A DNA stretch of 64,000 nucleotides from Epithemia pelagica. Lineage: Eukaryota > Protista > Bacillariophyta. Position 1 is the stretch's first letter. Each line of letters begins with the position of its first letter. The notes beneath the pieces are model-generated. The model ran no database searches. It was not told where the DNA came from and worked only from the letters and a program-made list of their open reading frames with translations. Location of the stretch: positions 1,240,001 through 1,304,000 of the forward strand of contig OX337240.1 in NCBI GenBank assembly GCA_946965045.2, written 5' to 3'. The position numbers and the translations under genes were made by a program. Of this stretch, positions 1 through 64,000 are shown piece by piece.

Positions 1-3000
1 GTACCATGCTCCACACGGCCTGTACCACGATTTCATCATCACCGAGCCTCCCTCAATCCAAACAACATGATGGCAATGATGGCCTCCATCAACGATCTTG
101 ACCTTGACTCCATCACACACCACCCGTGGGAGAACATCACCCTACAGGCTCTTCGAGCAACCCTCCAAGATCCAAAGGCTCTTCGTGAATCCATGCCAAA
201 AGGAGCCTCGTACCCAATCATCTGGGACTCCGGAGCGAGTATCTCCATTACAAACGACGCCAAGGACTTCATTGGAAAGATCAAGCCCTTCCCTGATCTG
301 AAAGTAAAAGGTATTGCCAATAAAATGAAGGCTGTTGGACGAGGAACTGTCCTTTGGACGGTTTTGGACACGAATGGCGCTCCACGAATGTTGAAACTTC
401 CTGCATTCCATGTACCAAAAATTTCTGTGAGATTGTTGTCAACGCAAAATCTTCTTCAGCAGTACCATGGAGAGAAAATCATTCAGGACGGTTATACACT
501 TACCTTGACTGGAATTCCAGGCGACCCTGATCGCCGAGAGGTAAATGTGATGGTAAATCCGAAGAACAATCTTCCAATGTCCTACGGATACAATTCAGAC
601 CACTTACAAACAACATCACTCGCTTTCAACAGTACTGTGAATGAAGTCGCACACCAAAACGCAAACCTCTCACCAGCACAGAAGGAACTTCTCAAATGGC
701 ATTACCGACTCGGACACATGAATCTTCTCAAGGTACAGTTTCTCATGCGAACAGGCGTTTTGGCAACAACAGAGAAAACGCGTCATTTACACACTCTCGC
801 ATCCACACTCACCGACTTACCCTTGTGCGCAGCATGTCAATTCGGGAAACAACGCAGACGAACCGAACCAGGGACGAAAACGATCATCGTCAAAGACAAA
901 CAAGGGGTTACCAAAGACGGTAACCTGCATCCAGGTCAATGCATCTCAGTAGATCATTTTGTGTGTTCTACAAAGGGGAGACGCTTTGACTCAAAGGGGA
1001 AATCAAAAATCAACGATCTTTATACAGGTGGAGCAATCTTTGTAGACCACGCTTCGGGATACACGTGGATAGGATTTCAATCCCACCTAAATACACATGA
1101 AACGCTGAGTGTTAAGGAATCCTTCGAGCTTTTCTGTAGAGAAATAGGGGTAGTACCGCTTCAATACCTAACGGACAATGGAGCAGCCTTTACCTCTAAG
1201 GATTACACCCAATCACTCCGAACATTCGCTCAAATTTCCAGATTTGCCGGAGTTGGGGCACATCATCATGCTGGCATTGCCGAACGGGCAATACAAACTA
1301 TTATGTCTATTGCTCGTACAATGATGCTCCATGCTGCAATACACTGGCCAGAATTAGCTGACCCTATGCTATGGCCCATGGCAGTATCACATGCAGTGTA
1401 CCTACATAATCATGTGCCCCGTACTGACACAGGGATTAGCCCCCACGACTTATTTACACGTGTGCGTTGGGAACAACGAAAGTTCCACGACCTACACGTG
1501 TGGGGCTGCCCAGTCTATGTCCTACAGAAATCCATTGCCGACGGGAAGAAACTACCTCGTTGGAAGCCTAGGTCTACACGTTGCCAACTCATGGGGTTAA
1601 GTAACCGCCATGCTAGTTCGGTCCCTCTGGTACTTAACCCTGACACCGGCTACATAACACCACAATTCCATGTAGTTTTCAACGATTGGTTCAGTACAAT
1701 TGCTATGACTTATGAACAATTGCCCGACTTCTTCACTTACACGTGGTATAAACTGTTCGGAGACTCCTCCTACCAATATATAGATCTCGACAACGACGAT
1801 GCTCCAAATATTGAAGCGCCTACTACTACAGATGAGGCCGCACAACAGTCCTATACACAAAGAGAATCCGATGTCGCACATGCAATTGGGACTCATCGTC
1901 CTTTTGCCGTGCTTCCATCGCCTTCCCAGCCCAGTTCCACTCCTGGCACGTTTCCTTTAACTAATCCCCGTGCTACTCCCATTGGCGCACCAGCACCCAG
2001 TTCGACACCAAGTAACAGACCCGTATCGATTTCAGCTCCCAATGAAGAACCGGTGTATCAACCATCCCCTAAGCGGATGTCCTTTTCCAATACACCCCTT
2101 CCTCAGAGGGAGAAAACTGACCAGGTCGCTGAAACCTCGCCTTCGACAACCCCTCTTTTGCCTTCTCCTACTCCCAACACTACTCCTTCCCCTGGTCCAT
2201 CTCCTCAGAGGGAGATTCGGCCTCAGAGGGAGTCCCGTCCTCGCAAATCCACTCAACCCACTTCCGGTTCCACTCCCTCTCTCGCACCAACCATCACCAC
2301 TCGTCGCTCCGGTCGGACTGTTAAACGGCCCACTCGTCTTGTAGAAGAAATAAATGTGGCTACCGTTCATCCTACTGCTCCTCCATCTGTAGATCATAGC
2401 GACCTCCTGACCGTCATGAAAGCATCTCTCTCTGATCCAGATACGCTTTCTTATGACGAAGCCATGCGAGATGGTGACATTGAAAAATGGAAAGTTGCAG
2501 CACACAAAGAAATTATGGAACTCGAAGGTAAAGGAACATGGGAAGAGGTCCCAAAATCTCAGGCAAAAACGCGGATTCTACCAGGAACTTGGGTATTTAA
2601 ACGAAAGAGAACTCCCGATGGTGAGATCCTCAAACACAAAGCCAGATATTGTGTGAGAGGAGACTTACAGGAAACGGAACAAGAAAACTACAGCCCAGTT
2701 GTTCACTGGAGCTCAATCCGTATTGTCCTCACTATCAGCTTAATCCTAGGATGGGAGCTTGCCTGCATTGATTTTAACAATGCATTTGTACAAGCTACGT
2801 TGGATGAACCTGTATGGATTCATTTACCTAGAGGATTTAGGTCTGGCAAACCTGGAGAGACCTGCCTGCGACTCATCAAGAGTCTATATGGCCTGTCTTC
2901 AGCTCCAAGGTTATGGTATACCCACCTACTAGAGGCTTTAAAGGAAGACGGATTCACCCTCAGTGCTCATGACGAGTGTTTGCTTTACAAAGACAACATC

Positions 3001-4011
3001 ATCATTTTTCTGTGGGTAGACGACTGTGGTGTCTGTGCTCCTAAAATGGAACTAATAGACGATCTAATCAAAAGACTACAAGAAAAAGGGTTATCTCTCA
3101 AGAAAGAAGGAAATCTGACTGACTACCTCGGAATAAACTTTATCCGTCATGAGAATAAATCTATTACCATGACCCAGAAAGGACTTATTGCGAAGATTAT
3201 TAAAACTACAGGACTAGAAGATTGCAACCCTAATTGGACTCCTGCAACCCAGCTGGGATTAGGCAGCGACCCAGACGGTGAACCTATGAAGGAAAGCTGG
3301 GAATATCGCTCCGTAGTAGGAATGCTCCTATACCTGGCTACCAACACTAGACCCGACATAGCTTTCGCTGTTAGTCAGGTAGCTAGATTCAGTTCAGCAC
3401 CAAAGAAATCACACGCTACCGCCATCAAGACAATTGTGCGCTACTTAGTTCGAACAAGAGACAAAGGGACTATCTTCACCCCTACTACAGATTTCAAACT
3501 AGATTGCTATGTAGATGCTGATTTTGCCGGTTTGCATGGACGTGAACCCCAAGACAATCCCGTTAGTGCTAAGTCTCGTACTGGCTATATACTAACATTT
3601 TGTGGATGCCCACTAATATGGCGTTCGCAACTCCAATCATCGGTAGCTCTTAGTACACTCCAGGCTGAGTACCATGCCCTCTCACAAGCCATGCGTAGTG
3701 TGATAGCTACCCGCCGAGTGATTGAAGAACTTTTAGGCAATCTCAAGCTGCCGTTCCCGAAGCCCACTATTTTCTCTGAAGTCTTTGAGGACAATAGTGG
3801 AGCCTTTTACCTTGCAACGAAGCAGCGGCTAACTCCAAGAACCAAGCATTTTAACACCTACCTCCACTTCTTTTGGGAGCATGTAGGCGACCACCCCGGC
3901 GGCGTGAAAGTTAGCATGGTCAGCACAGCTGACCAAAAGGCTGATTACTTTACTAAATGCCAGAATCGAGAACTTTTTGAGCGCTGCCGTAAGCTCAATC
4001 AAGGATGGTAA
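1..4011 (+). CDS. pol: Copia Pol polyprotein (protease, integrase, reverse transcriptase, RNase H); frame is open back to base 1
   Basis: Protease IIWDSGAS; integrase HYRLGH...CAAC zinc finger and SVDHF/TDNG/AERA DDE core; RT WVDD; RNase H YVDADF and EDNSGA; no stop in frame from 1 to 4011. Confidence 0.96.
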   Translation, partial: VPCSTRPVPRFHHHRASLNPNNMMAMMASINDLDLDSITHHPWENITLQALRATLQDPKALRESMPKGASYPIIWDSGASISITNDAKDFIGKIKPFPDLKVKGIANKMKAVGRGTVLWTVLDTNGAPRMLKLPAFHVPKISVRLLSTQNLLQQYHGEKIIQDGYTLTLTGIPGDPDRREVNVMVNPKNNLPMSYGYNSDHLQTTSLAFNSTVNEVAHQNANLSPAQKELLKWHYRLGHMNLLKVQFLMRTGVLATTEKTRHLHTLASTLTDLPLCAACQFGKQRRRTEPGTKTIIVKDKQGVTKDGNLHPGQCISVDHFVCSTKGRRFDSKGKSKINDLYTGGAIFVDHASGYTWIGFQSHLNTHETLSVKESFELFCREIGVVPLQYLTDNGAAFTSKDYTQSLRTFAQISRFAGVGAHHHAGIAERAIQTIMSIARTMMLHAAIHWPELADPMLWPMAVSHAVYLHNHVPRTDTGISPHDLFTRVRWEQRKFHDLHVWGCPVYVLQKSIADGKKLPRWKPRSTRCQLMGLSNRHASSVPLVLNPDTGYITPQFHVVFNDWFSTIAMTYEQLPDFFTYTWYKLFGDSSYQYIDLDNDDAPNIEAPTTTDEAAQQSYTQRESDVAHAIGTHRPFAVLPSPSQPSSTPGTFPLTNPRATPIGAPAPSSTPSNRPVSISAPNEEPVYQPSPKRMSFSNTPLPQREKTDQVAETSPSTTPLLPSPTPNTTPSPGPSPQREIRPQRESRPRKSTQPTSGSTPSLAPTITTRRSGRTVKRPTRLVEEINVATVHPTAPPSVDHSDLLTVMKASLSDPDTLSYDEAMRDGDIEKWKVAAHKEIMELEGKGTWEEVPKSQAKTRILPGTWVFKRKRTPDGEILKHKARYCVRGDLQETEQENYSPVVHWSSIRIVLTISLILGWELACIDFNNAFVQATLDEPVWIHLPRGFRSGKPGETCLRLIKSLYGLSSAPRLWYTHLLEALKEDGFTLSAHDECLLYKDNIIIFLWVDDCGVCAPKMELIDDLIKRLQEKGLSLKKEGNLTDYLGINFIRHENKSITMTQKGLIAKIIKTTGLEDCNPNWTPATQLGLGSDPDGEPMKESWEYRSVVGMLLYLATNTRPDIAFAVSQVARFSSAPKKSHATAIKTIVRYLVRTRDKGTIFTPTTDFKLDCYVDADFAGLHGREPQDNPVSAKSRTGYILTFCGCPLIWRSQLQSSVALSTLQAEYHALSQAMRSVIATRRVIEELLGNLKLPFPKPTIFSEVFEDNSGAFYLATKQRLTPRTKHFNTYLHFFWEHVGDHPGGVKVSMVSTADQKADYFTKCQNRELFERCRKLNQGW

Positions 4012-4055
4012 ACCATCATACCTTCCATGTCGCAATTCTAGCCCAATCACTCCAT

Positions 4056-4064
4056 GAGAGGGAG
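4056..4064 (+). other. Polypurine tract of copia element 1
   Basis: GAGAGGGAG 45 nt after the pol stop; same GAGGGAG core as the PPT of element 2. Confidence 0.8.
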
Positions 4065-4717
4065 AGTTACAACATAGCACATCTAGCACCATTAGATCTA
4101 GGTGTGACATAGCATGACATAGCTACGACATAGAGGAAAGCAGCTGTCCTGAAGTAAGACAGACGCTCGTGTTGCAGTTGAACGGACGAACAACAGATGG
4201 ATTTAGCTGAATAGTAACTTCACCCAGCAGTCCAGGAAGATTTATGTACTAATTATTCATATACATGCACAATGCAAGTCGCGAGCCTACACATCCGTTC
4301 ATACGAACGCAAGTTGGACGATACCTCTAGTCGTAATATCTTCTCTCTCAAATTGAGAATTACACAAAGATACCCATCGATCTTCAGATGATCTAGCAGG
4401 CCTGTTCCAAAGGTAAGTACCTTCTAGAAAGAACATTCATAAGGCCCAAACAATCAGGAGAGGTGAATACTCTCATCTAATCATGAAGAACAAAAAGAAC
4501 AAGGAAGAACTATTCTCCAAGAGAGAAATGGAGCAGCTAAGTTCTCCTTGAGATCGGAGATCGATCAGACCTGAAAATCACTTTCATGTAGATTAATCTC
4601 ACTCTTTTCTAAAACACAAAAGTTGCAAGCAACTGTTGTCTACAAAAGGAGTCAACCTATATCGTAGACCGAAGGTGAGGGCCCCATCGTCGATCCAACG
4701 TGATAGGTTGACTAACA
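4065..4717 (+). repeat. Probable 3' LTR of copia element 1; end uncertain (candidates TAACA at 4713-4717 or GTAACT at 4224-4229)
   Basis: Starts immediately after the PPT (AGTTACAAC); non-coding; the 5' LTR is not in the window, so boundaries cannot be confirmed. Confidence 0.5.
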
Positions 4718-4876
4718 TTGCTACCCAACTGAACTAACCCCGATTATCAAGTCGTTATCACACCTAGCTAGCAGATATCCTAAGTAGATCCATCATCATC
4801 TTTGAGCTTTAAATTTTTTAACTCATTCTTTTCTTCTCGGTTAGTTGCCGAAATCACGAGCAATAGGAGGAGATTC

Positions 4877-7800
4877 ATGGAAGGCGCAATGAATGAACTG
4901 AACCAGACCACGACAGCTAGTATCACACCCCAAAGTGGTTCAAACAAGTCAAACATGACGTTGCACTTGAGTCAAGCCTCCTCCTCCTCCTCCAAGGATT
5001 TAGGAAAGGACGTGACACGCAGTGGCAGTTTTGACAGTACATCAAACAAGGAACAGAAACGAAAGCAACGGCGAGTCTCGACGGAAATACGTTCCAATCT
5101 CATACTTCCGTCAGATATTGGGAATGATCCAACGTCAACCAGTCACATTGAGCGACAGGAACGATTGAGTTCGTTGACCGCCAATAAGTTGCGATTCTCT
5201 TCACTCCAACTGTTGGGACGAGAAAAAGAATTAGCCACTCTTGAAGAATGCTATGCCCAGGTATGTCAAAGCCAACAGGTAACATCAGAACAAGATTCGT
5301 CATCAACAGAAACTCGTCATCCACAAAGGGCAAGGGAACTGATTTGGATCCGAGGAAAGTCTGGAGCTGGAAAGAGTGCTTTGGTAGAAGACTTTATCAG
5401 GAAACAAGATAGAAACAATGGAAACAAACTCAATCTGGTACAAGGAAAGTTCGATTTCTTCCTTCGTGATGAGCCATTGGCTGGGTTTGCGGATGGTTTC
5501 CAATCCCTCTTTGCCGACCTATGTCAAGACGGAGACCCGTTTCGTTTACAAGAGTTGCGGTCCGCCATTATCTCTAAACTCAAGGACGACCTTATGGTCC
5601 TTTCAACCGTGATTCCAAATCTTCAACAAATAGTAGGAACCGAGGCAACTGAAGCAGCTGTCGACTATAGTGGTAGCTGTGACGATGCTGGTACAAGTGG
5701 TGATGATGACAGCATGAAGACGGGCAACAACTCCAACTTGACGGGGGCCTCAAAAGAGAACAGCCAGCGAATGAAGCATGTCTTTCGAAAACTATGCCGC
5801 ATCTTGTCGGCACACATGTCCACCCCACTTGTTATTGTTTTGGATGACGCCCAATGGGCCGACGAGACAAGTTTAGAACTGCTCGAAGTCCTCATGAATG
5901 ACCAAGACAACGCTCGTCTCATGTGTCTAGCATGTTATCGATCAGAGGAAGTGGACAGTGATCATGGAGTACAGCAACTTCGGAGAAGAATGAAGGAGAA
6001 TCCATGCTCAGGCTCAACAATCACGGACATTGAAATTGAGAATTTGTCAGTCGACCATGTCAATCGTGTTATTATGACGATACTTTCCATTGACGACGGA
6101 CAAGAAACTCTAGCATTGGCGGAGATCTGCCACAGACGTACTATGGGGAACATCTTCTTCCTTCTCCAGTTTCTTATCATGCTCAAGGAGGAACAGCTGC
6201 TCGAATTTCAATTGGGACTCTTCAAGTGGAAGTGGGACGTGGAAACGATTGAAAGCACCACAGCGGCGACGGCAAATGTCGTGGGCATGGTCACCGAACG
6301 GATGCAAAAGCTTCCTTCGCGGTGTTTCTTGGAACTGGCTGCTTGCCTGGGGTCCCATTTCCATGTTCGAACATTGACCCTTGCATGGAGTCAAGTTCCC
6401 GTGGGCCCATGCGACGATGATTTGTCGAAACGAAGCGATTTAGAGTCCATGCTTGAACTCGCGGTCCAGGAGCAGTTCATTGAGCACGTGGAAGGTGACT
6501 CCTATCGTTGGCTTCACGATAATATCCAGGAGGCGGCGTTATTGTCCATTGCAGAAGATCGTTTGCCTTCGCTAAAAGTTGAGATTGGTATGGTTCTCTT
6601 GAATTCGCTGAAGGAAGATGAACTCGAGATGGAGCTATTTGTCGTTGCAAACTTACTTACTTCATTTACTCCCAGCAATGATGCGATTGGACTTGCCACG
6701 ACTAATCTTTTCCTCAGGGCTGCTGAAAAGGCTATTTCTGTATCCGCTTTCCAGAGTGCGGCAAAATTTGCCAAGAAAGGTATAGAATGCTTACCGTCGC
6801 AAGCCTGGGAAACCTGTTTCAATCAAACCCTTCGGTTATACTCGGTGGCGACAGAGGCATGTGGGTACCTAGGGGAGTCTGATGAGATGACACAGTTTAG
6901 CACTGCAGTATTGGAGCAGCCGAAATGCTCTTTATTCGACAGGCTGCGAGTGTATTTTGTTCAGATTGACTATCTTGGTAACAATGGGAAACCCTTTGAA
7001 GCTGTGGACCTTGCTTTGGATGTGTTGAACGAACTGGGATGTCCATTTCCGAAACGAAAGGCTGTGCGCGTGGTACACGCAATGAGGGCTCTTCAAAGAT
7101 TCAAGAAGAATCCACCCACACGGCTGATACCCTTCGGAATTTACCAATGATGACTGATATCAAGAAGAAAGAGATTTTGAAAATCATTTTTCGCCTTGAA
7201 ACGGTTTTCTTTTATACAAAGCAAATATTTCTCTATACCTTGACGAACGCAACGGCGGTGGATCTTTTGCTGACCTACGGCAAGGCAGACTATTCTGGTA
7301 GTGCATTTTTCGCAGTCGGCAATGTCCTTTCAGCAATGTCAGGTGACTTGAAATATCTTACAACATGGAGCGAGTTGGCACAGCTGATGGTAGAAGTTGT
7401 TCCATCCAAGCGTCAGGAATCCAGGGTATGCTTTGCAACCAGTGCTGGACTTGTCTGGACGCGACCGCTCCATAGCTTTCCAAAGGGATTTGTTCGAGGG
7501 TACCAGATTGGAATGAAAGTAGGCGACACAGAGAGGTAAGAATCGTTTCTTGTTGATGGTTGATCAACATAGTACGATTACCATGACTCATCTCACTGTT
7601 ATTTTCCATTCCATTGTGAAGTGCCATGTGGAATTGTTGCTTCAGCCTTCACTTTGAATTCATGGCAGCAAAGCCATTGAGACTACTAATCGAGAAATCT
7701 CGTCGATTTCTGACGCAAATGAGGGAAGTGAAGCAACAACAAGCAGCCTTGATGGCAGTGTGTCAGTTGCACTTGATGGTGAAATTGGTGGGGACGAACA

Positions 7801-8480
7801 GCTCCTCACGTGGAAGCACTCTATCGTTGGATACTCGTACAATAGGGGAGCTGCGGGAGGATGAAAAAGAGTTGATTGCAGCAATCGGAACGTCGCCTGT
7901 GGCATCATTTAATGCTAGAGCAGCGACAAACATGCTTCATTCCTATTCTCGTGACTATATCAAAGGTGCCGACCTTGCCTTGAAAAGAGGGGACGAGTTT
8001 CTTCGAAACTTTCCTGCCACGCCCATCTGTATGTGGGATCATTTCCATATGTGTATGTGCCTCTCCGTGGCAGCTAAGGAAACTGGAAAAAGAAAGTACC
8101 GAAGACAAGAACAGAAGCTCCGAAAAACCATTGAACGATGGATCAAGAGCGGCAATTCCAATGTTGGCCATCATGTTGTCTTGTTAGAAGCCGAACAGTT
8201 GGCCGCTCAAAAGAAACAAAAGGATGCTGGGAAAGCCTACGTTCGGGCCATCAATTCGGCTGCTCGTGGTGGATTTCTGCAGGATGTGGCGCTTGCCAAC
8301 GAACGATATGCTGTCTTTTTACTGAATGATGTTGCGGACTTTACAAGCGCGGACTTCTACATGGAAGAAGCCATTCGACTGTACCGCGAATGGGGGGCCG
8401 ACGCTTTGGCCGACAGCCTTCAAGAGACTGGAGTGTCAAAGGCCAAGATAGATATTTCAGAGGAAATCCCAATTCCATGA
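4877..8480 (+). pseudogene. STAND NTPase (AAA_16/COG3899, SWACOS-like) with helical C-terminal region, copy 1; frameshifted by an AC duplication at 7118-7121; intron 7536-7621
   Basis: LLGREKEL, Walker A GKSGAGKS, Walker B VLDDAQWAD, GNIFF (GxP-equivalent), WLHDNIQE; collinear with intact paralog at 24099; cccACACggct here vs cccACggct in the paralog; GTAAG...GAAG intron restores TES-AMW. Confidence 0.85.
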
Positions 8481-8947
8481 TTACCCTGTAGTCTCGAGAC
8501 TGGACAAAATTCCTTGTACCCATGTGACAAATACGTATTCGATTCGGCAGTTTGGCTTGATAAGCATGTCGCCGGTCGTGGAACTACGGTCACTGATACA
8601 TGCACGACCTTTGGGCCTCGCTAAAGGCTCGTGCCAATGTGTTCACGTCCACCAAAAGGCGATCTGAGTGCAGAAGTCGCTCTGAAAGGGAGCCGTTCGA
8701 TGTATAATGGAAGGCGGCGATCTTAACCATAGTGCTCTATGTCTAATGCTCAATGCCTCGTTCCTTGTGATCCGTTCTCCAGCAACCTATTTCGTCACTT
8801 TATCTGTTTGGTCGTCGTAGTGCGCTTATTCAGGCCTCCACCAAAGTTGCAAGAGGCACAGACCACAAACACAAACGTCTCCTTTGAAAACAAAGAACTC
8901 CATCTGTAATGTATCTCATGCGAAATGCTCCTCGCGCCATAGCCTGA

Positions 8948-9548
8948 TCAATCGGACTTTTTGTCCATGGAGCTCTTTTCCTTTCTCCATTCCAAAAGTT
9001 CCAGCACAAAGGATATTGCAAACATTGGGGCCAAAAAGCCCCATATGGAAGCAAACAGCACACCGTGCACATCCGCGCTACCGTCCACTGGCAAAATCAT
9101 ACAATGTGGGTGCAAAGCAAGAGTGGCGTGCAAACCAGGTGAATCAACGACACTGTTTGTCTCATTCGTTGGACCAAGACAAGAACAAACGTACCTCCAA
9201 CCTCTTTGTGTTGCTGCATTTCTTTCAAAAGCGGCATCATGGACACATAGTGGACACGACAAACGCCACGACGACCGATGCCGCGCCCAGGGCCCGCACC
9301 AGTGGTTGCGTGGAGAAAAAGCCTAGGACAATCAAGAGGATGGAAAAGAGGGTTTTGCTCACACCCGTCCAGTACGAGTACAACAACAGGAGCCGTCGAA
9401 CCTTCATGTCGTCACTGGTTTCGATCCAACCACGCATGTTGCCAAAGTAAATGGCATCTTGTGTTTCGACGAAGGCGATACACAGAACAGCGGCGTACAG
9501 TTCAAGGATGCCCATGCCAACGGCGGCACATGTGAAGAGTCGAGTCAT
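8948..9548 (-). pseudogene. Small multi-pass membrane protein, apparently frameshifted (extra dinucleotide at 9254-9257), intron 9088-9194
   Basis: Hydrophobic helices in ORFs 9237-9548 and 8948-9262. Removing 2 nt and splicing GTACGT...TTGCCAG gives continuous ...AFVVHYVSMMPLLKEMQQHKEVG/VDGSADVHGVLFASIWGFLAPMFAISFVLELL... Confidence 0.55.
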
Positions 9549-9851
9549 GTTCGTTCTGATTCGTTGGATGCATGGATACTGAATCTAATCTGAAGCTTTT
9601 GGAGGATCTTTTGGTTACGCTGAGCCCATTAGTACTCCATCCCAGTTGCCAATCGGCAGACGCGCTTTGGTCCCGTCTTCATACGGCAGCAAAAGTTCCG
9701 AGAGTTACTCCAGATGGGTTTCCATTCTTTTGCTGCCATTCACGTCGTCTCGTCGTTGTCCCTCGTTTTCTGCATCTTTTCCAACAAGTAGAGAGGGTGA
9801 TTCTCAAACGAACGTGGGTGTATCTACAGTCAAGATCATCGAAGCACTAAA

Positions 9852-12641
9852 ATGTCTGCTGTTCCCAATAATCCGGAAACAAACTCGGATCAGGGGGAGA
9901 CACTACACAATCCTGGCATTGCTGAGAAAATGGATGCTGAACCAGACGCCATTGTAGCATCGACCGAAGTAAAAGGGGATCCACAGAGACCCGGAGAAGG
10001 CAGTGCAACGGTTCCAGAAACTAACGTGAAAGGGTCCACACAACAGATGGAGACTGCGGCGGCCACGGATCCAGACCCACCAGCAAAGGATTGCCTCACC
10101 AAGGCGGATACCCCATCCATTGAAGCACCAGCGGCCATGACTGTCACTGAGGATGCATCCAACAACAAACAAGTCAAAGACCCGGATCAAGATGATGCGC
10201 GTCAATCATGGGACAACAGCCATCGCAAAGTTGTAGTCCACCACATGTTCAAATTTACCGACAACAAGAAGGGTCGCAAATTGGCCGAACAATGGGCCAA
10301 GGATGCCACCAAGGAATCAAATGTCGACATTTCAATTTACAAAGTGCGAAAACCACCCAGTGATACCTTCATGGTCGTGACCTTGACTCAAACTAACATG
10401 GTGCAACCATTCATTGATTACATCAATAACAATCCAAATGTCACCAACAAGCGTGGAGTCAAACTTTTTGCGAAACCTGCCGTGTCTGAGCGAGAAGGAG
10501 ATGATAATGATGATAACAATGAGAGAAAACGAAAGAACCGAGGAGATGATGAGGACAATGGCAATGCCGAAGAAGATGAAGATGATGGCGACGACGACGG
10601 CAATAGCAACCGAAGGAGTACCAAGCGTGGTGTGAAACGTCAACAACGTGATGAAATTATGGAAGCAGCACGGCGCCCCATGACCGAAGACGAGATTCGT
10701 AAACGCATTACGCCTTTGTTTCATTTGACAGCCAAAGAACAGGCGATACACAAACAGCGAGATATGGTGCGAAATTGTGCCCGCAAAATGGTTCAAGAAA
10801 TTAAGGGGCGGTTCCGTACCTTGAACCGTGATGTCAATCGGCAAAAAAAGAATCAAGAGCAAAAGAATCAAAAACATGAAGCTACGTACAAGTGGCTAAA
10901 TAACCAAAGATGTGTTCAAGTTGATAATGTCCGTTCTGTACCATCACCGTTACGGAACAAGGTCGAATTCACCTTTGGTTATCGCTACTCGTATGTCTAT
11001 GAAAATGATACGACACCCAATTCCATAAACCAAAACGCTCAAGTCGACGGTCAAGAGCCACATTCGAATAAACAGACCACCGATGATAGGCAGTCGCAGA
11101 CGATCACGAAAACCGATTTAGACGTCGATGCAGCTGTCAAAGATGCAACCCCAATTGCCTCTGAAAACGTATCCGCCGTACCGATTCCGTCCAAAGCTGG
11201 CACCACCGTTCCAGTTGAATCAACAGATGTCAGTATGCAAGATATCACCACCTCCACTCCTCAACAGCAGACTTCCACTAACACAAAAGATTCCCAGCAC
11301 ACCGAAACATTGGAAGCACAACCCGCCGCAAAAACCACATCGAATTTACAGGCCGTGACCAAACTCTCTTCTGTTGGTTTCATGGCTTCTGGGTGGTCCG
11401 GAGGCGTCTCGAAACCCCACTGCTGTGCAAACATTCCCTCCGAAATGTGCACCTTGGTAGATGTATTGGAAGAATTCCTCAAAGACAGCCGCTTGCCGCC
11501 GTATGATCCAAAGAATCACACTGGCTTTTGGCGCTACTTGACAGTTCGAACATCTCGTAGAACTCAGCAATGTCTCATTGTTCTCGTCCATGCACCGGTT
11601 ACGGGTGGTATTGGAGATAGTGGAAGCGTGAATTTTAGTTCTATATGGGAGACTGAAAAGAAACGACTCTTGGAAACGCTTCAATCAGCTCGACTGCCCA
11701 TAAAGTCAGAGTCTGGCGATTGCATCGGAGAATTACAAGTTACCTCCATGTTCCTGCAGGAGTTTGGTGGCGTTTCCAATCCTCCGCAGGACCATCCAGT
11801 TCAGCATGTTTTTGGCAAAAAGGTTTTGGAGGAAAAGCTTGGCAATAGTATCTTTCAGATATCACCGGGAGCATTCTTCCAAGTAAATACGGCAGGAGCG
11901 GAACTGTTGTACCGAATTGTGATGGACAAACTTTCCGAATTTACTCATCATTGCCCTGACGGCAACACCGATCAAGTGAACGAGAACAACAACGTCGAAA
12001 AGACAAGAAAGAAAATTGTCTTGTTCGATGTGTGCTGTGGTACTGGTACGATCGGATTAGCTTGTTTGAAAGAAGGAGTTGTTGATCAAGTTATTGGAAT
12101 CGATATCAGTGAACCGGCTATTGAAGATGCGAGACGGAATGCCAAAGTCAATGGCTTTTCTGATGAAACTGTACCCAAGGCCACTAGTTCTCCTTGTACA
12201 GAGTCAATCGAAAGTACGGATGGATCCGCCTTTGAGCCTCCAACTCGATTTGTAGCGTCGCGAGCGGAATTTGTCATGTCAAAGGAAATCGATCGGGCGA
12301 CGAAGCGCAGACGAAGTCCTGGCTTGAGCCGTAACCTGGATGCAGGGCCACCTGTTGAGCACATCTATGTTGCTGTCGTGGATCCGGCACGAGAGGGCTT
12401 ACATGCCGATGTAGTACGTGCACTTCGACAAACTAAACAAATTCACCGAATTGTGTACGTGAGCTGCAATCCTACCGGGTCGCTGGTGAAGGATGCTGGA
12501 CTGCTGTGTGCTCCTCCAACGAAACGATATCCTGGTCGGGCCTTTCGACCAACGTCTGCGATTCCTGTCGATATGTTTCCCTTGACCAGCCACTGCGAAA
12601 TGGTAATGACATTTGATCGAGTTCAAGATGATGAGATGTAG
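9852..12641 (+). CDS. TRMT2A: TrmA/TRM2A-family tRNA (uracil-5)-methyltransferase
   Basis: FQISPGAFFQVN, SAM-binding DVCCGTGTIG, VVDPAREG, catalytic YVSCNP, DMFPLTSHCE motifs; N-terminal RRM-like segment. Confidence 0.92.
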   Translation: MSAVPNNPETNSDQGETLHNPGIAEKMDAEPDAIVASTEVKGDPQRPGEGSATVPETNVKGSTQQMETAAATDPDPPAKDCLTKADTPSIEAPAAMTVTEDASNNKQVKDPDQDDARQSWDNSHRKVVVHHMFKFTDNKKGRKLAEQWAKDATKESNVDISIYKVRKPPSDTFMVVTLTQTNMVQPFIDYINNNPNVTNKRGVKLFAKPAVSEREGDDNDDNNERKRKNRGDDEDNGNAEEDEDDGDDDGNSNRRSTKRGVKRQQRDEIMEAARRPMTEDEIRKRITPLFHLTAKEQAIHKQRDMVRNCARKMVQEIKGRFRTLNRDVNRQKKNQEQKNQKHEATYKWLNNQRCVQVDNVRSVPSPLRNKVEFTFGYRYSYVYENDTTPNSINQNAQVDGQEPHSNKQTTDDRQSQTITKTDLDVDAAVKDATPIASENVSAVPIPSKAGTTVPVESTDVSMQDITTSTPQQQTSTNTKDSQHTETLEAQPAAKTTSNLQAVTKLSSVGFMASGWSGGVSKPHCCANIPSEMCTLVDVLEEFLKDSRLPPYDPKNHTGFWRYLTVRTSRRTQQCLIVLVHAPVTGGIGDSGSVNFSSIWETEKKRLLETLQSARLPIKSESGDCIGELQVTSMFLQEFGGVSNPPQDHPVQHVFGKKVLEEKLGNSIFQISPGAFFQVNTAGAELLYRIVMDKLSEFTHHCPDGNTDQVNENNNVEKTRKKIVLFDVCCGTGTIGLACLKEGVVDQVIGIDISEPAIEDARRNAKVNGFSDETVPKATSSPCTESIESTDGSAFEPPTRFVASRAEFVMSKEIDRATKRRRSPGLSRNLDAGPPVEHIYVAVVDPAREGLHADVVRALRQTKQIHRIVYVSCNPTGSLVKDAGLLCAPPTKRYPGRAFRPTSAIPVDMFPLTSHCEMVMTFDRVQDDEM

Positions 12642-13580
12642 CTAATTGACTCGTTTGTTTCTGAAGTCCTGGGAGGAGAGATGGGGTCATGGACTTAATG
12701 ATCGACAAACCCTCTGGCAATCACAGATGGCTCCACAGAGAGGGACAAATAATGTCGCAATAAAATTGTTTCCAATCGGGATACGACCTGTAATTTGAGT
12801 GAGCGGTATTCGTAACGAATCGATGAAACGAGATAAGAGAAGGTCGCGATTCGCCATTCAGTGACTTATTTCAGAACACTGGGCATTCGCTGGCTAGTTG
12901 CTTGTAAGAAAGCAATGCCAGCATATTATTCTCTTCTTTGCTGCAAGTGCTTGATACCCCCCTACGCCAGGAAAGTTCTTTCATACGTGGTAATAATCCT
13001 TTGGGGAGACGGAAGCGTTCTTGTCCAACGAGTTGCGGATATGGTGACCGTTCAGGTGGATGGAGGACAAGGCAATGATTGCAGGGGTACCTTTGTTCGT
13101 CCGTCCATGTCAATGCCATCGGCTACATTGGCTTGGTGATGTCGATTGGGCTTTGATTGACTTTGTTCGATATGTACTGTTGCTGTATTAAGAATCAAAC
13201 AGACTCACAAGACAGGAGAAGACTGTCGAAATGCTCTCAACCATGGGTTCGTTGGTATTGATTGGTGGGATTTCGACCTTTCTGGGTACCGAACCCTTGG
13301 CCTTATCCACCAGCAGCAAGCGAAGCTGTGTTTGGGAAGGCTTCTTCAATCACCTCATGAAAGCTCTTCACCCATGCCACCAGATCCAACAGTTGTGTCA
13401 CAGTCAAACCTGGGTGCTTGTGTCCATCAGAACCGCCGTTCTGTTGAAGAATATTGTTGGGAGGGAAGCAAGGAGAAGCGAGAAGCTACAATCGGTACTG
13501 GGACACGTACGAAGTGAAGATAATTGTGTATTCCTAATAGTTTATGGTTCTACCATGTACTTCTTCGTACTCCTACTGGT

Positions 13581-14234
13581 TTATCGAGGATCGAGGCGAT
13601 CGATAATCATATCCAACTTGTTATTGATGGCTTCCGCTTTTGTCGCCATCTCTGATTTGATGTCCGATATCTCTGTTTTGGTCGCCATCTCTGATTTGAT
13701 GTCCGATATCTCTGTTTTGATGTCCGATATTTCCGCTTTCGTCGCCTTGGAGATGTCGATAATCTCCTCGACAGTCTGTTTCACGGATTGAGTCGTCTTT
13801 CCAACTCTATCAAGTGTTGCGTAGGATTTGATTGCCGCTCCGTAGCCGAACGCGGTACTAAAATATGATGCTGGTTCACTTTCCCAAATCCCACCAGGAT
13901 ACATTGTGCGCATTGCATCCAGAAAGCCTCTCACCGCAATAAGTATCAGCACAATCACATCGTGGCCCCAGTACCTTGCGCTCGGCATTACATCGTTGAC
14001 CGAAGGTTGATCGTTTTTAAGGAGCTTGGTTGCCCTCGTCAATGGAGACGACGGTTGTCGCGGTTGGGGGGTCATTTCCGCCTGTTCGACAACAGAAATC
14101 GGGCTCGCTCCCTGGCGTACGTCTAGCGACATATTGCTGGGGCTTTGGAGCTCTTGCGGCAACCAGATGTCATCGACCTCATCCTCGTCGGTGTTCAGCA
14201 GCGGTGTTGTTTTGTCGCGTTGCATGATGGCCAA
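13581..14234 (-). CDS. Hypothetical 217-aa protein with a hydrophobic middle segment and C-terminal coiled-coil ATK(A/T)EISDIKSEM repeats
   Basis: Clean ORF; the repeats are in frame (39- and 21-nt units). Confidence 0.6.
   Translation of the reverse strand: MAIMQRDKTTPLLNTDEDEVDDIWLPQELQSPSNMSLDVRQGASPISVVEQAEMTPQPRQPSSPLTRATKLLKNDQPSVNDVMPSARYWGHDVIVLILIAVRGFLDAMRTMYPGGIWESEPASYFSTAFGYGAAIKSYATLDRVGKTTQSVKQTVEEIIDISKATKAEISDIKTEISDIKSEMATKTEISDIKSEMATKAEAINNKLDMIIDRLDPR
13642..13746. repeat. Coding tandem repeat, 39-bp unit x2 plus 21-bp sub-repeats
   Basis: gtcgccatctctgatttgatgtccgatatctctgttttg at 13642 and 13681. Confidence 0.9.
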
Positions 14235-14375
14235 AACAAAGAATGATGACTTTTCTTCTTATGCTGGTGATAATTTGTGATTTGTGATGGTGCATGGTGT
14301 GCAAAACACACTCCACCAGTCTTTGATCCCGTGAATGTGCGGTGTATTGGTACCTTAGCAGGGCGGCGGGTGCCG

Positions 14376-14829
14376 TGTTCGAATATTGTACATGCGGGCA
14401 TATGTAACTGATGGGGACCTTGGGGGACCGCAGACGCAAACCTCATGACTCCATTAGGCCCAACGCATCATCGAACCGCCTTTCACAAAACGCAAAACGA
14501 CGGACGATGGATCCAGGCGACGATGCCTATGTAACGATCGACAATGCCTATGTAACGATTGTCGTTCTTAAGGACAGGATCCCATGACCATTGTCATAAC
14601 GGTCCATGGCCCTAAGTGAATCAGAAGATACTTAGAGGCTGCGATATCCCACGAACGGTGGCAGGTCCGTCCTTAACACATCTCGTCGCCCAAATTGGTG
14701 ACACAACGTCTCCACCAACGATTCAACGCATCGATGACAGTAGGGAACGGAGACGTAGTACCTAACATCGTAGACACACAATTTTGCAACAAGAGTCCTT
14801 TTCTTTACTCGCTAGTAAGGAAAACAACA
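14376..14829 (+). repeat. 5' LTR of element 2 (454 bp)
   Basis: Direct repeat of 20139-20592; TG...CA ends. Confidence 0.97.
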
Positions 14830-14843
14830 CGCTTCCTCTGCGC
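14830..14843 (+). other. Putative non-canonical primer-binding site complementary to the D-arm of initiator tRNA-Met
   Basis: CGCTTCCTCTGCGC directly after the LTR; reverse complement GCGCAGAGGAAGCG vs the eukaryotic tRNA-iMet D-arm GCGCAG(C/U)GGAAGCG. Confidence 0.55.
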
Positions 14844-14871
14844 TTTAGACAGCACACGTCCATCGTCTGCC

Positions 14872-16113
14872 ATGGCTTTCGCAATCTCTCCCGCTAACGC
14901 AAACGCGAACAACATCGTGAACTTTGCAACGGCAGCTGGAGCAAAGCTCTACAAGCAGGCAACGACTGGACTCTTTGACAGTGGTGATCTCTACGATCTC
15001 CACGCGGAAGGGCTGAAGACGTTTCTCGACTCATTCCAAGATCGGATCGTCGAACAATCTTGGACCAGCACCTTTTCCATTCCCGAACACATTGTGGTTC
15101 CTCCAGCGGCTGGACCAGCACCGCCACCAGCACCTACGCATCTCTTGACTCAAGCCTACGGTCGCGTCTCGCTCGCCCAGGTTCGCACCTACGTCGATAG
15201 TTTCATCGGACAGAACAGGATTTCTCAGAATTCCTATATGTCCTACATGTGTTTGATGGCGTCGCTCAACGAAGATGCGAAGGCGCAAGTAAATCTACGA
15301 CGCGAAGACTTTATTATCGACAACGTTGGCAGTGGTCCACTCCTTCTCAAAGTGATCATTTCCCTCGCGTATGTGGATACCGAGGCGACCGTGATGGTAC
15401 TTCGCCAGCGTTTGTCCGATCTGCATATTCATATTGCAGACTTCAACGGTGACATCATCAAGTTCAACTCCTATGTGAAGGCTACTCTTCAAGGTTTGCA
15501 TGCCCGCGGTGAACGAACGCTGGACTTACTCCCTAACCTTTTCAAAGCTTATGAGACTGTGAATGATGAGAACTTCTTGGAGATGATCCGTCGTCGAAAG
15601 AACGCATACGAAGAAGGAGATTCTCCGAATCTCTCGGCGACGCAACTCATGGATTGGGCCCGTCTCAAGTACCAAGGCCTAGTAGAAGCGAAGAAATGGC
15701 AGGCTCTGTCCGAACGTGACCAGAAGATTATTGCCCTTGAGGCCAAAGTCAAGAAGATGGAGAAAGGAAAAACAGCCCCGCTGTCCACGACCAAGGGATC
15801 CAAACAGGGCGAGCAAAAGACCAAAGAATCAGCAAAAGAATCGTGGCTCACCATTGGGCCACATGAGGGAGGCCCAGAAGTAAAAGAAGTCAACGGAAAA
15901 ATGTACTATTGGTGTAAGTGGCATGAAAAGTGGTCACTCAACAAGAAACACACTTCCGACACGTGCAACGGACGGGGCTTAACCGGAGAGAAAAAGAAGG
16001 CCTATGATCTAGCTCATGCCGAGAAGAACAATGATGGTACAACTCCTGCCCTTCGCCTCGCGAGTGCTCTAGCTGATCTACCGGCCCAAGAAGAATCTTC
16101 TGACGAAGAGTGA
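14872..16113 (+). CDS. gag: Gag with C-terminal C-x2-H...H-x4-C type zinc knuckle
   Basis: First ATG after LTR/PBS; YYWCKWHEKWSLNKKHTSDTC; the ORF-track start at 14695 lies inside the LTR. Confidence 0.9.
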   Translation: MAFAISPANANANNIVNFATAAGAKLYKQATTGLFDSGDLYDLHAEGLKTFLDSFQDRIVEQSWTSTFSIPEHIVVPPAAGPAPPPAPTHLLTQAYGRVSLAQVRTYVDSFIGQNRISQNSYMSYMCLMASLNEDAKAQVNLRREDFIIDNVGSGPLLLKVIISLAYVDTEATVMVLRQRLSDLHIHIADFNGDIIKFNSYVKATLQGLHARGERTLDLLPNLFKAYETVNDENFLEMIRRRKNAYEEGDSPNLSATQLMDWARLKYQGLVEAKKWQALSERDQKIIALEAKVKKMEKGKTAPLSTTKGSKQGEQKTKESAKESWLTIGPHEGGPEVKEVNGKMYYWCKWHEKWSLNKKHTSDTCNGRGLTGEKKKAYDLAHAEKNNDGTTPALRLASALADLPAQEESSDEE

Positions 16114-19100
16114 CAACGAGACCCGAGGTCATTCCTCGGGCTGTTCTACAAGACGGTCGAGCAGCTCATCTATCTATTACTAGTGACAACAATCCTCTAC
16201 ATGTCTGTCCTAGTATATAGTGATGATGATGCTAGGTCGGCTAACCCTTCCCAAAATGACAAGACGAGTCTGCGGCCTAAGCTATGGTTTCTAACACCAA
16301 CATGCAATAGCAACAGGATACGACGACAAACAAGGAAACCAAGATGGAATAGACAAACAATGCGAATGTTATGCATGGCAACAATACTCGCAGCTCCGAT
16401 AACAGGCAAACCAGCCGCAGCACATCAAGTCAAGTTCGACTCCGATAGCCAGCCCGTGTTTGTTGACAACTGTGCAACATCGTCTATCACAAACGATATC
16501 ACCGACTGCATAACAGCAATCCAGCCCGTAAGAAGAAAGATCAAGGGCATTGCAGGATTGTTCAAAACAGAAATCTACTCCACGACGATCAAGTGGCACT
16601 TCGAAGACGACAACGGTGCCATCCATACATTCGTCCTGCCTCGATCATTCTACATACCATCGACCTCCAACAGACTTTTCTCTCCCCAACACTGGGCACA
16701 AGTAGCCAAAGACCACAAGCCGAATCCAGATGGCACTCGCTGCATCACCACAGCTGACAACATCATTCTCGAATGGAACCAACGCGAATACACGAGAACC
16801 ATCCCACTCAATCGAAGAGGGACGAACGTGGGACAGCTGTACACGGCAAACGGTATGCTCAAGTTCCATGCTTTCTGCTGCAAAGTACACGCGACACCGG
16901 AGGAAGAAGATGAGAATCCACCGATCGTTAGTCATGCGAATCTGATCGAGGATGACGAAAGCATCAACGAGAACTCACCAAGCGCCCAGATTGAACAAGA
17001 TTCCAACGATGTAGAATTTGACATGGATGACGAGCACAACGAACAGTATTTTCCACAACGGGATCAGCCCATCACCACGGATTTTCTCTTCGAAGATGAA
17101 AAAGTGGTACATGTGATTCCCAATGAAGAGGAAGTGCCAATCGAAAACCCGACGGTTGAACTCCTGCGCGTTCATCATCGGCTCGGCCATCTGTCATTTG
17201 CTAAGATTCAAGAAATGGCACGACGAGGTGAATTGCCCAAGCGACTCGGTTCATGCGCTGTTCCAGCATGTACAGCCTGTATGTACGGGAAAGCGACGAA
17301 GAAACCGTGGCGAGTGAAAGGTACAAGGGGTACACTGGATGTTATGACTCGTCCAGGCCAATGTGTATCGGTCGACCAACTAATATCGACAACACCAGGA
17401 TATATTGCCCACTTACGAGGCACTCCAACACGCGATAGATATCGGGTAGCGACTGTTTTCGTGGACCACTACTCTGGTATAGGATACGTCCACCTACAAC
17501 GATCGACGTCGGCTGCAGATACCATCGAAGCAAAGGAGCGATTCGAAGCATGGGCGGACACGCACGGGGTCGCAATCATGCACTATCATGCAGACAACGG
17601 CATTTTTGCTGACAACCAATTTCGCAAAGCAGTGAGAGACAAAGGACAGCGCTTGACGTTCAGCGGAGTCAACGCGCATTTTCAGAGCGGTATGGCTGAG
17701 AGGCGCATAAGGGACCTACAAGATTCAGCACGGACTATGCTACTCCATGCACATCGTCGATGGCCCTCTGCTATTACTCCGAACCTCTGGCCCTATGCAG
17801 TACGCTATGCATCGGATATCTTCAACTCTGCACCTATGGCGAAACATAAGAAAACGACGCCTTTGGAACTCTTCTCTGGTTCCCCAGCACGATTCAACTT
17901 ACGACATGCGCACACATTTGGATGTCCAAGTTATGTCCTAGACAATGCTCTACAATCAGGAAAAGGGATTCCCAAATGGTCCGAACGCTCTCGGGTTGGT
18001 ATCTTCTTGGGATACTCTGCCCAACATTCAAGAACCGTGGGGCTTATTCTCTCATTGTCCTCCGGTTTATCTTCTCCCCAATTCCATGTTCAATATGATG
18101 ACCGTTTTGAGACTATGCGACGTAGTTTCGGGGAAGCACAACCTGTTTCCTACTGGCAGCAGAAGGCCGGGTTCCGCAAGGGTAAAACCAGGGATCAGTC
18201 CCAACCAGATCACCACACTACCGACACACGTGACTCACAACTACCCTCACAAATGAGGGAGGTAGATCACAATTCTACCCTAGAGGAGCCACCTATAGTT
18301 CCGTTACCAATCGACAACGAAGAGCTAATCCAGCCGACAAATGAGGGAGCCTTTGGAGTCCGCAGGTCACAACGACAACCCAAACCAACTATGCGATATC
18401 AAGACTATATGGATTCCTTGGGGGACGACCTAGATCCTCTAGGTGAGCTGGCAGTGACGTTACCTGGGTTGATCTCCATGACCGCACAGGCCCAAGCAAA
18501 TCCAGATGTCATGTATTGGCACGAAGCCATGCGACAACCAGATCGATTGGAATTTATTAAGGCTGCCCAAAAGGAGGTCCAGGATCACACCGCAAACGGT
18601 CTCTGGGAAGTGGTTCGACGACAAGATATACCACCGGGTAGCTATGTGACTAGAGCAGTATGGAGTTGTGTCCGGAAGCGGAAACTGCAGACAGGTGAAA
18701 TCTATAAATGGAAGTCACGCTTGGCATTTGATGGATCAAGACAGACTAAAGGAGTGAACTATTGGGAGACTTATGCTCCCGTAGTCCAATGGCCTGTGGT
18801 CCGCTATGTCTTAACGACGGCTATTTCGCAAGGATGGGCGATGAAGCAGATAGACTATGTCCTCGCCTATACTCAAGCCGTGGCGGAAACTGATATGTAC
18901 ATGGAGGCACCTAGAGGGTTTACATTCGACACGACCGGAAAACAACGAGCCGAAGATTTTGTTCTCAAGATTAAACGGAATTACTACGGTCAGAAACAGG
19001 CCGCGCGTGTCTGGAATAAACACCTAGTACAGCAATTGGAACAAGTGGGATTCAAACAGAGTGACCATGATGAATGTGTCTTCTACAAAGGACGCAGCCT

Positions 19101-20112
19101 CTATATCTTGTACACAGATGACTCCATCTTGACAGGGCCTGATCCACAAGAACTCGACGACATTATCACTCAGATGCAGGACATTGGGCTTAAGATTACA
19201 TATGAAGACGGGGTAGAAGATTTTCTTGGGGTCAATATTACAAAACAAGAGACCGGACATCTTCACCTCTCCCAGACTCGCCTGATCGACGCTATCCTTG
19301 ATGATCTGCGATTACCAGCGGACACGAATACTCGCGACGTGCCGGCAGCAACCACAGTGAAGATGCGCGCCGATGATGATGGAGACCCTTTTGATGGACA
19401 CTTCAACTATCGTTCGGTCATCGGGAAACTGAATTTCCTCGAGAAAAGTACACGACCTGATATATCCTACGCAGTACATCAATGTGCACGCTTTTCCGCG
19501 AATCCAAAGCAGGTACATGGACGAGCAGTAAAGCAGATTGGGCGCTACCTCGCTGGTACACGGTCACGAGGACTAGTGCTCAAACCACAGGACAAAGAAA
19601 ATTTCGACGTTTATGCCGATGCCGATTTTTGTGGCAACTTCAACAAGACAGATATACCACGATCAGACATGGCCCGATCCCGTTCCGGATATGTCATCTT
19701 TTATGGAGGTTGTCCCATAGTGTGGGCATCAAAATTACAGTCCGAGATTGCACTGTCCACAACGGAAGCGGAAATTATCAGCCTCTCTACTTCATTGCGT
19801 ACAGTCATTCCACTTATGCACATTACGAAAGAGATGAAATCACTCGGCTTCCCTGTTCTGTCAACACAACCCAGAGTACATTGTCGAGCTTTTGAAGACA
19901 ATAACGGAGCTTACGAATTGGCTACGGTCTATAAATATCGACCACGCACGCGATACCTCTGTACCAAGCTATTTCATTTCAAGTCCTATGTCGAGAAGAA
20001 AGAGATTACGATCCTCCCTTGCGATACGGAGTTGCAGACCGCGGATATCTTTACCAAAGCACTGGATAAAGAGACGTTCGAGCGGCATCGCATGCGTATT
20101 ATGGGCTGGTAG
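16114..20112 (+). CDS. pol: Pol (PR-IN-RT-RH), in frame with gag after a single UGA
   Basis: VFVDNCAT protease; HHRLGH...CTAC and SVDQL/ADNG/AERR integrase; YTDD RT; YADADF RNase H; no stop between 16114 and 20110. Confidence 0.95.
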   Translation, partial: QRDPRSFLGLFYKTVEQLIYLLLVTTILYMSVLVYSDDDARSANPSQNDKTSLRPKLWFLTPTCNSNRIRRQTRKPRWNRQTMRMLCMATILAAPITGKPAAAHQVKFDSDSQPVFVDNCATSSITNDITDCITAIQPVRRKIKGIAGLFKTEIYSTTIKWHFEDDNGAIHTFVLPRSFYIPSTSNRLFSPQHWAQVAKDHKPNPDGTRCITTADNIILEWNQREYTRTIPLNRRGTNVGQLYTANGMLKFHAFCCKVHATPEEEDENPPIVSHANLIEDDESINENSPSAQIEQDSNDVEFDMDDEHNEQYFPQRDQPITTDFLFEDEKVVHVIPNEEEVPIENPTVELLRVHHRLGHLSFAKIQEMARRGELPKRLGSCAVPACTACMYGKATKKPWRVKGTRGTLDVMTRPGQCVSVDQLISTTPGYIAHLRGTPTRDRYRVATVFVDHYSGIGYVHLQRSTSAADTIEAKERFEAWADTHGVAIMHYHADNGIFADNQFRKAVRDKGQRLTFSGVNAHFQSGMAERRIRDLQDSARTMLLHAHRRWPSAITPNLWPYAVRYASDIFNSAPMAKHKKTTPLELFSGSPARFNLRHAHTFGCPSYVLDNALQSGKGIPKWSERSRVGIFLGYSAQHSRTVGLILSLSSGLSSPQFHVQYDDRFETMRRSFGEAQPVSYWQQKAGFRKGKTRDQSQPDHHTTDTRDSQLPSQMREVDHNSTLEEPPIVPLPIDNEELIQPTNEGAFGVRRSQRQPKPTMRYQDYMDSLGDDLDPLGELAVTLPGLISMTAQAQANPDVMYWHEAMRQPDRLEFIKAAQKEVQDHTANGLWEVVRRQDIPPGSYVTRAVWSCVRKRKLQTGEIYKWKSRLAFDGSRQTKGVNYWETYAPVVQWPVVRYVLTTAISQGWAMKQIDYVLAYTQAVAETDMYMEAPRGFTFDTTGKQRAEDFVLKIKRNYYGQKQAARVWNKHLVQQLEQVGFKQSDHDECVFYKGRSLYILYTDDSILTGPDPQELDDIITQMQDIGLKITYEDGVEDFLGVNITKQETGHLHLSQTRLIDAILDDLRLPADTNTRDVPAATTVKMRADDDGDPFDGHFNYRSVIGKLNFLEKSTRPDISYAVHQCARFSANPKQVHGRAVKQIGRYLAGTRSRGLVLKPQDKENFDVYADADFCGNFNKTDIPRSDMARSRSGYVIFYGGCPIVWASKLQSEIALSTTEAEIISLSTSLRTVIPLMHITKEMKSLGFPVLSTQPRVHCRAFEDNNGAYELATVYKYRPRTRYLCTKLFHFKSYVEKKEITILPCDTELQTADIFTKALDKETFERHRMRIMGW

Positions 20113-20131
20113 TCAGATTTTCACGCTGCGT

Positions 20132-20138
20132 GAGGGAG
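20132..20138 (+). other. Polypurine tract of element 2
   Basis: GAGGGAG abutting the 3' LTR TG. Confidence 0.85.
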
Positions 20139-20592
20139 TGTTCGAATATTGTACATGCGGGCATATGTAACTGATGGGGACCTTGGGGGACCGCAGACGC
20201 AAACCTCATGACTCCATTAGGCCCAACGCATCATCGAACCGCCTTTCACAAAACGCAAAACGACGGACGATGGATCCAGGCGACGATGCCTATGTAACGA
20301 TCGACAATGCCTATGTAACGATTGTCGTTCTTAAGGACAGGATCCCATGACCATTGTCATAACGGTCCATGGCCCTAAGTGAATCAGAAGATACTTAGAG
20401 GCTGCGATATCCCACGAACGGTGGCAGGTCCGTCCTTAACACATCTCGTCGCCCAAATTGGTGACACAACGTCTCCACCAACGATTCAACGCATCGATGA
20501 CAGTAGGGAACGGAGACGTAGTACCTAACATCGTAGACACACAATTTTGCAACAAGAGTCCTTTTCTTTACTCGCTAGTAAGGAAAACAACA
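20139..20592 (+). repeat. 3' LTR of element 2 (454 bp)
   Basis: Direct repeat of 14376-14829. Confidence 0.97.
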
Positions 20593-20696
20593 GTGCCGTG
20601 GGTGGCTTTTAAACGAAACCACAAATAAGCCCGAACACGATAAAAGAATCGTATCGTTCAGTCTTCCGCTAACTCGTGAATGGGAGTACGAACTAG

Positions 20697-22227
20697 ATGG
20701 TGCGAAAGTGTGCCCGCAAGAAAATGTCATCAAGAGCAAAAGAATCAGAAACATGAAGCTACGTACAAGTGGCTAAATAAACAAAGATGTGTTTCAAGTT
20801 GATAATGTCCGTTGTCCGTTCTGTACCATCACCACTACGGAACAAGGTCGAATTCACCTTTGGTTATCGCTACTCGTATGTCTATGAAAATGATACGACA
20901 CCCAATTCCATAAACCAAAACGCTCATGTCGACGGTCAAGAGCCACATTCGAATAAACAGACCGCCGATGATAGGCAGTCGCAGACGCAAAGGAACGCCG
21001 ACTTAGATGTCGATGCAGCTGTCAAAGATGCAACCCCAATTGCCTCTGAAAACGTATCCGCCGTACTGATTCCGTCCAAAGCTGGAACCACCGAGCAAGT
21101 TCAATCAACAGATGTCAGTATGCAAGATATCACCACCTCCACTCCTCAGCAACAGACATCACCACCTCCATTCCTCAACAACAGACTTCCACTAACAGAA
21201 AAAGATTCCCAGCACACCGAAACATTGGAAGCACAATCCGCCACAAAAACCACATCGAATTTACAGGCCGTGACCAAACTCTCTTCTGTTGGTTTCATGG
21301 CTTCTGGGTGGTCCGGAGGCGTCTCTAAACCACACTGCTGTGCAAACATTCCCTCCGAAATGTGCACCTTGGTAGATGTATTGGAAGAATTCCTCAAAGA
21401 CAGCCGCTCGCCGCCGTATGATCCAAAGAATCACACTGGCTTTTGGCGCTACTTGACAGTTCGAACGTCTCGTAGAACTCAGCAATGTCTCATTGTTCTC
21501 GTCCATGCACCGGTCACGGGTGGTATTGGAGATAGTGGAAGCGTGAATTTTAGTTCTATATGGGAGACTGAAAAGAAACGACTCTTGGAAACGCTTCAAT
21601 CAGCTCGACTGCCAATAAAGTCAGAGTCTGGTGATTGCATCGGAGAATTACAAGTTACCTCCATGTTCCTGCAGGAGTTTGGTGGCGTTTCCAATCCTCC
21701 GCAGGACCATCCAGTTCAGCGTGCTTTTGGCAAAAAGGTTTTGGAGGAAAAGCTTGGCAATAGTATCTTTCAGATATCACCGGGAGCATACTTCCAAGTA
21801 AATACGGCAGGAGCGGAACTGTTGTACCAAATTGTGATGGACAAACTTTCCAAATTTACTCATCATTGCCCTGACGTCAACACCGAACAAATGAACGAGA
21901 ACAGCAACATCGAGTAAATACGGCAGGAGTGGAACTGTTGAACCAAATTGTGATGGACAAACTTTCCAAATTTACTCATCATTGCCCTGACGTCAACACC
22001 GAACAAATGAACGAGAACAGCAACATCGAGTAAATACGGCAGGAGTGGAACTGTTGAACCAAATTGTGATGGACAAACTTTCCGAATTTACTCATCATTG
22101 CCCTGACGTCAACACCGATCAAATGACCGAGAACAGCAACATCGAAAAGACAAGAAAGAAAGTTGTCTTGTTCGATGTGTGCTGTGGTACTGGTACGATC
22201 GGATTAGCTTGTTTGAAAGAAAGAGTT
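20697..22227 (+). pseudogene. Truncated internal duplicate of the TRM2A gene (matches roughly 10763-12087)
   Basis: Near-identical to the intact gene, with a 5' internal deletion, 7-bp duplication (20806-20819), stops at 21915/22031 and a 116-bp triplication; lacks the N-terminus and the catalytic SCNP C-terminus. Confidence 0.92.
21797..22144 (+). repeat. 116-bp tandem triplication inside the TRM2A pseudogene
   Basis: agtaaatacggcaggag... starts at 21797, 21913 and 22029. Confidence 0.95.
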
Positions 22228-22476
22228 CGACATTCCCCCAATGCGTCCGTCGAACACCTTTACGCGCCGTCCTTCCCGAAAATGCCCTATAATATTTTAA
22301 TGTGCTTGTATTCTGTTATTTACTCGTATTAATTATTATTGCACGCGTTATGATTCAAGCGTGACTGGTGACTGTATCCTGATGGGCAAGTTGCGAGTCC
22401 CCGCATATTCGGCACTCGGCATTCAGTCTCGCTCAAATTTCGTAACAACAGCGCTGTTCACCTGCCATACGTTATC

Positions 22477-23869
22477 AAACCCTCGGTATCAGTGTCCACT
22501 GCTTAGCTGTTTTTTGTCTGTGCCACCTTCATGGGTTCCCAGGTGGACACAGACAGAAAATTTCACTTTTCGTCTGTCCTTTTCACCAATATGGTTCCTC
22601 GTGCTGGTGGAACTGCCGGCGTGCAAGTGACAGTTGGCGGTTAGCATCTTCCTGTGACCGTGACCACGATTCAAATTTGGAATCCTTTCACACGACTCTC
22701 GTCTCGTCACAAAAATCTCACGCGGTGTCAAAAACATCGACATTGACCATGAAACGAGCTCTTTCCGAATCCTTTCGACCTGAAGCAGTATTTTGGTTTT
22801 TCTCTCTTGTTGCTTGTTGTTTTTCTCTTAGCTTCTTTCATGTCCTGCATAGTTTTCTCACACGTTATCTCATTAATCTTTGTCCCTGTTAATGTTGATG
22901 CTTGGTGCTCCTTTGATTTTGTCGCAATGAAATGGAGGACAAGTCATTGTAGGCCGTTTGCCACAACTTCTCCTTGCTTTAATCGTAGTGCTGTTTGATT
23001 GTTGGTTGGTTGTGTTCTTATTTTTGTAGCATGTTTTTTTACTCTCATCATTGTGCTTCGCCCATCTCCATGTCGACCACAGATCAAGAACCTTTCGTTG
23101 TGTGTCGGATACTCAAGTACCTAGACCTAGAGATGACGACAAACTGAGGCAGCTTGTTGCCACTAGGCCTACTCAAACTAGTCTTCATAGATCACAGAGT
23201 CGATCAGATATGCTTCAAGATGGCCTCAAACCTACACCAGAGTGTCATGGTTGTTGAAAGCACGGCAATAACACGCACGATCTTACAAAATCTATGAAAG
23301 ATTAGAACTAAACTTCTGATAGAAACTCCTAAAATACTCCTACAAAGAATAAAGCTCTATGTGGTCTCCAATTTTAAGCCGAGGCTCAAATGGAGAATTG
23401 GCATTCCATAGGCACAAACATTCACTCTCAATGAAGTGGACAGAGAGAGAGACAGTTGTCGAATGTCGAATATCAGAAGAGAAAAACGAATACAAGTGTG
23501 AGGGAGAAGTTAGAATGACAGTACAAGAACTGTTGTTGTCATGGAAACATTTTTGTACGTTCAAACTTACCTCAATTGCATGAAAGGCGACAATTCATGC
23601 CATGCCATTGTGGGTGATGGCCTCTGTATGATTTTATGGGGGATTTGGATGGCGCATTCCAACCAACCGTCATCCACGCAGGGCCGCTTGCTGGGCATGC
23701 GTCTGATTCATGAACTGCGAAAACTCCAGCTGTGTATGCGTGCCAATTTGCAATTTAGTCATTTCCATTTGCGTCAAAAAGGAAATTTTCTGTCTGTGTC
23801 CACTTGGGAACCTATGAAGGTGGCACAGACAAAAAACAGCTAAGCAGTGGACACTGATACCGAGGGTTT
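22477..23869. mobile_element. Putative non-autonomous TIR (MITE/foldback-like) element with 88-bp terminal inverted repeats
   Basis: 22477-22564 is the reverse complement of 23782-23869 with 2 mismatches; no long internal ORF; no TSD found. Confidence 0.7.
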
Positions 23870-24098
23870 GCCAAAAGGAATAACGCAGCCCTGCAGCCCT
23901 CGTTATGTATCGCAGAAAGTGCAGCGTTTCTTGCGATATCTCTCTTCCCTTGGGGGCAAAAAACTTTGGGCGCTGCGCTGCACTGTCCGATAGAGTAATA
24001 CGGAATACGGATAGAGACCAAAATAACGTACTCCTAATAACCAGCGGAAGTGATAGCTGGTGTACATACGGATATGGATGACCGATGAAGAGAGATAG

Positions 24099-27000
24099 AT
24101 GAAAAAGAAAAATGAACAAGACCACATGGCGACAGGGTTCACCCAAGATGAAATATCAAACGACTCTAAAATTACGTTGGATTTGAGTCAAACGTCCTTC
24201 AGGATCAAAGAATTAGGGAAGGACGACCGATCGATTGCCACCAGCAACGCAAGTTTCAGAAGCACAGGCAGCAAGGAACAGAAACGAAACCTTCGACGCG
24301 TCTCGACAGAAATTAATTCCAGTCTGATTCTTCCGCCAAACACTGGGGATGATCGGACTTCATCAAATAACATAGAGCGGATGGAACGACTGAGTTCCTT
24401 CACTGCCAACAAGCTACGATTTTCCTCGCTCCAACTTTTGGGACGAGAAAAAGAATTAGCCACTATTGAAGAGTGTTTTGCCCGAGTATGTCAAAGTCAT
24501 CAAGTGCTGACGAAACAAGATTCGTCATCAGCAGAAACTCATCTTCGACAAAGGGCACGGGAACTGATTTGGATCCGAGGGAAGTCAGGAACTGGAAAGA
24601 GTGCTTTGGTAGAAGACTTTATCAGGAAACAAGATAGAAAGAATGGCAACAAACTCAATTTGGTACAAGGAAAGTTCGATTTCTTCTTTCGAGATGAGCC
24701 ATTGGCTGGGTTTGCCGATGGCTTTCAATCGCTCTTTGCCGACCTATGTCAAGACGGAGACCCGTTTCGTGTACAAGAGTTGCGGTCCGCCATTATTTCA
24801 AAACTCAAGGACGACCTTATGGTCCTGTCAACCGTGATTCCGAATCTTCAACAAATCGTAGGAGCTGTGGACTACAGTGGTAGTTGTGACGGTGCTGGTA
24901 CTCGAAATGATGGAGACACCAGCGAGACGGGAAACAACTCAAACTTGACAGGGGCCTCAGGAGAGGACAGCCAACGAATGAAGCATGTCTTTCGAAAACT
25001 ATGCCGCATCCTCACGGCACACATGTCGACTCCACTCGTAATTGTAGTGGATGACGCCCAATGGGCTGACGAGACAAGTTTAGAACTACTCGAAGTCCTC
25101 ATGAATGACCAAGACAACGCTCGTCTCATGTGTCTGGTATGTTATCGATCAGAGGGAGTGGACAGCGATCATGGAGTACAGCAACTTCGGAGAAGAATGA
25201 AGGAGAATCCATGCTCAGGCTCAACAATCACGGACATTGAAATTGAGAATTTGTCAGTCGAGCTTGTCAATCGTGTTATTATGACTGTACTGTCAATTGA
25301 CGACGAACAAGAAACTCTTGCATTGGCGGAGATCTGCCACAGACGCACAATGGGGAACGTCTTTTTCCTTCTCCAGTTTCTCATCATGCTCAAGGAGGAA
25401 CAACAGCTCGAATTTCATTTGGGACTTTTCAAGTGGAAGTGGGACGTCGAAACGATTGAAAGCACCACTGCAGCGACGGCGAATGTCGTCGACATGGTAA
25501 CAGATCGGATGCAAAAGCTTCCTTCCTGGTCTTTCTTGCAACTGGCTGCTTGCTTGGGGTCCCATTTCCATGTTCGAACATTGACCCTTGCATGGAGTCA
25601 AGTTCCCGTGGGCCCATGCGACGATGATTTGTCGAAACGCAGCGATTTAGAATCCATGCTTGAACTGGCGGTCCAGGAGCAGTTCATCGAGCACGTGGAA
25701 GCTGACTCCTATCGTTGGCTTCACGACAATATCCAAGAAGCCGCTTTATTGTCAATTGCCGATGATCGTTTGCCTTCGCTAAAAGTTGAGATTGGTATGG
25801 TTCTCTTGAATTCGCTGAAGGAAGATGAACTCGAGATGGAGCTGTTTGTTATTGCTAACTTGCTTACGTCATTGACTCCCGATAGTGATGCGATTGGACT
25901 CGCCACGACAAATCTTTTCCTCATGGCCGCGGAAAAGGCGATTTCTGTATCCGCTTTCCAGAGTGCGGCAAAATTTGCCAAGAAAGGTATAGAGTGCTTA
26001 CCGTCGCAAGCATGGGAAACATGTTTCGACCAAACCCTTCGGCTATACTCGGTGGCGACAGAGGCATGTGTGTACCTGGGGGAGTCTGACGAGATGACAC
26101 GGTTTAGTACTGCAGTATTGGAGCAACCGAAATGCTCTTTAATCGACAGGCTGAGAGTGTATTTTGTTCAGATTGACTATCTTGGTAACAATGGGAAACC
26201 CTTTGAAGCTGTGGACCTTGCTTTGGATGTGTTGAACGAACTGGGATGTTCATTTCCGAAACGAAAGGCAATTCGTGCGATAACGGCAATGAGGGCTCTT
26301 CAAAGACTGAAGAAGAATCCACCCACGGCTGATTCTCTACGGAATTTACCAGTGATGACTGACCTCAAGAAAAAAGAGATTTTGAAAATCATTTTCCGTC
26401 TTGCTTCCGCTTTCTTTTACACCAGGCAAATATTCCTCTATACCTTGACGAACGCTACGGCTGTTGAACTTGTATTGATGCATGGAAAGGCAGACTATTC
26501 TGGTAGCGCTTTTTTCACAGTGGGAACCATCCTGTCTGCAATGACTGGTGACTTGAGATATCTTACAACATGGAGCGAGTTGGCACAGCTGATGGTAGAA
26601 GTTGTTCCATCCAAACGTCACGAATCACGAGTGTGCTTTACTACCAGTTCTGGACTCGTCTGGACGCGACCGCTCCACAGCTTTCCAAAGGAATTTGTTC
26701 GAGGTTACCAGATTGGAATGAAAGTAGGCGACACGGAGAGGTAAGAATCGTTTCTTGAAGGCTGTTTGTCTTTTTCACATCTGTTTTACCTGTGCACCTA
26801 AATGATCCTTTTGTAGCGCTATGTGGAATTGTTGCTTCAGCCTTTACTTTAAATTCATGGCAGCAAAGCCGTTGAAACTGTTAATAGAGAAATCTCGTCG
26901 ATTCCTTACTCAAATGCAGGAAGTCAAACAGCAAGAGGCGGCGTTTCTTACGGTTAGCCTGTTGCACTTGATGGTGAAATTGGTTGGAACGAACAATTCA

Positions 27001-27681
27001 TCACGTACAAGCTCGCTTTCCCTAGATTCCCGGTCATTGGGGGAACTCCTGGCGGATGAAAAAGAGTTGATTTCGTCGTCCGGAGCCTCAATGTTGGCAA
27101 CATACAATGCTCGACTAGCAACAAACATGCTGCTTTCCTACTCTCGTGACTATATAAAAGGTGCCGACCTGGCCTTGAAAAGAGGGAACGAGTTTCTTCG
27201 AAACTTTCCGGCCACGCCCATCTGTATGTGGGATCATTTCCATATGTGCATGTGTCTCTTAGTGGCAGCTAAGGAAACTGGAAAGAGGAAATACAGGAGA
27301 CAAGAACGGAAGTTTCGGAAAACTATTGAGCGATGGCTCAAATATGGTAATTCAAACGTTGGTCATCATACTGTCCTCCTAGAAGCCGAGCACTTGGCCG
27401 CTCAAAAGAAGCACAAGGCAGCTGGAGAAGCTTATGTGCGTGCAATCAATGCAGCTGCTCGTGGTGGGTTTGTTCAAGATGCGGCGCTTGCGAACGAACG
27501 ATATGCCATTTTCTTGCTTTATGATATGGCGGACTTTTCGAGTGCGGACTTTTACCTGGAAGAAGCGATTCGATTGTACCGCGAGTGGGGAGCCGATGCT
27601 ATCGCGGACAGCCTCCAGGCAAAAGAACCCGCAAAGGTCAAGATCGACGTCTCAATCTCAGAGGAAACATCGTTTCTTTGA
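24099..27681 (+). CDS. STAND NTPase (AAA_16/COG3899, SWACOS-like), copy 2, intact; intron 26741-26816
   Basis: GKSGTGKS, VVDDAQWAD, GNVFF, WLHDNIQE; GTAAG...TGTAG intron joins TES-AMW; C-terminal NERYAIFL...YREWGA segment typical of this family. Confidence 0.9.
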
Positions 27682-28285
27682 TCGTCAATATGAACGGTGG
27701 AAGCTAGAGAGAGAAAGTGTTGGAAATTCATCGTAGATGGAACAAAATTGAATGGCGTGATGGTTCACCCGCACGAATGAGGCTGCATTCGGTTTTGTCA
27801 TTGGAAGTCTCGTCGATCACCATTGTATGAAGATGAAGGTATCTGAAAAATCTGAAAGCAAGGACCTCTACCTCCTTTCTTCCCCGCGGGAGTTGTTTGT
27901 TGTGGGCGCAAGAGAAAGTCCGTCAGCATCCCCCGTCCCCCGGCGTGTCCATTTGCGCCTTCGCGCACAGACAGGCAGAGAGCAACGCCCACGCGCCAAC
28001 ACCGATAAAAGCCCTCCCTCTCTTCTGCTTTGAACGCGCGGTAAAAAACGGGCGTGACCAAATCAAGCTCCCAATAGGCATCAGGACCGGAAGCAAAAAA
28101 GGTCTCCAACCACCACCATCTCGTCATCCAAAAAAACAACCAATACAAAAAGAAAGACGACGTTGCTGAAATACAACCTGTTGGTAGATACGTACAACTT
28201 GGTTGATAGAAAATATTGAATTGGTTTTGATAACGCTTGCAAACGACTGACAGTTCGAATTTCGATTTAGCTTCCCTTCCAGAAA

Positions 28286-31200
28286 ATGAAGTCGTCCTTC
28301 AAAATTGATGCCAACGGTGTCATAATCTTGGACAGCTCCTCTGAAGAGGAGGACAATGTCAATGCATCGGACGATGAAGGAACCTCCGATGTTACGTGTC
28401 CTATTCAAGTTCAAGAGGTTGCAGCGAAACGAGAACCCCGTACAAAGTTCAGGGTTTCGGGAGCTTTCATGGATGACACCACCGAGGAAAAGAAAGACGA
28501 CCTTGACAATGCACAAACATCATGCCTACACAACAATAGTTTGCACAATTCAAGGAATGAATATCCAAGCTCTGTCCAACCGGTAGACAAGGCGCGCGAA
28601 TTGTCAGAACCTTCCTCCACGGAAAAATCTCACATGGAGAACGCAACAGTAACATCACCAGGCGAACCGAGTCAGGCCCCACATAGACCAATGGATCTCT
28701 TGTGCGATCGATCAAAGTCGTGTTGGGTATGCTCTGTTGCCCTCGAATTGCCTGGAGGAGATTTTTGTCTGTATTCTCGTTATGATCATCCTCTCATTCC
28801 TCTGTTCGACGAATCTGGCAAGGACGAGGAATCGTTACAAACAACCAAGGCTCTAGCGGCGAATGTTTGCGTAGTATGTGCTTCAAAACTTGTGGATAAT
28901 GACAACGAAGCGATGGATCGTGAGACTCAAGCATCCGAAAGTGACAATGACAGCAATTCTGAAGCTTGCACGTGCGCTTTGTGTCTTGAATCGGAGGGTG
29001 ATGGTTCTGTTTTCTTTCTTTGTGACAAATGCCCTCGGTCATTTTGTGGTACCTGCGTTGCTTTGTGTCATGGCGGAGGGGAAGCTGGTTTCAAGGTTGC
29101 TCAGAAACTTCAGAACTCTACTGGTGAATGGGCTTGCCCGATTTGCGACCCTCCAGATTCGGTTTACCGAAAGACCACTCCGACGACAAATCAGCCCCGG
29201 TTACTAGAACACGCATATGCCGAACTGGAAGTCGTTGAGCAAGAGCACGAGGATACATTGAAGATTCTTGACAACGATTCTAAGGTGCGTGACGAAATAA
29301 GGGATGAACTGGAGCGAAGTAGTCAGAACAGAAAATCAAAGGATGAAAAGTTCACGGAGGAGGTGGAACGATGGAAAGACGATATGTAAAAGCACGAAAG
29401 AAGGCTGATGGATACAATTTCGCGTTTGCAGGATGAAATCCAAAATGCATTCGGTTGTAATCTACCAGATGTCTATGACAAGCTGAAACCGGACAGAAGA
29501 TTGTCATCTGAGACTCCGACTCCGGCATGGGCTCTGGAAGTGAATAAAATCCTTGTAAAGCGTGACGCAAATGAAGCCGCCTTGTTACAGGATCAATTGG
29601 AAGAGGAGGAGTCAGAGGAAGAGAACTATGACGACGTGGAAGACTTGATGCTTGATGACTTTGATCCCACTGACACGAAACCAAAAGCCAGCGGGTTTGG
29701 AATCGGTCGAAAACCGAGCGCGATCAAGGAGAGGAGAGCCTTTGAAGCAGAAGAAAATAAACTTCAAGAAAAAGGTATATTGGTCAGAGCTGTTCGTGAA
29801 AGCTGTGATGAACAGGTTGAAAAACAAAGAAGGAATGAGTTTCGACCCCGAGTTGTTCATCGTCGACCGAGAAAGAAAGTCACCACAGAGCCCCTGCCAA
29901 AACAAACAAGTGGCTTATCACCTGTAGAAAAGAAAACCACAGACAGCCCAGAGGTACATAAAGGTGGAAAAGGACAAAATAATGCTTGGGACAACACCGA
30001 AACTATTAAGGTTGTTGCCCAGGTAACGAATGGATCACGCGGAAGTCGACACTCTGTTGAAAGCATCTGTTCTAGGAACATGACTGGTGGAACAAGCAAC
30101 ACTAACTGCCTAAGCCGAGCATCTAGTCTCGCTACGATTCATCCATCATCGACAACGTCTCCTCCGAAAAGTTGCAAATCGTCGTCGGGACAGGCATCAA
30201 ATAATCAGAAAACCTCTAATTCCACAAAACGAGTCAACAGAGAGGACATAAAGCTTACCGATTCCAGACCGAAACAAGCACAATGTTCCGAAAAATCTGG
30301 CGAAATACATGTTGGTCCTCCATTGGTGTTACCCGGATCAAATGTGTCGCTTTCTTGTGATGTCTCGGAGAAGCTGAAAGCTCACCAAAAAGAAGCAGTT
30401 GAGTTTATGTGGACTAATGCGTTTGCCGACCGTCTTGTTGAAGCGAAAGAACCCGGTGGCTGCCTTCTAGCGGTATGTCCATGCACTGCTCTGTTGGTCT
30501 TCTGAGCTTCCACTTAACAAGCGTATTGCTTTTGTTGTTTTCCTTACCAGCACAACATGGGCCTTGGAAAAAGCTTATCAACACTCGCACTTCTAGAGGC
30601 TGTCATTCTGCACAAACTTGTGATGACGGTGCTGCTGGTGGTTCCCGTCAACACCCTAGAGAACTGGGTGAAGGAGTTTGACAAATGGATTGAATCGGAT
30701 GTTGAATTTCACAATTTTGGTGATGCTCAGGCGATTGCTCGTGGGGCGCTCACTAAGAAATGGTATCGTCGAGGCGGCTTGTTACTGATCTCTTCTAAAA
30801 CCCTTACGTCATACCTCGGCGGTAGTGGAGACGGCTCTCGTGAATATATCAAGCAAACCGATTTGCTGGTAATCGATGAGGCACACGAGTGTCTCAAAAC
30901 AAAGGGTACCAAATGCGAAAGTGCTCTGAAAATGATCCGAACCAAGAGGAAAATTGCACTTTCAGGAACTCCGCTGCAAAACAAGTAAGTTGTTCAAGAT
31001 TGTTGGACTTTGTTCGTGTCTGCCCTAAGTCGTTGTCTTTTCTCCCTTTTAAGTCTTATGGAATACTATCGGATGATTGATTTTTTACGTCCGGGCCTGC
31101 TTCCATCCGAAAATCAGTTTGATCGTGAATACGTGGAACCGATTCACTTGGGACTCATGAAGGACTCTACTCCAAGTCAGAAAGAGGCAAGTGCAGAGAA

Positions 31201-33408
31201 AACCTCTAAGCTCATTAAACTTCTGGATCCCTTTGTTCAGCGAAAAGACGCCCGGGAACTTGCTGCTGTGTTGCCACCGATGCAACAGGTTGTTCTTCAT
31301 ATTCGCCAGTCTAGAAGACAATCCGATCTGTATCGGGACTTCAAGAGATGGCAAAGGAGGAATTCAAGAAACTTCTTTTCAGCTTTCTCGGCGCAGAAGC
31401 CAATTCACAATCACCCTGGTGGTCTTCTCTTTGGGAAAGACCGCGATGGACAGGACAAGGAACAGGGGAAAATAGCCGAAGAAGAAAGTGAGTCTCTTCG
31501 AAGTTGGTGGAACTCCATAGTAGAAAAATACGATGGTGAGAAATTAAGCCAAGTGGAACACGGATTCAAAATTGTGCTGGTTCTTCATATTCTTGTTTTG
31601 TCAGCCCGGAAGAATGAGAAGGTTGTGATTTTCTCCCAATGTTTGAAAACGTTAGATTTTCTTGAGGACGTTCTGGGCCGTGATTGGCTTGAATGCTGCC
31701 CAAGTCTCGGTAGTTTACTTGGTGACAATTCTACTTTCAAGGGTTGGACGAGAGGGAAAGAACTGCTTCGAATTGACGGAACGACTAAGGCCATCGATCG
31801 CGGAACATGCGTTACAGAGTTTGACAATAATGATACTGTCCGAGTTTTCTTGTTGAGTAAAGCCGGCTCGATTGGTATCAATCTGGTAAGTGCCCATATT
31901 GCGTGGCCGTCATTTGAGATAACCTTCATTAACTTTCTCGGTCCTAGATTGCTGCCAATCGCATTGTACTATTAGATACCCACTTCAATCCAGCGGTTTC
32001 GGAGCAAGCAATCTACAGACTGTATCGATTTGGACAGGAAAAGCCTGTTTTCGTCTACCGGCTTTTAACGCAGTCCTCTATGGAGGACAAAGTTTACTTA
32101 CGAACTGTATCAAAAACTGGTTTGGCCCTTAGAGTGATAGACAGGAAAAACGTGGAAAGGTTCTTCACGGCTAAAGAAATGGCTGATCTTCAAGATCACT
32201 TGAATTGGGTTCAATGCGATCGATGTGGAAAATGGCGTGTCTTGTTTAATGCCGATCCAGAGGAAGAACTTCCCGAAAATTGGTACTGCGAAATGAACAC
32301 AGATGCACAAAATAAAAGCTGCGATGAACCGGAGCGTAGTCAGGCGTGGTATGAAATGGAAGAGTCTCGTCTGACTGCATTTGTCAGTGGACAAGCTTGT
32401 CATTCATTGGTTACGGAAGCGCCAGAAGGCCTTTCAAACGAAGACGAAGACAGACTTCGCCAAAATGATCAGTTCCTTGATCATTTATTGGACGTTTGTC
32501 CAACGGGGAAGCAAACAAAAATGGTGGCAAGACACGTTTTCCATGACATCCTTGTGAAGCCCACTGACGAACAGCTGAAAAGATCAACACCCCAGAAATT
32601 GGCCAAAGCGACAAGTCCTCCGGAGCTCTCGGGTGACGAATGGATCTCGCCAAATGGCAAGAAGCGTGTTGCAAGTCCGCTTGCATCGCCAAATCCTACT
32701 CAGAGGCCAAGGGTGCTTGGTGTCTCACAGTTCTCCGAAGAGAAAATCAATATATCAGAGGGGCCGTCAAAAAGAAACGGAATGGACTACGCAGACTCGC
32801 GCTCTCCAGCAAGAATTCAAGGAACTTCCAGGACTCGAAGGTCTCCTGTAAAACAAATGATGCAGACTTCACCGGAAGCTCAACAAACAATAGACACGAC
32901 TGATTCTCAGTCCACAGCGACATTGTGTTCGAGGAGATCATCACGCGTGCGACAAGAACATAAACGATTTTGTCCTGGAGATGCACAAACCAAAGAAGCA
33001 AGTGGAAAACCGCGAAACCCTCGAGTATCAAAAAGTGGCCCAACTAGGAATAACGGACAAAACAAGCATCAGACCAATGCCGAGCAGAATCATGGTAAAA
33101 CGGATCTCATCTGCACATTGTACCAAAACGATTCTTTGGGACGTGGTTGCACAGAAGCCGCTTGTGAATCTACCGGTAATTTGAAGACTCAAACAGATTC
33201 TGTCCGTCGCAGCGTTCCGCTCGAGGAGCACGCTACAGGTTCGGTTGGTAAAAGAAGGAAAAAAACTTTTGCACGAAAGTCCGTGCTTGGGGAGGGGATT
33301 GCTCAGGGGGGAACCAATCATGGAACAATTGTGCCCACACCCACCAAAGAGAATAAATGCCCACGGCCAAGCATTGAAATCATCGATTTATCCCTTGATG
33401 ACGACTGA
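28286..33408 (+). pseudogene. ATRX-like SNF2 helicase with ADD-type zinc finger and CW zinc finger, copy 1; in-frame TAA at 29387-29389; introns 30473-30550, 30985-31053, 31886-31947
   Basis: Cys-rich CWVC...VCVVC...CTCALC...FLCDKCPRSFCGTC...WACPIC; LAHNMGLGKS, DEAH, SGTPLQN, SIGINL, QAIYRLYRFGQ; WVQCDRCGKWR...WYCEMN; stop falls where the paralog has AGA. Confidence 0.85.
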
Positions 33409-33973
33409 GATGTTCATCCTTGACACGCAGCTAGTGGACAACGTTTTCTGACACGATTTCTTTGATGTAGGTGTCACGCTCGCGTAACACACCATCTAGA
33501 TCTGGCTTATCATTCTGAACACAGAAGTTACAAGTAATATTCGGAATAACGTCTCTGCGCTTGGACAAGACGCGGTTGTCTGTTTCCACTTTGACAGAGG
33601 ACCCCAAAGCACTTCGAATGTTGTGTCATTTTTGCTGCTTCTTTTATTCTCCTTCGTTATGCAGATATAAAATGACTGTCGACAACGCCTTGGGAGAGTC
33701 ACAGTTGTCGTCTTCCACAGGAGGGAGAGTCTTTCATCTACGCCACGCACCTCCACCACCGCAATTGTGCTTGTATTTGAATTTGCAGCTTTACATCATT
33801 GTAGTCACCACGCGAGAATCAATTCGCAGGTAGTGATTGTGCACAGCTTCACTCAGAATCTTTTTTGGCTCGTTCTTGACCAGCAAGTTGGAAGGCTTCG
33901 TAAGTGGAAAGTTTGCCGGATGCCACATTTTCCAAGTTTCCATTGTAGCAAAGCGTTCATGTCGTGTAAAGCG

Positions 33974-34924
33974 TCAATGAAAGCGGAGTGCCCCGGCACC
34001 TGTGGTAGAAAACGAGACGATCGCGTATGCTGGACCTACTCCTCCCCCACCAGCGCCATTGCCATATTGAGTGCGAAGGACATCGCCATACCATCGCGCA
34101 TCATTCGCGTTCCCTGCGAGTTGTGCAACTCCATCCACAGCAAGTCCGGTTGCTCCGTTGACAGGGTCCGGTGCAAAACGAGCAGCTGGGAGTAGCTGCC
34201 TGAAAGCGGCTAACCCGGGAACTACATGACCATGCGGAATCATGACAATGTGCGGTGGGTCAAGATAGCGCAGAATCACCGGATGGCGTTGCTCCCATTT
34301 TGCCAGCTTTTGTTCCAAATCGTTGTAGGTTGCTTTTCCCTTTTCGTTCGCATGGGCCCAGTCTAGACCTTGTGATTCTCGAAACGCGTCCATCCACGGT
34401 AGCATCTTGTATAAGGGTGGGTCTGTGTCAAAGGACAGCGGTTCGAGTAGCCGGATCATTGATTCCACAGATGATAGCCCCGTGGAGTTCCGCGGCCCAC
34501 GGCACTGCTGAGATTCTATCAGAGCAAGTGCAACGAACGCATCCCGAGCACGGCGTAGCACTTTTGCGGGTACATCCTGACTACGAGGCCGTGAAACGTC
34601 AATGTCCATGAGGCGGTTGTTGAACCAAGCGGTTGCTGCCGAAGCTTCTGAACCAGGCGCGCTGCTCTTCTTCTCACCATCTTTTTCCGAGACAGTTTCT
34701 TCTACTGATTCCACCCAGTCATCAAGAAACTCGCTCATCTCTTCCACCGTGGTATCCATCAAAGCCTTGGAAGCATTCTCTAGAATGATCAGGCAAGGCA
34801 GCTCGTGAGGAAACGTCTTGTATGTCTCAGTAAGACTACACAGCAAATTCACCGTCAACAACCTCGGCCCTGCTTTTTCGCAAACCTTGATGTGCTGATC
34901 TAGGCTTAACTCTGCTGTCGTCAT
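33974..34924 (-). CDS. Hypothetical protein (~316 aa from ATG 34924), no family recognised
   Basis: Uninterrupted ORF with protein-like composition between the two ATRX-like genes. Confidence 0.6.
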   Translation of the reverse strand: MTTAELSLDQHIKVCEKAGPRLLTVNLLCSLTETYKTFPHELPCLIILENASKALMDTTVEEMSEFLDDWVESVEETVSEKDGEKKSSAPGSEASAATAWFNNRLMDIDVSRPRSQDVPAKVLRRARDAFVALALIESQQCRGPRNSTGLSSVESMIRLLEPLSFDTDPPLYKMLPWMDAFRESQGLDWAHANEKGKATYNDLEQKLAKWEQRHPVILRYLDPPHIVMIPHGHVVPGLAAFRQLLPAARFAPDPVNGATGLAVDGVAQLAGNANDARWYGDVLRTQYGNGAGGGGVGPAYAIVSFSTTGAGALRFH

Positions 34925-35484
34925 GGAATATGATTCTAGAGGTACTCGTATTGTGAATGTAATGTAAACAGGCAGAGGGAGGAGTCCGCTGTTCGCGCTT
35001 CGAACAGTGCGAGGGGATGACCCTGCGACCACATCCTGCAGCTATCGTGGCGCTCTGTCGCCGTGCAGGTCTCTCTCATCGTAGTTCTTACGCACGCTAG
35101 GGGTGTAGACGCGTGTGCCGCAAATGGCGGGTAAAAAGTGAGGGCAGTCTGTCAGGCCGCTCCTCCTCCAGGCGTACGTATTTGTCCCCCCATCGCGCCC
35201 GTCGAGTATTCATCTTTACATGCAGCGACCACATTTCTGACAGGCGACAGGCAGACCAAACAGAAATCTTTTTCTGACATCCTCTCGCTTCTATGCAACA
35301 AAGTCTGGAACAGGTATCAGAAATAACAAGCATCAAGAGCAAGACATTCACTTCGATCAAGGTTTCAACACTTGAAGGAACCTAGTGAGGCTCCAATCGA
35401 TAGCTAGCTGACGACATTTGTTAAGAAAGATCAAGACAATTGCGCGGAAACGGCAGGACGTGTTCAAACTTGAACGCTCCGAGC

Positions 35485-38400
35485 ATGAGTTCATCATTCA
35501 GGATTGAATCCGACGGATGCATACGTATCTTGGACATTTCCTCTGAAGATGAGGACAATGGATATGATTCCGATGACAAAAGATCGACAAGCTCGCTTCT
35601 GGACACGGAAACACAACCAGGCTTGACCTCGACCGCTGACGAGAAGCTCTTACACTCGCCAGAATTTTGTCCTGCAGAAAAATCCCAAATTGTGGCCATA
35701 CCAGAAGCGTTGGCGACAACGGATAAGACCCCTCAAGATGAGAGATTCACCCCCTCGCTGTTGGATCATTCGAAGTCTTGTTGGGTGTGCTCCATTTCCC
35801 TCCAATTTCCGTATTCTCCGCACGCTCATCCCCTTATTCCTTCTTTTGAGACAGAGGAGAACGCACGAAAGCAGGGGAAATCGTCACAGACACAAAAGGT
35901 TGTGGCAGCGCAAGTCTGTGCAGTCTGTGCTCCAGAACTTATCTACCACGATAAAAATATCAAGAGCCCCATGCCCGAAACTTCACAAGGAGAAGATGAA
36001 AACACTTCGCAGGTCTGCATTTGCGCCTTGTGTCTTACATCCGAAATTGATAGTAATTCGGAAAACTTTTTTCTTTGTGATGAATGCCCGCGTTCATTGT
36101 GTGATATTTGCATTTCCATCTGTCATGGTGGAGGAGAAGCAGGGCACGATCGTGTTCAGAAACTTCGGAACTGCCCTGATAAATGGGCTTGTCCGATTTG
36201 CGACCCTCCAGATTCGATGTACCGCGAGATCATACCGCCGACAGATCAACCCCGGGTGCTGGAAGACGCATACGCTGAGCTACAGTACGTTGAGCAAGCA
36301 CGCACGAATGCGTTGAAGGAACTGGATCAGGTAGATATTGAACAAGAGCAGGATCACGAGGATAACAACGATTGTGAGATGTGTGACCTTATAATGAATG
36401 ACCTAGAGAAAGGCGATCCGAAGAGAAAATTCACGGACGAGGAGAGAACGGAAGAGATAGAACTGTGGAAAGAGGAGACAAGAAAGCACGAAGTTAGGTT
36501 GTTGGATACAATATCGCTGTTAGAAGATGAATTTCAAAATACATTTGGGTGCGATCTTCAAGATGTCTATCGTAAATTGGAAGCGGAAAGTACCAAATCT
36601 ACTGAGGCGTCGATTCCGACGCCGAGGTGGGATCTGGAACTCAACAAAATTCTGAAGAGAAACCGAGAGCCGTACAGTAGCCAATCGAAAGAGTCGCCGA
36701 CGAGGGATCCGGATTGGGTTGAGGATGTTAACAAAGCACTCAACGCCCGTGATTCAAGTAAACCCTTGCTGAGGGATCGATCGGAAGAGAACTCCGACTT
36801 TGACGACGTGGAAGACCTGATGCTCGATGACTTTGATCCAAAATATACGAACTTAAGCGATGATGAGACGAGAGCTTTGGAAGCAGAAGAAAAGAGGCTT
36901 CAAGAGAAGGGTATATCTGTTACCGTTGTTCGGGAAAGAAGTGATGAGCAGGAAGAAAAAGACAGAAAGAATGAGTTTCGACCCAGAGTTGGTCACCGCC
37001 GACCGAGAAAGAAAGTCACAACAAAGTCGACGACTGCTGTTGGTCCTCTGAGTAGCTCATCTTCAAGCAAACACAGCAGAAACAAAGCCAATCAAGATAT
37101 AGTGGCAGGTAACGAAAGACAAGAAAAAGGACCAGACGAAGCTACAGCTATTCAGACTAGTCTCAACTTAATGGATGACAATCGAGAGGCAATGGATGAC
37201 AATAAAGTGAAAGCAAAAAACAGTGAAGGAAAACAAACGGTACTACTGGAGGGCGCTAAAGCTATCCAGGCTATACCCAAGTTAATGGATGAGGATGTTT
37301 CCCTACCACCAAGTGATGGATCACTTCAAAATATGCACTCTTTTGAAAATATCGACTCAAGGAACGAGTCTTGTGAAACAAGCAACACAAATTGTCCATC
37401 CCGAGCTAATAGTTTTGTTCTGATTCATCCGTCGTGTACAACGTCTCTCACCAAGGCACCTTCAGGAACCGTGGCCAATCGTCATGATTGCGCCACTTTT
37501 GCCAAACAGGTCGGCATAAGGCACACCGATTCAAGGCAATCACAAGAGACACAAGCAGCATGTTCCAAAATATCCCGCGAAAGAGTTGTTGGTTCTCCAT
37601 TGGTGTTACAAGGATCCAATGTGTCACTTTCTTGTGATGTCTCGGAGAAGCTGAAAGCTCACCAAAAAGAAGCAATTGAGTTTATGTGGACTAATGTGTT
37701 TGCCGACCGTCTTGTAGAAGCAACAGAACCAGGTGGTTGCCTTCTAGCGGTGAGTTAATACACACCTCTGTTCTTCATGCGAGCTTTCAATTAACAGGCA
37801 TATTGTTTTTTCTATTTTCTTCTACCAGCACAACATGGGTCTTGGCAAAAGCCTGTCAACGATCGCACTTATAGAGGCTGTCATTCGGCACAAAGCTATC
37901 AAGACAGTGTTGCTGGTTGCTCCCGTCAACCCCATAGATCACTGGGTGAACGAGTTTGACAAATGGATTGGTACGAGCGTTGACGTTCACAATTTTGTTG
38001 ATCTGTCATCCAAAGGCCCTCGTTGCACGTTAATCAGGAAGTGGCAAAGTCGAGGCGGCGTTTTGCTTATCTCTTCAAAAGCATTAACTTCTTTCCTAAG
38101 ACAAAGTCAAACAAAAGGTGGAGAGGACTATCGGGAACATATTCGGCAGACTGATTTGCTAATAATCGATGAGGCACACCAGTTTCTCAAAACAAAGGGT
38201 ACCAAATGCGAAATTGCTCTGAAAATGATCCGAACCAAGAGGAAAATTGCACTTTCAGGAACTCCGCTGCAAAACAAGTAAGTTGGTGACTACCCATGTT
38301 GGACATATAATTGTTTCTCCTCTAATGCTTTTTCTTTCCCCCTTTTAAGTCTTTTGGAATACCATCGGATGATTGATTTTCTACGACCGGGCCTGCTTCC

Positions 38401-40874
38401 ATCCGAAAATCAGTTTGATCGTGAATACGTGAAACCGATTCACTTGGGACTGATGAATGACTCTACTCTAAGTCAGAAAGAGGCAAGTGCTGAGAAAACC
38501 TCTCAGCTCATTAAAATTCTTGATCCCTTTGTTCAGCGAAAAGATGCCCGAGAGCTTGCTGCTGTGTTGCCACCGATGCAACAGGTTGTGCTTCACGTTC
38601 GGCAGTCCAGAAGGCAATCCGATCTGTATCGGGACTTCAAGCGATGGCAAAAGAAGAATTCAAGAAACTTCTTCTTAGCTTTGGCGGCTTTGAATCCAAT
38701 CCACAATCATCCTGGTAGCCTTCTCTTTCGGAAAGCGCGTGATCGACATGAGAGACAACAAGAAAGAATAGCCGAAGGTGACGAAGAGATTGACGACCGC
38801 TTATGTCGACGTTGGTGGGACTCCGTAGCAAAGAAATACAGTGCGGAAAAATTGAGCGAACACGGATTCAAAATTGTGCTGGTTCTTCATATTCTTGTTT
38901 TGTCAACACTGAAGAATGAGAAGGTTGTGATTTTCTCACAGTGTTTGAAAACGTTAGACTTTCTTGAGGATGTTTTGGGACGTGACTGGCTTGAATGGTG
39001 CCCAAGTCTCTACAGTTTACTTGGTGACAATTCTACTTTCAAGGGTTGGAAAAAAGATAGAGAAGTGTGTCGAATTGACGGAATGACCAAGGCATGCAAA
39101 CGCGGGACAATTGTTGATGACTTTGATAGCAAGGATAACGTACGGGTTTTTCTAATGAGTAGAGCCAGCTCGGTTGGTATCAATTTGGTAAGTTTGTTGA
39201 AGCATTTTTGCGACTCGCGAGACCATTCATTAACTCCCTCTGTTACAGTTTGCCGCCAATCGCATTGTACTTTTAGATACCCACTTCAATCCAGCGGTTT
39301 CGGAGCAAGCAATTTACCGACTGTATCGATATGGACAGAAGAAGGCCGTTTTCGTTTACCGCCTTTTATCCCAGTCCTCTACGGAGGAGAAGGTTTACTT
39401 TCGGAGTGTAACGAAAACTGGGTTAGCTCTTAGGGTGATAGACAAGAAAAATGTGGAAAGATTCTTCTCAGCGAAGGAAGTGGCGGACCTACAGGAATAT
39501 TTCACCTGGGCACAATGTGAAAGATGCGAGAAATGGCGCGTTTTGTTTGATGCGGACTCCGAAGAACTTCCCGAAAAATGGTACTGTGAAATGAACACAG
39601 ATACACAAAATAATAGCTGCGACAGACCGCAGCGGAGTCAGAGATGGTACGAAATGGAGGAGACTCGTCTAACTGCGTTAGCAAGGGGAGAAGATTGCCG
39701 TTCACTTGTTCAAGAAGAGCCGGAAGGGCTCTCAAGCGAAGATGAGGACAGACTTCGCGAGAATGATCAGTTGCTTAAGCACTTATTGGACATTTGTCAA
39801 ATGGGGAAGAAAACAAAAATAGTGGCTAAACACGTGTTCCACGACATACTCGTCAAACCCACTGACGAGCAACCGGAAAGATTGACAACCAATGAATCTG
39901 CCAATACGATAAGCCCTCCGAAACCCTCTGTTGAAGGAAAGCTATCACAGAGTGGTATGAAGCGTGCGGCAAGTCCAATTGCATCGCCGAATCCTACTAG
40001 AAGCCCGAGGGTTCTTTGTGGCTTCCCTTCTACCAGTGATCACATCGACCAGGAAGTATCGACACCAGCGATGGCATCAACTGAGAGCGACATGGCATAT
40101 GTAGGCGTGAAATGCTGTTCTCACATGACAGCTAGTGAAAGTGCTGCACAATGGAGTTCTCCAACGACACAAATCCCATTATTGTCTCTAGCCACCAAGG
40201 AAGACGCCAAAGATTACGTGAGGAACATGGGTGATTTCGAGTGCACCACCAATTTACATACAATGGCGTCACATAAACAATACCAAGATGATGGAAAACA
40301 AGAGCGGGAATCAAAAGATCATATCATGGAAAAGGGGGATTCCCTTTATTGCTCTCCAGAAACTTTTAGCATAACCCCCCAAACTCGAAAGTCTCCCATA
40401 AGATCAATGACAAAGAATTCGGAAGCACGTGTGAAGGCAATCGAACGACAAGTGATTGACATGGGAGATGCTCGACAAGAACCTGATCGATTTGCTCCTT
40501 CAAATGCAGAACAGAAAGACACTCATAGTGCATCGAATGAGAAGTGTGGACACATTAGTGCAGAGAAGAATAATGGAAGAAACGACTTAAGCTTAATTGG
40601 AGATGGTTGGACAGGAAACTCTGATAAACTCAGAAGTAAGTCGAAGAGGCAATCAGACAATCTCCGTGGCAGCTTGCCACATAAGGAACACACTCTAGGC
40701 TTAGTCGGCAAAAAACGAAAAAAGACTGTTGCAAGAAAGTCGGTTTTGGGCGAGCGGATTGTTCATGGGAGAACAGATGATGTGACTGCCACGCCTCGCT
40801 TCTCGAAAAAGAGCAAACCCCCGCGACCACACGAAAGCGAAATCATCGATTTATCCATGGACGACGACGAATGA
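35485..40874 (+). CDS. ATRX-like SNF2 helicase with ADD-type zinc finger and CW zinc finger, copy 2, apparently intact; introns 37750-37828, 38278-38349, 39188-39248
   Basis: Same motifs and intron positions as copy 1; spliced frames join without stops (LA/HNMGLGKS, QN/NLLEY, INL/FAANRIV); ATG 35485 aligns with the copy 1 start. Confidence 0.9.
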
Positions 40875-41184
40875 CCGTATGTATTTCTTTTCATCGTTCT
40901 AGGACGAACCACATGCTTAGACCGTCGAAAACCTCATTCGGTCGACTAGTTGCCTATTGTTGCTGTTCCCCATCATCTCTTTTTTCTATCAAGTAAACAT
41001 TGACTTCTTTGAACACTGAACGATTAATCACTACGGTTAAGCCTTGCCCAACACCACTGTCTTATCTTAGCAACAAAGGTACAAACACTTTTCAAATGGA
41101 CACTCCTCTGTCTGGCATGGCGATTCCGCCGTGGCTTCTCGTAGACAGAGATTCTCCCTTCCTTCCACGACCATCCCTCAACAC

Positions 41185-43281
41185 TCATACAGTCGCTTCG
41201 TCTTTCCTCTCTCCTGCATCATCTCCTTCGCCATCATTCTGATCCATCATGGCGTTGTCATTGTCCGCCACATTGTCCCCTTCTGGTGGTGCCTCCCCGC
41301 CAAAGGAAGGACCACCCTGGTTGGATCCACCAATCGAAATACTCATGGATCCATCCGGGTTCCGTCTTTGTTCCACACGTGAAGACGAAGGGGGAAGCGA
41401 CATGTGCGATCCTAGTGGCCGACCACCCGGCGACTGGCCATCGTAGGTCTGTGGACCGGGCATGTACGGCATGGAAGGATCGTGTCGTCCAGGAGTTGCA
41501 TGTCGATGTGGTGAGAATCCCCTATTCATTAATCCAGGAGATCCAAAAGTACCAGGAGATTGCGGATAGGGAGCATGGCCATAATGGTGTGGGGGAACCG
41601 AAGGGAGCGGAGACATGGGAATATCACTACCGGGTGGTGGAGGAGGCATGTGGTGTCCTCCATAGCCGGGTGGAGCCGTCGAGTGCTGATACTGTGGTGG
41701 TAAAGGACCTCTGGCCGAGACACCTGGCTTGACGCCAGTTCCCTTGGTCGAGAGTCCAAGTTCCTTCAAACGTTGTCTTCGAAGACGATCACCTTCATTC
41801 TTGCGTTTTTTGGCTGATAAGGCGGTCTCGAGAAACTGCTTCTCGATTTTAGTCCGCTTCTTCTCAGGTTTGGCGAGGATACGATCAATCTCTTCCTTCT
41901 TTTCCAGAGCTCGTTCTCTGGAACGATCATTTTTTCTTCTACGGCGAGCTTCGTACTGCGACCACAAATGCCGCTCTTCTTCGTTGCGTTCTTCGGCATC
42001 CTTTTTTTCGATATCACCAATTCGCCCCCTTAGTTTCGAAGCTCGCGACCGAGATTGTGCGTTCTTGCGTGCTCTCCGATCCAACACTTCTTGCGTCGAC
42101 GGAATGCGTGGCTTGATGTAGGTTTTTAATCTCGCCGAGACACCCGCGCCCATTTCTCCGTCGTCATCATCCTCATCGTCGCCTCCCTTGGCCACCTTGT
42201 CGTTGTCATCGTAGGGACCAGAGGCCTTGTCGTCTCTTCTAGAATCGCCTCGACCATCCTGTCGGCCATAATGCGGAGGAGCGTTGGGATCATCTTGATT
42301 CGGGGGTGGCGGATAGCGACTGGGATCAGATGATCCTCCAGGACCATACGGATAATGAGGAGGTGGATGGTGTGGATGATGGTGGGGCGGAGGTTGTCCA
42401 TACATCGGATGTTGTCCATAGGGAGAATACATATAAGGAGGCATCGGGTAGGGTGGATAGCCAGGAGGAGGAGGTCCAGGGTATCCATAGGGTGGTGGGG
42501 GAGGTTGCCCTTCGTAGCCTCGCGGAGGATAGGACCCGCTTCCTTCACCAGGCGGAGGAGGAGGAGGGGGGTACATGTGCGGTGGATAGTAACCATGGTG
42601 GCCATGAGCAGGCGATCCATGCGGAGGAGGATATCCGGGATAATGAGGAGGAGGCGGGGGTCCACCCCCTCGTGAAGCGTCTCCACCCGGCGGTGGTGGG
42701 TAGGGGGGAGGGGCATCGGACCCTTCTGCACCAGGTCGGCCTGGAGTGAAGGGTGCTGTAGGATGCCCTCCAGGAGCAGCTTGCCCGTCCTTCCCTGGTG
42801 GTGGAGGAAATCCCTCTCCTGCTCCTCCATGAGGGGGAGATCCAAAGGGAGGATGCGGTGGCTGATCCGAAGGTGGTTGCGTGTCTTCTCCTCCAGCTGG
42901 AGGAGGTTGTTGATCACTACCTTCCACCGTCGAATTTGGAGGAGGTTGCGAAGAGGAAGGATCAGTGGATTCGGAAGTCTTTGTGTACTCTTCTGTATTC
43001 ATGGGTGCATCGGCTTGCCCTTCTGGTGCACCACCATCGGAAGGGCCCGGTGCATCCGATGTCATTTCCCCACCTCCCTGCATTCCTTCACTGCCAGCAG
43101 GATCATCCGATGAGGCTTCTGGTGGATGCTGTGGTTCTTCAGCATCTTGCTGTTCTGGCACACCCCCTTCAACATCTTCAGGTTTCCCTTCTTGTTCAGG
43201 TCCTGTCTCTTCCGATTCTTGTTTCACTGCTACATCTTCTTCGGAAGTTTTCGGTTCGGCTTGCTCTTCAGCTTCACTCAT
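41185..43281 (-). CDS. Pro/Gly/His-rich protein with three basic helical (bZIP-basic-like) repeats; putative nucleic-acid-binding regulator
   Basis: 698-aa ORF; RRARKNAQSRSRASKLR, RRRRKNDRSRERALEKK, AKKRKNEGDRLRRQRLK. Confidence 0.8.
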   Translation of the reverse strand: MSEAEEQAEPKTSEEDVAVKQESEETGPEQEGKPEDVEGGVPEQQDAEEPQHPPEASSDDPAGSEGMQGGGEMTSDAPGPSDGGAPEGQADAPMNTEEYTKTSESTDPSSSQPPPNSTVEGSDQQPPPAGGEDTQPPSDQPPHPPFGSPPHGGAGEGFPPPPGKDGQAAPGGHPTAPFTPGRPGAEGSDAPPPYPPPPGGDASRGGGPPPPPHYPGYPPPHGSPAHGHHGYYPPHMYPPPPPPPGEGSGSYPPRGYEGQPPPPPYGYPGPPPPGYPPYPMPPYMYSPYGQHPMYGQPPPHHHPHHPPPHYPYGPGGSSDPSRYPPPPNQDDPNAPPHYGRQDGRGDSRRDDKASGPYDDNDKVAKGGDDEDDDDGEMGAGVSARLKTYIKPRIPSTQEVLDRRARKNAQSRSRASKLRGRIGDIEKKDAEERNEEERHLWSQYEARRRRKNDRSRERALEKKEEIDRILAKPEKKRTKIEKQFLETALSAKKRKNEGDRLRRQRLKELGLSTKGTGVKPGVSARGPLPPQYQHSTAPPGYGGHHMPPPPPGSDIPMSPLPSVPPHHYGHAPYPQSPGTFGSPGLMNRGFSPHRHATPGRHDPSMPYMPGPQTYDGQSPGGRPLGSHMSLPPSSSRVEQRRNPDGSMSISIGGSNQGGPSFGGEAPPEGDNVADNDNAMMDQNDGEGDDAGERKDEATV

Positions 43282-43882
43282 TTTTGTAATTTTTTTGAAA
43301 CAAACAAACTAACTTGAGATTCAAATGGAGGGTCACAAAGTGGTACCAGAATCAAATAGGTTCCCGGAAGACCTTGTTCGCAAAACGTCTCTATCGCAGC
43401 GTCCCTCACCAAAGACGTCAGCAGCTTCCAAAGCTTGCCGTGTCCTTAGCTATGGATTGTTGTTTCGCCACAAAAACAAGTCACACCCAATGTTTCCAAC
43501 GGGGGATCTATATTATGTGGAGGAGGCGATGGATGAGAGACAAACGCTCAAGAAATGGCGTGGTGTCGCCTCGCCGCGAGCGGAGCAAGATCCCTTCCTC
43601 TCAGCGTAGATGTTTTCTTGGCAATACAAACGCCACTGAACCTTATGGCCTCCGTTGTTTGTGAGTGACCGCAACAAACCAACAGAGAGATAGAAAGATT
43701 AGATGACGGTATTGATCGATTCGATAAGCTCGGTCTGGGTCTCAAGACACACCAGCCTGGCACAAGCAAGAAGGGCGAAAGTCAAGCCGCACTGCGCCGA
43801 CGGGCTGGAGTTAATGAAAGCAAACCGGTCTCGCTCCCCTCCTTCCTCACACACACACACACACGCAAAACACATTGCCACA

Positions 43883-44845
43883 TCAAAGGGGAAAAAGCCA
43901 GGCGAGATCATGTACGACTTGGCATGTACGAAAAACACGTCCAACACAGCAGATACCACGTTTACGTAGAATTCCACGTAGATTTTGGCTCTGGAACGCG
44001 GGTGTTGGATGGAGTTGCAGGTGGAAGAGCGCGGCCGTCGAAGCCACTGCCACGTGATACCGAGCACGGGCTTGCAAAGCGATATCGGCAATATCATACG
44101 AGATGTTTGCTGGCTGTCCAGTGTTCTGGTTGGAATTCGTGTCGTCACCGTTTGCCTTGGTTGCCAGGGTAGATTGATTCGACATTGTAGTGGCACTGTT
44201 ATTCTTTAGAACGGTTTCAATTCCCTGTGGCCATTCAGTAGTAAGAAGCAAGTCACATCCCCGATACGATACGTGTTGTAAGTTTTGCATCAGTTCCTTG
44301 ACTTGATCGGAATCGGATCGCAAATGACTAGGACATGCAGCCACCACCAATTCACGTTTCTTGCGTCCATTGATGCTTCTTCCAATGGGGAGACTCCAAA
44401 CACTGGCCCGATGAGGACTTGATTGGTTTCGCAAAATATATAAATTGGGATACACCTTTAGAAGAAAATCAGGATCTTGTGATTGTTCTTGTGAGTCGTC
44501 GACGGTTGGTTGCGAATCGCCTCCGCCACTCTCTGTTGGTTTCTCTGGTTCATGTCCCTGATCGATAAGTGTGTTGATGGATTCCAATGGTTCTTGCAAA
44601 AATACGGGGAGTGGCAACGAGGTATTGTCCTTGTCTGTAGTGCTTTGCTCTTGCTTCTTCTTCTTCAAGAGGTGGATTAACGGCAACACATGACAAGATC
44701 CAACACAAAAGGCAGCATCAAAAGGCCCGGCTTTACTCGCTTGCAAGGCCAACAACTTCTCACAGAAGGGTTCTATCTGACTACCAATCGAACCAAACAA
44801 CAATATTTTCAGCTTTTGATCAGAAGTGCTTTTGCTGCTGGACAT
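43883..44845 (-). CDS. CWF19: CWF19-like (CWF19L1) N-terminal metallophosphoesterase-like domain, apparently lacking the C-terminal CwfJ domains
   Basis: KILLFGS...KAGPFDAAFCVG; GCDLLLTTEWPQGI; ARYHV; similarity stops after RYHVAV. Confidence 0.7.
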   Translation of the reverse strand: MSSSKSTSDQKLKILLFGSIGSQIEPFCEKLLALQASKAGPFDAAFCVGSCHVLPLIHLLKKKKQEQSTTDKDNTSLPLPVFLQEPLESINTLIDQGHEPEKPTESGGGDSQPTVDDSQEQSQDPDFLLKVYPNLYILRNQSSPHRASVWSLPIGRSINGRKKRELVVAACPSHLRSDSDQVKELMQNLQHVSYRGCDLLLTTEWPQGIETVLKNNSATTMSNQSTLATKANGDDTNSNQNTGQPANISYDIADIALQARARYHVAVASTAALFHLQLHPTPAFQSQNLRGILRKRGICCVGRVFRTCQVVHDLAWLFPL

Positions 44846-44985
44846 GGTTGTAGGAGTATGGTTTCATTTCGATCGACCAAATGAAAGTTTGGAAAGGAGG
44901 AGAAGAAAATTAACAGCGACCCATAAGCGACTTTTCAAAAGCGACCAACCTCTTTTTGCACAAAAAAGATCCGATTCAGATTGCG

Positions 44986-46269
44986 ATGAAGAGGCATCAA
45001 TGGAGAACATGTTTCACTCCTTTATCTTGGAAATGTAGATCCCCAACACATTCTTATCCATTGCCAAGTGCCTCAGGAAGGTCCTACTATACCAAGGCTC
45101 AAATCCTGGGCCCCGTCACGCCAGTTACAAGGAAAGGATACTCACTACCATTGGTGGCACGAGATGAAGAACATTCGCGGCGAAGAGAACGACGATTTGC
45201 CCGTCATTTGGACCGTCCTACGATTCTGTTTTCGAACAATCATGTGTTGGCGGTGCACAAACCACCAGGATGGCATTCCGTACCCAATACTCGCAAGACT
45301 CGTCACACAAGTCATGAACAACCGGATCCACGGAATAGTAAACAATGCCTCTTGACATACTGTCAAGAACAGAACTGGGGTGGAGGAAGTCAAGGGCAGT
45401 TTCTGTTGCCATTGCATCGACTAGACCAACCGTGTTCGGGTGTCTTGCTTTTCGGAAAAACGAGCAAAGCTGCGAGTCGAATCCAAACCCAATGGCAACA
45501 AATACGCAAAATTTATCATTGCGTTGTCTACGCTCGTCATATTCCAAGCTTAATTGCGGCTTCCAATCTCCTTGACGACACAAAGACAAGGGAGATTAAT
45601 CATGACGATGAAATGGCATTGCATGGAAGTACCGATTCGTCCACCATCCCTCACCGTTCAGTAGATTCCTCAACCGAGTATAAGCTGTCGGGAATTCTGT
45701 TGCCACACCCTCAAGAGCAACGGACGGTACAAATGGAACCAGTTCTTCGCACCGGTTGGTCCACACAAAGCGTATCAAGTGACAAGGGGCAAGTCTGCTC
45801 TCTGACATGGAAAGAACTGCCCATATTGTCGTCGTCTTCCTCCTCCTCCTCACCATATGTGGTTCTTCAAATTACCACTCATCAAGGCCGACGTCACATG
45901 ATTCGGGCCTTGCTGGGACAAGTGGCCATGTGTCCTGTCATGGGAGATGTTCGATACGACAGTGGCTTGACAAAACGGCCCTTGCCGGACCAATCGGTGG
46001 CCTTGCATGCGTCTCGACTCGTGTTACCAGAACAATTGCGATTGGGAACATCCAAACCTCTCTTCGGTGCTTCTTCTTGTCGTGACGACGACGATCATGA
46101 GGATGACGACGACGACCACACGAGGGCCAGTATTCGTAGTGAAAGCGCCCACCCACCGGCGCCGTCGTTATCCTCACCCTTGGCAGGCCTTTCCCTCACA
46201 GCACCTCCACCGCGCAACTGGAACCAATTCTTTGGTGTTGAGCTCTGGTCGTCCCGTTTTATGCCATAA
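44986..46269 (+). CDS. RluA-family RNA pseudouridine synthase
   Basis: LAVHKPPGW, catalytic HRLD, GVLLFGK, GRRHMIR...PVMGDVRY, LHASRL. Confidence 0.9.
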   Translation: MKRHQWRTCFTPLSWKCRSPTHSYPLPSASGRSYYTKAQILGPVTPVTRKGYSLPLVARDEEHSRRRERRFARHLDRPTILFSNNHVLAVHKPPGWHSVPNTRKTRHTSHEQPDPRNSKQCLLTYCQEQNWGGGSQGQFLLPLHRLDQPCSGVLLFGKTSKAASRIQTQWQQIRKIYHCVVYARHIPSLIAASNLLDDTKTREINHDDEMALHGSTDSSTIPHRSVDSSTEYKLSGILLPHPQEQRTVQMEPVLRTGWSTQSVSSDKGQVCSLTWKELPILSSSSSSSSPYVVLQITTHQGRRHMIRALLGQVAMCPVMGDVRYDSGLTKRPLPDQSVALHASRLVLPEQLRLGTSKPLFGASSCRDDDDHEDDDDDHTRASIRSESAHPPAPSLSSPLAGLSLTAPPPRNWNQFFGVELWSSRFMP

Positions 46270-46806
46270 TGATGGCATGATATACCAACACAATTTACGA
46301 CATGTCTAGCTACACAATTCTAGTGCCTGATAGGTTTTCTAGTCCATCACGAGCGACAAAAGAGAAGGAGCGAGATGGTCAATCCAACTAAACTAAGGGA
46401 TTTTGTCATTCATATGTTTTTACGACGTGATGCACAGGAACTCGGCCCATGAAATGACATTCTGACCTTTGTGATCCCGTCGTGTTGTGCTCACAGAGGA
46501 TCAATATTTTCAATTTACTGGTTCTATCTTTGTGCAGTGGCTGTCAGCGATTAAGTCGAACCATGAATTGAATACTGTGTGCAAACTCAACCGATTATGG
46601 AACAATAGGTCCTTTCATCAATAGCTCGAAATAAGTTGGGAACAGTATGCCATCTCTTTCATCGATAACGCAATCTTTGGTACCACGCAAACCACGATTT
46701 AGCTGGCCGAACTGGATCCAATGAATGGCGTAGAAAACAGCGAGTAGGTGAAAAGAATAGCTAAGGAGCCAAGAAAAAGTCGGGGATGGAGGTGGAGAAA
46801 GGGCAT

Positions 46807-48003
46807 TCACTTTACTTCACCATGACAGTTGTAACGAGTCCCAGCACGAGGATAGAAAATTTCACCATCATTGCTAGTCTGCTTTTCGAAACGAAGACGA
46901 ACCGTTGCAGCATTATCATCTGCGGATCTGTATCCAGCGAAATGGAGATGGTCCTCCGGAGAAAAGCCTGGTCAAGGAGGGTTGAAAAGGTAAGGAAACT
47001 CCACTTTGGGAGGTAAATCATCCACGTACTACTTACCAATTCCACCAGAAGTTCCAATAATCTGCCCTTTCGAAACTCGATTTCCAACCTTAACCTGACA
47101 AGAGGAAATATGAACATATTCCACGAATAATGCGTCCACAACCGTCGCATTGTGTTCAGTGTCCGCCGCGGCCTTTTCTTTCCCCCCTGATTGAGAGGAC
47201 GATAAAGGCACACTTGGTAGAGGATCTAGCCGAAGAAGAATTGAATTCCACGAAAACAGGTTAGAGACAGCAATGCCTGAAAGGTGTTCATGTTTGTCTT
47301 GAGCTTGCACCACCTCTCCGTCACCAACCGCCAGGAGTGGCGTCCCTTTGGGACACTGAAAATCGATTGCATGTTGATTTCCTGCAAAGAAGTGAGTCAG
47401 ATGCCCTCCTTCTCCTTGGGTACATAAGAAAGGCCCACCCTGAAGAGGGAACCCAATTGGCTGTTCATGCTCATCATCAGGTTTGGTATGACGATTCCAT
47501 ACCTGCACATCGGAATCAATTTGTAGGTCTTGAATCACTGTCGACGGAGAAGAAGCATCCATGTCCACATAGCACAAATGTGCGAACGTATAGGCCGGGC
47601 ATAGAATAATCAACGTTGTACATGGAGTTTGCTGGCCCTCCTTGTCTGTGGTTGATCCTTGCTTCAATGAAATCCCATTCTTTCCTCTCAGTGCGTTTCC
47701 ATACACTGTGATATAAGCAACGACAGGATCCTCCCGCAAATTGCATAGCGTAAGCGTCTGTTCATCTGGATCAACGGCCAAATCTGGTACTCCTTCGGTT
47801 TCATCAATCTCATATTCATCGGGATGAACCGACTCCCATTCCAATACCCATGAAGCGTTGCCGTGTTCGATTCGAGCAATATGACAACCTGGACCAGCCT
47901 CCCGGACAAAATTCCAACTTGCCTCCGACGGTTGGGGATGATTGCTTCCCCGAGACTTGCCTCCCTTTTTGCTCTTTTTATTGCTGCTTCGTCTCGGACC
48001 CAT
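46807..48003 (-). CDS. Peptidase M23 (LytM-fold) domain protein; intron 46968-47036
   Basis: HAIDFQCPKGTPLLAVGDGEV; EYVHI...VKVGNRVSKGQIIGTSGGI; splicing GTAAGT...GACCAG gives GFSPEDHLHF (HxH zinc motif). Confidence 0.85.
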
Positions 48004-48059
48004 GCGAAAGCAACATTGACTGGCAAATTCGACACTCGACAAGGTAGACACACAGAGTG

Positions 48060-48108
48060 TATGGGATATGGGATATGGGATATGGGATATGGGATATGGG
48101 ATATGGGA
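48060..48108. repeat. (TATGGGA)7 heptamer tandem repeat; (GTCA)n tract nearby at about 48162-48188
   Basis: Seven perfect copies read directly. Confidence 0.95.
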
Positions 48109-48734
48109 TGTGAAGTGTCATGGAGCTAACTGAATACCCGGGTTAATATTATCTGTACCGACAGTCAGTCAGTCAGTAAGTCAGTCAGTATACCTACAAT
48201 CTCGTGCAATGCATGCGATAACCGTCCTTTTCTAGTTAACCAAACTTTAGACAATAGCCCTTCGTAGTTCCCACTGATAAAACGTTCTCACATGAAATAA
48301 CGGACTCTCCATATATTTTTATAGTATTGCCCAAACGAGTACATCGGACATGATTCCAACATAATCTTGTAAAGCGAATTTCTTTTAGGAACGAAAAGCG
48401 CCGGCCAGTTTTCGTTGCATTAGCGATCTTTCAGAGACAGGACTCCAAACGAATCCACGCATCAGGATGCAATAACACAATTGGACTAATTGGAGTTGCG
48501 TATTACAACGCTTCGTTGACAAGCGATTCTGGTGCGACGGGATAAAAGAGAAGCAGAAGTATTGAGGAAAGTGACAAACAGAGAGAAAGCCAATGATCCA
48601 ACTTGCATAGATCGAAAGGAGACGACAAACGACGCACCCTCCAAGCAATCTGCACCCTCCATCTTACATCCCTCAACACATACGTTGCAGCACAAGGAAC
48701 CCTATTCCCATTTCTTTTTCACCCTTCAACAACC

Positions 48735-50276
48735 ATGCCAGCCCTAGAGCAGCTCTCTGACCAGTCTCTGATGAGAAGAGACGCTGAGACCGACCCGTTC
48801 CACTTTCTGTCGATGTGCCTCAATGCATCGAAGGAGAGTTTGTTGGAAGACCTTTCTAGTGAGAGCTTTTCATTTGAAGAACCGGCGTACGAGAGTCGCC
48901 CTACCGCTTCGCGAGTCTTTCAACAATCCAAAGGAAACCATGAATTGAACGCAAGGCCTCATTATTTGCCCGTGGTCTCTAGAGGTGACGTACGCTCTGC
49001 AAAACGAAATATGAGACTTGCACTGGAAAAGTCTCAGCCATTCAGTTCATCTGCAAGCATTCGTAGGAATGAAGATGATTTGAGCTTCGTTTTCATGTCA
49101 CACCCTGCAGAAGATGCCACACTTTCGACAAGTAGTCAAGGTTCCAGTTCGCTCCAAGAGTCTGTATGCAACATCAGTGCAACGCACAGAGAGTTAAAAA
49201 CCCTTGAGTATTATACACCACGCATCATCAGCAACAAGAATTGCCTCAGTGCTCGGAATCGAGACCCTGCCGCATTTGTTTGTTGTGAATGCAGCCGTTC
49301 AGCCCCCCTGCAACCCACATATAATCCATGTCATAACACGACCAGAACAGATGTGCCTCACGAACTTTTAGTGAGTTCATCTGCCCATCTGTCTGAAACC
49401 GAAGCTACAACTCCCACTCCCAGTTATCTGTCACCTCTCTCTTCGTCTCATGGCAGTATCCCCGCATCCTCTCCTGTATCATTGAGTTTGCCATCACTGG
49501 AAAATTCACTGGATCTCCCATCGTTCGATTTCAGTCCTTCCAAACTCCAGAACAACGTGCATGAGGAGTCGTCATCTTGTTCTGTGCTACGCCACGGAGG
49601 CGGTTCTGCTACAGAACAGCATTACCGGGCTGACCTGACGACGACATACTCTATTTCAGTTTCAGAATCTACAGAAGAAGCCGAATCACTGTCCCTCTCT
49701 TCTGTGTCCTATGCACTAGAGGAACAGCAGCACGTTGACCAAATTTGCAGCTCTACCGACCTCATGAGAAGATCAATGTTAGATCTTGTCCGAAATCAGC
49801 AATCTACGGACAAATCATTTGCCCAAGGCATTGAAGACGAGCTTCATAACATGCCCAAGATCAAGGAATCCGGTATCGATATGAAGGATATGACGTGGAA
49901 AGAATACTCTCAAGTCAAAGTGAATTTGTTGCTAAAGCAACTATTGAATTCCGCGTATGTCAGTATTTGCTCCACCATGTCCTACGAGCTGTGGACTGCA
50001 TGGATTGTTCTATATATGAACATCTCGTCATCATTCAGCCCGAGAAAGGGTTTGTTTATGATTGTGGCGATGCTGGGGATTGCCATGTCTCTGTTATGGC
50101 TGTTAGCCATTACAAACCAAGATACCAAGCGAACCTTTCAGTTTTCAGCCACTTCATGTTGGGATGGTTTTATCCAGGCTAATGCTGCTCACTCAGATTT
50201 TGATTCGATGAATCACCTTAATGAGCAACGAGAATTTCACTTTCCTTCGCACATGGATATGTTTGATCGGCTGTAA
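48735..50276 (+). CDS. Hypothetical Ser-rich protein with C-terminal hydrophobic (TM) segments
   Basis: Long ORF; probable ATG 48735; GLFMIVAMLGIAMSLLWLLAI. Confidence 0.7.
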   Translation: MPALEQLSDQSLMRRDAETDPFHFLSMCLNASKESLLEDLSSESFSFEEPAYESRPTASRVFQQSKGNHELNARPHYLPVVSRGDVRSAKRNMRLALEKSQPFSSSASIRRNEDDLSFVFMSHPAEDATLSTSSQGSSSLQESVCNISATHRELKTLEYYTPRIISNKNCLSARNRDPAAFVCCECSRSAPLQPTYNPCHNTTRTDVPHELLVSSSAHLSETEATTPTPSYLSPLSSSHGSIPASSPVSLSLPSLENSLDLPSFDFSPSKLQNNVHEESSSCSVLRHGGGSATEQHYRADLTTTYSISVSESTEEAESLSLSSVSYALEEQQHVDQICSSTDLMRRSMLDLVRNQQSTDKSFAQGIEDELHNMPKIKESGIDMKDMTWKEYSQVKVNLLLKQLLNSAYVSICSTMSYELWTAWIVLYMNISSSFSPRKGLFMIVAMLGIAMSLLWLLAITNQDTKRTFQFSATSCWDGFIQANAAHSDFDSMNHLNEQREFHFPSHMDMFDRL

Positions 50277-51137
50277 GGGGGTTAAAGCATTTGCCGCGTT
50301 ATACATTCATGCACGTGTCCATTGAAATTGTATATCACAACATGTCGAAGTTGCTTTATTGGAGAATGCATTTCTCCACTTCCCGTTTTCACTATCCAAC
50401 AAAAATACATGAACAGCTTCTTCTCTGGATTTTATCACAACCACATGGAAGCATTTAGATGTAGAGGCAATCAGAAGAGCCGTATGATTGCTTGGCTTTC
50501 GAATGCCTCTGCTCCCCATGTTCTGAGTTTCGCAAAGTATCCTCCTACAAACTGAGACTCCATAAGACTAGATATCTTGCTATTTAACATAAATAAATCC
50601 ATCGTTGCCCGATTTCAACGTAGAATTCTTTGGCTTTCTTCCGCTATTTTCATGTTGAGCACATGAACATGTGCGCAGCATCGATCGACTAACAGAGCAA
50701 ATGGGTCATGCTTCCAACAAGAGACATGAATGATTTCATATACAAGGTAATCTACCATGAGATGTAGTTATGCGTTCTATCAAGACAATATGATCCTTCC
50801 TCAGTGTGGGTGCCAAGCGTTTGTAAATATGTATAATATGTTGTATCTTTCAAGGCTTACTCAATCGTCAACTATATTCCAACTACGACAGTTGGATGGC
50901 CAATAAGCTCAGAGCATGTACGGTTCACAGCTTTTCGGACTGGGTTACCAATAGGGCAACATCCACCAGACTGCTTCTGTTGGTATGCGCACTGAAGAAT
51001 CTTCGTCGACTCTGAAACTTTTCCCCGTAAATTCAATAATCTCGGTATTCGGGATGCAGTGTTGTGACCGGCCTACGCATTTGTCAATCATGTAACCTTC
51101 ACTGAGCACGTACCAAATTCAAACCTCGAATACTTCC

Positions 51138-52070
51138 CTAACCAATGAGATCACGTAACTTGTTGACGGGTAGAACATAGTCTAATCCAGGCCATTCAGG
51201 TCCACCATCTCCTTCGTCTTGATCAATGAGTCGATCATTCTCATTGTCTTCCGTTGTATCCTTTCCTCGTGCTTCTCCCAAATCTCGTCGACGACGAATG
51301 CGTCCTTCTGTTTTGATCATTTCGTTAATGGTAGAATCCTGTAACAAGGGGTCCAGGGTTCGTTTTGCCGCTCGAATCTCCCGAACGCGATTGTACGCGT
51401 AGACATCGTGGCACACCGGAAAGACAAAGGACGAAGTCGCCACAGCATTTTTTACGTGCGCTTTGCGTATCACATTTTCCCGAAAATCAACACCTACAAC
51501 TCCCACCCATTCTTCAAGCGGTGCCTGTTCGGATGGTTGATCCACGTTTTCAGCAACTGATGTATTTCGCGCCATTGCCGTGGTACTTTCGGTAGATGTG
51601 GAAGTTTTTGACTTGATAATTTTTGGCATTGGAATTCCCTCGTCCCAGTATTCCTCTCGCAGCCGTTTGGGTGGTCGTTTCCTTTCTGGTTCCTCCTTTT
51701 TACGCCCTTTGTCGGACTTGGAAGCAGTTGATGTGGTGCCGCCGGTTGCATCGGCCGATGCAGGTTTGGGAACTGAAAATGGAGGGGGCTTTGGGGGCAA
51801 TCGATACCTAGGAAAGGATGGGGGAGGAACATGGAAGACTTCTGGATGATCCAAGAAGGTGAAATGAGAGTCCAGACTGGCATCGACTAGTTTTTCAATA
51901 TATTGCGCCGTCAAACAGGAAACCAAATGGACCGTCTCCGGATTCACCTGGGAGGGAACTACATCTCCTGATCCATGAAGTAACAATGGCACATCAGTCA
52001 TGAGCGCTTCCACAATTGATGAAAAAGAATTTTCGCGAGCTTTGCTTCTGGCGTCTACATTGGATGTCAT
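51138..52070 (-). CDS. TAF13/Spt3-like histone-fold protein (TFIID-18kDa family)
   Basis: LMTDVPLLLHGSGDVVPSQVNPETVHLVSCLTAQYIEKLVDAS resembles the TAF13 histone fold (MYGFGD...ESVDILEDLVIEFI). Confidence 0.6.
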   Translation of the reverse strand: MTSNVDARSKARENSFSSIVEALMTDVPLLLHGSGDVVPSQVNPETVHLVSCLTAQYIEKLVDASLDSHFTFLDHPEVFHVPPPSFPRYRLPPKPPPFSVPKPASADATGGTTSTASKSDKGRKKEEPERKRPPKRLREEYWDEGIPMPKIIKSKTSTSTESTTAMARNTSVAENVDQPSEQAPLEEWVGVVGVDFRENVIRKAHVKNAVATSSFVFPVCHDVYAYNRVREIRAAKRTLDPLLQDSTINEMIKTEGRIRRRRDLGEARGKDTTEDNENDRLIDQDEGDGGPEWPGLDYVLPVNKLRDLIG

Positions 52071-52356
52071 GTCTGTAAACTGTTTTGCGTCGTCGTCGTC
52101 GACACAACTGAGATTGGGTAGAAATGAACACAAAAAAAGAAAAAGAGCCCCACTTTCTTTCCCCTTTTCATAAAGGGGCCCACAAAATCAACTTCACTGC
52201 CCCCAGATGGGCAGGCTCTCTCATCGTCGCGCGCCAAATGGAGAGAGGAGAGAGGACCACAAAGAGCAGAACATCTCATGTTGTATTCGAAATAAAAAAG
52301 TGACGTTGTTCTATTATCATCTTTATCACTGATGCTATCTGCTATCGCCGGCAGAT

Positions 52357-53394
52357 CTACTTGCAAAAATACAGTGACGTCTTGCCAATAGATTTTCCCG
52401 AGGCTTGTATCTCCAAAGCCTTGCGCAAATTGGCCGCATTCAACTCCATGGAATTGGTTTGACGACTGGGCAAGCTTCCGTCGTCCAACAACTGGGAAAG
52501 TTTCGCCAAAATATCATGTTGCCTCTTCGACTCTTGGTTCTTGAGACCGGGACGGGTGAACATGAGGACGGCCGAAAAGTTGACTGACTTCCAAAAGAGT
52601 TGAAACAAATCAACGGTGGCCGAAGGCCAAATACTACAAATGCCTCCAAAGGGCTTGATGAGACCGACAAACTCGGTGAAGAGATCTTCTGTCAAGTCGA
52701 CCGTGTGCAAAATGTAGTCGACTTCTTCGATTCCAAGCTCCTTGATTTGAGTTGTCATGTTTTCACGGTGATTGATGACATGATGGGCTCCCATTTGACG
52801 GACAAAGTCTCGAGATTCATCGCGTGATGCTGTGGCAATCACGGTAAGACCCAAGACTTTGGAGGCCAGAGCAATGGCAGCTGTGGCAACACCACCAGCT
52901 CCTCCTGTAATGAGAATGGTTTTCCCCATATTGTCTTGTTTGTTGGGCGACACCTTGAGTTGATCGTAAATGGCTTCCCAGGCGGTCAATGAGGTGAGAG
53001 GTTCAGAGGCAGCTTGACTCCAGGATAGACTGGCTGGCTTTGGGCCCACAATACGTTCATCGACCAAGGCATATTCGGCAAATGCACCTGGCCGGAAAAA
53101 ATCCCCAGCAAACATGACCTCATCACCCACTTTGAATAAGGAGGCTTGCTCTCCTACTTGCTCGACAATTCCTGCAGCATCCCATCCCACGACGAGTGGA
53201 TCTGTTCCTTCAAAGGGCTCGGTGTGTTTTCCGAGATTTCCCAATCGTTTGTAGTCAATGGGATTTGTTGCTACCGCTTTGACTCGGATGAGGAGATCAT
53301 GTCCTGTAGGGGAAGCGGGCTTTTCCATTTCGACTTGGTTGAGTGCAGACAAGTCTCCGACAGGTTTGTATTCGGTAATGGCAAAGGATTTCAT
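52357..53394 (-). CDS. MDR-superfamily zinc-binding alcohol dehydrogenase-like / quinone oxidoreductase
   Basis: DLLIRVKAVATNPIDYK, VVGWDAAGIVE, AEYALVDERIV, EPLTSLTAWE, nucleotide-binding GGAGGV; intronless. Confidence 0.92.
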   Translation of the reverse strand: MKSFAITEYKPVGDLSALNQVEMEKPASPTGHDLLIRVKAVATNPIDYKRLGNLGKHTEPFEGTDPLVVGWDAAGIVEQVGEQASLFKVGDEVMFAGDFFRPGAFAEYALVDERIVGPKPASLSWSQAASEPLTSLTAWEAIYDQLKVSPNKQDNMGKTILITGGAGGVATAAIALASKVLGLTVIATASRDESRDFVRQMGAHHVINHRENMTTQIKELGIEEVDYILHTVDLTEDLFTEFVGLIKPFGGICSIWPSATVDLFQLFWKSVNFSAVLMFTRPGLKNQESKRQHDILAKLSQLLDDGSLPSRQTNSMELNAANLRKALEIQASGKSIGKTSLYFCK

Positions 53395-54914
53395 GCGTGT
53401 TTTTTTTGTTGTGTTCGGTTTTTGATTTGTATGATTTTGTTTTTGTGAGAGCAAACGACAAACGACCTATCGGTTTGAAGATCGTTTCTGGAATGAACTC
53501 GGAAGACACTTCGCATACAATTTTGTAGAGTGTACACTAGCACAAGTGGCTTAATCGAATTCGGAAGATGAAATGCACTGATTTTTCTATAGTGTACAGT
53601 CTTTGAAATTACGCCCATTGAAGAACTCGAAAGACAACCCTCCGACTAGGTGTCCGCTTCTTAGCCCCCCAGCCGCTCTCCGCGACCAACCATTTTAATT
53701 TTGGTTTTTTTGCGTTTTTGAAGAAAATTTCGGGTCAAAATGAAAATGATCACGCCGGCCTTCTGGATCACCGTTTTGAAATTTTGTGAGCAGGCGTGCG
53801 CACTTTGACCGTTGGTCTTCCCCATTCTTGATTGTCGTCCTAAGTTGCGACCCACATTATTTTCACTACGCACCTTTTGACATGGATAATGGACATGCAC
53901 CATCACAATGCATTCTCCATCATCTGCACACCATGGACATTTGACATATAGAGACCATAGATAGTGTTTTGCTCTACCCCATCCTTTCTTTGTTTTTTCT
54001 AGGAGAAGTGTGGTTGTTTCTAGTGTTTGTGTCCGTTTAAAAGTGGACCCTCCTCCACAACACCGTGCCGTTGCCGTAGGCTTGTCTCTTTGCAACCACA
54101 TACAGTCCTATTTTAGAATACGTCTCTTTCTAGTTGCGTTATGGAGCATATAGAGTGTAGAGTCCCTTGCACTGCTGGGAAAGACAAGTCATGCTCATGG
54201 CAACAAAAAAAGAACAACAGGAGCAGGTCGACATCACAATCCACTATAGACCCAAACTGAGCGACAGCAGAGGAAAAATGGATGGCTTCCTCCAATTATC
54301 CTACCTACTCCTAATTGAGGTCTATAGCTCTATTTTGTCCTATAAGATTCCTACAAATGATGCCAGCAGCCCCACATGGCATCGACCAAAATGGATGTTA
54401 CATGGCACAAACAAATGACACACTATGGCAACTGGCAACGTAGTGAGAGCCTACAACTAAACATTGTCCATTCCAATGCAAGTATTAGCCATTCCAGAAC
54501 TTACCATGATGGATGTGCAGTGACAAAGATGAGATGAGATGGCCAGGGACGAAGCATGCCGTTTTTGGTGTTGGTTTGGTCATTGCCTCGTTTTGTTGCC
54601 TGCATCGATTTTGTGACCCGTGAACTCACTCAGAACACTATTTTGAGTCTTGTTGAGCAGAACGCCTGCCATCTTCCAACTGTCACATCACGCCAGCCTT
54701 TCCACCGATGGATGTGAAATTTCCATTCATTTTTTTGTCTGTGAGATTGGGTTTGTCTTGCCCGAACAGACGAGCTAAGAAGCGGACATCTAGTCGGAGG
54801 GTACAATTATCAAGAGTCTGCTCCTTATTATACACTACTATAACTTTTACTCTTGAACTTTTTGGATGTGGAATCTGGAATCAGCCTGAGCAGCATACAA
54901 TGGCCAGAGCTGTG

Positions 54915-55245
54915 AAGTAACAAAGTACCATTTTTCTCAAAGTACCCTACTTTCCTACTTTACTTCGAAGTACTTTCAATTAATGAAGTAAAGTACACCT
55001 TTTCTTTGAGTACTACTTTCGGTACCCCAAGTAACACCACCCCTTTTTTCCCAGTATATCATAGTACGTAAGTAAAGTACCCCCTTTTCTCAGCCATTCC
55101 TTAAAGTATACAAGTACTTCCATAGTCACCTTACTTTGATACTTAAAGTATCAAAGTACACCACCCCGTTCCTAATTGACTACTTAAAGTACCAAAGTAA
55201 AGTACCAGTAAGACGTATTGTCAGAAATTAAGTAGGAAGTAACAC
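54915..55245. repeat. Left subterminal AAGTA(C) motif array of the hAT element
   Basis: Many AAGTA/AAGTAC/AGTACT copies, e.g. aaagtaccaaagtaaagtaccagtaag. Confidence 0.85.
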
Positions 55246-55488
55246 CTCATCTCACTGTCAAAATACTTTCTATGACCATAACACACACTCAACACACATT
55301 GGTTTGTCTATTTTTCCAAACGCACACACACAACAGATGAGGATAAGTTTCATTTTGCACTTTGCACCTCTCGGGACATGGTTTGGTTTTCTTCTCTACA
55401 ACAATCAGACAGTTTTGTTTTGTTTTGGAATCTCTATTCGTATTGTTTTGGATATCCTGTTCTCATTACCTTCTTTCAACGATTAACC

Positions 55489-58400
55489 ATGCCGGACGAC
55501 AAGGACGATGGTACAACGTCTAATGACGACGATCCATCACCTCGACGTTCCAAGCAAACGAGCAACAAGAAAACGAGGAAGTCACCCAAAAACAAGAAGT
55601 CTCCCTGTACCAAGAAGAAAAATCCTCAATCTTCAAAGAAAGAACCATCGGCCTCTGCGAAGAAGAAGAAGAAGAAATCTCCCTTACAACGCAAACCATC
55701 GGCCTTGGAAAAGGAACAGGCAAAAGTTGATGAAGATTTCAAACATTTGGAAGACGCAGTCGATGATGGGGTACAACAGGAAAAAGACTTGGTTCCCTTG
55801 TTCGACGCAATCAATCCGAACTTCTTTGACAGCAACTGCTCCCAGTGGTGGAAATTCTCATTACATGTGGACTGGATGAAGCTCGAACACTTTTATCTCG
55901 AGAATGAGGACAACCTTTCCAACATGGGTGGATTACAGAAGATAATCAAACAACTCAAAATATTTGTTGCCGTTGGAAAAAACCCAGTGCCACTCGACTC
56001 ATCCCCTTCAAAATTGGCCAAACTTTCGAAGGAGCGTTTTGGAAAGCTATGCCGTAAATGCGTCATATGTCCCCTTTGTTTTTTCGACAAGAAAAAGACT
56101 CTTTCCGAGTCTGTTATTCTCTGCGGCTCACTTCGTCCCTCCAACATTGCTTCTCATTGCGAGAAGAAACACAAGGATTTCAAATTAGAAAACGATGCTG
56201 ATGACAAATCACCCCCCAGTAAACAATCGACAATGTCAACCTACCGAAAAGGTCATTCGACGAAGTCTGAGACATATGCACAGATGCAAACTCTCATCTA
56301 TCAGTTTGTCAACGATTGCTGTCTTCCGGCAATCACTGTGGAGAAACCGCAATTCCGGAAAATGATTCAATTCGCTATGGAGAATTCTGGTATTTTGAAA
56401 GGGAGCCGTTCAGAAATAATGAGTCGACGACAGATTACAAAAATTCGACTCTCGTCGTATCAGAACTTTTTCCTTATTGTCTCTGATCTTGTCAGGAAAG
56501 TGAGAGATGAGTACACGCGTCTGTGTTCCCAATCCATTCCCTTTATTACTTGTTGCCATGATATATGGCAAGCTCGTGATCACGACGTGCTCGGTGTAAC
56601 TATCATGTTTACTGATCCTCGTAACTGTGAAGTCTACAAGATCCCAATTGGTCTGGCGGAATGTCACGGCCATGCGGCAACAGACGTTGCCAACCTTACA
56701 GACAACCTACTCCTGAGTGTTGGTCTTACATCGGGTGATCTATGCGCTGCCGTAAACGATAACACGTCGGCCGCAGTCTTAGCGGGAAAATACATTATTG
56801 GGAATCCGGACAAGTCTGGTAAGTGCGACATGCACAAAGCAGAGCTTATCCTAAAGCATGCTACCGGACTTGTTAAACGATACAACAACAATATCTTAAT
56901 GGATAGCAATCCATCTTTCTGCAAATGTTGGGAAGTTTTCAGAACCTTCGCGGCCTGGTTTACCTCGAAGAAAGCCCCTACGCGCTGGAAACGATTCAAA
57001 GACGCGGCAATGAAAATCAAGGCTCATGTTGTCTCTATCCCGCTTCCGAACGACACGCGAGTTGGAGGATGCGTCCTGACCCAACAAGCCCTTCTCCGGA
57101 ACAAAAAGATGATGGATTTGTACGCTAAAACTGCGCAAAAAAGCGACCCCAAGTTCGCAAAGCGCTATCCATCAGAGGACAAATGGAAACTACTCGCGCA
57201 GTACGAGGGGATACTCACCAATATAAAAAGGGTTTCAATGCAACTGCAAACAGACGATCCTGGATCCAACTCGGCGTCCTTGTTAGAAATCTACACAGCA
57301 TTCTACCACGCCCAGCGAATGAGAATGGAAGGAGAAGAATGTGGTGTTGGATGTTTACGTACGGACACGGAAGATTTCTGGGACGCTAGTCTCACGATGG
57401 ACGATCTTGATGGTATGAGAGACCTTATTGCTTATAAGGATCTCGAACCGGGGGCACGCTTGCTCATACGGCGCATCATACAGGAATATCGACATTACCT
57501 CTTCAATAGGGACCCCGATGCCCTAAAAGCAGTCTGTGCGAATCCATTACTCGCAAATGTCTATGCGGATATGTTTGTTAACTTCGGCGTCTACGATCAA
57601 GACTCCGTAAGGGAAGGCCGCCGGATCTTTGTACAAGACATGGTTGACCTACATTCCAACAGGAGTGTGTCTCCTATCGGTGCTTCATTGGCCAACCAAG
57701 GAGCAAAAGGTTCAAAACCCAACAAACGGACTGGGACAGGCCAACCGAAAGACGACAACGACTATGTGGACACCGAAAGCAACAATGCAACCTTGAAATA
57801 CAAGGCAATCGATGTATTTGAAAGAATGCGGCGTTCAAGTGACTTAAAAAATCAGGCGATGCTGCATCTAACAGGCAAAGCCTCTAATGCAGCCGAGGAG
57901 AAAGAAGTGCTACAGGCATTGAAGAAGGCATGCAACGACTCGTATGATGACTTTATTCGCCACTGCAAATATCAAATTGACAACCACTGGGAGGAAGTCA
58001 TCAAGGCATACCCCAGCAAGAAGTTCTCGGACGAATACGATGACTGGTCCGACGTTGCTAAGCGAGCTTTCTCCCGCCATTGCCACAATCGGAACTATTT
58101 GCAAGTCGGTCAACATTTTGATCTTATGGGATGGTGGCGGGTTCATTCAAGCAATTGGCAATATGTTTTCCCGTCTGCCGTCATTTGGCTTGCGAAACCG
58201 GCAACTAACGCATTTCAGGAACGGATTTTTTCCATGGGGAGCTGGATGCTCCAGAACAAGCTGATGGGTAGTATGTCAAAAAAAACCAGCGAGATGCGGA
58301 CGATGGAGTACATCAACCGCCAAGTCTTGCGTACCATAGAGGAAAATGAAGAGGATATTGCGAAAGGCAATGGAACCAGCAAAACATACGATAAACGGAT

Positions 58401-59649
58401 CATTCGAAAGGACGATACTGCCATTACAGCTGCTGTACGATTGAGTTTGAGTGAACAACGCAAGAAATTCCAGAAATCCGCAGTCCTCGATGCTGCAAAT
58501 GGATTCCAACAGTACAAGCTATCCTGGAAAGTGGATACAAGCGTTCTGGATGATCCTGACATCGGTAGTACGTTTTTTCCCGTGCAATCAGCCAAAGTGA
58601 CTAAAAAAGCAACCGCATTGAATGACAATGATGATGACAACAGTCCGTCCGATAACGACATACCGGTACCACCACCGGAGGAAGTGCCAAAGGTTGCTGG
58701 TGTGGTGCCTCCTATACCGGACGATCAAGCGGAGATTGGACAGGACAAGACTGGTAAACGCTATGGATGGACAACTTATGGCGAGAAGACCAGTCCATTG
58801 AAGTATAATCGCTTTGTCTTCACCAACATCAAAGACGATTATGAAGATTCTTCGGACGACGATTCAATACCACCACCACCAAAAGAACCGGACGAAGAAA
58901 GTGATGCGGTTATTGACCGCGTGTTAGATAGTGAACTCTGGGACGAAGCCGTCCCAGATGAAGAACTATGTTTCGAAAAGATAGTCTGTATTCCCGATGA
59001 TGATCCGACTAACAAAGCACCCAAAGGTACTGTCAACGATGACGACGAAGTCAAAGTAGTAAAGGTCGTACCAGCAGGTGAAAGTGCAAAGAGAAAAGGC
59101 ATCCCGTCTCCGAAAGCCTCCATCTCATCGAGCAAAGCTGTTGCGCATGCAGCTGACACGGGGTCGAAAAAAAGGAAAGGCAATTCCAATAACAATCCAT
59201 CGACACCGACCAGAAAGAAGGCGAAAAAACTGTCTCAAACAACTCTAGTTGGAATCAGGCAGTCGCCGCGGATTCTTGAGAAAGAGACGAAACGCAAAAA
59301 AGAGAAGTATAATGCCAAAAAACAGGAACAACCAATGGAATGTGACGAGAACGACGCGGCCAAGTCGGATGAAGAGTTCGATAACAACGAATTGGATGCC
59401 AACGATGATGACTACGAACCAAACGAGGTGGAGAATGATGCATCGGAGGGCACCGATGAAGAGGAGGAACATGACAATGATGATGAGGAAGACGACGGTG
59501 TCGAGGGAGTGGACAAGGCTGTCGATGACGAATTGGAAGGCGAGGAAGACCAAGGTGATGAAGAGGGGGATGACGAAGGAGATGAGGGAGATGAAGAAGC
59601 CGGAGAGGATGAAGAGGAGAATGATGAAGAGGATGATGAAGACGAGTAA
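55489..59649 (+). CDS. hAT transposase with BED-like zinc finger, DDE core, hAT dimerisation domain and long acidic C-terminal extension
   Basis: CVICPLC...SHCEKKH; HDIW (D1); VNDNT (D2); CDMH (CxxH); DTRVG; LMGWWR...AKPATNAFQERIFS (E). Confidence 0.93.
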   Translation: MPDDKDDGTTSNDDDPSPRRSKQTSNKKTRKSPKNKKSPCTKKKNPQSSKKEPSASAKKKKKKSPLQRKPSALEKEQAKVDEDFKHLEDAVDDGVQQEKDLVPLFDAINPNFFDSNCSQWWKFSLHVDWMKLEHFYLENEDNLSNMGGLQKIIKQLKIFVAVGKNPVPLDSSPSKLAKLSKERFGKLCRKCVICPLCFFDKKKTLSESVILCGSLRPSNIASHCEKKHKDFKLENDADDKSPPSKQSTMSTYRKGHSTKSETYAQMQTLIYQFVNDCCLPAITVEKPQFRKMIQFAMENSGILKGSRSEIMSRRQITKIRLSSYQNFFLIVSDLVRKVRDEYTRLCSQSIPFITCCHDIWQARDHDVLGVTIMFTDPRNCEVYKIPIGLAECHGHAATDVANLTDNLLLSVGLTSGDLCAAVNDNTSAAVLAGKYIIGNPDKSGKCDMHKAELILKHATGLVKRYNNNILMDSNPSFCKCWEVFRTFAAWFTSKKAPTRWKRFKDAAMKIKAHVVSIPLPNDTRVGGCVLTQQALLRNKKMMDLYAKTAQKSDPKFAKRYPSEDKWKLLAQYEGILTNIKRVSMQLQTDDPGSNSASLLEIYTAFYHAQRMRMEGEECGVGCLRTDTEDFWDASLTMDDLDGMRDLIAYKDLEPGARLLIRRIIQEYRHYLFNRDPDALKAVCANPLLANVYADMFVNFGVYDQDSVREGRRIFVQDMVDLHSNRSVSPIGASLANQGAKGSKPNKRTGTGQPKDDNDYVDTESNNATLKYKAIDVFERMRRSSDLKNQAMLHLTGKASNAAEEKEVLQALKKACNDSYDDFIRHCKYQIDNHWEEVIKAYPSKKFSDEYDDWSDVAKRAFSRHCHNRNYLQVGQHFDLMGWWRVHSSNWQYVFPSAVIWLAKPATNAFQERIFSMGSWMLQNKLMGSMSKKTSEMRTMEYINRQVLRTIEENEEDIAKGNGTSKTYDKRIIRKDDTAITAAVRLSLSEQRKKFQKSAVLDAANGFQQYKLSWKVDTSVLDDPDIGSTFFPVQSAKVTKKATALNDNDDDNSPSDNDIPVPPPEEVPKVAGVVPPIPDDQAEIGQDKTGKRYGWTTYGEKTSPLKYNRFVFTNIKDDYEDSSDDDSIPPPPKEPDEESDAVIDRVLDSELWDEAVPDEELCFEKIVCIPDDDPTNKAPKGTVNDDDEVKVVKVVPAGESAKRKGIPSPKASISSSKAVAHAADTGSKKRKGNSNNNPSTPTRKKAKKLSQTTLVGIRQSPRILEKETKRKKEKYNAKKQEQPMECDENDAAKSDEEFDNNELDANDDDYEPNEVENDASEGTDEEEEHDNDDEEDDGVEGVDKAVDDELEGEEDQGDEEGDDEGDEGDEEAGEDEEENDEEDDEDE

Positions 59650-59734
59650 ACAGAAAGTACATTGCACGACGTATTACATACAACAACAACAATACAACAA
59701 CAACGAAGAGATCGACAATGAGTTAACATATTAT

Positions 59735-61702
59735 TTAGGAAGTTACATGGTATTTATGAATCATCGATCTCATTTTCTGTCTTAGGGCATTGTCAAATAG
59801 GTTTGTATTCCCAATTTGGGACAATATTTCGGACCTCGACTCATAAGTACTAGAGTGTTGACCAAACGCACCAAACATTGGATTTATCACATTCCATGAC
59901 TCCTTTGGAATCCATGATTCCAGAATTTTGGAACAGGGGATACCTGTTGCACGCAAAGGTATCCAAGACAAATGCTCGCTCCATCGGATGACATGGATAT
60001 CGGCCGGTATTCCATCGACCCGATCAAATGCCGCTTCGATTATGATGCAAGCGGTCTTATAACCGATGCCATGTAGAGTGGTTAATTCGTAGATTGTTAT
60101 GTTGTGGGGTATTTTGCCGTCATGCCGTTGACAGAAATAGTCAGCGGCATTGACAATTCGTTCTGTATTCGGATAATACCGACCACATTCGGACAGCAAA
60201 CAACAGAGTGCGTTCATTCCGAACTGCAAAGCGATCTCGATTACAGCCTGCGCAGAGGTAAGACCACATGCAAAAAGTCTCGGCATTATCGAGCTCAACT
60301 GCTTATCGGAGGTGCTACTACTCATGCATATTGTCATCAATATCATGAATGGCCTATCAGCAGTGGGATCATGGCAACAGTCAAGCCAGGTAGTCCATTT
60401 GTCGCGTGGAACAAACTTGCCGAGAGATTTGAGCTCTTCGTGGAAAGCTTTCATTTGCGCCAGGTCTTCAAGTCTTTGTTGAATTGTGACGTAGTCGACC
60501 TCTGGTATTCTTACGGTGCAGTGAACCGGAGTCGTTGTCTTTGCTGGTTTCCCAGGTTGATGACGGTGGTCGGGATAGTTAATTTCGTGTTTCGAACGAG
60601 AGGCCGCTTGTAGAATTTTTGCGATTGTTGCGTTCCGAAATCTGGTGGAATAGGAATGGGTACATGTTGGAGATTTCTGTGGTGATTGTTTTTGTTGCTT
60701 CTTTTTCTTAGAAGAAGCGTCATCCTTCTGTCCGTAGAAATTATCGTTGCGTTCGATACCGTCATCTTGGTCGTCTTTCATAACGGCGTCGTGTTTCGTA
60801 CCATGTTCGTGTTCCGTACAGCTGTCGTCTTTCGTACCGTGGTCGTCGTCGTCGTCGTTTGGGGGAATGGAAGGATTGCTGGTGGAAATACTCAATCTTT
60901 CTGGGTGCGCGGTGGTCTCCCTGTGTTCCTTGAATTTGTATTCCAGTAATGAAAGGTATGGACGTAGAGATAGAGGATACGCAACTTCGTTGGCGGATTC
61001 TTCCATAGTGCAATCATTGACATAATAGTCAAGTTCCATTTGTTGTGGGACTTGATGACAAACAACATGCACGCCGGTACGGATGAACCAGGATGTGATG
61101 ATCGCATTAATTGGGGTCGACCGGAGTTGGTTGCTGGTTTGCAATGTAAAGTCAATGCAGTTGTGCACTTTGGGTGTCTGAACAAGAGAAATTACAGGGT
61201 CACAGCGAACCGACAAAACCAATCGGCTTGAATATTCGGTTTCACTTGGAATGAAGAAGTGTTGGAAAGAATCGATTGATCGGTTCTTGGGAAAGCCATC
61301 CTGAAGAGACCGGACGATAATGCCACTAATCAGTTGGATTTGTTCTCTGAAAAGTAATTCGGGAACTTGGCAAGTATGGGACTGAGATGTATATGTATTT
61401 CGTTCTTTGTATACAATGAATCCATTGTGACGGATAAGCCATGAAATGGCTTGGCGGTGAACGGCATAACGAAGTGCGTTCGGAGACAGTGAAGAGTTCT
61501 GTGTCGTCTTCATAAAATCATCCATAAAAGAGAAAAAGGATGGGCTGGAGTGAAGAATGTACATTGGGTAACATTTGGAACGGAACTGGATGGATTGTCC
61601 ATCAATGTATTCTTCCATGATATGGACAATAACAACAGAGGTGCAAGGATCGAAAATAGAATTGAGGTGCGGATGGAGTTTGGGTGTTGGGTAATGGGCC
61701 AT
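59735..61702 (-). CDS. HhH-GPD DNA glycosylase/AP lyase (endonuclease III/Nth-like, no FeS cluster) fused to an uncharacterised N-terminal region; transposon cargo
   Basis: FMILMTICMSSSTSDKQL; HhH LTTLHGIGYKTACII; GIPADIHVIRW; WNVINPMFGAFGQ; no C-x6-C-x2-C-x5-C; lies wholly between the TIRs. Confidence 0.9.
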   Translation of the reverse strand: MAHYPTPKLHPHLNSIFDPCTSVVIVHIMEEYIDGQSIQFRSKCYPMYILHSSPSFFSFMDDFMKTTQNSSLSPNALRYAVHRQAISWLIRHNGFIVYKERNTYTSQSHTCQVPELLFREQIQLISGIIVRSLQDGFPKNRSIDSFQHFFIPSETEYSSRLVLSVRCDPVISLVQTPKVHNCIDFTLQTSNQLRSTPINAIITSWFIRTGVHVVCHQVPQQMELDYYVNDCTMEESANEVAYPLSLRPYLSLLEYKFKEHRETTAHPERLSISTSNPSIPPNDDDDDHGTKDDSCTEHEHGTKHDAVMKDDQDDGIERNDNFYGQKDDASSKKKKQQKQSPQKSPTCTHSYSTRFRNATIAKILQAASRSKHEINYPDHRHQPGKPAKTTTPVHCTVRIPEVDYVTIQQRLEDLAQMKAFHEELKSLGKFVPRDKWTTWLDCCHDPTADRPFMILMTICMSSSTSDKQLSSIMPRLFACGLTSAQAVIEIALQFGMNALCCLLSECGRYYPNTERIVNAADYFCQRHDGKIPHNITIYELTTLHGIGYKTACIIIEAAFDRVDGIPADIHVIRWSEHLSWIPLRATGIPCSKILESWIPKESWNVINPMFGAFGQHSSTYESRSEILSQIGNTNLFDNALRQKMRSMIHKYHVTS

Positions 61703-61818
61703 GTCGTTGGAGCAGGAAGTAGTAAGCGTCAACGTGTGCTGTGCGCTGTGATTGGTCAGACAGAGAAGGATGTACTACAACGTACTAAAGTATGGTTTAA
61801 CGTGTGCTATGCGATGAA

Positions 61819-62180
61819 AAAGTAAGTAAGGGCATGGAAAATATGTAGATACTTTAGTAGAGAAGTAAAGTATATCGTATTGGATGAGGAAGGTAAAAGT
61901 AGTAAAGTAAAGTACCGACATGTTTACTAGATGTTTGATGTGGGAAAGTAGGTTGGATATGTTCGGGGAGGGGTGTACTTAGTCATAAAGTAATTCAGCT
62001 ATTCATTTCTATGGAATGGTATAGTAGTTAAGTAAAGTAGTACGATGAGATTTGTCTGTAGAAAAGTAGCAAAGTAGAATGTTAACAAATAATCAGTGTA
62101 CTTAATAGTAACTAAGTAAAGTAGGTGGATAAAATATGTACACTTAGAAGTAGCTAAGTATTCTAAATAACGTTTATTAG
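61819..62180. repeat. Right subterminal AAGTA motif array of the hAT element
   Basis: aagtaagtaag, aaagtagtaaagtaaagtacc, taagtaaagtagtacg etc. Confidence 0.85.
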
Positions 62181-62904
62181 TTACTACACAGCTCTGACAA
62201 TAGGACGACGGAAAATGACTCGAGAAGAAACCAACATAACAAGGAGAGCCAAACATAAAAGATCGTATGCCACGGTAGCCAAGCCTGTCTGATTGTCTCG
62301 AATGCTCAAGTGTGACGGAAGTTGGCTCAGCACGGGGTTGCACTTGTCGGCCATTCAATGGTTGTCGAGCAATGGGTTTCCTGCCCGGTCTCTGACTGGA
62401 AACAATGCGAGATGCAACAACCAACTGGATGGATCATTCATGAGGGAGGGAGTGAGGGGGTGTAAGGAGGTCAGGGATTAAGGACCAGCATTCTCACTAC
62501 CAAGACTACAGCGCTGTTTCGTGAACCCGCTCGGATCGACCCAAACCAAATGACAAAGTGTCCGGTGTGTTAGATTGAGGGGGGTAAGTTTCATTTGTGA
62601 CTCCCACAGCAAACGCACCGGTCATTTTCATTGGACATTGGGGCTGCATGGCACAGGACGGGATCAAAAACTCTTCGAATTTGACTCCCACACTATGCTT
62701 GCTACGGTGCCCATGCTTCGGAAAATGTATGCTTGCTCTCCAGCCGCACCAGAAACAGCATCTCTTCATATTGTGATATAGTATACACATCTCGACCTGA
62801 CTCCCACAACTCTCCAGACAGCTCCATTTCGTGGGACAATTTTTAAAGTGGCACAAACTGAAAGGAGTCACCATAGTGGGATCAAGTGAAAGATACTTTA
62901 CACC

Positions 62905-63393
62905 ATGATCATGAAGTTCTTTGCTTTTTTTGTCGTTGCCATGGCCACCTTTTCTGTCGCTGTGGCCAACATTGGAACTCAGGAGGAGGGCAAGAAGGAT
63001 GATGGCCTATCGGGGATCCGTGTGCAATGTCAAAACGTGGAATGGAGTATCTTGACGCCAACCGAGCAACGCTATGCAGCTACCCAGTTGGAGGATTCGT
63101 TCCACAAGATCCACAGTCAGGCACATGGCATTCCAAAGGAGCTTTCTCATGTGACGTATGCGTCGGATCCTTCGCAAATGGGACCCTTGGTGAACTTGTT
63201 GGTTGGTTTCTGGTGGGAAGGAAATTACGGCTACTTTACAGGTCATGTCGCGTTCAAGCAAGAAACTATGACTTCCACCGAGGATGATGCGACGGACCTT
63301 GCTCTCTGGGAACGTGAATTGGAAATACTTTTGAGCAAGGGACCCTATTCCTCATTGGCTCGTGCCGACAATTGCCACATCGTAATGAATTGA
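62905..63393 (+). CDS. Hypothetical secreted protein (162 aa)
   Basis: N-terminal signal-peptide-like MIMKFFAFFVVAMATFSVAVA; clean ORF. Confidence 0.75.
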   Translation: MIMKFFAFFVVAMATFSVAVANIGTQEEGKKDDGLSGIRVQCQNVEWSILTPTEQRYAATQLEDSFHKIHSQAHGIPKELSHVTYASDPSQMGPLVNLLVGFWWEGNYGYFTGHVAFKQETMTSTEDDATDLALWERELEILLSKGPYSSLARADNCHIVMN

Positions 63394-63727
63394 ATGAATG
63401 CAAGAAGGAAGCAATGTTAAAAGCACACGAATAAGATACGAGTTAAGAGTAGATGCTCGGCAAGTTGCCTAGAGCCACAAACTTCGAAATGTGACTTTCC
63501 TTGCTCTTCTCAAATGGGAGTATTCCTACGAGAAGAGGAGATAGGAGTACCTAGGAGTATGATTCGTCAATACAGGCCGATAGCTATGTGCTCTGAGATA
63601 AAGTGACCGGTTAAGCGACTGCTTTTCCAATTTTCGCTCTTTCGCCGATGGTGGCAATGGTGCGAGAGATAACAACAGCACGCACACGTTGTCTCTTTTC
63701 ACCAGTATAAGAGCATTGACATACATT

Positions 63728-64000
63728 ATGGAGGTCGAACCTTATCAAATGTGTTGCCGTAAAGAATGCCTCGAACGAGAGCAGTCCAACGAAATTTCGA
63801 TATGGGAGCGACAGCAACAAGAGGATGCCGACAACGAGCAAAGTCGATTTCATCGCTCCACGAAGCATACGTCGGGGTTGAAAAGAATTCAAGGTCGTAC
63901 GAGGCAAGTCATCAAGGCCGATCCCAAACGAGCCGTTCAAAAGTATCGGCGATCTGCTGCAGAGACACCCATGGATCGAGAACATACTGGCCCTTATCGT
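63728..64000 (+). CDS. 5' end of a SAC3/GANP-domain protein (runs off the window; absent from the ORF track)
   Basis: Own translation: MEVEPYQMCCRKECLEREQSNEISIWE...DPKRAVQKYRRSAAETP...GPYR, matching the MCP..E...RE and AVKxYxRSAA motifs of the SAC3 family. Confidence 0.75.
   Translation, partial: MEVEPYQMCCRKECLEREQSNEISIWERQQQEDADNEQSRFHRSTKHTSGLKRIQGRTRQVIKADPKRAVQKYRRSAAETPMDREHTGPYR

What the first reader, a model, noticed from the sequence alone, without database searches (positions are those of the whole stretch)
54905..62196. hAT DNA transposon carrying its own Nth-like HhH-GPD DNA glycosylase
Seen: a 17-bp TIR pair, a near-8-bp TSD and subterminal arrays enclose two intact convergent ORFs, a hAT transposase and a ~655-aa protein whose C-terminus is a helix-hairpin-helix GPD glycosylase. 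Established: hAT elements typically encode only a transposase; plant DME/ROS1 5mC demethylases are HhH-GPD glycosylases; some TEs carry anti-silencing cargo (VANC in Vandal MULEs, TET/JBP in fungal KDZ elements); diatom TEs are CG-methylated. Inference: this could be a TE-encoded base-excision system that erases silencing marks, processes excision hairpins or abasic sites, or protects the element. I know of no described hAT-glycosylase pairing, but could not search.
Basis: partly seen in the sequence, partly recalled or inferred. Interest (0 to 1): 0.92.

Follow-up and report, generated by a model that had tools for sequence, protein, structure and literature searches.

The report
Diatom hAT transposon carrying a DNA glycosylase
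This is an intact jumping gene of the hAT type, from a diatom, that carries a conserved DNA-repair-type enzyme (an endonuclease III-like glycosylase) next to its transposase, a pairing seen in many independent copies and not found in the literature searched.

Summary
Window 54905-62196 is a 7,292-bp element with 17-bp terminal inverted repeats (16/17), flanking 8-mers matching 6/8, subterminal AAGTAAAGTA arrays and two intact convergent ORFs.

ORF1 is a hAT transposase. ORF2 (627 aa from its likely Met) has a confidently predicted N-terminal domain with no detectable relatives, a disordered linker, and an endonuclease III/NTHL1-like C-terminal domain. That domain keeps the catalytic Lys and Asp but has no [4Fe-4S] cysteine cluster.

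The pairing is a family trait, not a one-off:
- Seven further complete elements, six in one diatom assembly and one on a sediment-metagenome contig, enclose the same gene pair. Six have perfect 8-bp target duplications at different loci.
- Three further assembly copies (one insertion-disrupted, one missing a TIR) and two short environmental contigs show the same convergent arrangement.
- Transposase and glycosylase trees are congruent, and synonymous sites are saturated while the proteins stay conserved.
- About 44 clusters at 50% identity form one clade among Nth-like proteins.

Function is inferred, not shown. My preferred reading is a glycosylase/AP-lyase that counters methylation-based silencing of the element (about 0.4). 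Literature searches found no described hAT-glycosylase pairing; the closest analogue is the TET/JBP-carrying transposons of fungi.

The parts
54897..54904 (.). Left flanking 8-mer ACAATGGC (one half of a degraded target-site duplication)
   Evidence: Matches the right flank ACAATAGG at 6/8 positions. Sister elements have perfect 8-bp TSDs.
54905..54921 (+). Left terminal inverted repeat CAGAGCTGTGAAGTAAC
   Evidence: Matches the right TIR at 16/17 and is the only such pair in the window. The family consensus is CAGRGYTGTG..AGT.
54922..55488 (+). Left subterminal region and upstream region of the transposase gene, with AAGTAAAGTA / AAGTAC repeats at 54956-55204
   Evidence: Motif enrichment and repeat families D2, D6 and D13. 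The repeat motif equals the inner part of the TIR and differs between subfamilies.
55489..59649 (+). hAT transposase gene. The ORF opens at 55378; the likely start is M38 at 55489, giving 1386 aa.
   Evidence: ORF and alignment with relatives. Dimer_Tnp_hAT scores 19.6 bits here but 22-32 bits, above the 21.4 cut-off, in relatives. The family profile matches Hermes transposase at E 1.2e-7.
56059..56172 (+). BED-like zinc-finger motif C-x2-C ... H-x4-H (CVICPLCF...SNIASHCEKKH)
   Evidence: Motif seen in the alignment and coordinates checked. The only Pfam zf-BED hit is a weak one in a distant relative, E 0.033.
56560..56562 (+). Candidate first catalytic Asp (D395 in ORF numbering, motif CHDIWQ)
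   Evidence: Invariant in the 5-sequence alignment A2 and the 21-sequence alignment A6 and verified. Its assignment as a catalytic residue rests on motif resemblance to hAT transposases, which is inference.
56758..56760 (+). Candidate second catalytic Asp (D461, motif VNDNTS)
   Evidence: Invariant and verified. The catalytic assignment is inferred from the motif.
58072..58257 (+). hAT C-terminal dimerisation region holding the catalytic-Glu motif PATNAFQERIFS (E948 at 58219-58221)
   Evidence: Pfam PF05699 covers aa 899-960. It aligns to the Hermes motif PASSAASERTFS. E948 was verified.
58315..59646 (+). Long low-complexity C-terminal tail of the transposase, Lys-rich then Asp/Glu-rich
   Evidence: Alignment and GAT/GAA repeat family D1. 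In the sister copy L001 a Copia element is inserted here, at window-equivalent 59537-59541.
59650..59734 (.). Spacer of 85 bp between the two convergent stop codons
   Evidence: The same tight convergent layout occurs in all related elements.
59735..61618 (-). Glycosylase gene, 627 aa from the Met at 61618. The mechanical ORF runs on to a TTG at 61732.
   Evidence: L001 has the same MEEYID start. Window versus L001 gives dN/dS 0.24, and synonymous sites are saturated against all other copies.
60899..61618 (-). N-terminal domain (aa 1-240) of unknown fold, apparently an internal duplication with a W-[LM]-I-R..G motif at W60 and W177
   Evidence: AF2 model pLDDT 90.7, pTM 0.83. There is no PDB or BFVD structural match (best E 0.09 and 0.22, TM at most 0.3) and no credible Pfam hit: one of 23 members matched DUF417 at E 0.003. 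The domain is conserved across the family.
60647..60898 (-). Disordered, compositionally biased linker (aa 241-324)
   Evidence: pLDDT below 50 over aa 250-323. Its length varies between copies.
59738..60646 (-). Endonuclease III / NTHL1-like HhH-GPD glycosylase domain (aa 325-627) without an Fe-S cluster
   Evidence: TIGR01083 E 2.5e-17. NTHL1 7rds E 3.9e-22. Foldseek TM (target) 0.70-0.76 to 7rdt, 1orn and 1orp. None of 35 family members carries a C-x(5-8)-C-x2-C-x(4-6)-C motif.
60056..60058 (-). Catalytic Lys of the helix-hairpin-helix motif (K521 in GIGYKTA), the mark of a bifunctional glycosylase/AP lyase
   Evidence: Conserved in 26/26 family sequences covering the site. It aligns with the GVGPKMA motif of NTHL1. 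Coordinates verified.
59999..60001 (-). Catalytic Asp (D540 in IPADIHV)
   Evidence: Conserved in 26/26. It aligns with the IAVDTHV motif of NTHL1. Verified.
61619..62179 (-). Right subterminal region and upstream region of the glycosylase gene, with AAGTAAAGTA repeats at 61863-62123
   Evidence: and repeat families D2 and D3.
62180..62196 (-). Right terminal inverted repeat (CAGAGCTGTGTAGTAAC on the reverse strand)
   Evidence: Similarity to the sister copy L001 stops within a base of this end (window 62197), and L001's flank is different.
62197..62204 (.). Right flanking 8-mer ACAATAGG

Best explanation
Shown (about 0.95): the locus is an autonomous, probably recently active hAT DNA transposon of a raphid pennate diatom. 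It belongs to a diversified hAT lineage in which every readable element carries two genes between its TIRs:
- a BED-like / DDE-type / hAT-dimerisation transposase;
- a convergently transcribed 560-640-aa protein.

The second protein was acquired once, from a eukaryotic NTH1-type endonuclease III, and has co-evolved with the transposase under purifying selection. It has three parts: a family-specific N-terminal domain, a disordered linker, and an HhH-GPD domain. The HhH-GPD domain keeps the Schiff-base Lys and the catalytic Asp, so it is predicted to be a bifunctional glycosylase/AP lyase, but it has lost the [4Fe-4S] cluster.

Inferred (about 0.4): the enzyme serves the element rather than general host repair. 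It would be brought to element DNA or chromatin by its orphan N-terminal domain, either by binding DNA or by binding the transposase. There it would excise 5-methylcytosine, or a deaminated or oxidised derivative of it. Host base-excision repair would then restore unmethylated cytosine, lifting DNMT-dependent silencing so that the transposase stays expressed. On this reading it is a glycosylase counterpart of the TET/JBP genes carried by fungal transposons and of VANC in VANDAL elements.
For: Anatomy:
- TIRs, subterminal repeats and two intact ORFs are present.
- The transposase is hAT-type: PF05699 scores above its cut-off in relatives, and the family profile matches Hermes at the catalytic-Glu motif with E 1.2e-7.
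- 8-bp TSDs are perfect in six elements: L002, L004, L005, L006, L008 and L009.

The glycosylase is an integral part of the element:
- It is present and convergent in L001-L009 and on the two short contigs L011 and L012.
- Seven further complete elements of 6.6-11.3 kb contain just this gene pair, apart from later nested insertions in L002.

Single acquisition and co-evolution:
- The transposase and glycosylase trees are congruent, with similar path lengths.
- The family is one clade among 119 Nth-like domains (SH-aLRT 91; 99 for 28 of its 29 members).
- Scores fall sharply between the family (at least 138 bits) and ordinary Nth proteins (about 100 bits).

Selection:
- Window versus L001 gives dN 0.009, dS 0.040, ratio 0.24.
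- All other pairs have saturated dS with dN 0.35-0.9.

Predicted catalytic competence:
- The Lys and Asp are conserved in 26/26 sequences.
- The fold matches NTHL1 and endonuclease III.

Support for a service specific to the element:
- The host presumably has its own NTH, since cellular Nth homologues are abundant among the hits. A general repair enzyme would therefore give the element little advantage.
- The extra N-terminal domain is found only in this family.
- Subterminal motifs differ between subfamilies.

Support for the silencing context:
- In the diatom P. tricornutum, loss of DNMT5 depletes DNA methylation and de-represses young TEs (PMC9998398).
- DNA transposons, including hAT7, carry TET/JBP genes that their author suggests remove silencing marks (PMC12730594).
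- Established knowledge, not tested here: the plant 5mC glycosylases DME and ROS1 are Nth-related HhH-GPD enzymes that use the same Lys/Asp chemistry.
Against: - No substrate was tested. By sequence and fold the domain is closest to NTHL1 and endonuclease III (oxidised-pyrimidine glycosylases), and it does not detectably match DME/ROS1.
- It lacks the Fe-S cluster that DME and ROS1 need.
- The subterminal repeat motifs contain no CpG.
- CpG observed/expected in the elements (0.69-1.02) is no different from their flanks (0.83-0.95), so no methylation or demethylation footprint is visible.
- No methylome or expression data for this organism were available.
- Whether the N-terminal domain binds DNA is unknown.
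Confidence: 0.4

Rival explanations
1. Transposition cofactor. The glycosylase/AP-lyase works in the transposition reaction or its aftermath. It might nick or process DNA at the donor site or at the 8-bp gaps, or channel repair of the excision site towards homologous recombination so that the donor copy is restored. It would be recruited by the transposase through the orphan N-terminal domain.
For: - The gene is strictly linked to the transposase, co-diverges with it and evolves at a similar rate.
- The Schiff-base Lys that gives AP-lyase (strand-cleaving) activity is conserved.
- The family-specific N-terminal domain could be a protein-protein adaptor.
- No methylation footprint is visible in the elements.
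Against: - From established knowledge of Hermes and Ac: hAT transposition needs only the transposase and host end-joining or gap repair, and no step calls for base excision.
- Most hAT families do without such a gene.
- There is no evidence that the two proteins interact.
Confidence: 0.25
2. Anti-mutagenic guard. The enzyme removes deaminated or oxidised bases (T:G or U:G from deamination of 5mC or C, thymine glycol and similar) from element DNA. This would protect the lineage from the C-to-T decay that methylated repeats suffer, or from a host deaminase defence.
For: - The domain is closest to Nth/NTHL1.
- The Nth-family T:G mismatch glycosylase Mig (1kea) is among the structural matches, TM 0.70.
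- From my own knowledge: Mig is encoded on a plasmid beside a cytosine methyltransferase, a precedent for a mobile element carrying such a guard.
- The window copy has CpG observed/expected of 1.02-1.10 against 0.91 for the whole window.
Against: - The other family elements have CpG observed/expected of 0.69-0.90, equal to or lower than their flanks.
- A diffusible repair enzyme benefits the whole genome, so selection at the level of the element would be weak unless the enzyme is targeted.
- Substrate specificity is unknown.
Confidence: 0.15
3. Host manipulation. The protein creates abasic sites or nicks genome-wide or at chosen targets, triggering a DNA-damage or repair state or opening chromatin in a way that favours integration or element expression.
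For: - The catalytic residues are conserved.
- Loss of the Fe-S cluster and gain of a new domain suggest a changed role.
- Neighbouring clades in the domain tree are also clusterless, unusually long Nth-like proteins of unknown role.
Against: This is speculation with no precedent among DNA transposons. Such activity would be costly to the host, yet many intact copies coexist in one genome.
Confidence: 0.08
4. Passenger or host gene. The glycosylase is a host NTH gene that lies beside, or was recently captured by, one hAT copy and has no role for the element, or the pair is a domesticated host locus.
For: Capture of host gene fragments by DNA transposons is common (established knowledge). The window copy's TSD is imperfect at 6/8.
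Against: - The pair recurs inside TIRs with perfect TSDs at six other loci and on contigs from other samples.
- The two trees are congruent.
- dS is saturated while the catalytic residues are kept.
- The family is one clade distinct from cellular Nth.
- Many subfamilies have several copies more than 90% identical on different contigs.
Confidence: 0.02

Closest known systems
hAT superfamily DNA transposons (Ac, hobo, Tam3, Hermes)
   Same: Short TIRs beginning CAG, 8-bp target-site duplications and subterminal repeats that echo the TIR. The transposase has a BED-like finger, D/D/E motifs and the hAT C-terminal dimerisation domain.
   Different: It carries a second, conserved gene for a DNA glycosylase. 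The transposase is about twice the usual length because of a 400-450-aa low-complexity tail.
TET/JBP-carrying DNA transposons of fungi (Kyakuja/Dileera/Zisupton, hAT7, IS3EU, Harbinger and others; PMC12730594)
   Same: Cut-and-paste transposons, including hAT members, that carry inside their TIRs an enzyme acting on DNA bases. The presumed role of that enzyme is to remove cytosine-methylation silencing marks.
   Different: The enzyme class differs (HhH-GPD glycosylase/lyase rather than a 2OG-Fe dioxygenase), and so does the host (diatom rather than fungi). Here the cargo was acquired once and co-diverges with the transposase, whereas some fungal TET genes (the PU type of rusts) moved repeatedly between transposon superfamilies.
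Endonuclease III / NTHL1 (Nth family, TIGR01083)
   Same: The HhH-GPD fold, the catalytic Lys in the hairpin and the catalytic Asp. It is the best sequence and structure match.
   Different: There is no [4Fe-4S] cluster (0 of 35 members). It scores far below the equivalog cut-off (63 versus 211.7 bits). It has an extra 240-aa orphan domain and a linker, and it is encoded in a transposon.
DEMETER/ROS1 5-methylcytosine glycosylases of plants
   Same: Members of the HhH-GPD superfamily that use a Lys/Asp bifunctional mechanism. They would be functional analogues if this enzyme excises 5mC.
   Different: No detectable specific similarity, no Fe-S cluster and no DME-type flanking domains. 5mC activity has not been tested.
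VANC anti-silencing proteins of VANDAL (Mutator-like) elements in Arabidopsis (PMC5735166, PMC10398659)
   Same: An accessory protein encoded by a DNA transposon that is thought to act on the element's own copies to undo epigenetic silencing, with sequence motifs that diverge between subfamilies.
   Different: VANC is a non-enzymatic DNA-binding protein, whereas this one has a predicted catalytic glycosylase domain. Targeting to the element is only hypothesised here.
Cluster-free HhH glycosylases (clusterless MutYX 8uuc, MagIII, OGG1)
   Same: They show that HhH-GPD enzymes can work without the Fe-S cluster, and they appear among the structural matches.
   Different: They belong to different subfamilies with different substrates. 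None is known to be carried by a transposon.

Membership tests
hAT superfamily transposon | 8-bp target-site duplication | tested here: met
   Perfect 8/8 in L002, L004, L005, L006, L008 and L009. The window copy has 6/8.
hAT superfamily transposon | Short terminal inverted repeats, typically starting (C/T)AG | tested here: met
   CAGAGCTGTG[A/T]AGTAAC matches 16/17 in the window. CAGRG... TIRs of 14-21 bp occur in all complete relatives.
hAT superfamily transposon | Transposase with the hAT C-terminal dimerisation domain (PF05699) | tested here: met
   The window protein scores 19.6 bits, just under the 21.4 cut-off. Seven relatives score 22-32 bits, above the cut-off. The family profile matches Hermes at E 1.2e-7 over this region.
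hAT superfamily transposon | RNase-H-like DDE catalytic core | tested here: inconclusive
   The Glu motif aligns to the Hermes motif SERTFS. The two Asp motifs (CHDIWQ, VNDNTS) are invariant but were assigned by resemblance only.
hAT superfamily transposon | N-terminal BED zinc finger | tested here: inconclusive
   A C-x2-C...H-x4-H motif is conserved. Pfam zf-BED appears only as a weak hit (E 0.033) in one distant relative.
Endonuclease III (Nth) family | HhH-GPD fold | tested here: met
   AF2 model pLDDT 82.8. Foldseek TM (target) is 0.70-0.76 to NTHL1 and endonuclease III. The profile matches NTHL1 at E 3.9e-22.
Endonuclease III (Nth) family | Catalytic Lys in the helix-hairpin-helix and catalytic Asp about 20 residues later | tested here: met
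   K521 and D540 are conserved in 26/26 family sequences and align with those of NTHL1.
Endonuclease III (Nth) family | C-terminal [4Fe-4S] cluster (Cys-x6-Cys-x2-Cys-x5-Cys) | tested here: not met
   The tails hold 0-2 Cys. None of 35 family members has the motif, against 40 of 96 nearest non-family hits. It is therefore filed as 'Nth-like, clusterless', not as an Nth equivalog; TIGR01083 scores 63 bits against a 211.7 cut-off.
Endonuclease III (Nth) family | Excision of oxidised pyrimidines with AP-lyase activity | not testable with these tools
   This needs a biochemical assay.
DME/ROS1 5mC glycosylases | Glycosylase domain with an Fe-S cluster plus the conserved DME-specific flanking domains | tested here: not met
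   There is no Fe-S motif. No Pfam, NCBIfam or PDB hit other than the Nth, OGG, MutY and 3-methyladenine (MagIII/AlkA-type) glycosylase types was found. The N-terminal domain has no known relatives.
DME/ROS1 5mC glycosylases | 5-methylcytosine excision | not testable with these tools
   This needs a biochemical assay and a methylome.
Transposons carrying a DNA-base-modifying 'eraser' gene (TET/JBP+ transposons) | Enzyme gene located inside the TIRs and kept in multiple independent insertions | tested here: met
Transposons carrying a DNA-base-modifying 'eraser' gene (TET/JBP+ transposons) | The enzyme is a TET/JBP dioxygenase | tested here: not met
   The cargo is an HhH-GPD glycosylase. This is an analogue, not a member.

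The most novel reading that the evidence does not exclude
The hAT lineage encodes a clusterless, Nth-derived glycosylase that excises 5-methylcytosine, or its immediate derivatives, specifically from its own copies, guided by a previously unknown DNA- or transposase-binding N-terminal domain. That would be the first glycosylase-based anti-silencing weapon of a transposon. It would also be an origin of active, base-excision DNA demethylation independent of the plant DME/ROS1 family.
Probability: 0.3. Interest if true: 0.92.

Novelty: new variant of a known kind. Interest (0 to 1): 0.8.

Why it matters
Autonomous DNA transposons rarely carry enzymes other than the transposase. The few known cases (VANC, TET/JBP, SET-domain genes) have been informative about the arms race between transposons and epigenetic silencing.

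This is a well-delimited, multi-copy hAT lineage, diversified enough that synonymous sites are saturated between subfamilies, that has kept a predicted active DNA glycosylase/AP-lyase under selection.

- If the enzyme removes methylation marks, it gives a directly testable, compact demethylase system in diatoms. Diatoms are a group where TE silencing depends on DNA methylation and no demethylase is known to me.
- If instead it assists transposition or guards the element's sequence, it reveals a new link between base-excision repair and cut-and-paste transposition.
- In either case it supplies a natural Fe-S-free Nth variant and a confidently predicted domain with no detectable relatives for structural and biochemical study.
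- It also warns annotators that proteins labelled 'endonuclease III' in diatom and environmental data can be transposon genes.

Tried and rejected
- Two scans of JGI metagenome contigs, one with the glycosylase alignment and one with the transposase alignment, returned no confirmed relatives. They add nothing on environmental distribution; the only JGI evidence is the protein-level hits.
- Fold searches of the N-terminal domain against PDB and BFVD, and a Pfam scan of 23 members, found no credible match: only one member hit DUF417, at E 0.003. Its role stays open.
- CpG observed/expected was examined as a footprint of methylation or demethylation. It does not separate the elements from their flanks or from Copia elements, so it was dropped as evidence.
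- The bacterial promoter/terminator scan is irrelevant for a eukaryote and stayed at background level.
- The third TIR-like hit at 37754-37770 is a chance match at an intron-like junction and has no partner.
- Similarity between the window's left flank and the flank of L003 looked at first like a shared larger element or a segmental duplication. It is explained by a separate 1.2-kb non-autonomous TIR element at 53637-54802.
- Short Logan and JGI contigs were checked as possible transcripts, which would have been evidence of expression. They are genomic: there is no poly(A), and the tail of the convergent ORF is present.
- Pairwise dN/dS between subfamilies cannot be estimated because dS is saturated. 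Only the window-L001 pair gives a number.
- The exact species was not identified. The closest named relative comes from a single gene.
- A structure model of the transposase was not made, because both prediction jobs went to the glycosylase.

Full report
**1. The observation**

The region 54905-62196 is bounded by CAGAGCTGTGAAGTAAC and its inverted partner CAGAGCTGTGTAGTAAC, which match 16/17. This is the only such pair in the 64-kb window, where 0.16 matches are expected by chance. The adjacent 8-mers ACAATGGC and ACAATAGG match at 6 of 8 positions.

Nine of the twelve window matches to AAGTAAAGTA fall within about 300 bp of the two ends, against 2.6 expected in the whole window.

Two long convergent ORFs fill the interior:
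- 55378-59649(+), 1423 aa. Relatives start at the Met at 55489, which gives 1386 aa.
- 59735-61732(-), 665 aa from a TTG. Relatives start at the Met at 61618, which gives 627 aa.

**2. What the two proteins are**

*ORF1, the transposase.* Pfam on the window protein alone gives only a sub-threshold Dimer_Tnp_hAT hit. Stronger evidence comes from relatives:
- Seven relatives score above the curated cut-off.
- A 21-sequence profile matches Hermes transposase at E 1.2e-7 over the PATNAFQERIFS motif, which carries the catalytic Glu.
- The alignments show an invariant CHDIWQ, an invariant VNDNTS and a C-x2-C...H-x4-H finger. I read these as the two Asp motifs and a BED-like finger, by resemblance only.
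- A low-complexity tail of about 450 aa follows the core.

*ORF2, the glycosylase.* It matches the NCBIfam endonuclease III model at E 2.5e-17, far below the equivalog cut-off. A family profile matches human NTHL1 at E 3.9e-22, better than bacterial endonuclease III at 1.5e-14.

An AlphaFold model built on 31 family sequences has mean pLDDT 82.8 and shows three parts:
- a confident N-terminal domain (aa 1-240);
- a disordered linker (aa 240-323);
- a confident C-terminal domain that superposes on NTHL1, endonuclease III and the Mig thymine glycosylase, with TM 0.70-0.76.

The Schiff-base Lys (GIGYKTA) and the catalytic Asp (IPADIHV) are conserved in all 26 family sequences that cover them. The four-cysteine Fe-S motif is absent from all 35 family members of 200 aa or more, whereas 40 of the 96 nearest non-family hits have it.

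The N-terminal domain modelled alone reaches pLDDT 90.7 and pTM 0.83. It looks like an internal duplication. It has no structural match in PDB or BFVD and no credible Pfam family; one of 23 members hit DUF417 at E 0.003.

**3. Is the pairing real or accidental?**

A search with the glycosylase returned five relatives, 35-97% identical, all on large contigs of one ENA assembly. Each is followed by a convergent ORF of 1,000-1,350 aa. A search with the transposase returned 24 relatives. Of the six looked up, four (L006-L009) have a convergent glycosylase next to the transposase, L010 is too short to tell, and P0040/P0042 gave the short contigs below.

Element ends were then mapped:

| Locus | Coordinates | TSD | Note |
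|---|---|---|---|
| L002 | 5204-16542 | CTCACCAA | nested insertions |
| L004 | 9524-16342 | CTTAAAAG | both ORFs intact |
| L005 | 9468-16515 | ATCGACAC | both ORFs intact |
| L006 | 5425-12168 | ATCCGAAT | both ORFs uninterrupted |
| L008 | 5368-12019 | CCGTTCAC | both ORFs uninterrupted |
| L009 | 5383-12208 | AAAGACAC | both ORFs uninterrupted |

All six have CAGRG... TIRs and perfect 8-bp duplications at unrelated sites.

Other copies:
- L007 is an 8.7-kb sediment-metagenome contig. It holds a complete element with 21-bp TIRs matching 19/21.
- L001 is a 96%-identical sibling of the window copy at another locus. Similarity ends within a base of the TIR end. A Copia element with a 5-bp duplication is inserted in the transposase tail, and the glycosylase is intact.
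- L003 has a frameshifted transposase and has lost one TIR next to an unrelated inserted element.
- L002 carries a nested piggyBac-like gene and a partial duplication.
- Two short environmental contigs, one from JGI and one from Logan, also show the glycosylase followed by the tail of a convergent ORF.

So the gene sits inside the TIRs in every copy whose interior is readable. Copies decay by ordinary TE processes.

**4. Evolution**

- Maximum-likelihood trees of the nine transposases and the nine glycosylases share the same backbone: ((window, L002, L003), L004), L005, then L008, then L006/L007/L009. No supported branches conflict, and path lengths are similar.
- Between subfamilies synonymous sites are saturated while dN is 0.35-0.9. 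For window versus L001, dN/dS is 0.24.
- An exhaustive profile search of 1.84 billion representatives found 44 clusters at E of 1e-30 or better. Scores then drop from 138 bits to the roughly 100 bits of ordinary Nth proteins.
- In a tree of 119 domains the family is one clade. Its nearest neighbours are also cluster-free, uncharacterised Nth-like proteins.
- The nearest named cellular hits are eukaryotic NTH homologues from Citrus and a labyrinthulomycete.
- Several subfamilies have 5-8 members more than 90% identical on different large contigs, which suggests recent activity.
- Subterminal repeat motifs differ between subfamilies and mirror the inner part of each TIR, as expected for lineages with their own binding specificity.

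**5. Host**

A ceramidase gene beside the L009 element is 72% identical to Epithemia clementina and about 50% to Nitzschia, Seminavis and Amphora. The assembly is therefore a raphid pennate diatom near the Rhopalodiales. The window shares a 96%-identical element and other TE families with that assembly, so it comes from the same or a very close genome.

No family member came from NCBI or UniProt proteomes. JGI labels its members 'endonuclease III'.

**6. Mechanism**

*Shown:*
- the element's anatomy;
- its hAT membership;
- the single acquisition and selective maintenance of a glycosylase that keeps its catalytic residues.

*Inferred:* the enzyme's substrate and role.

A general repair enzyme would bring the element little, because cells have their own NTH. 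The family-specific N-terminal domain argues for a targeted, element-specific service.

I rank the possible roles as follows:
- Anti-silencing, about 0.4. The enzyme would excise 5mC or a derivative, and host base-excision repair would restore unmethylated C. Diatom TEs are repressed through DNMT5-dependent methylation (PMC9998398). Other DNA transposons, hAT7 included, carry TET/JBP enzymes for the presumed same purpose (PMC12730594). VANC shows that element-specific anti-silencing evolves (PMC5735166).
- Transposition or repair cofactor, about 0.25.
- Anti-mutagenic guard, about 0.15.
- Host manipulation, about 0.08.
- Passenger or host gene, about 0.02; the data in section 3 contradict it.

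Evidence against the favoured reading:
- The domain is nearest to NTHL1, not DME/ROS1.
- It lacks the Fe-S cluster.
- The repeat motifs have no CpG.
- CpG statistics show no footprint.

**7. Novelty**

Seven literature searches found no transposon-encoded HhH-GPD glycosylase and no hAT-glycosylase pairing (two searches gave context). Repbase itself could not be searched.

The kind, a DNA transposon carrying a DNA-base-modifying accessory enzyme, is known. The enzyme class, the host group, the cluster-free Nth variant and the orphan domain are new. I rate it a new variant of a known kind, with high interest.

Noticed in passing
window 53637-54802 and 22480-23866; L003 8177-9514 and 16573-18577: Two non-autonomous elements of 1.2-1.4 kb have related long TIRs (CCCTCCGACTAGGTGTCCGCTTCTTAGC / CCCTCGGTATCAGTGTCCACTGCTTAGC). 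One lies 103 bp left of the hAT end. Related copies sit next to or inside the L003 hAT copy, where one may have removed its TIR. A piggyBac-like transposase gene nested in L002 might be their autonomous partner, but this was not tested.
   Followed up: partly
window 67-4011 and 16183-20112; L001 12764-18451; L006 581-5350: Copia-type (RVT_2, gag_pre-integrase) polyprotein ORFs make this a TE-rich region. The L001 Copia is inserted into the hAT transposase tail with a 5-bp duplication.
   Followed up: partly
window 4802-7150 and 24099-26744; 32080-33408 and 39435-40874: There are two paralogous large AAA_16/AAA_22 NTPase ORFs and two zf-CW ORFs in the same window. They may be lineage-specific gene families or parts of other mobile elements.
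   Followed up: no
window 41185-43281 (-): A 698-aa ORF with no Pfam hit lies in a locally GC-rich stretch (0.52-0.58, against about 0.47 elsewhere).
   Followed up: no
proteins P0074, P0076, P0077, P0079, P0084, P0086, P0091, P0161, P0162, P0167: The clades next to the hAT glycosylases in the domain tree are also Nth-like proteins without the Fe-S motif. Some sit in clusters with members of 796, 1143 and 1806 aa that JGI annotates as 'endonuclease III'. Their genomic context and any link to mobile elements are unknown.
   Followed up: no
L002 5204-16542: This hAT copy has perfect TIRs and TSD but has grown to 11.3 kb. It has a nested DDE_Tnp_1_7 (piggyBac-like) gene at 5739-7916 and a partial tandem duplicate of the glycosylase 5' part at 8398-9474.
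   Followed up: partly
window 37700-37830: A GTGAGT-type junction directly after the ORF ending at 37758 suggests a spliceosomal intron in a host gene (35440-37758, continuing downstream). The two hAT genes, by contrast, appear intron-less.
   Followed up: no
window 59735-62197 versus L001 9357-11986: Identity between the two sibling copies is uneven. It is 99% over the glycosylase 5' end and upstream region but 96.6% overall, which may reflect gene conversion or recombination between copies. That could also explain the imperfect 6/8 TSD of the window copy.
   Followed up: no
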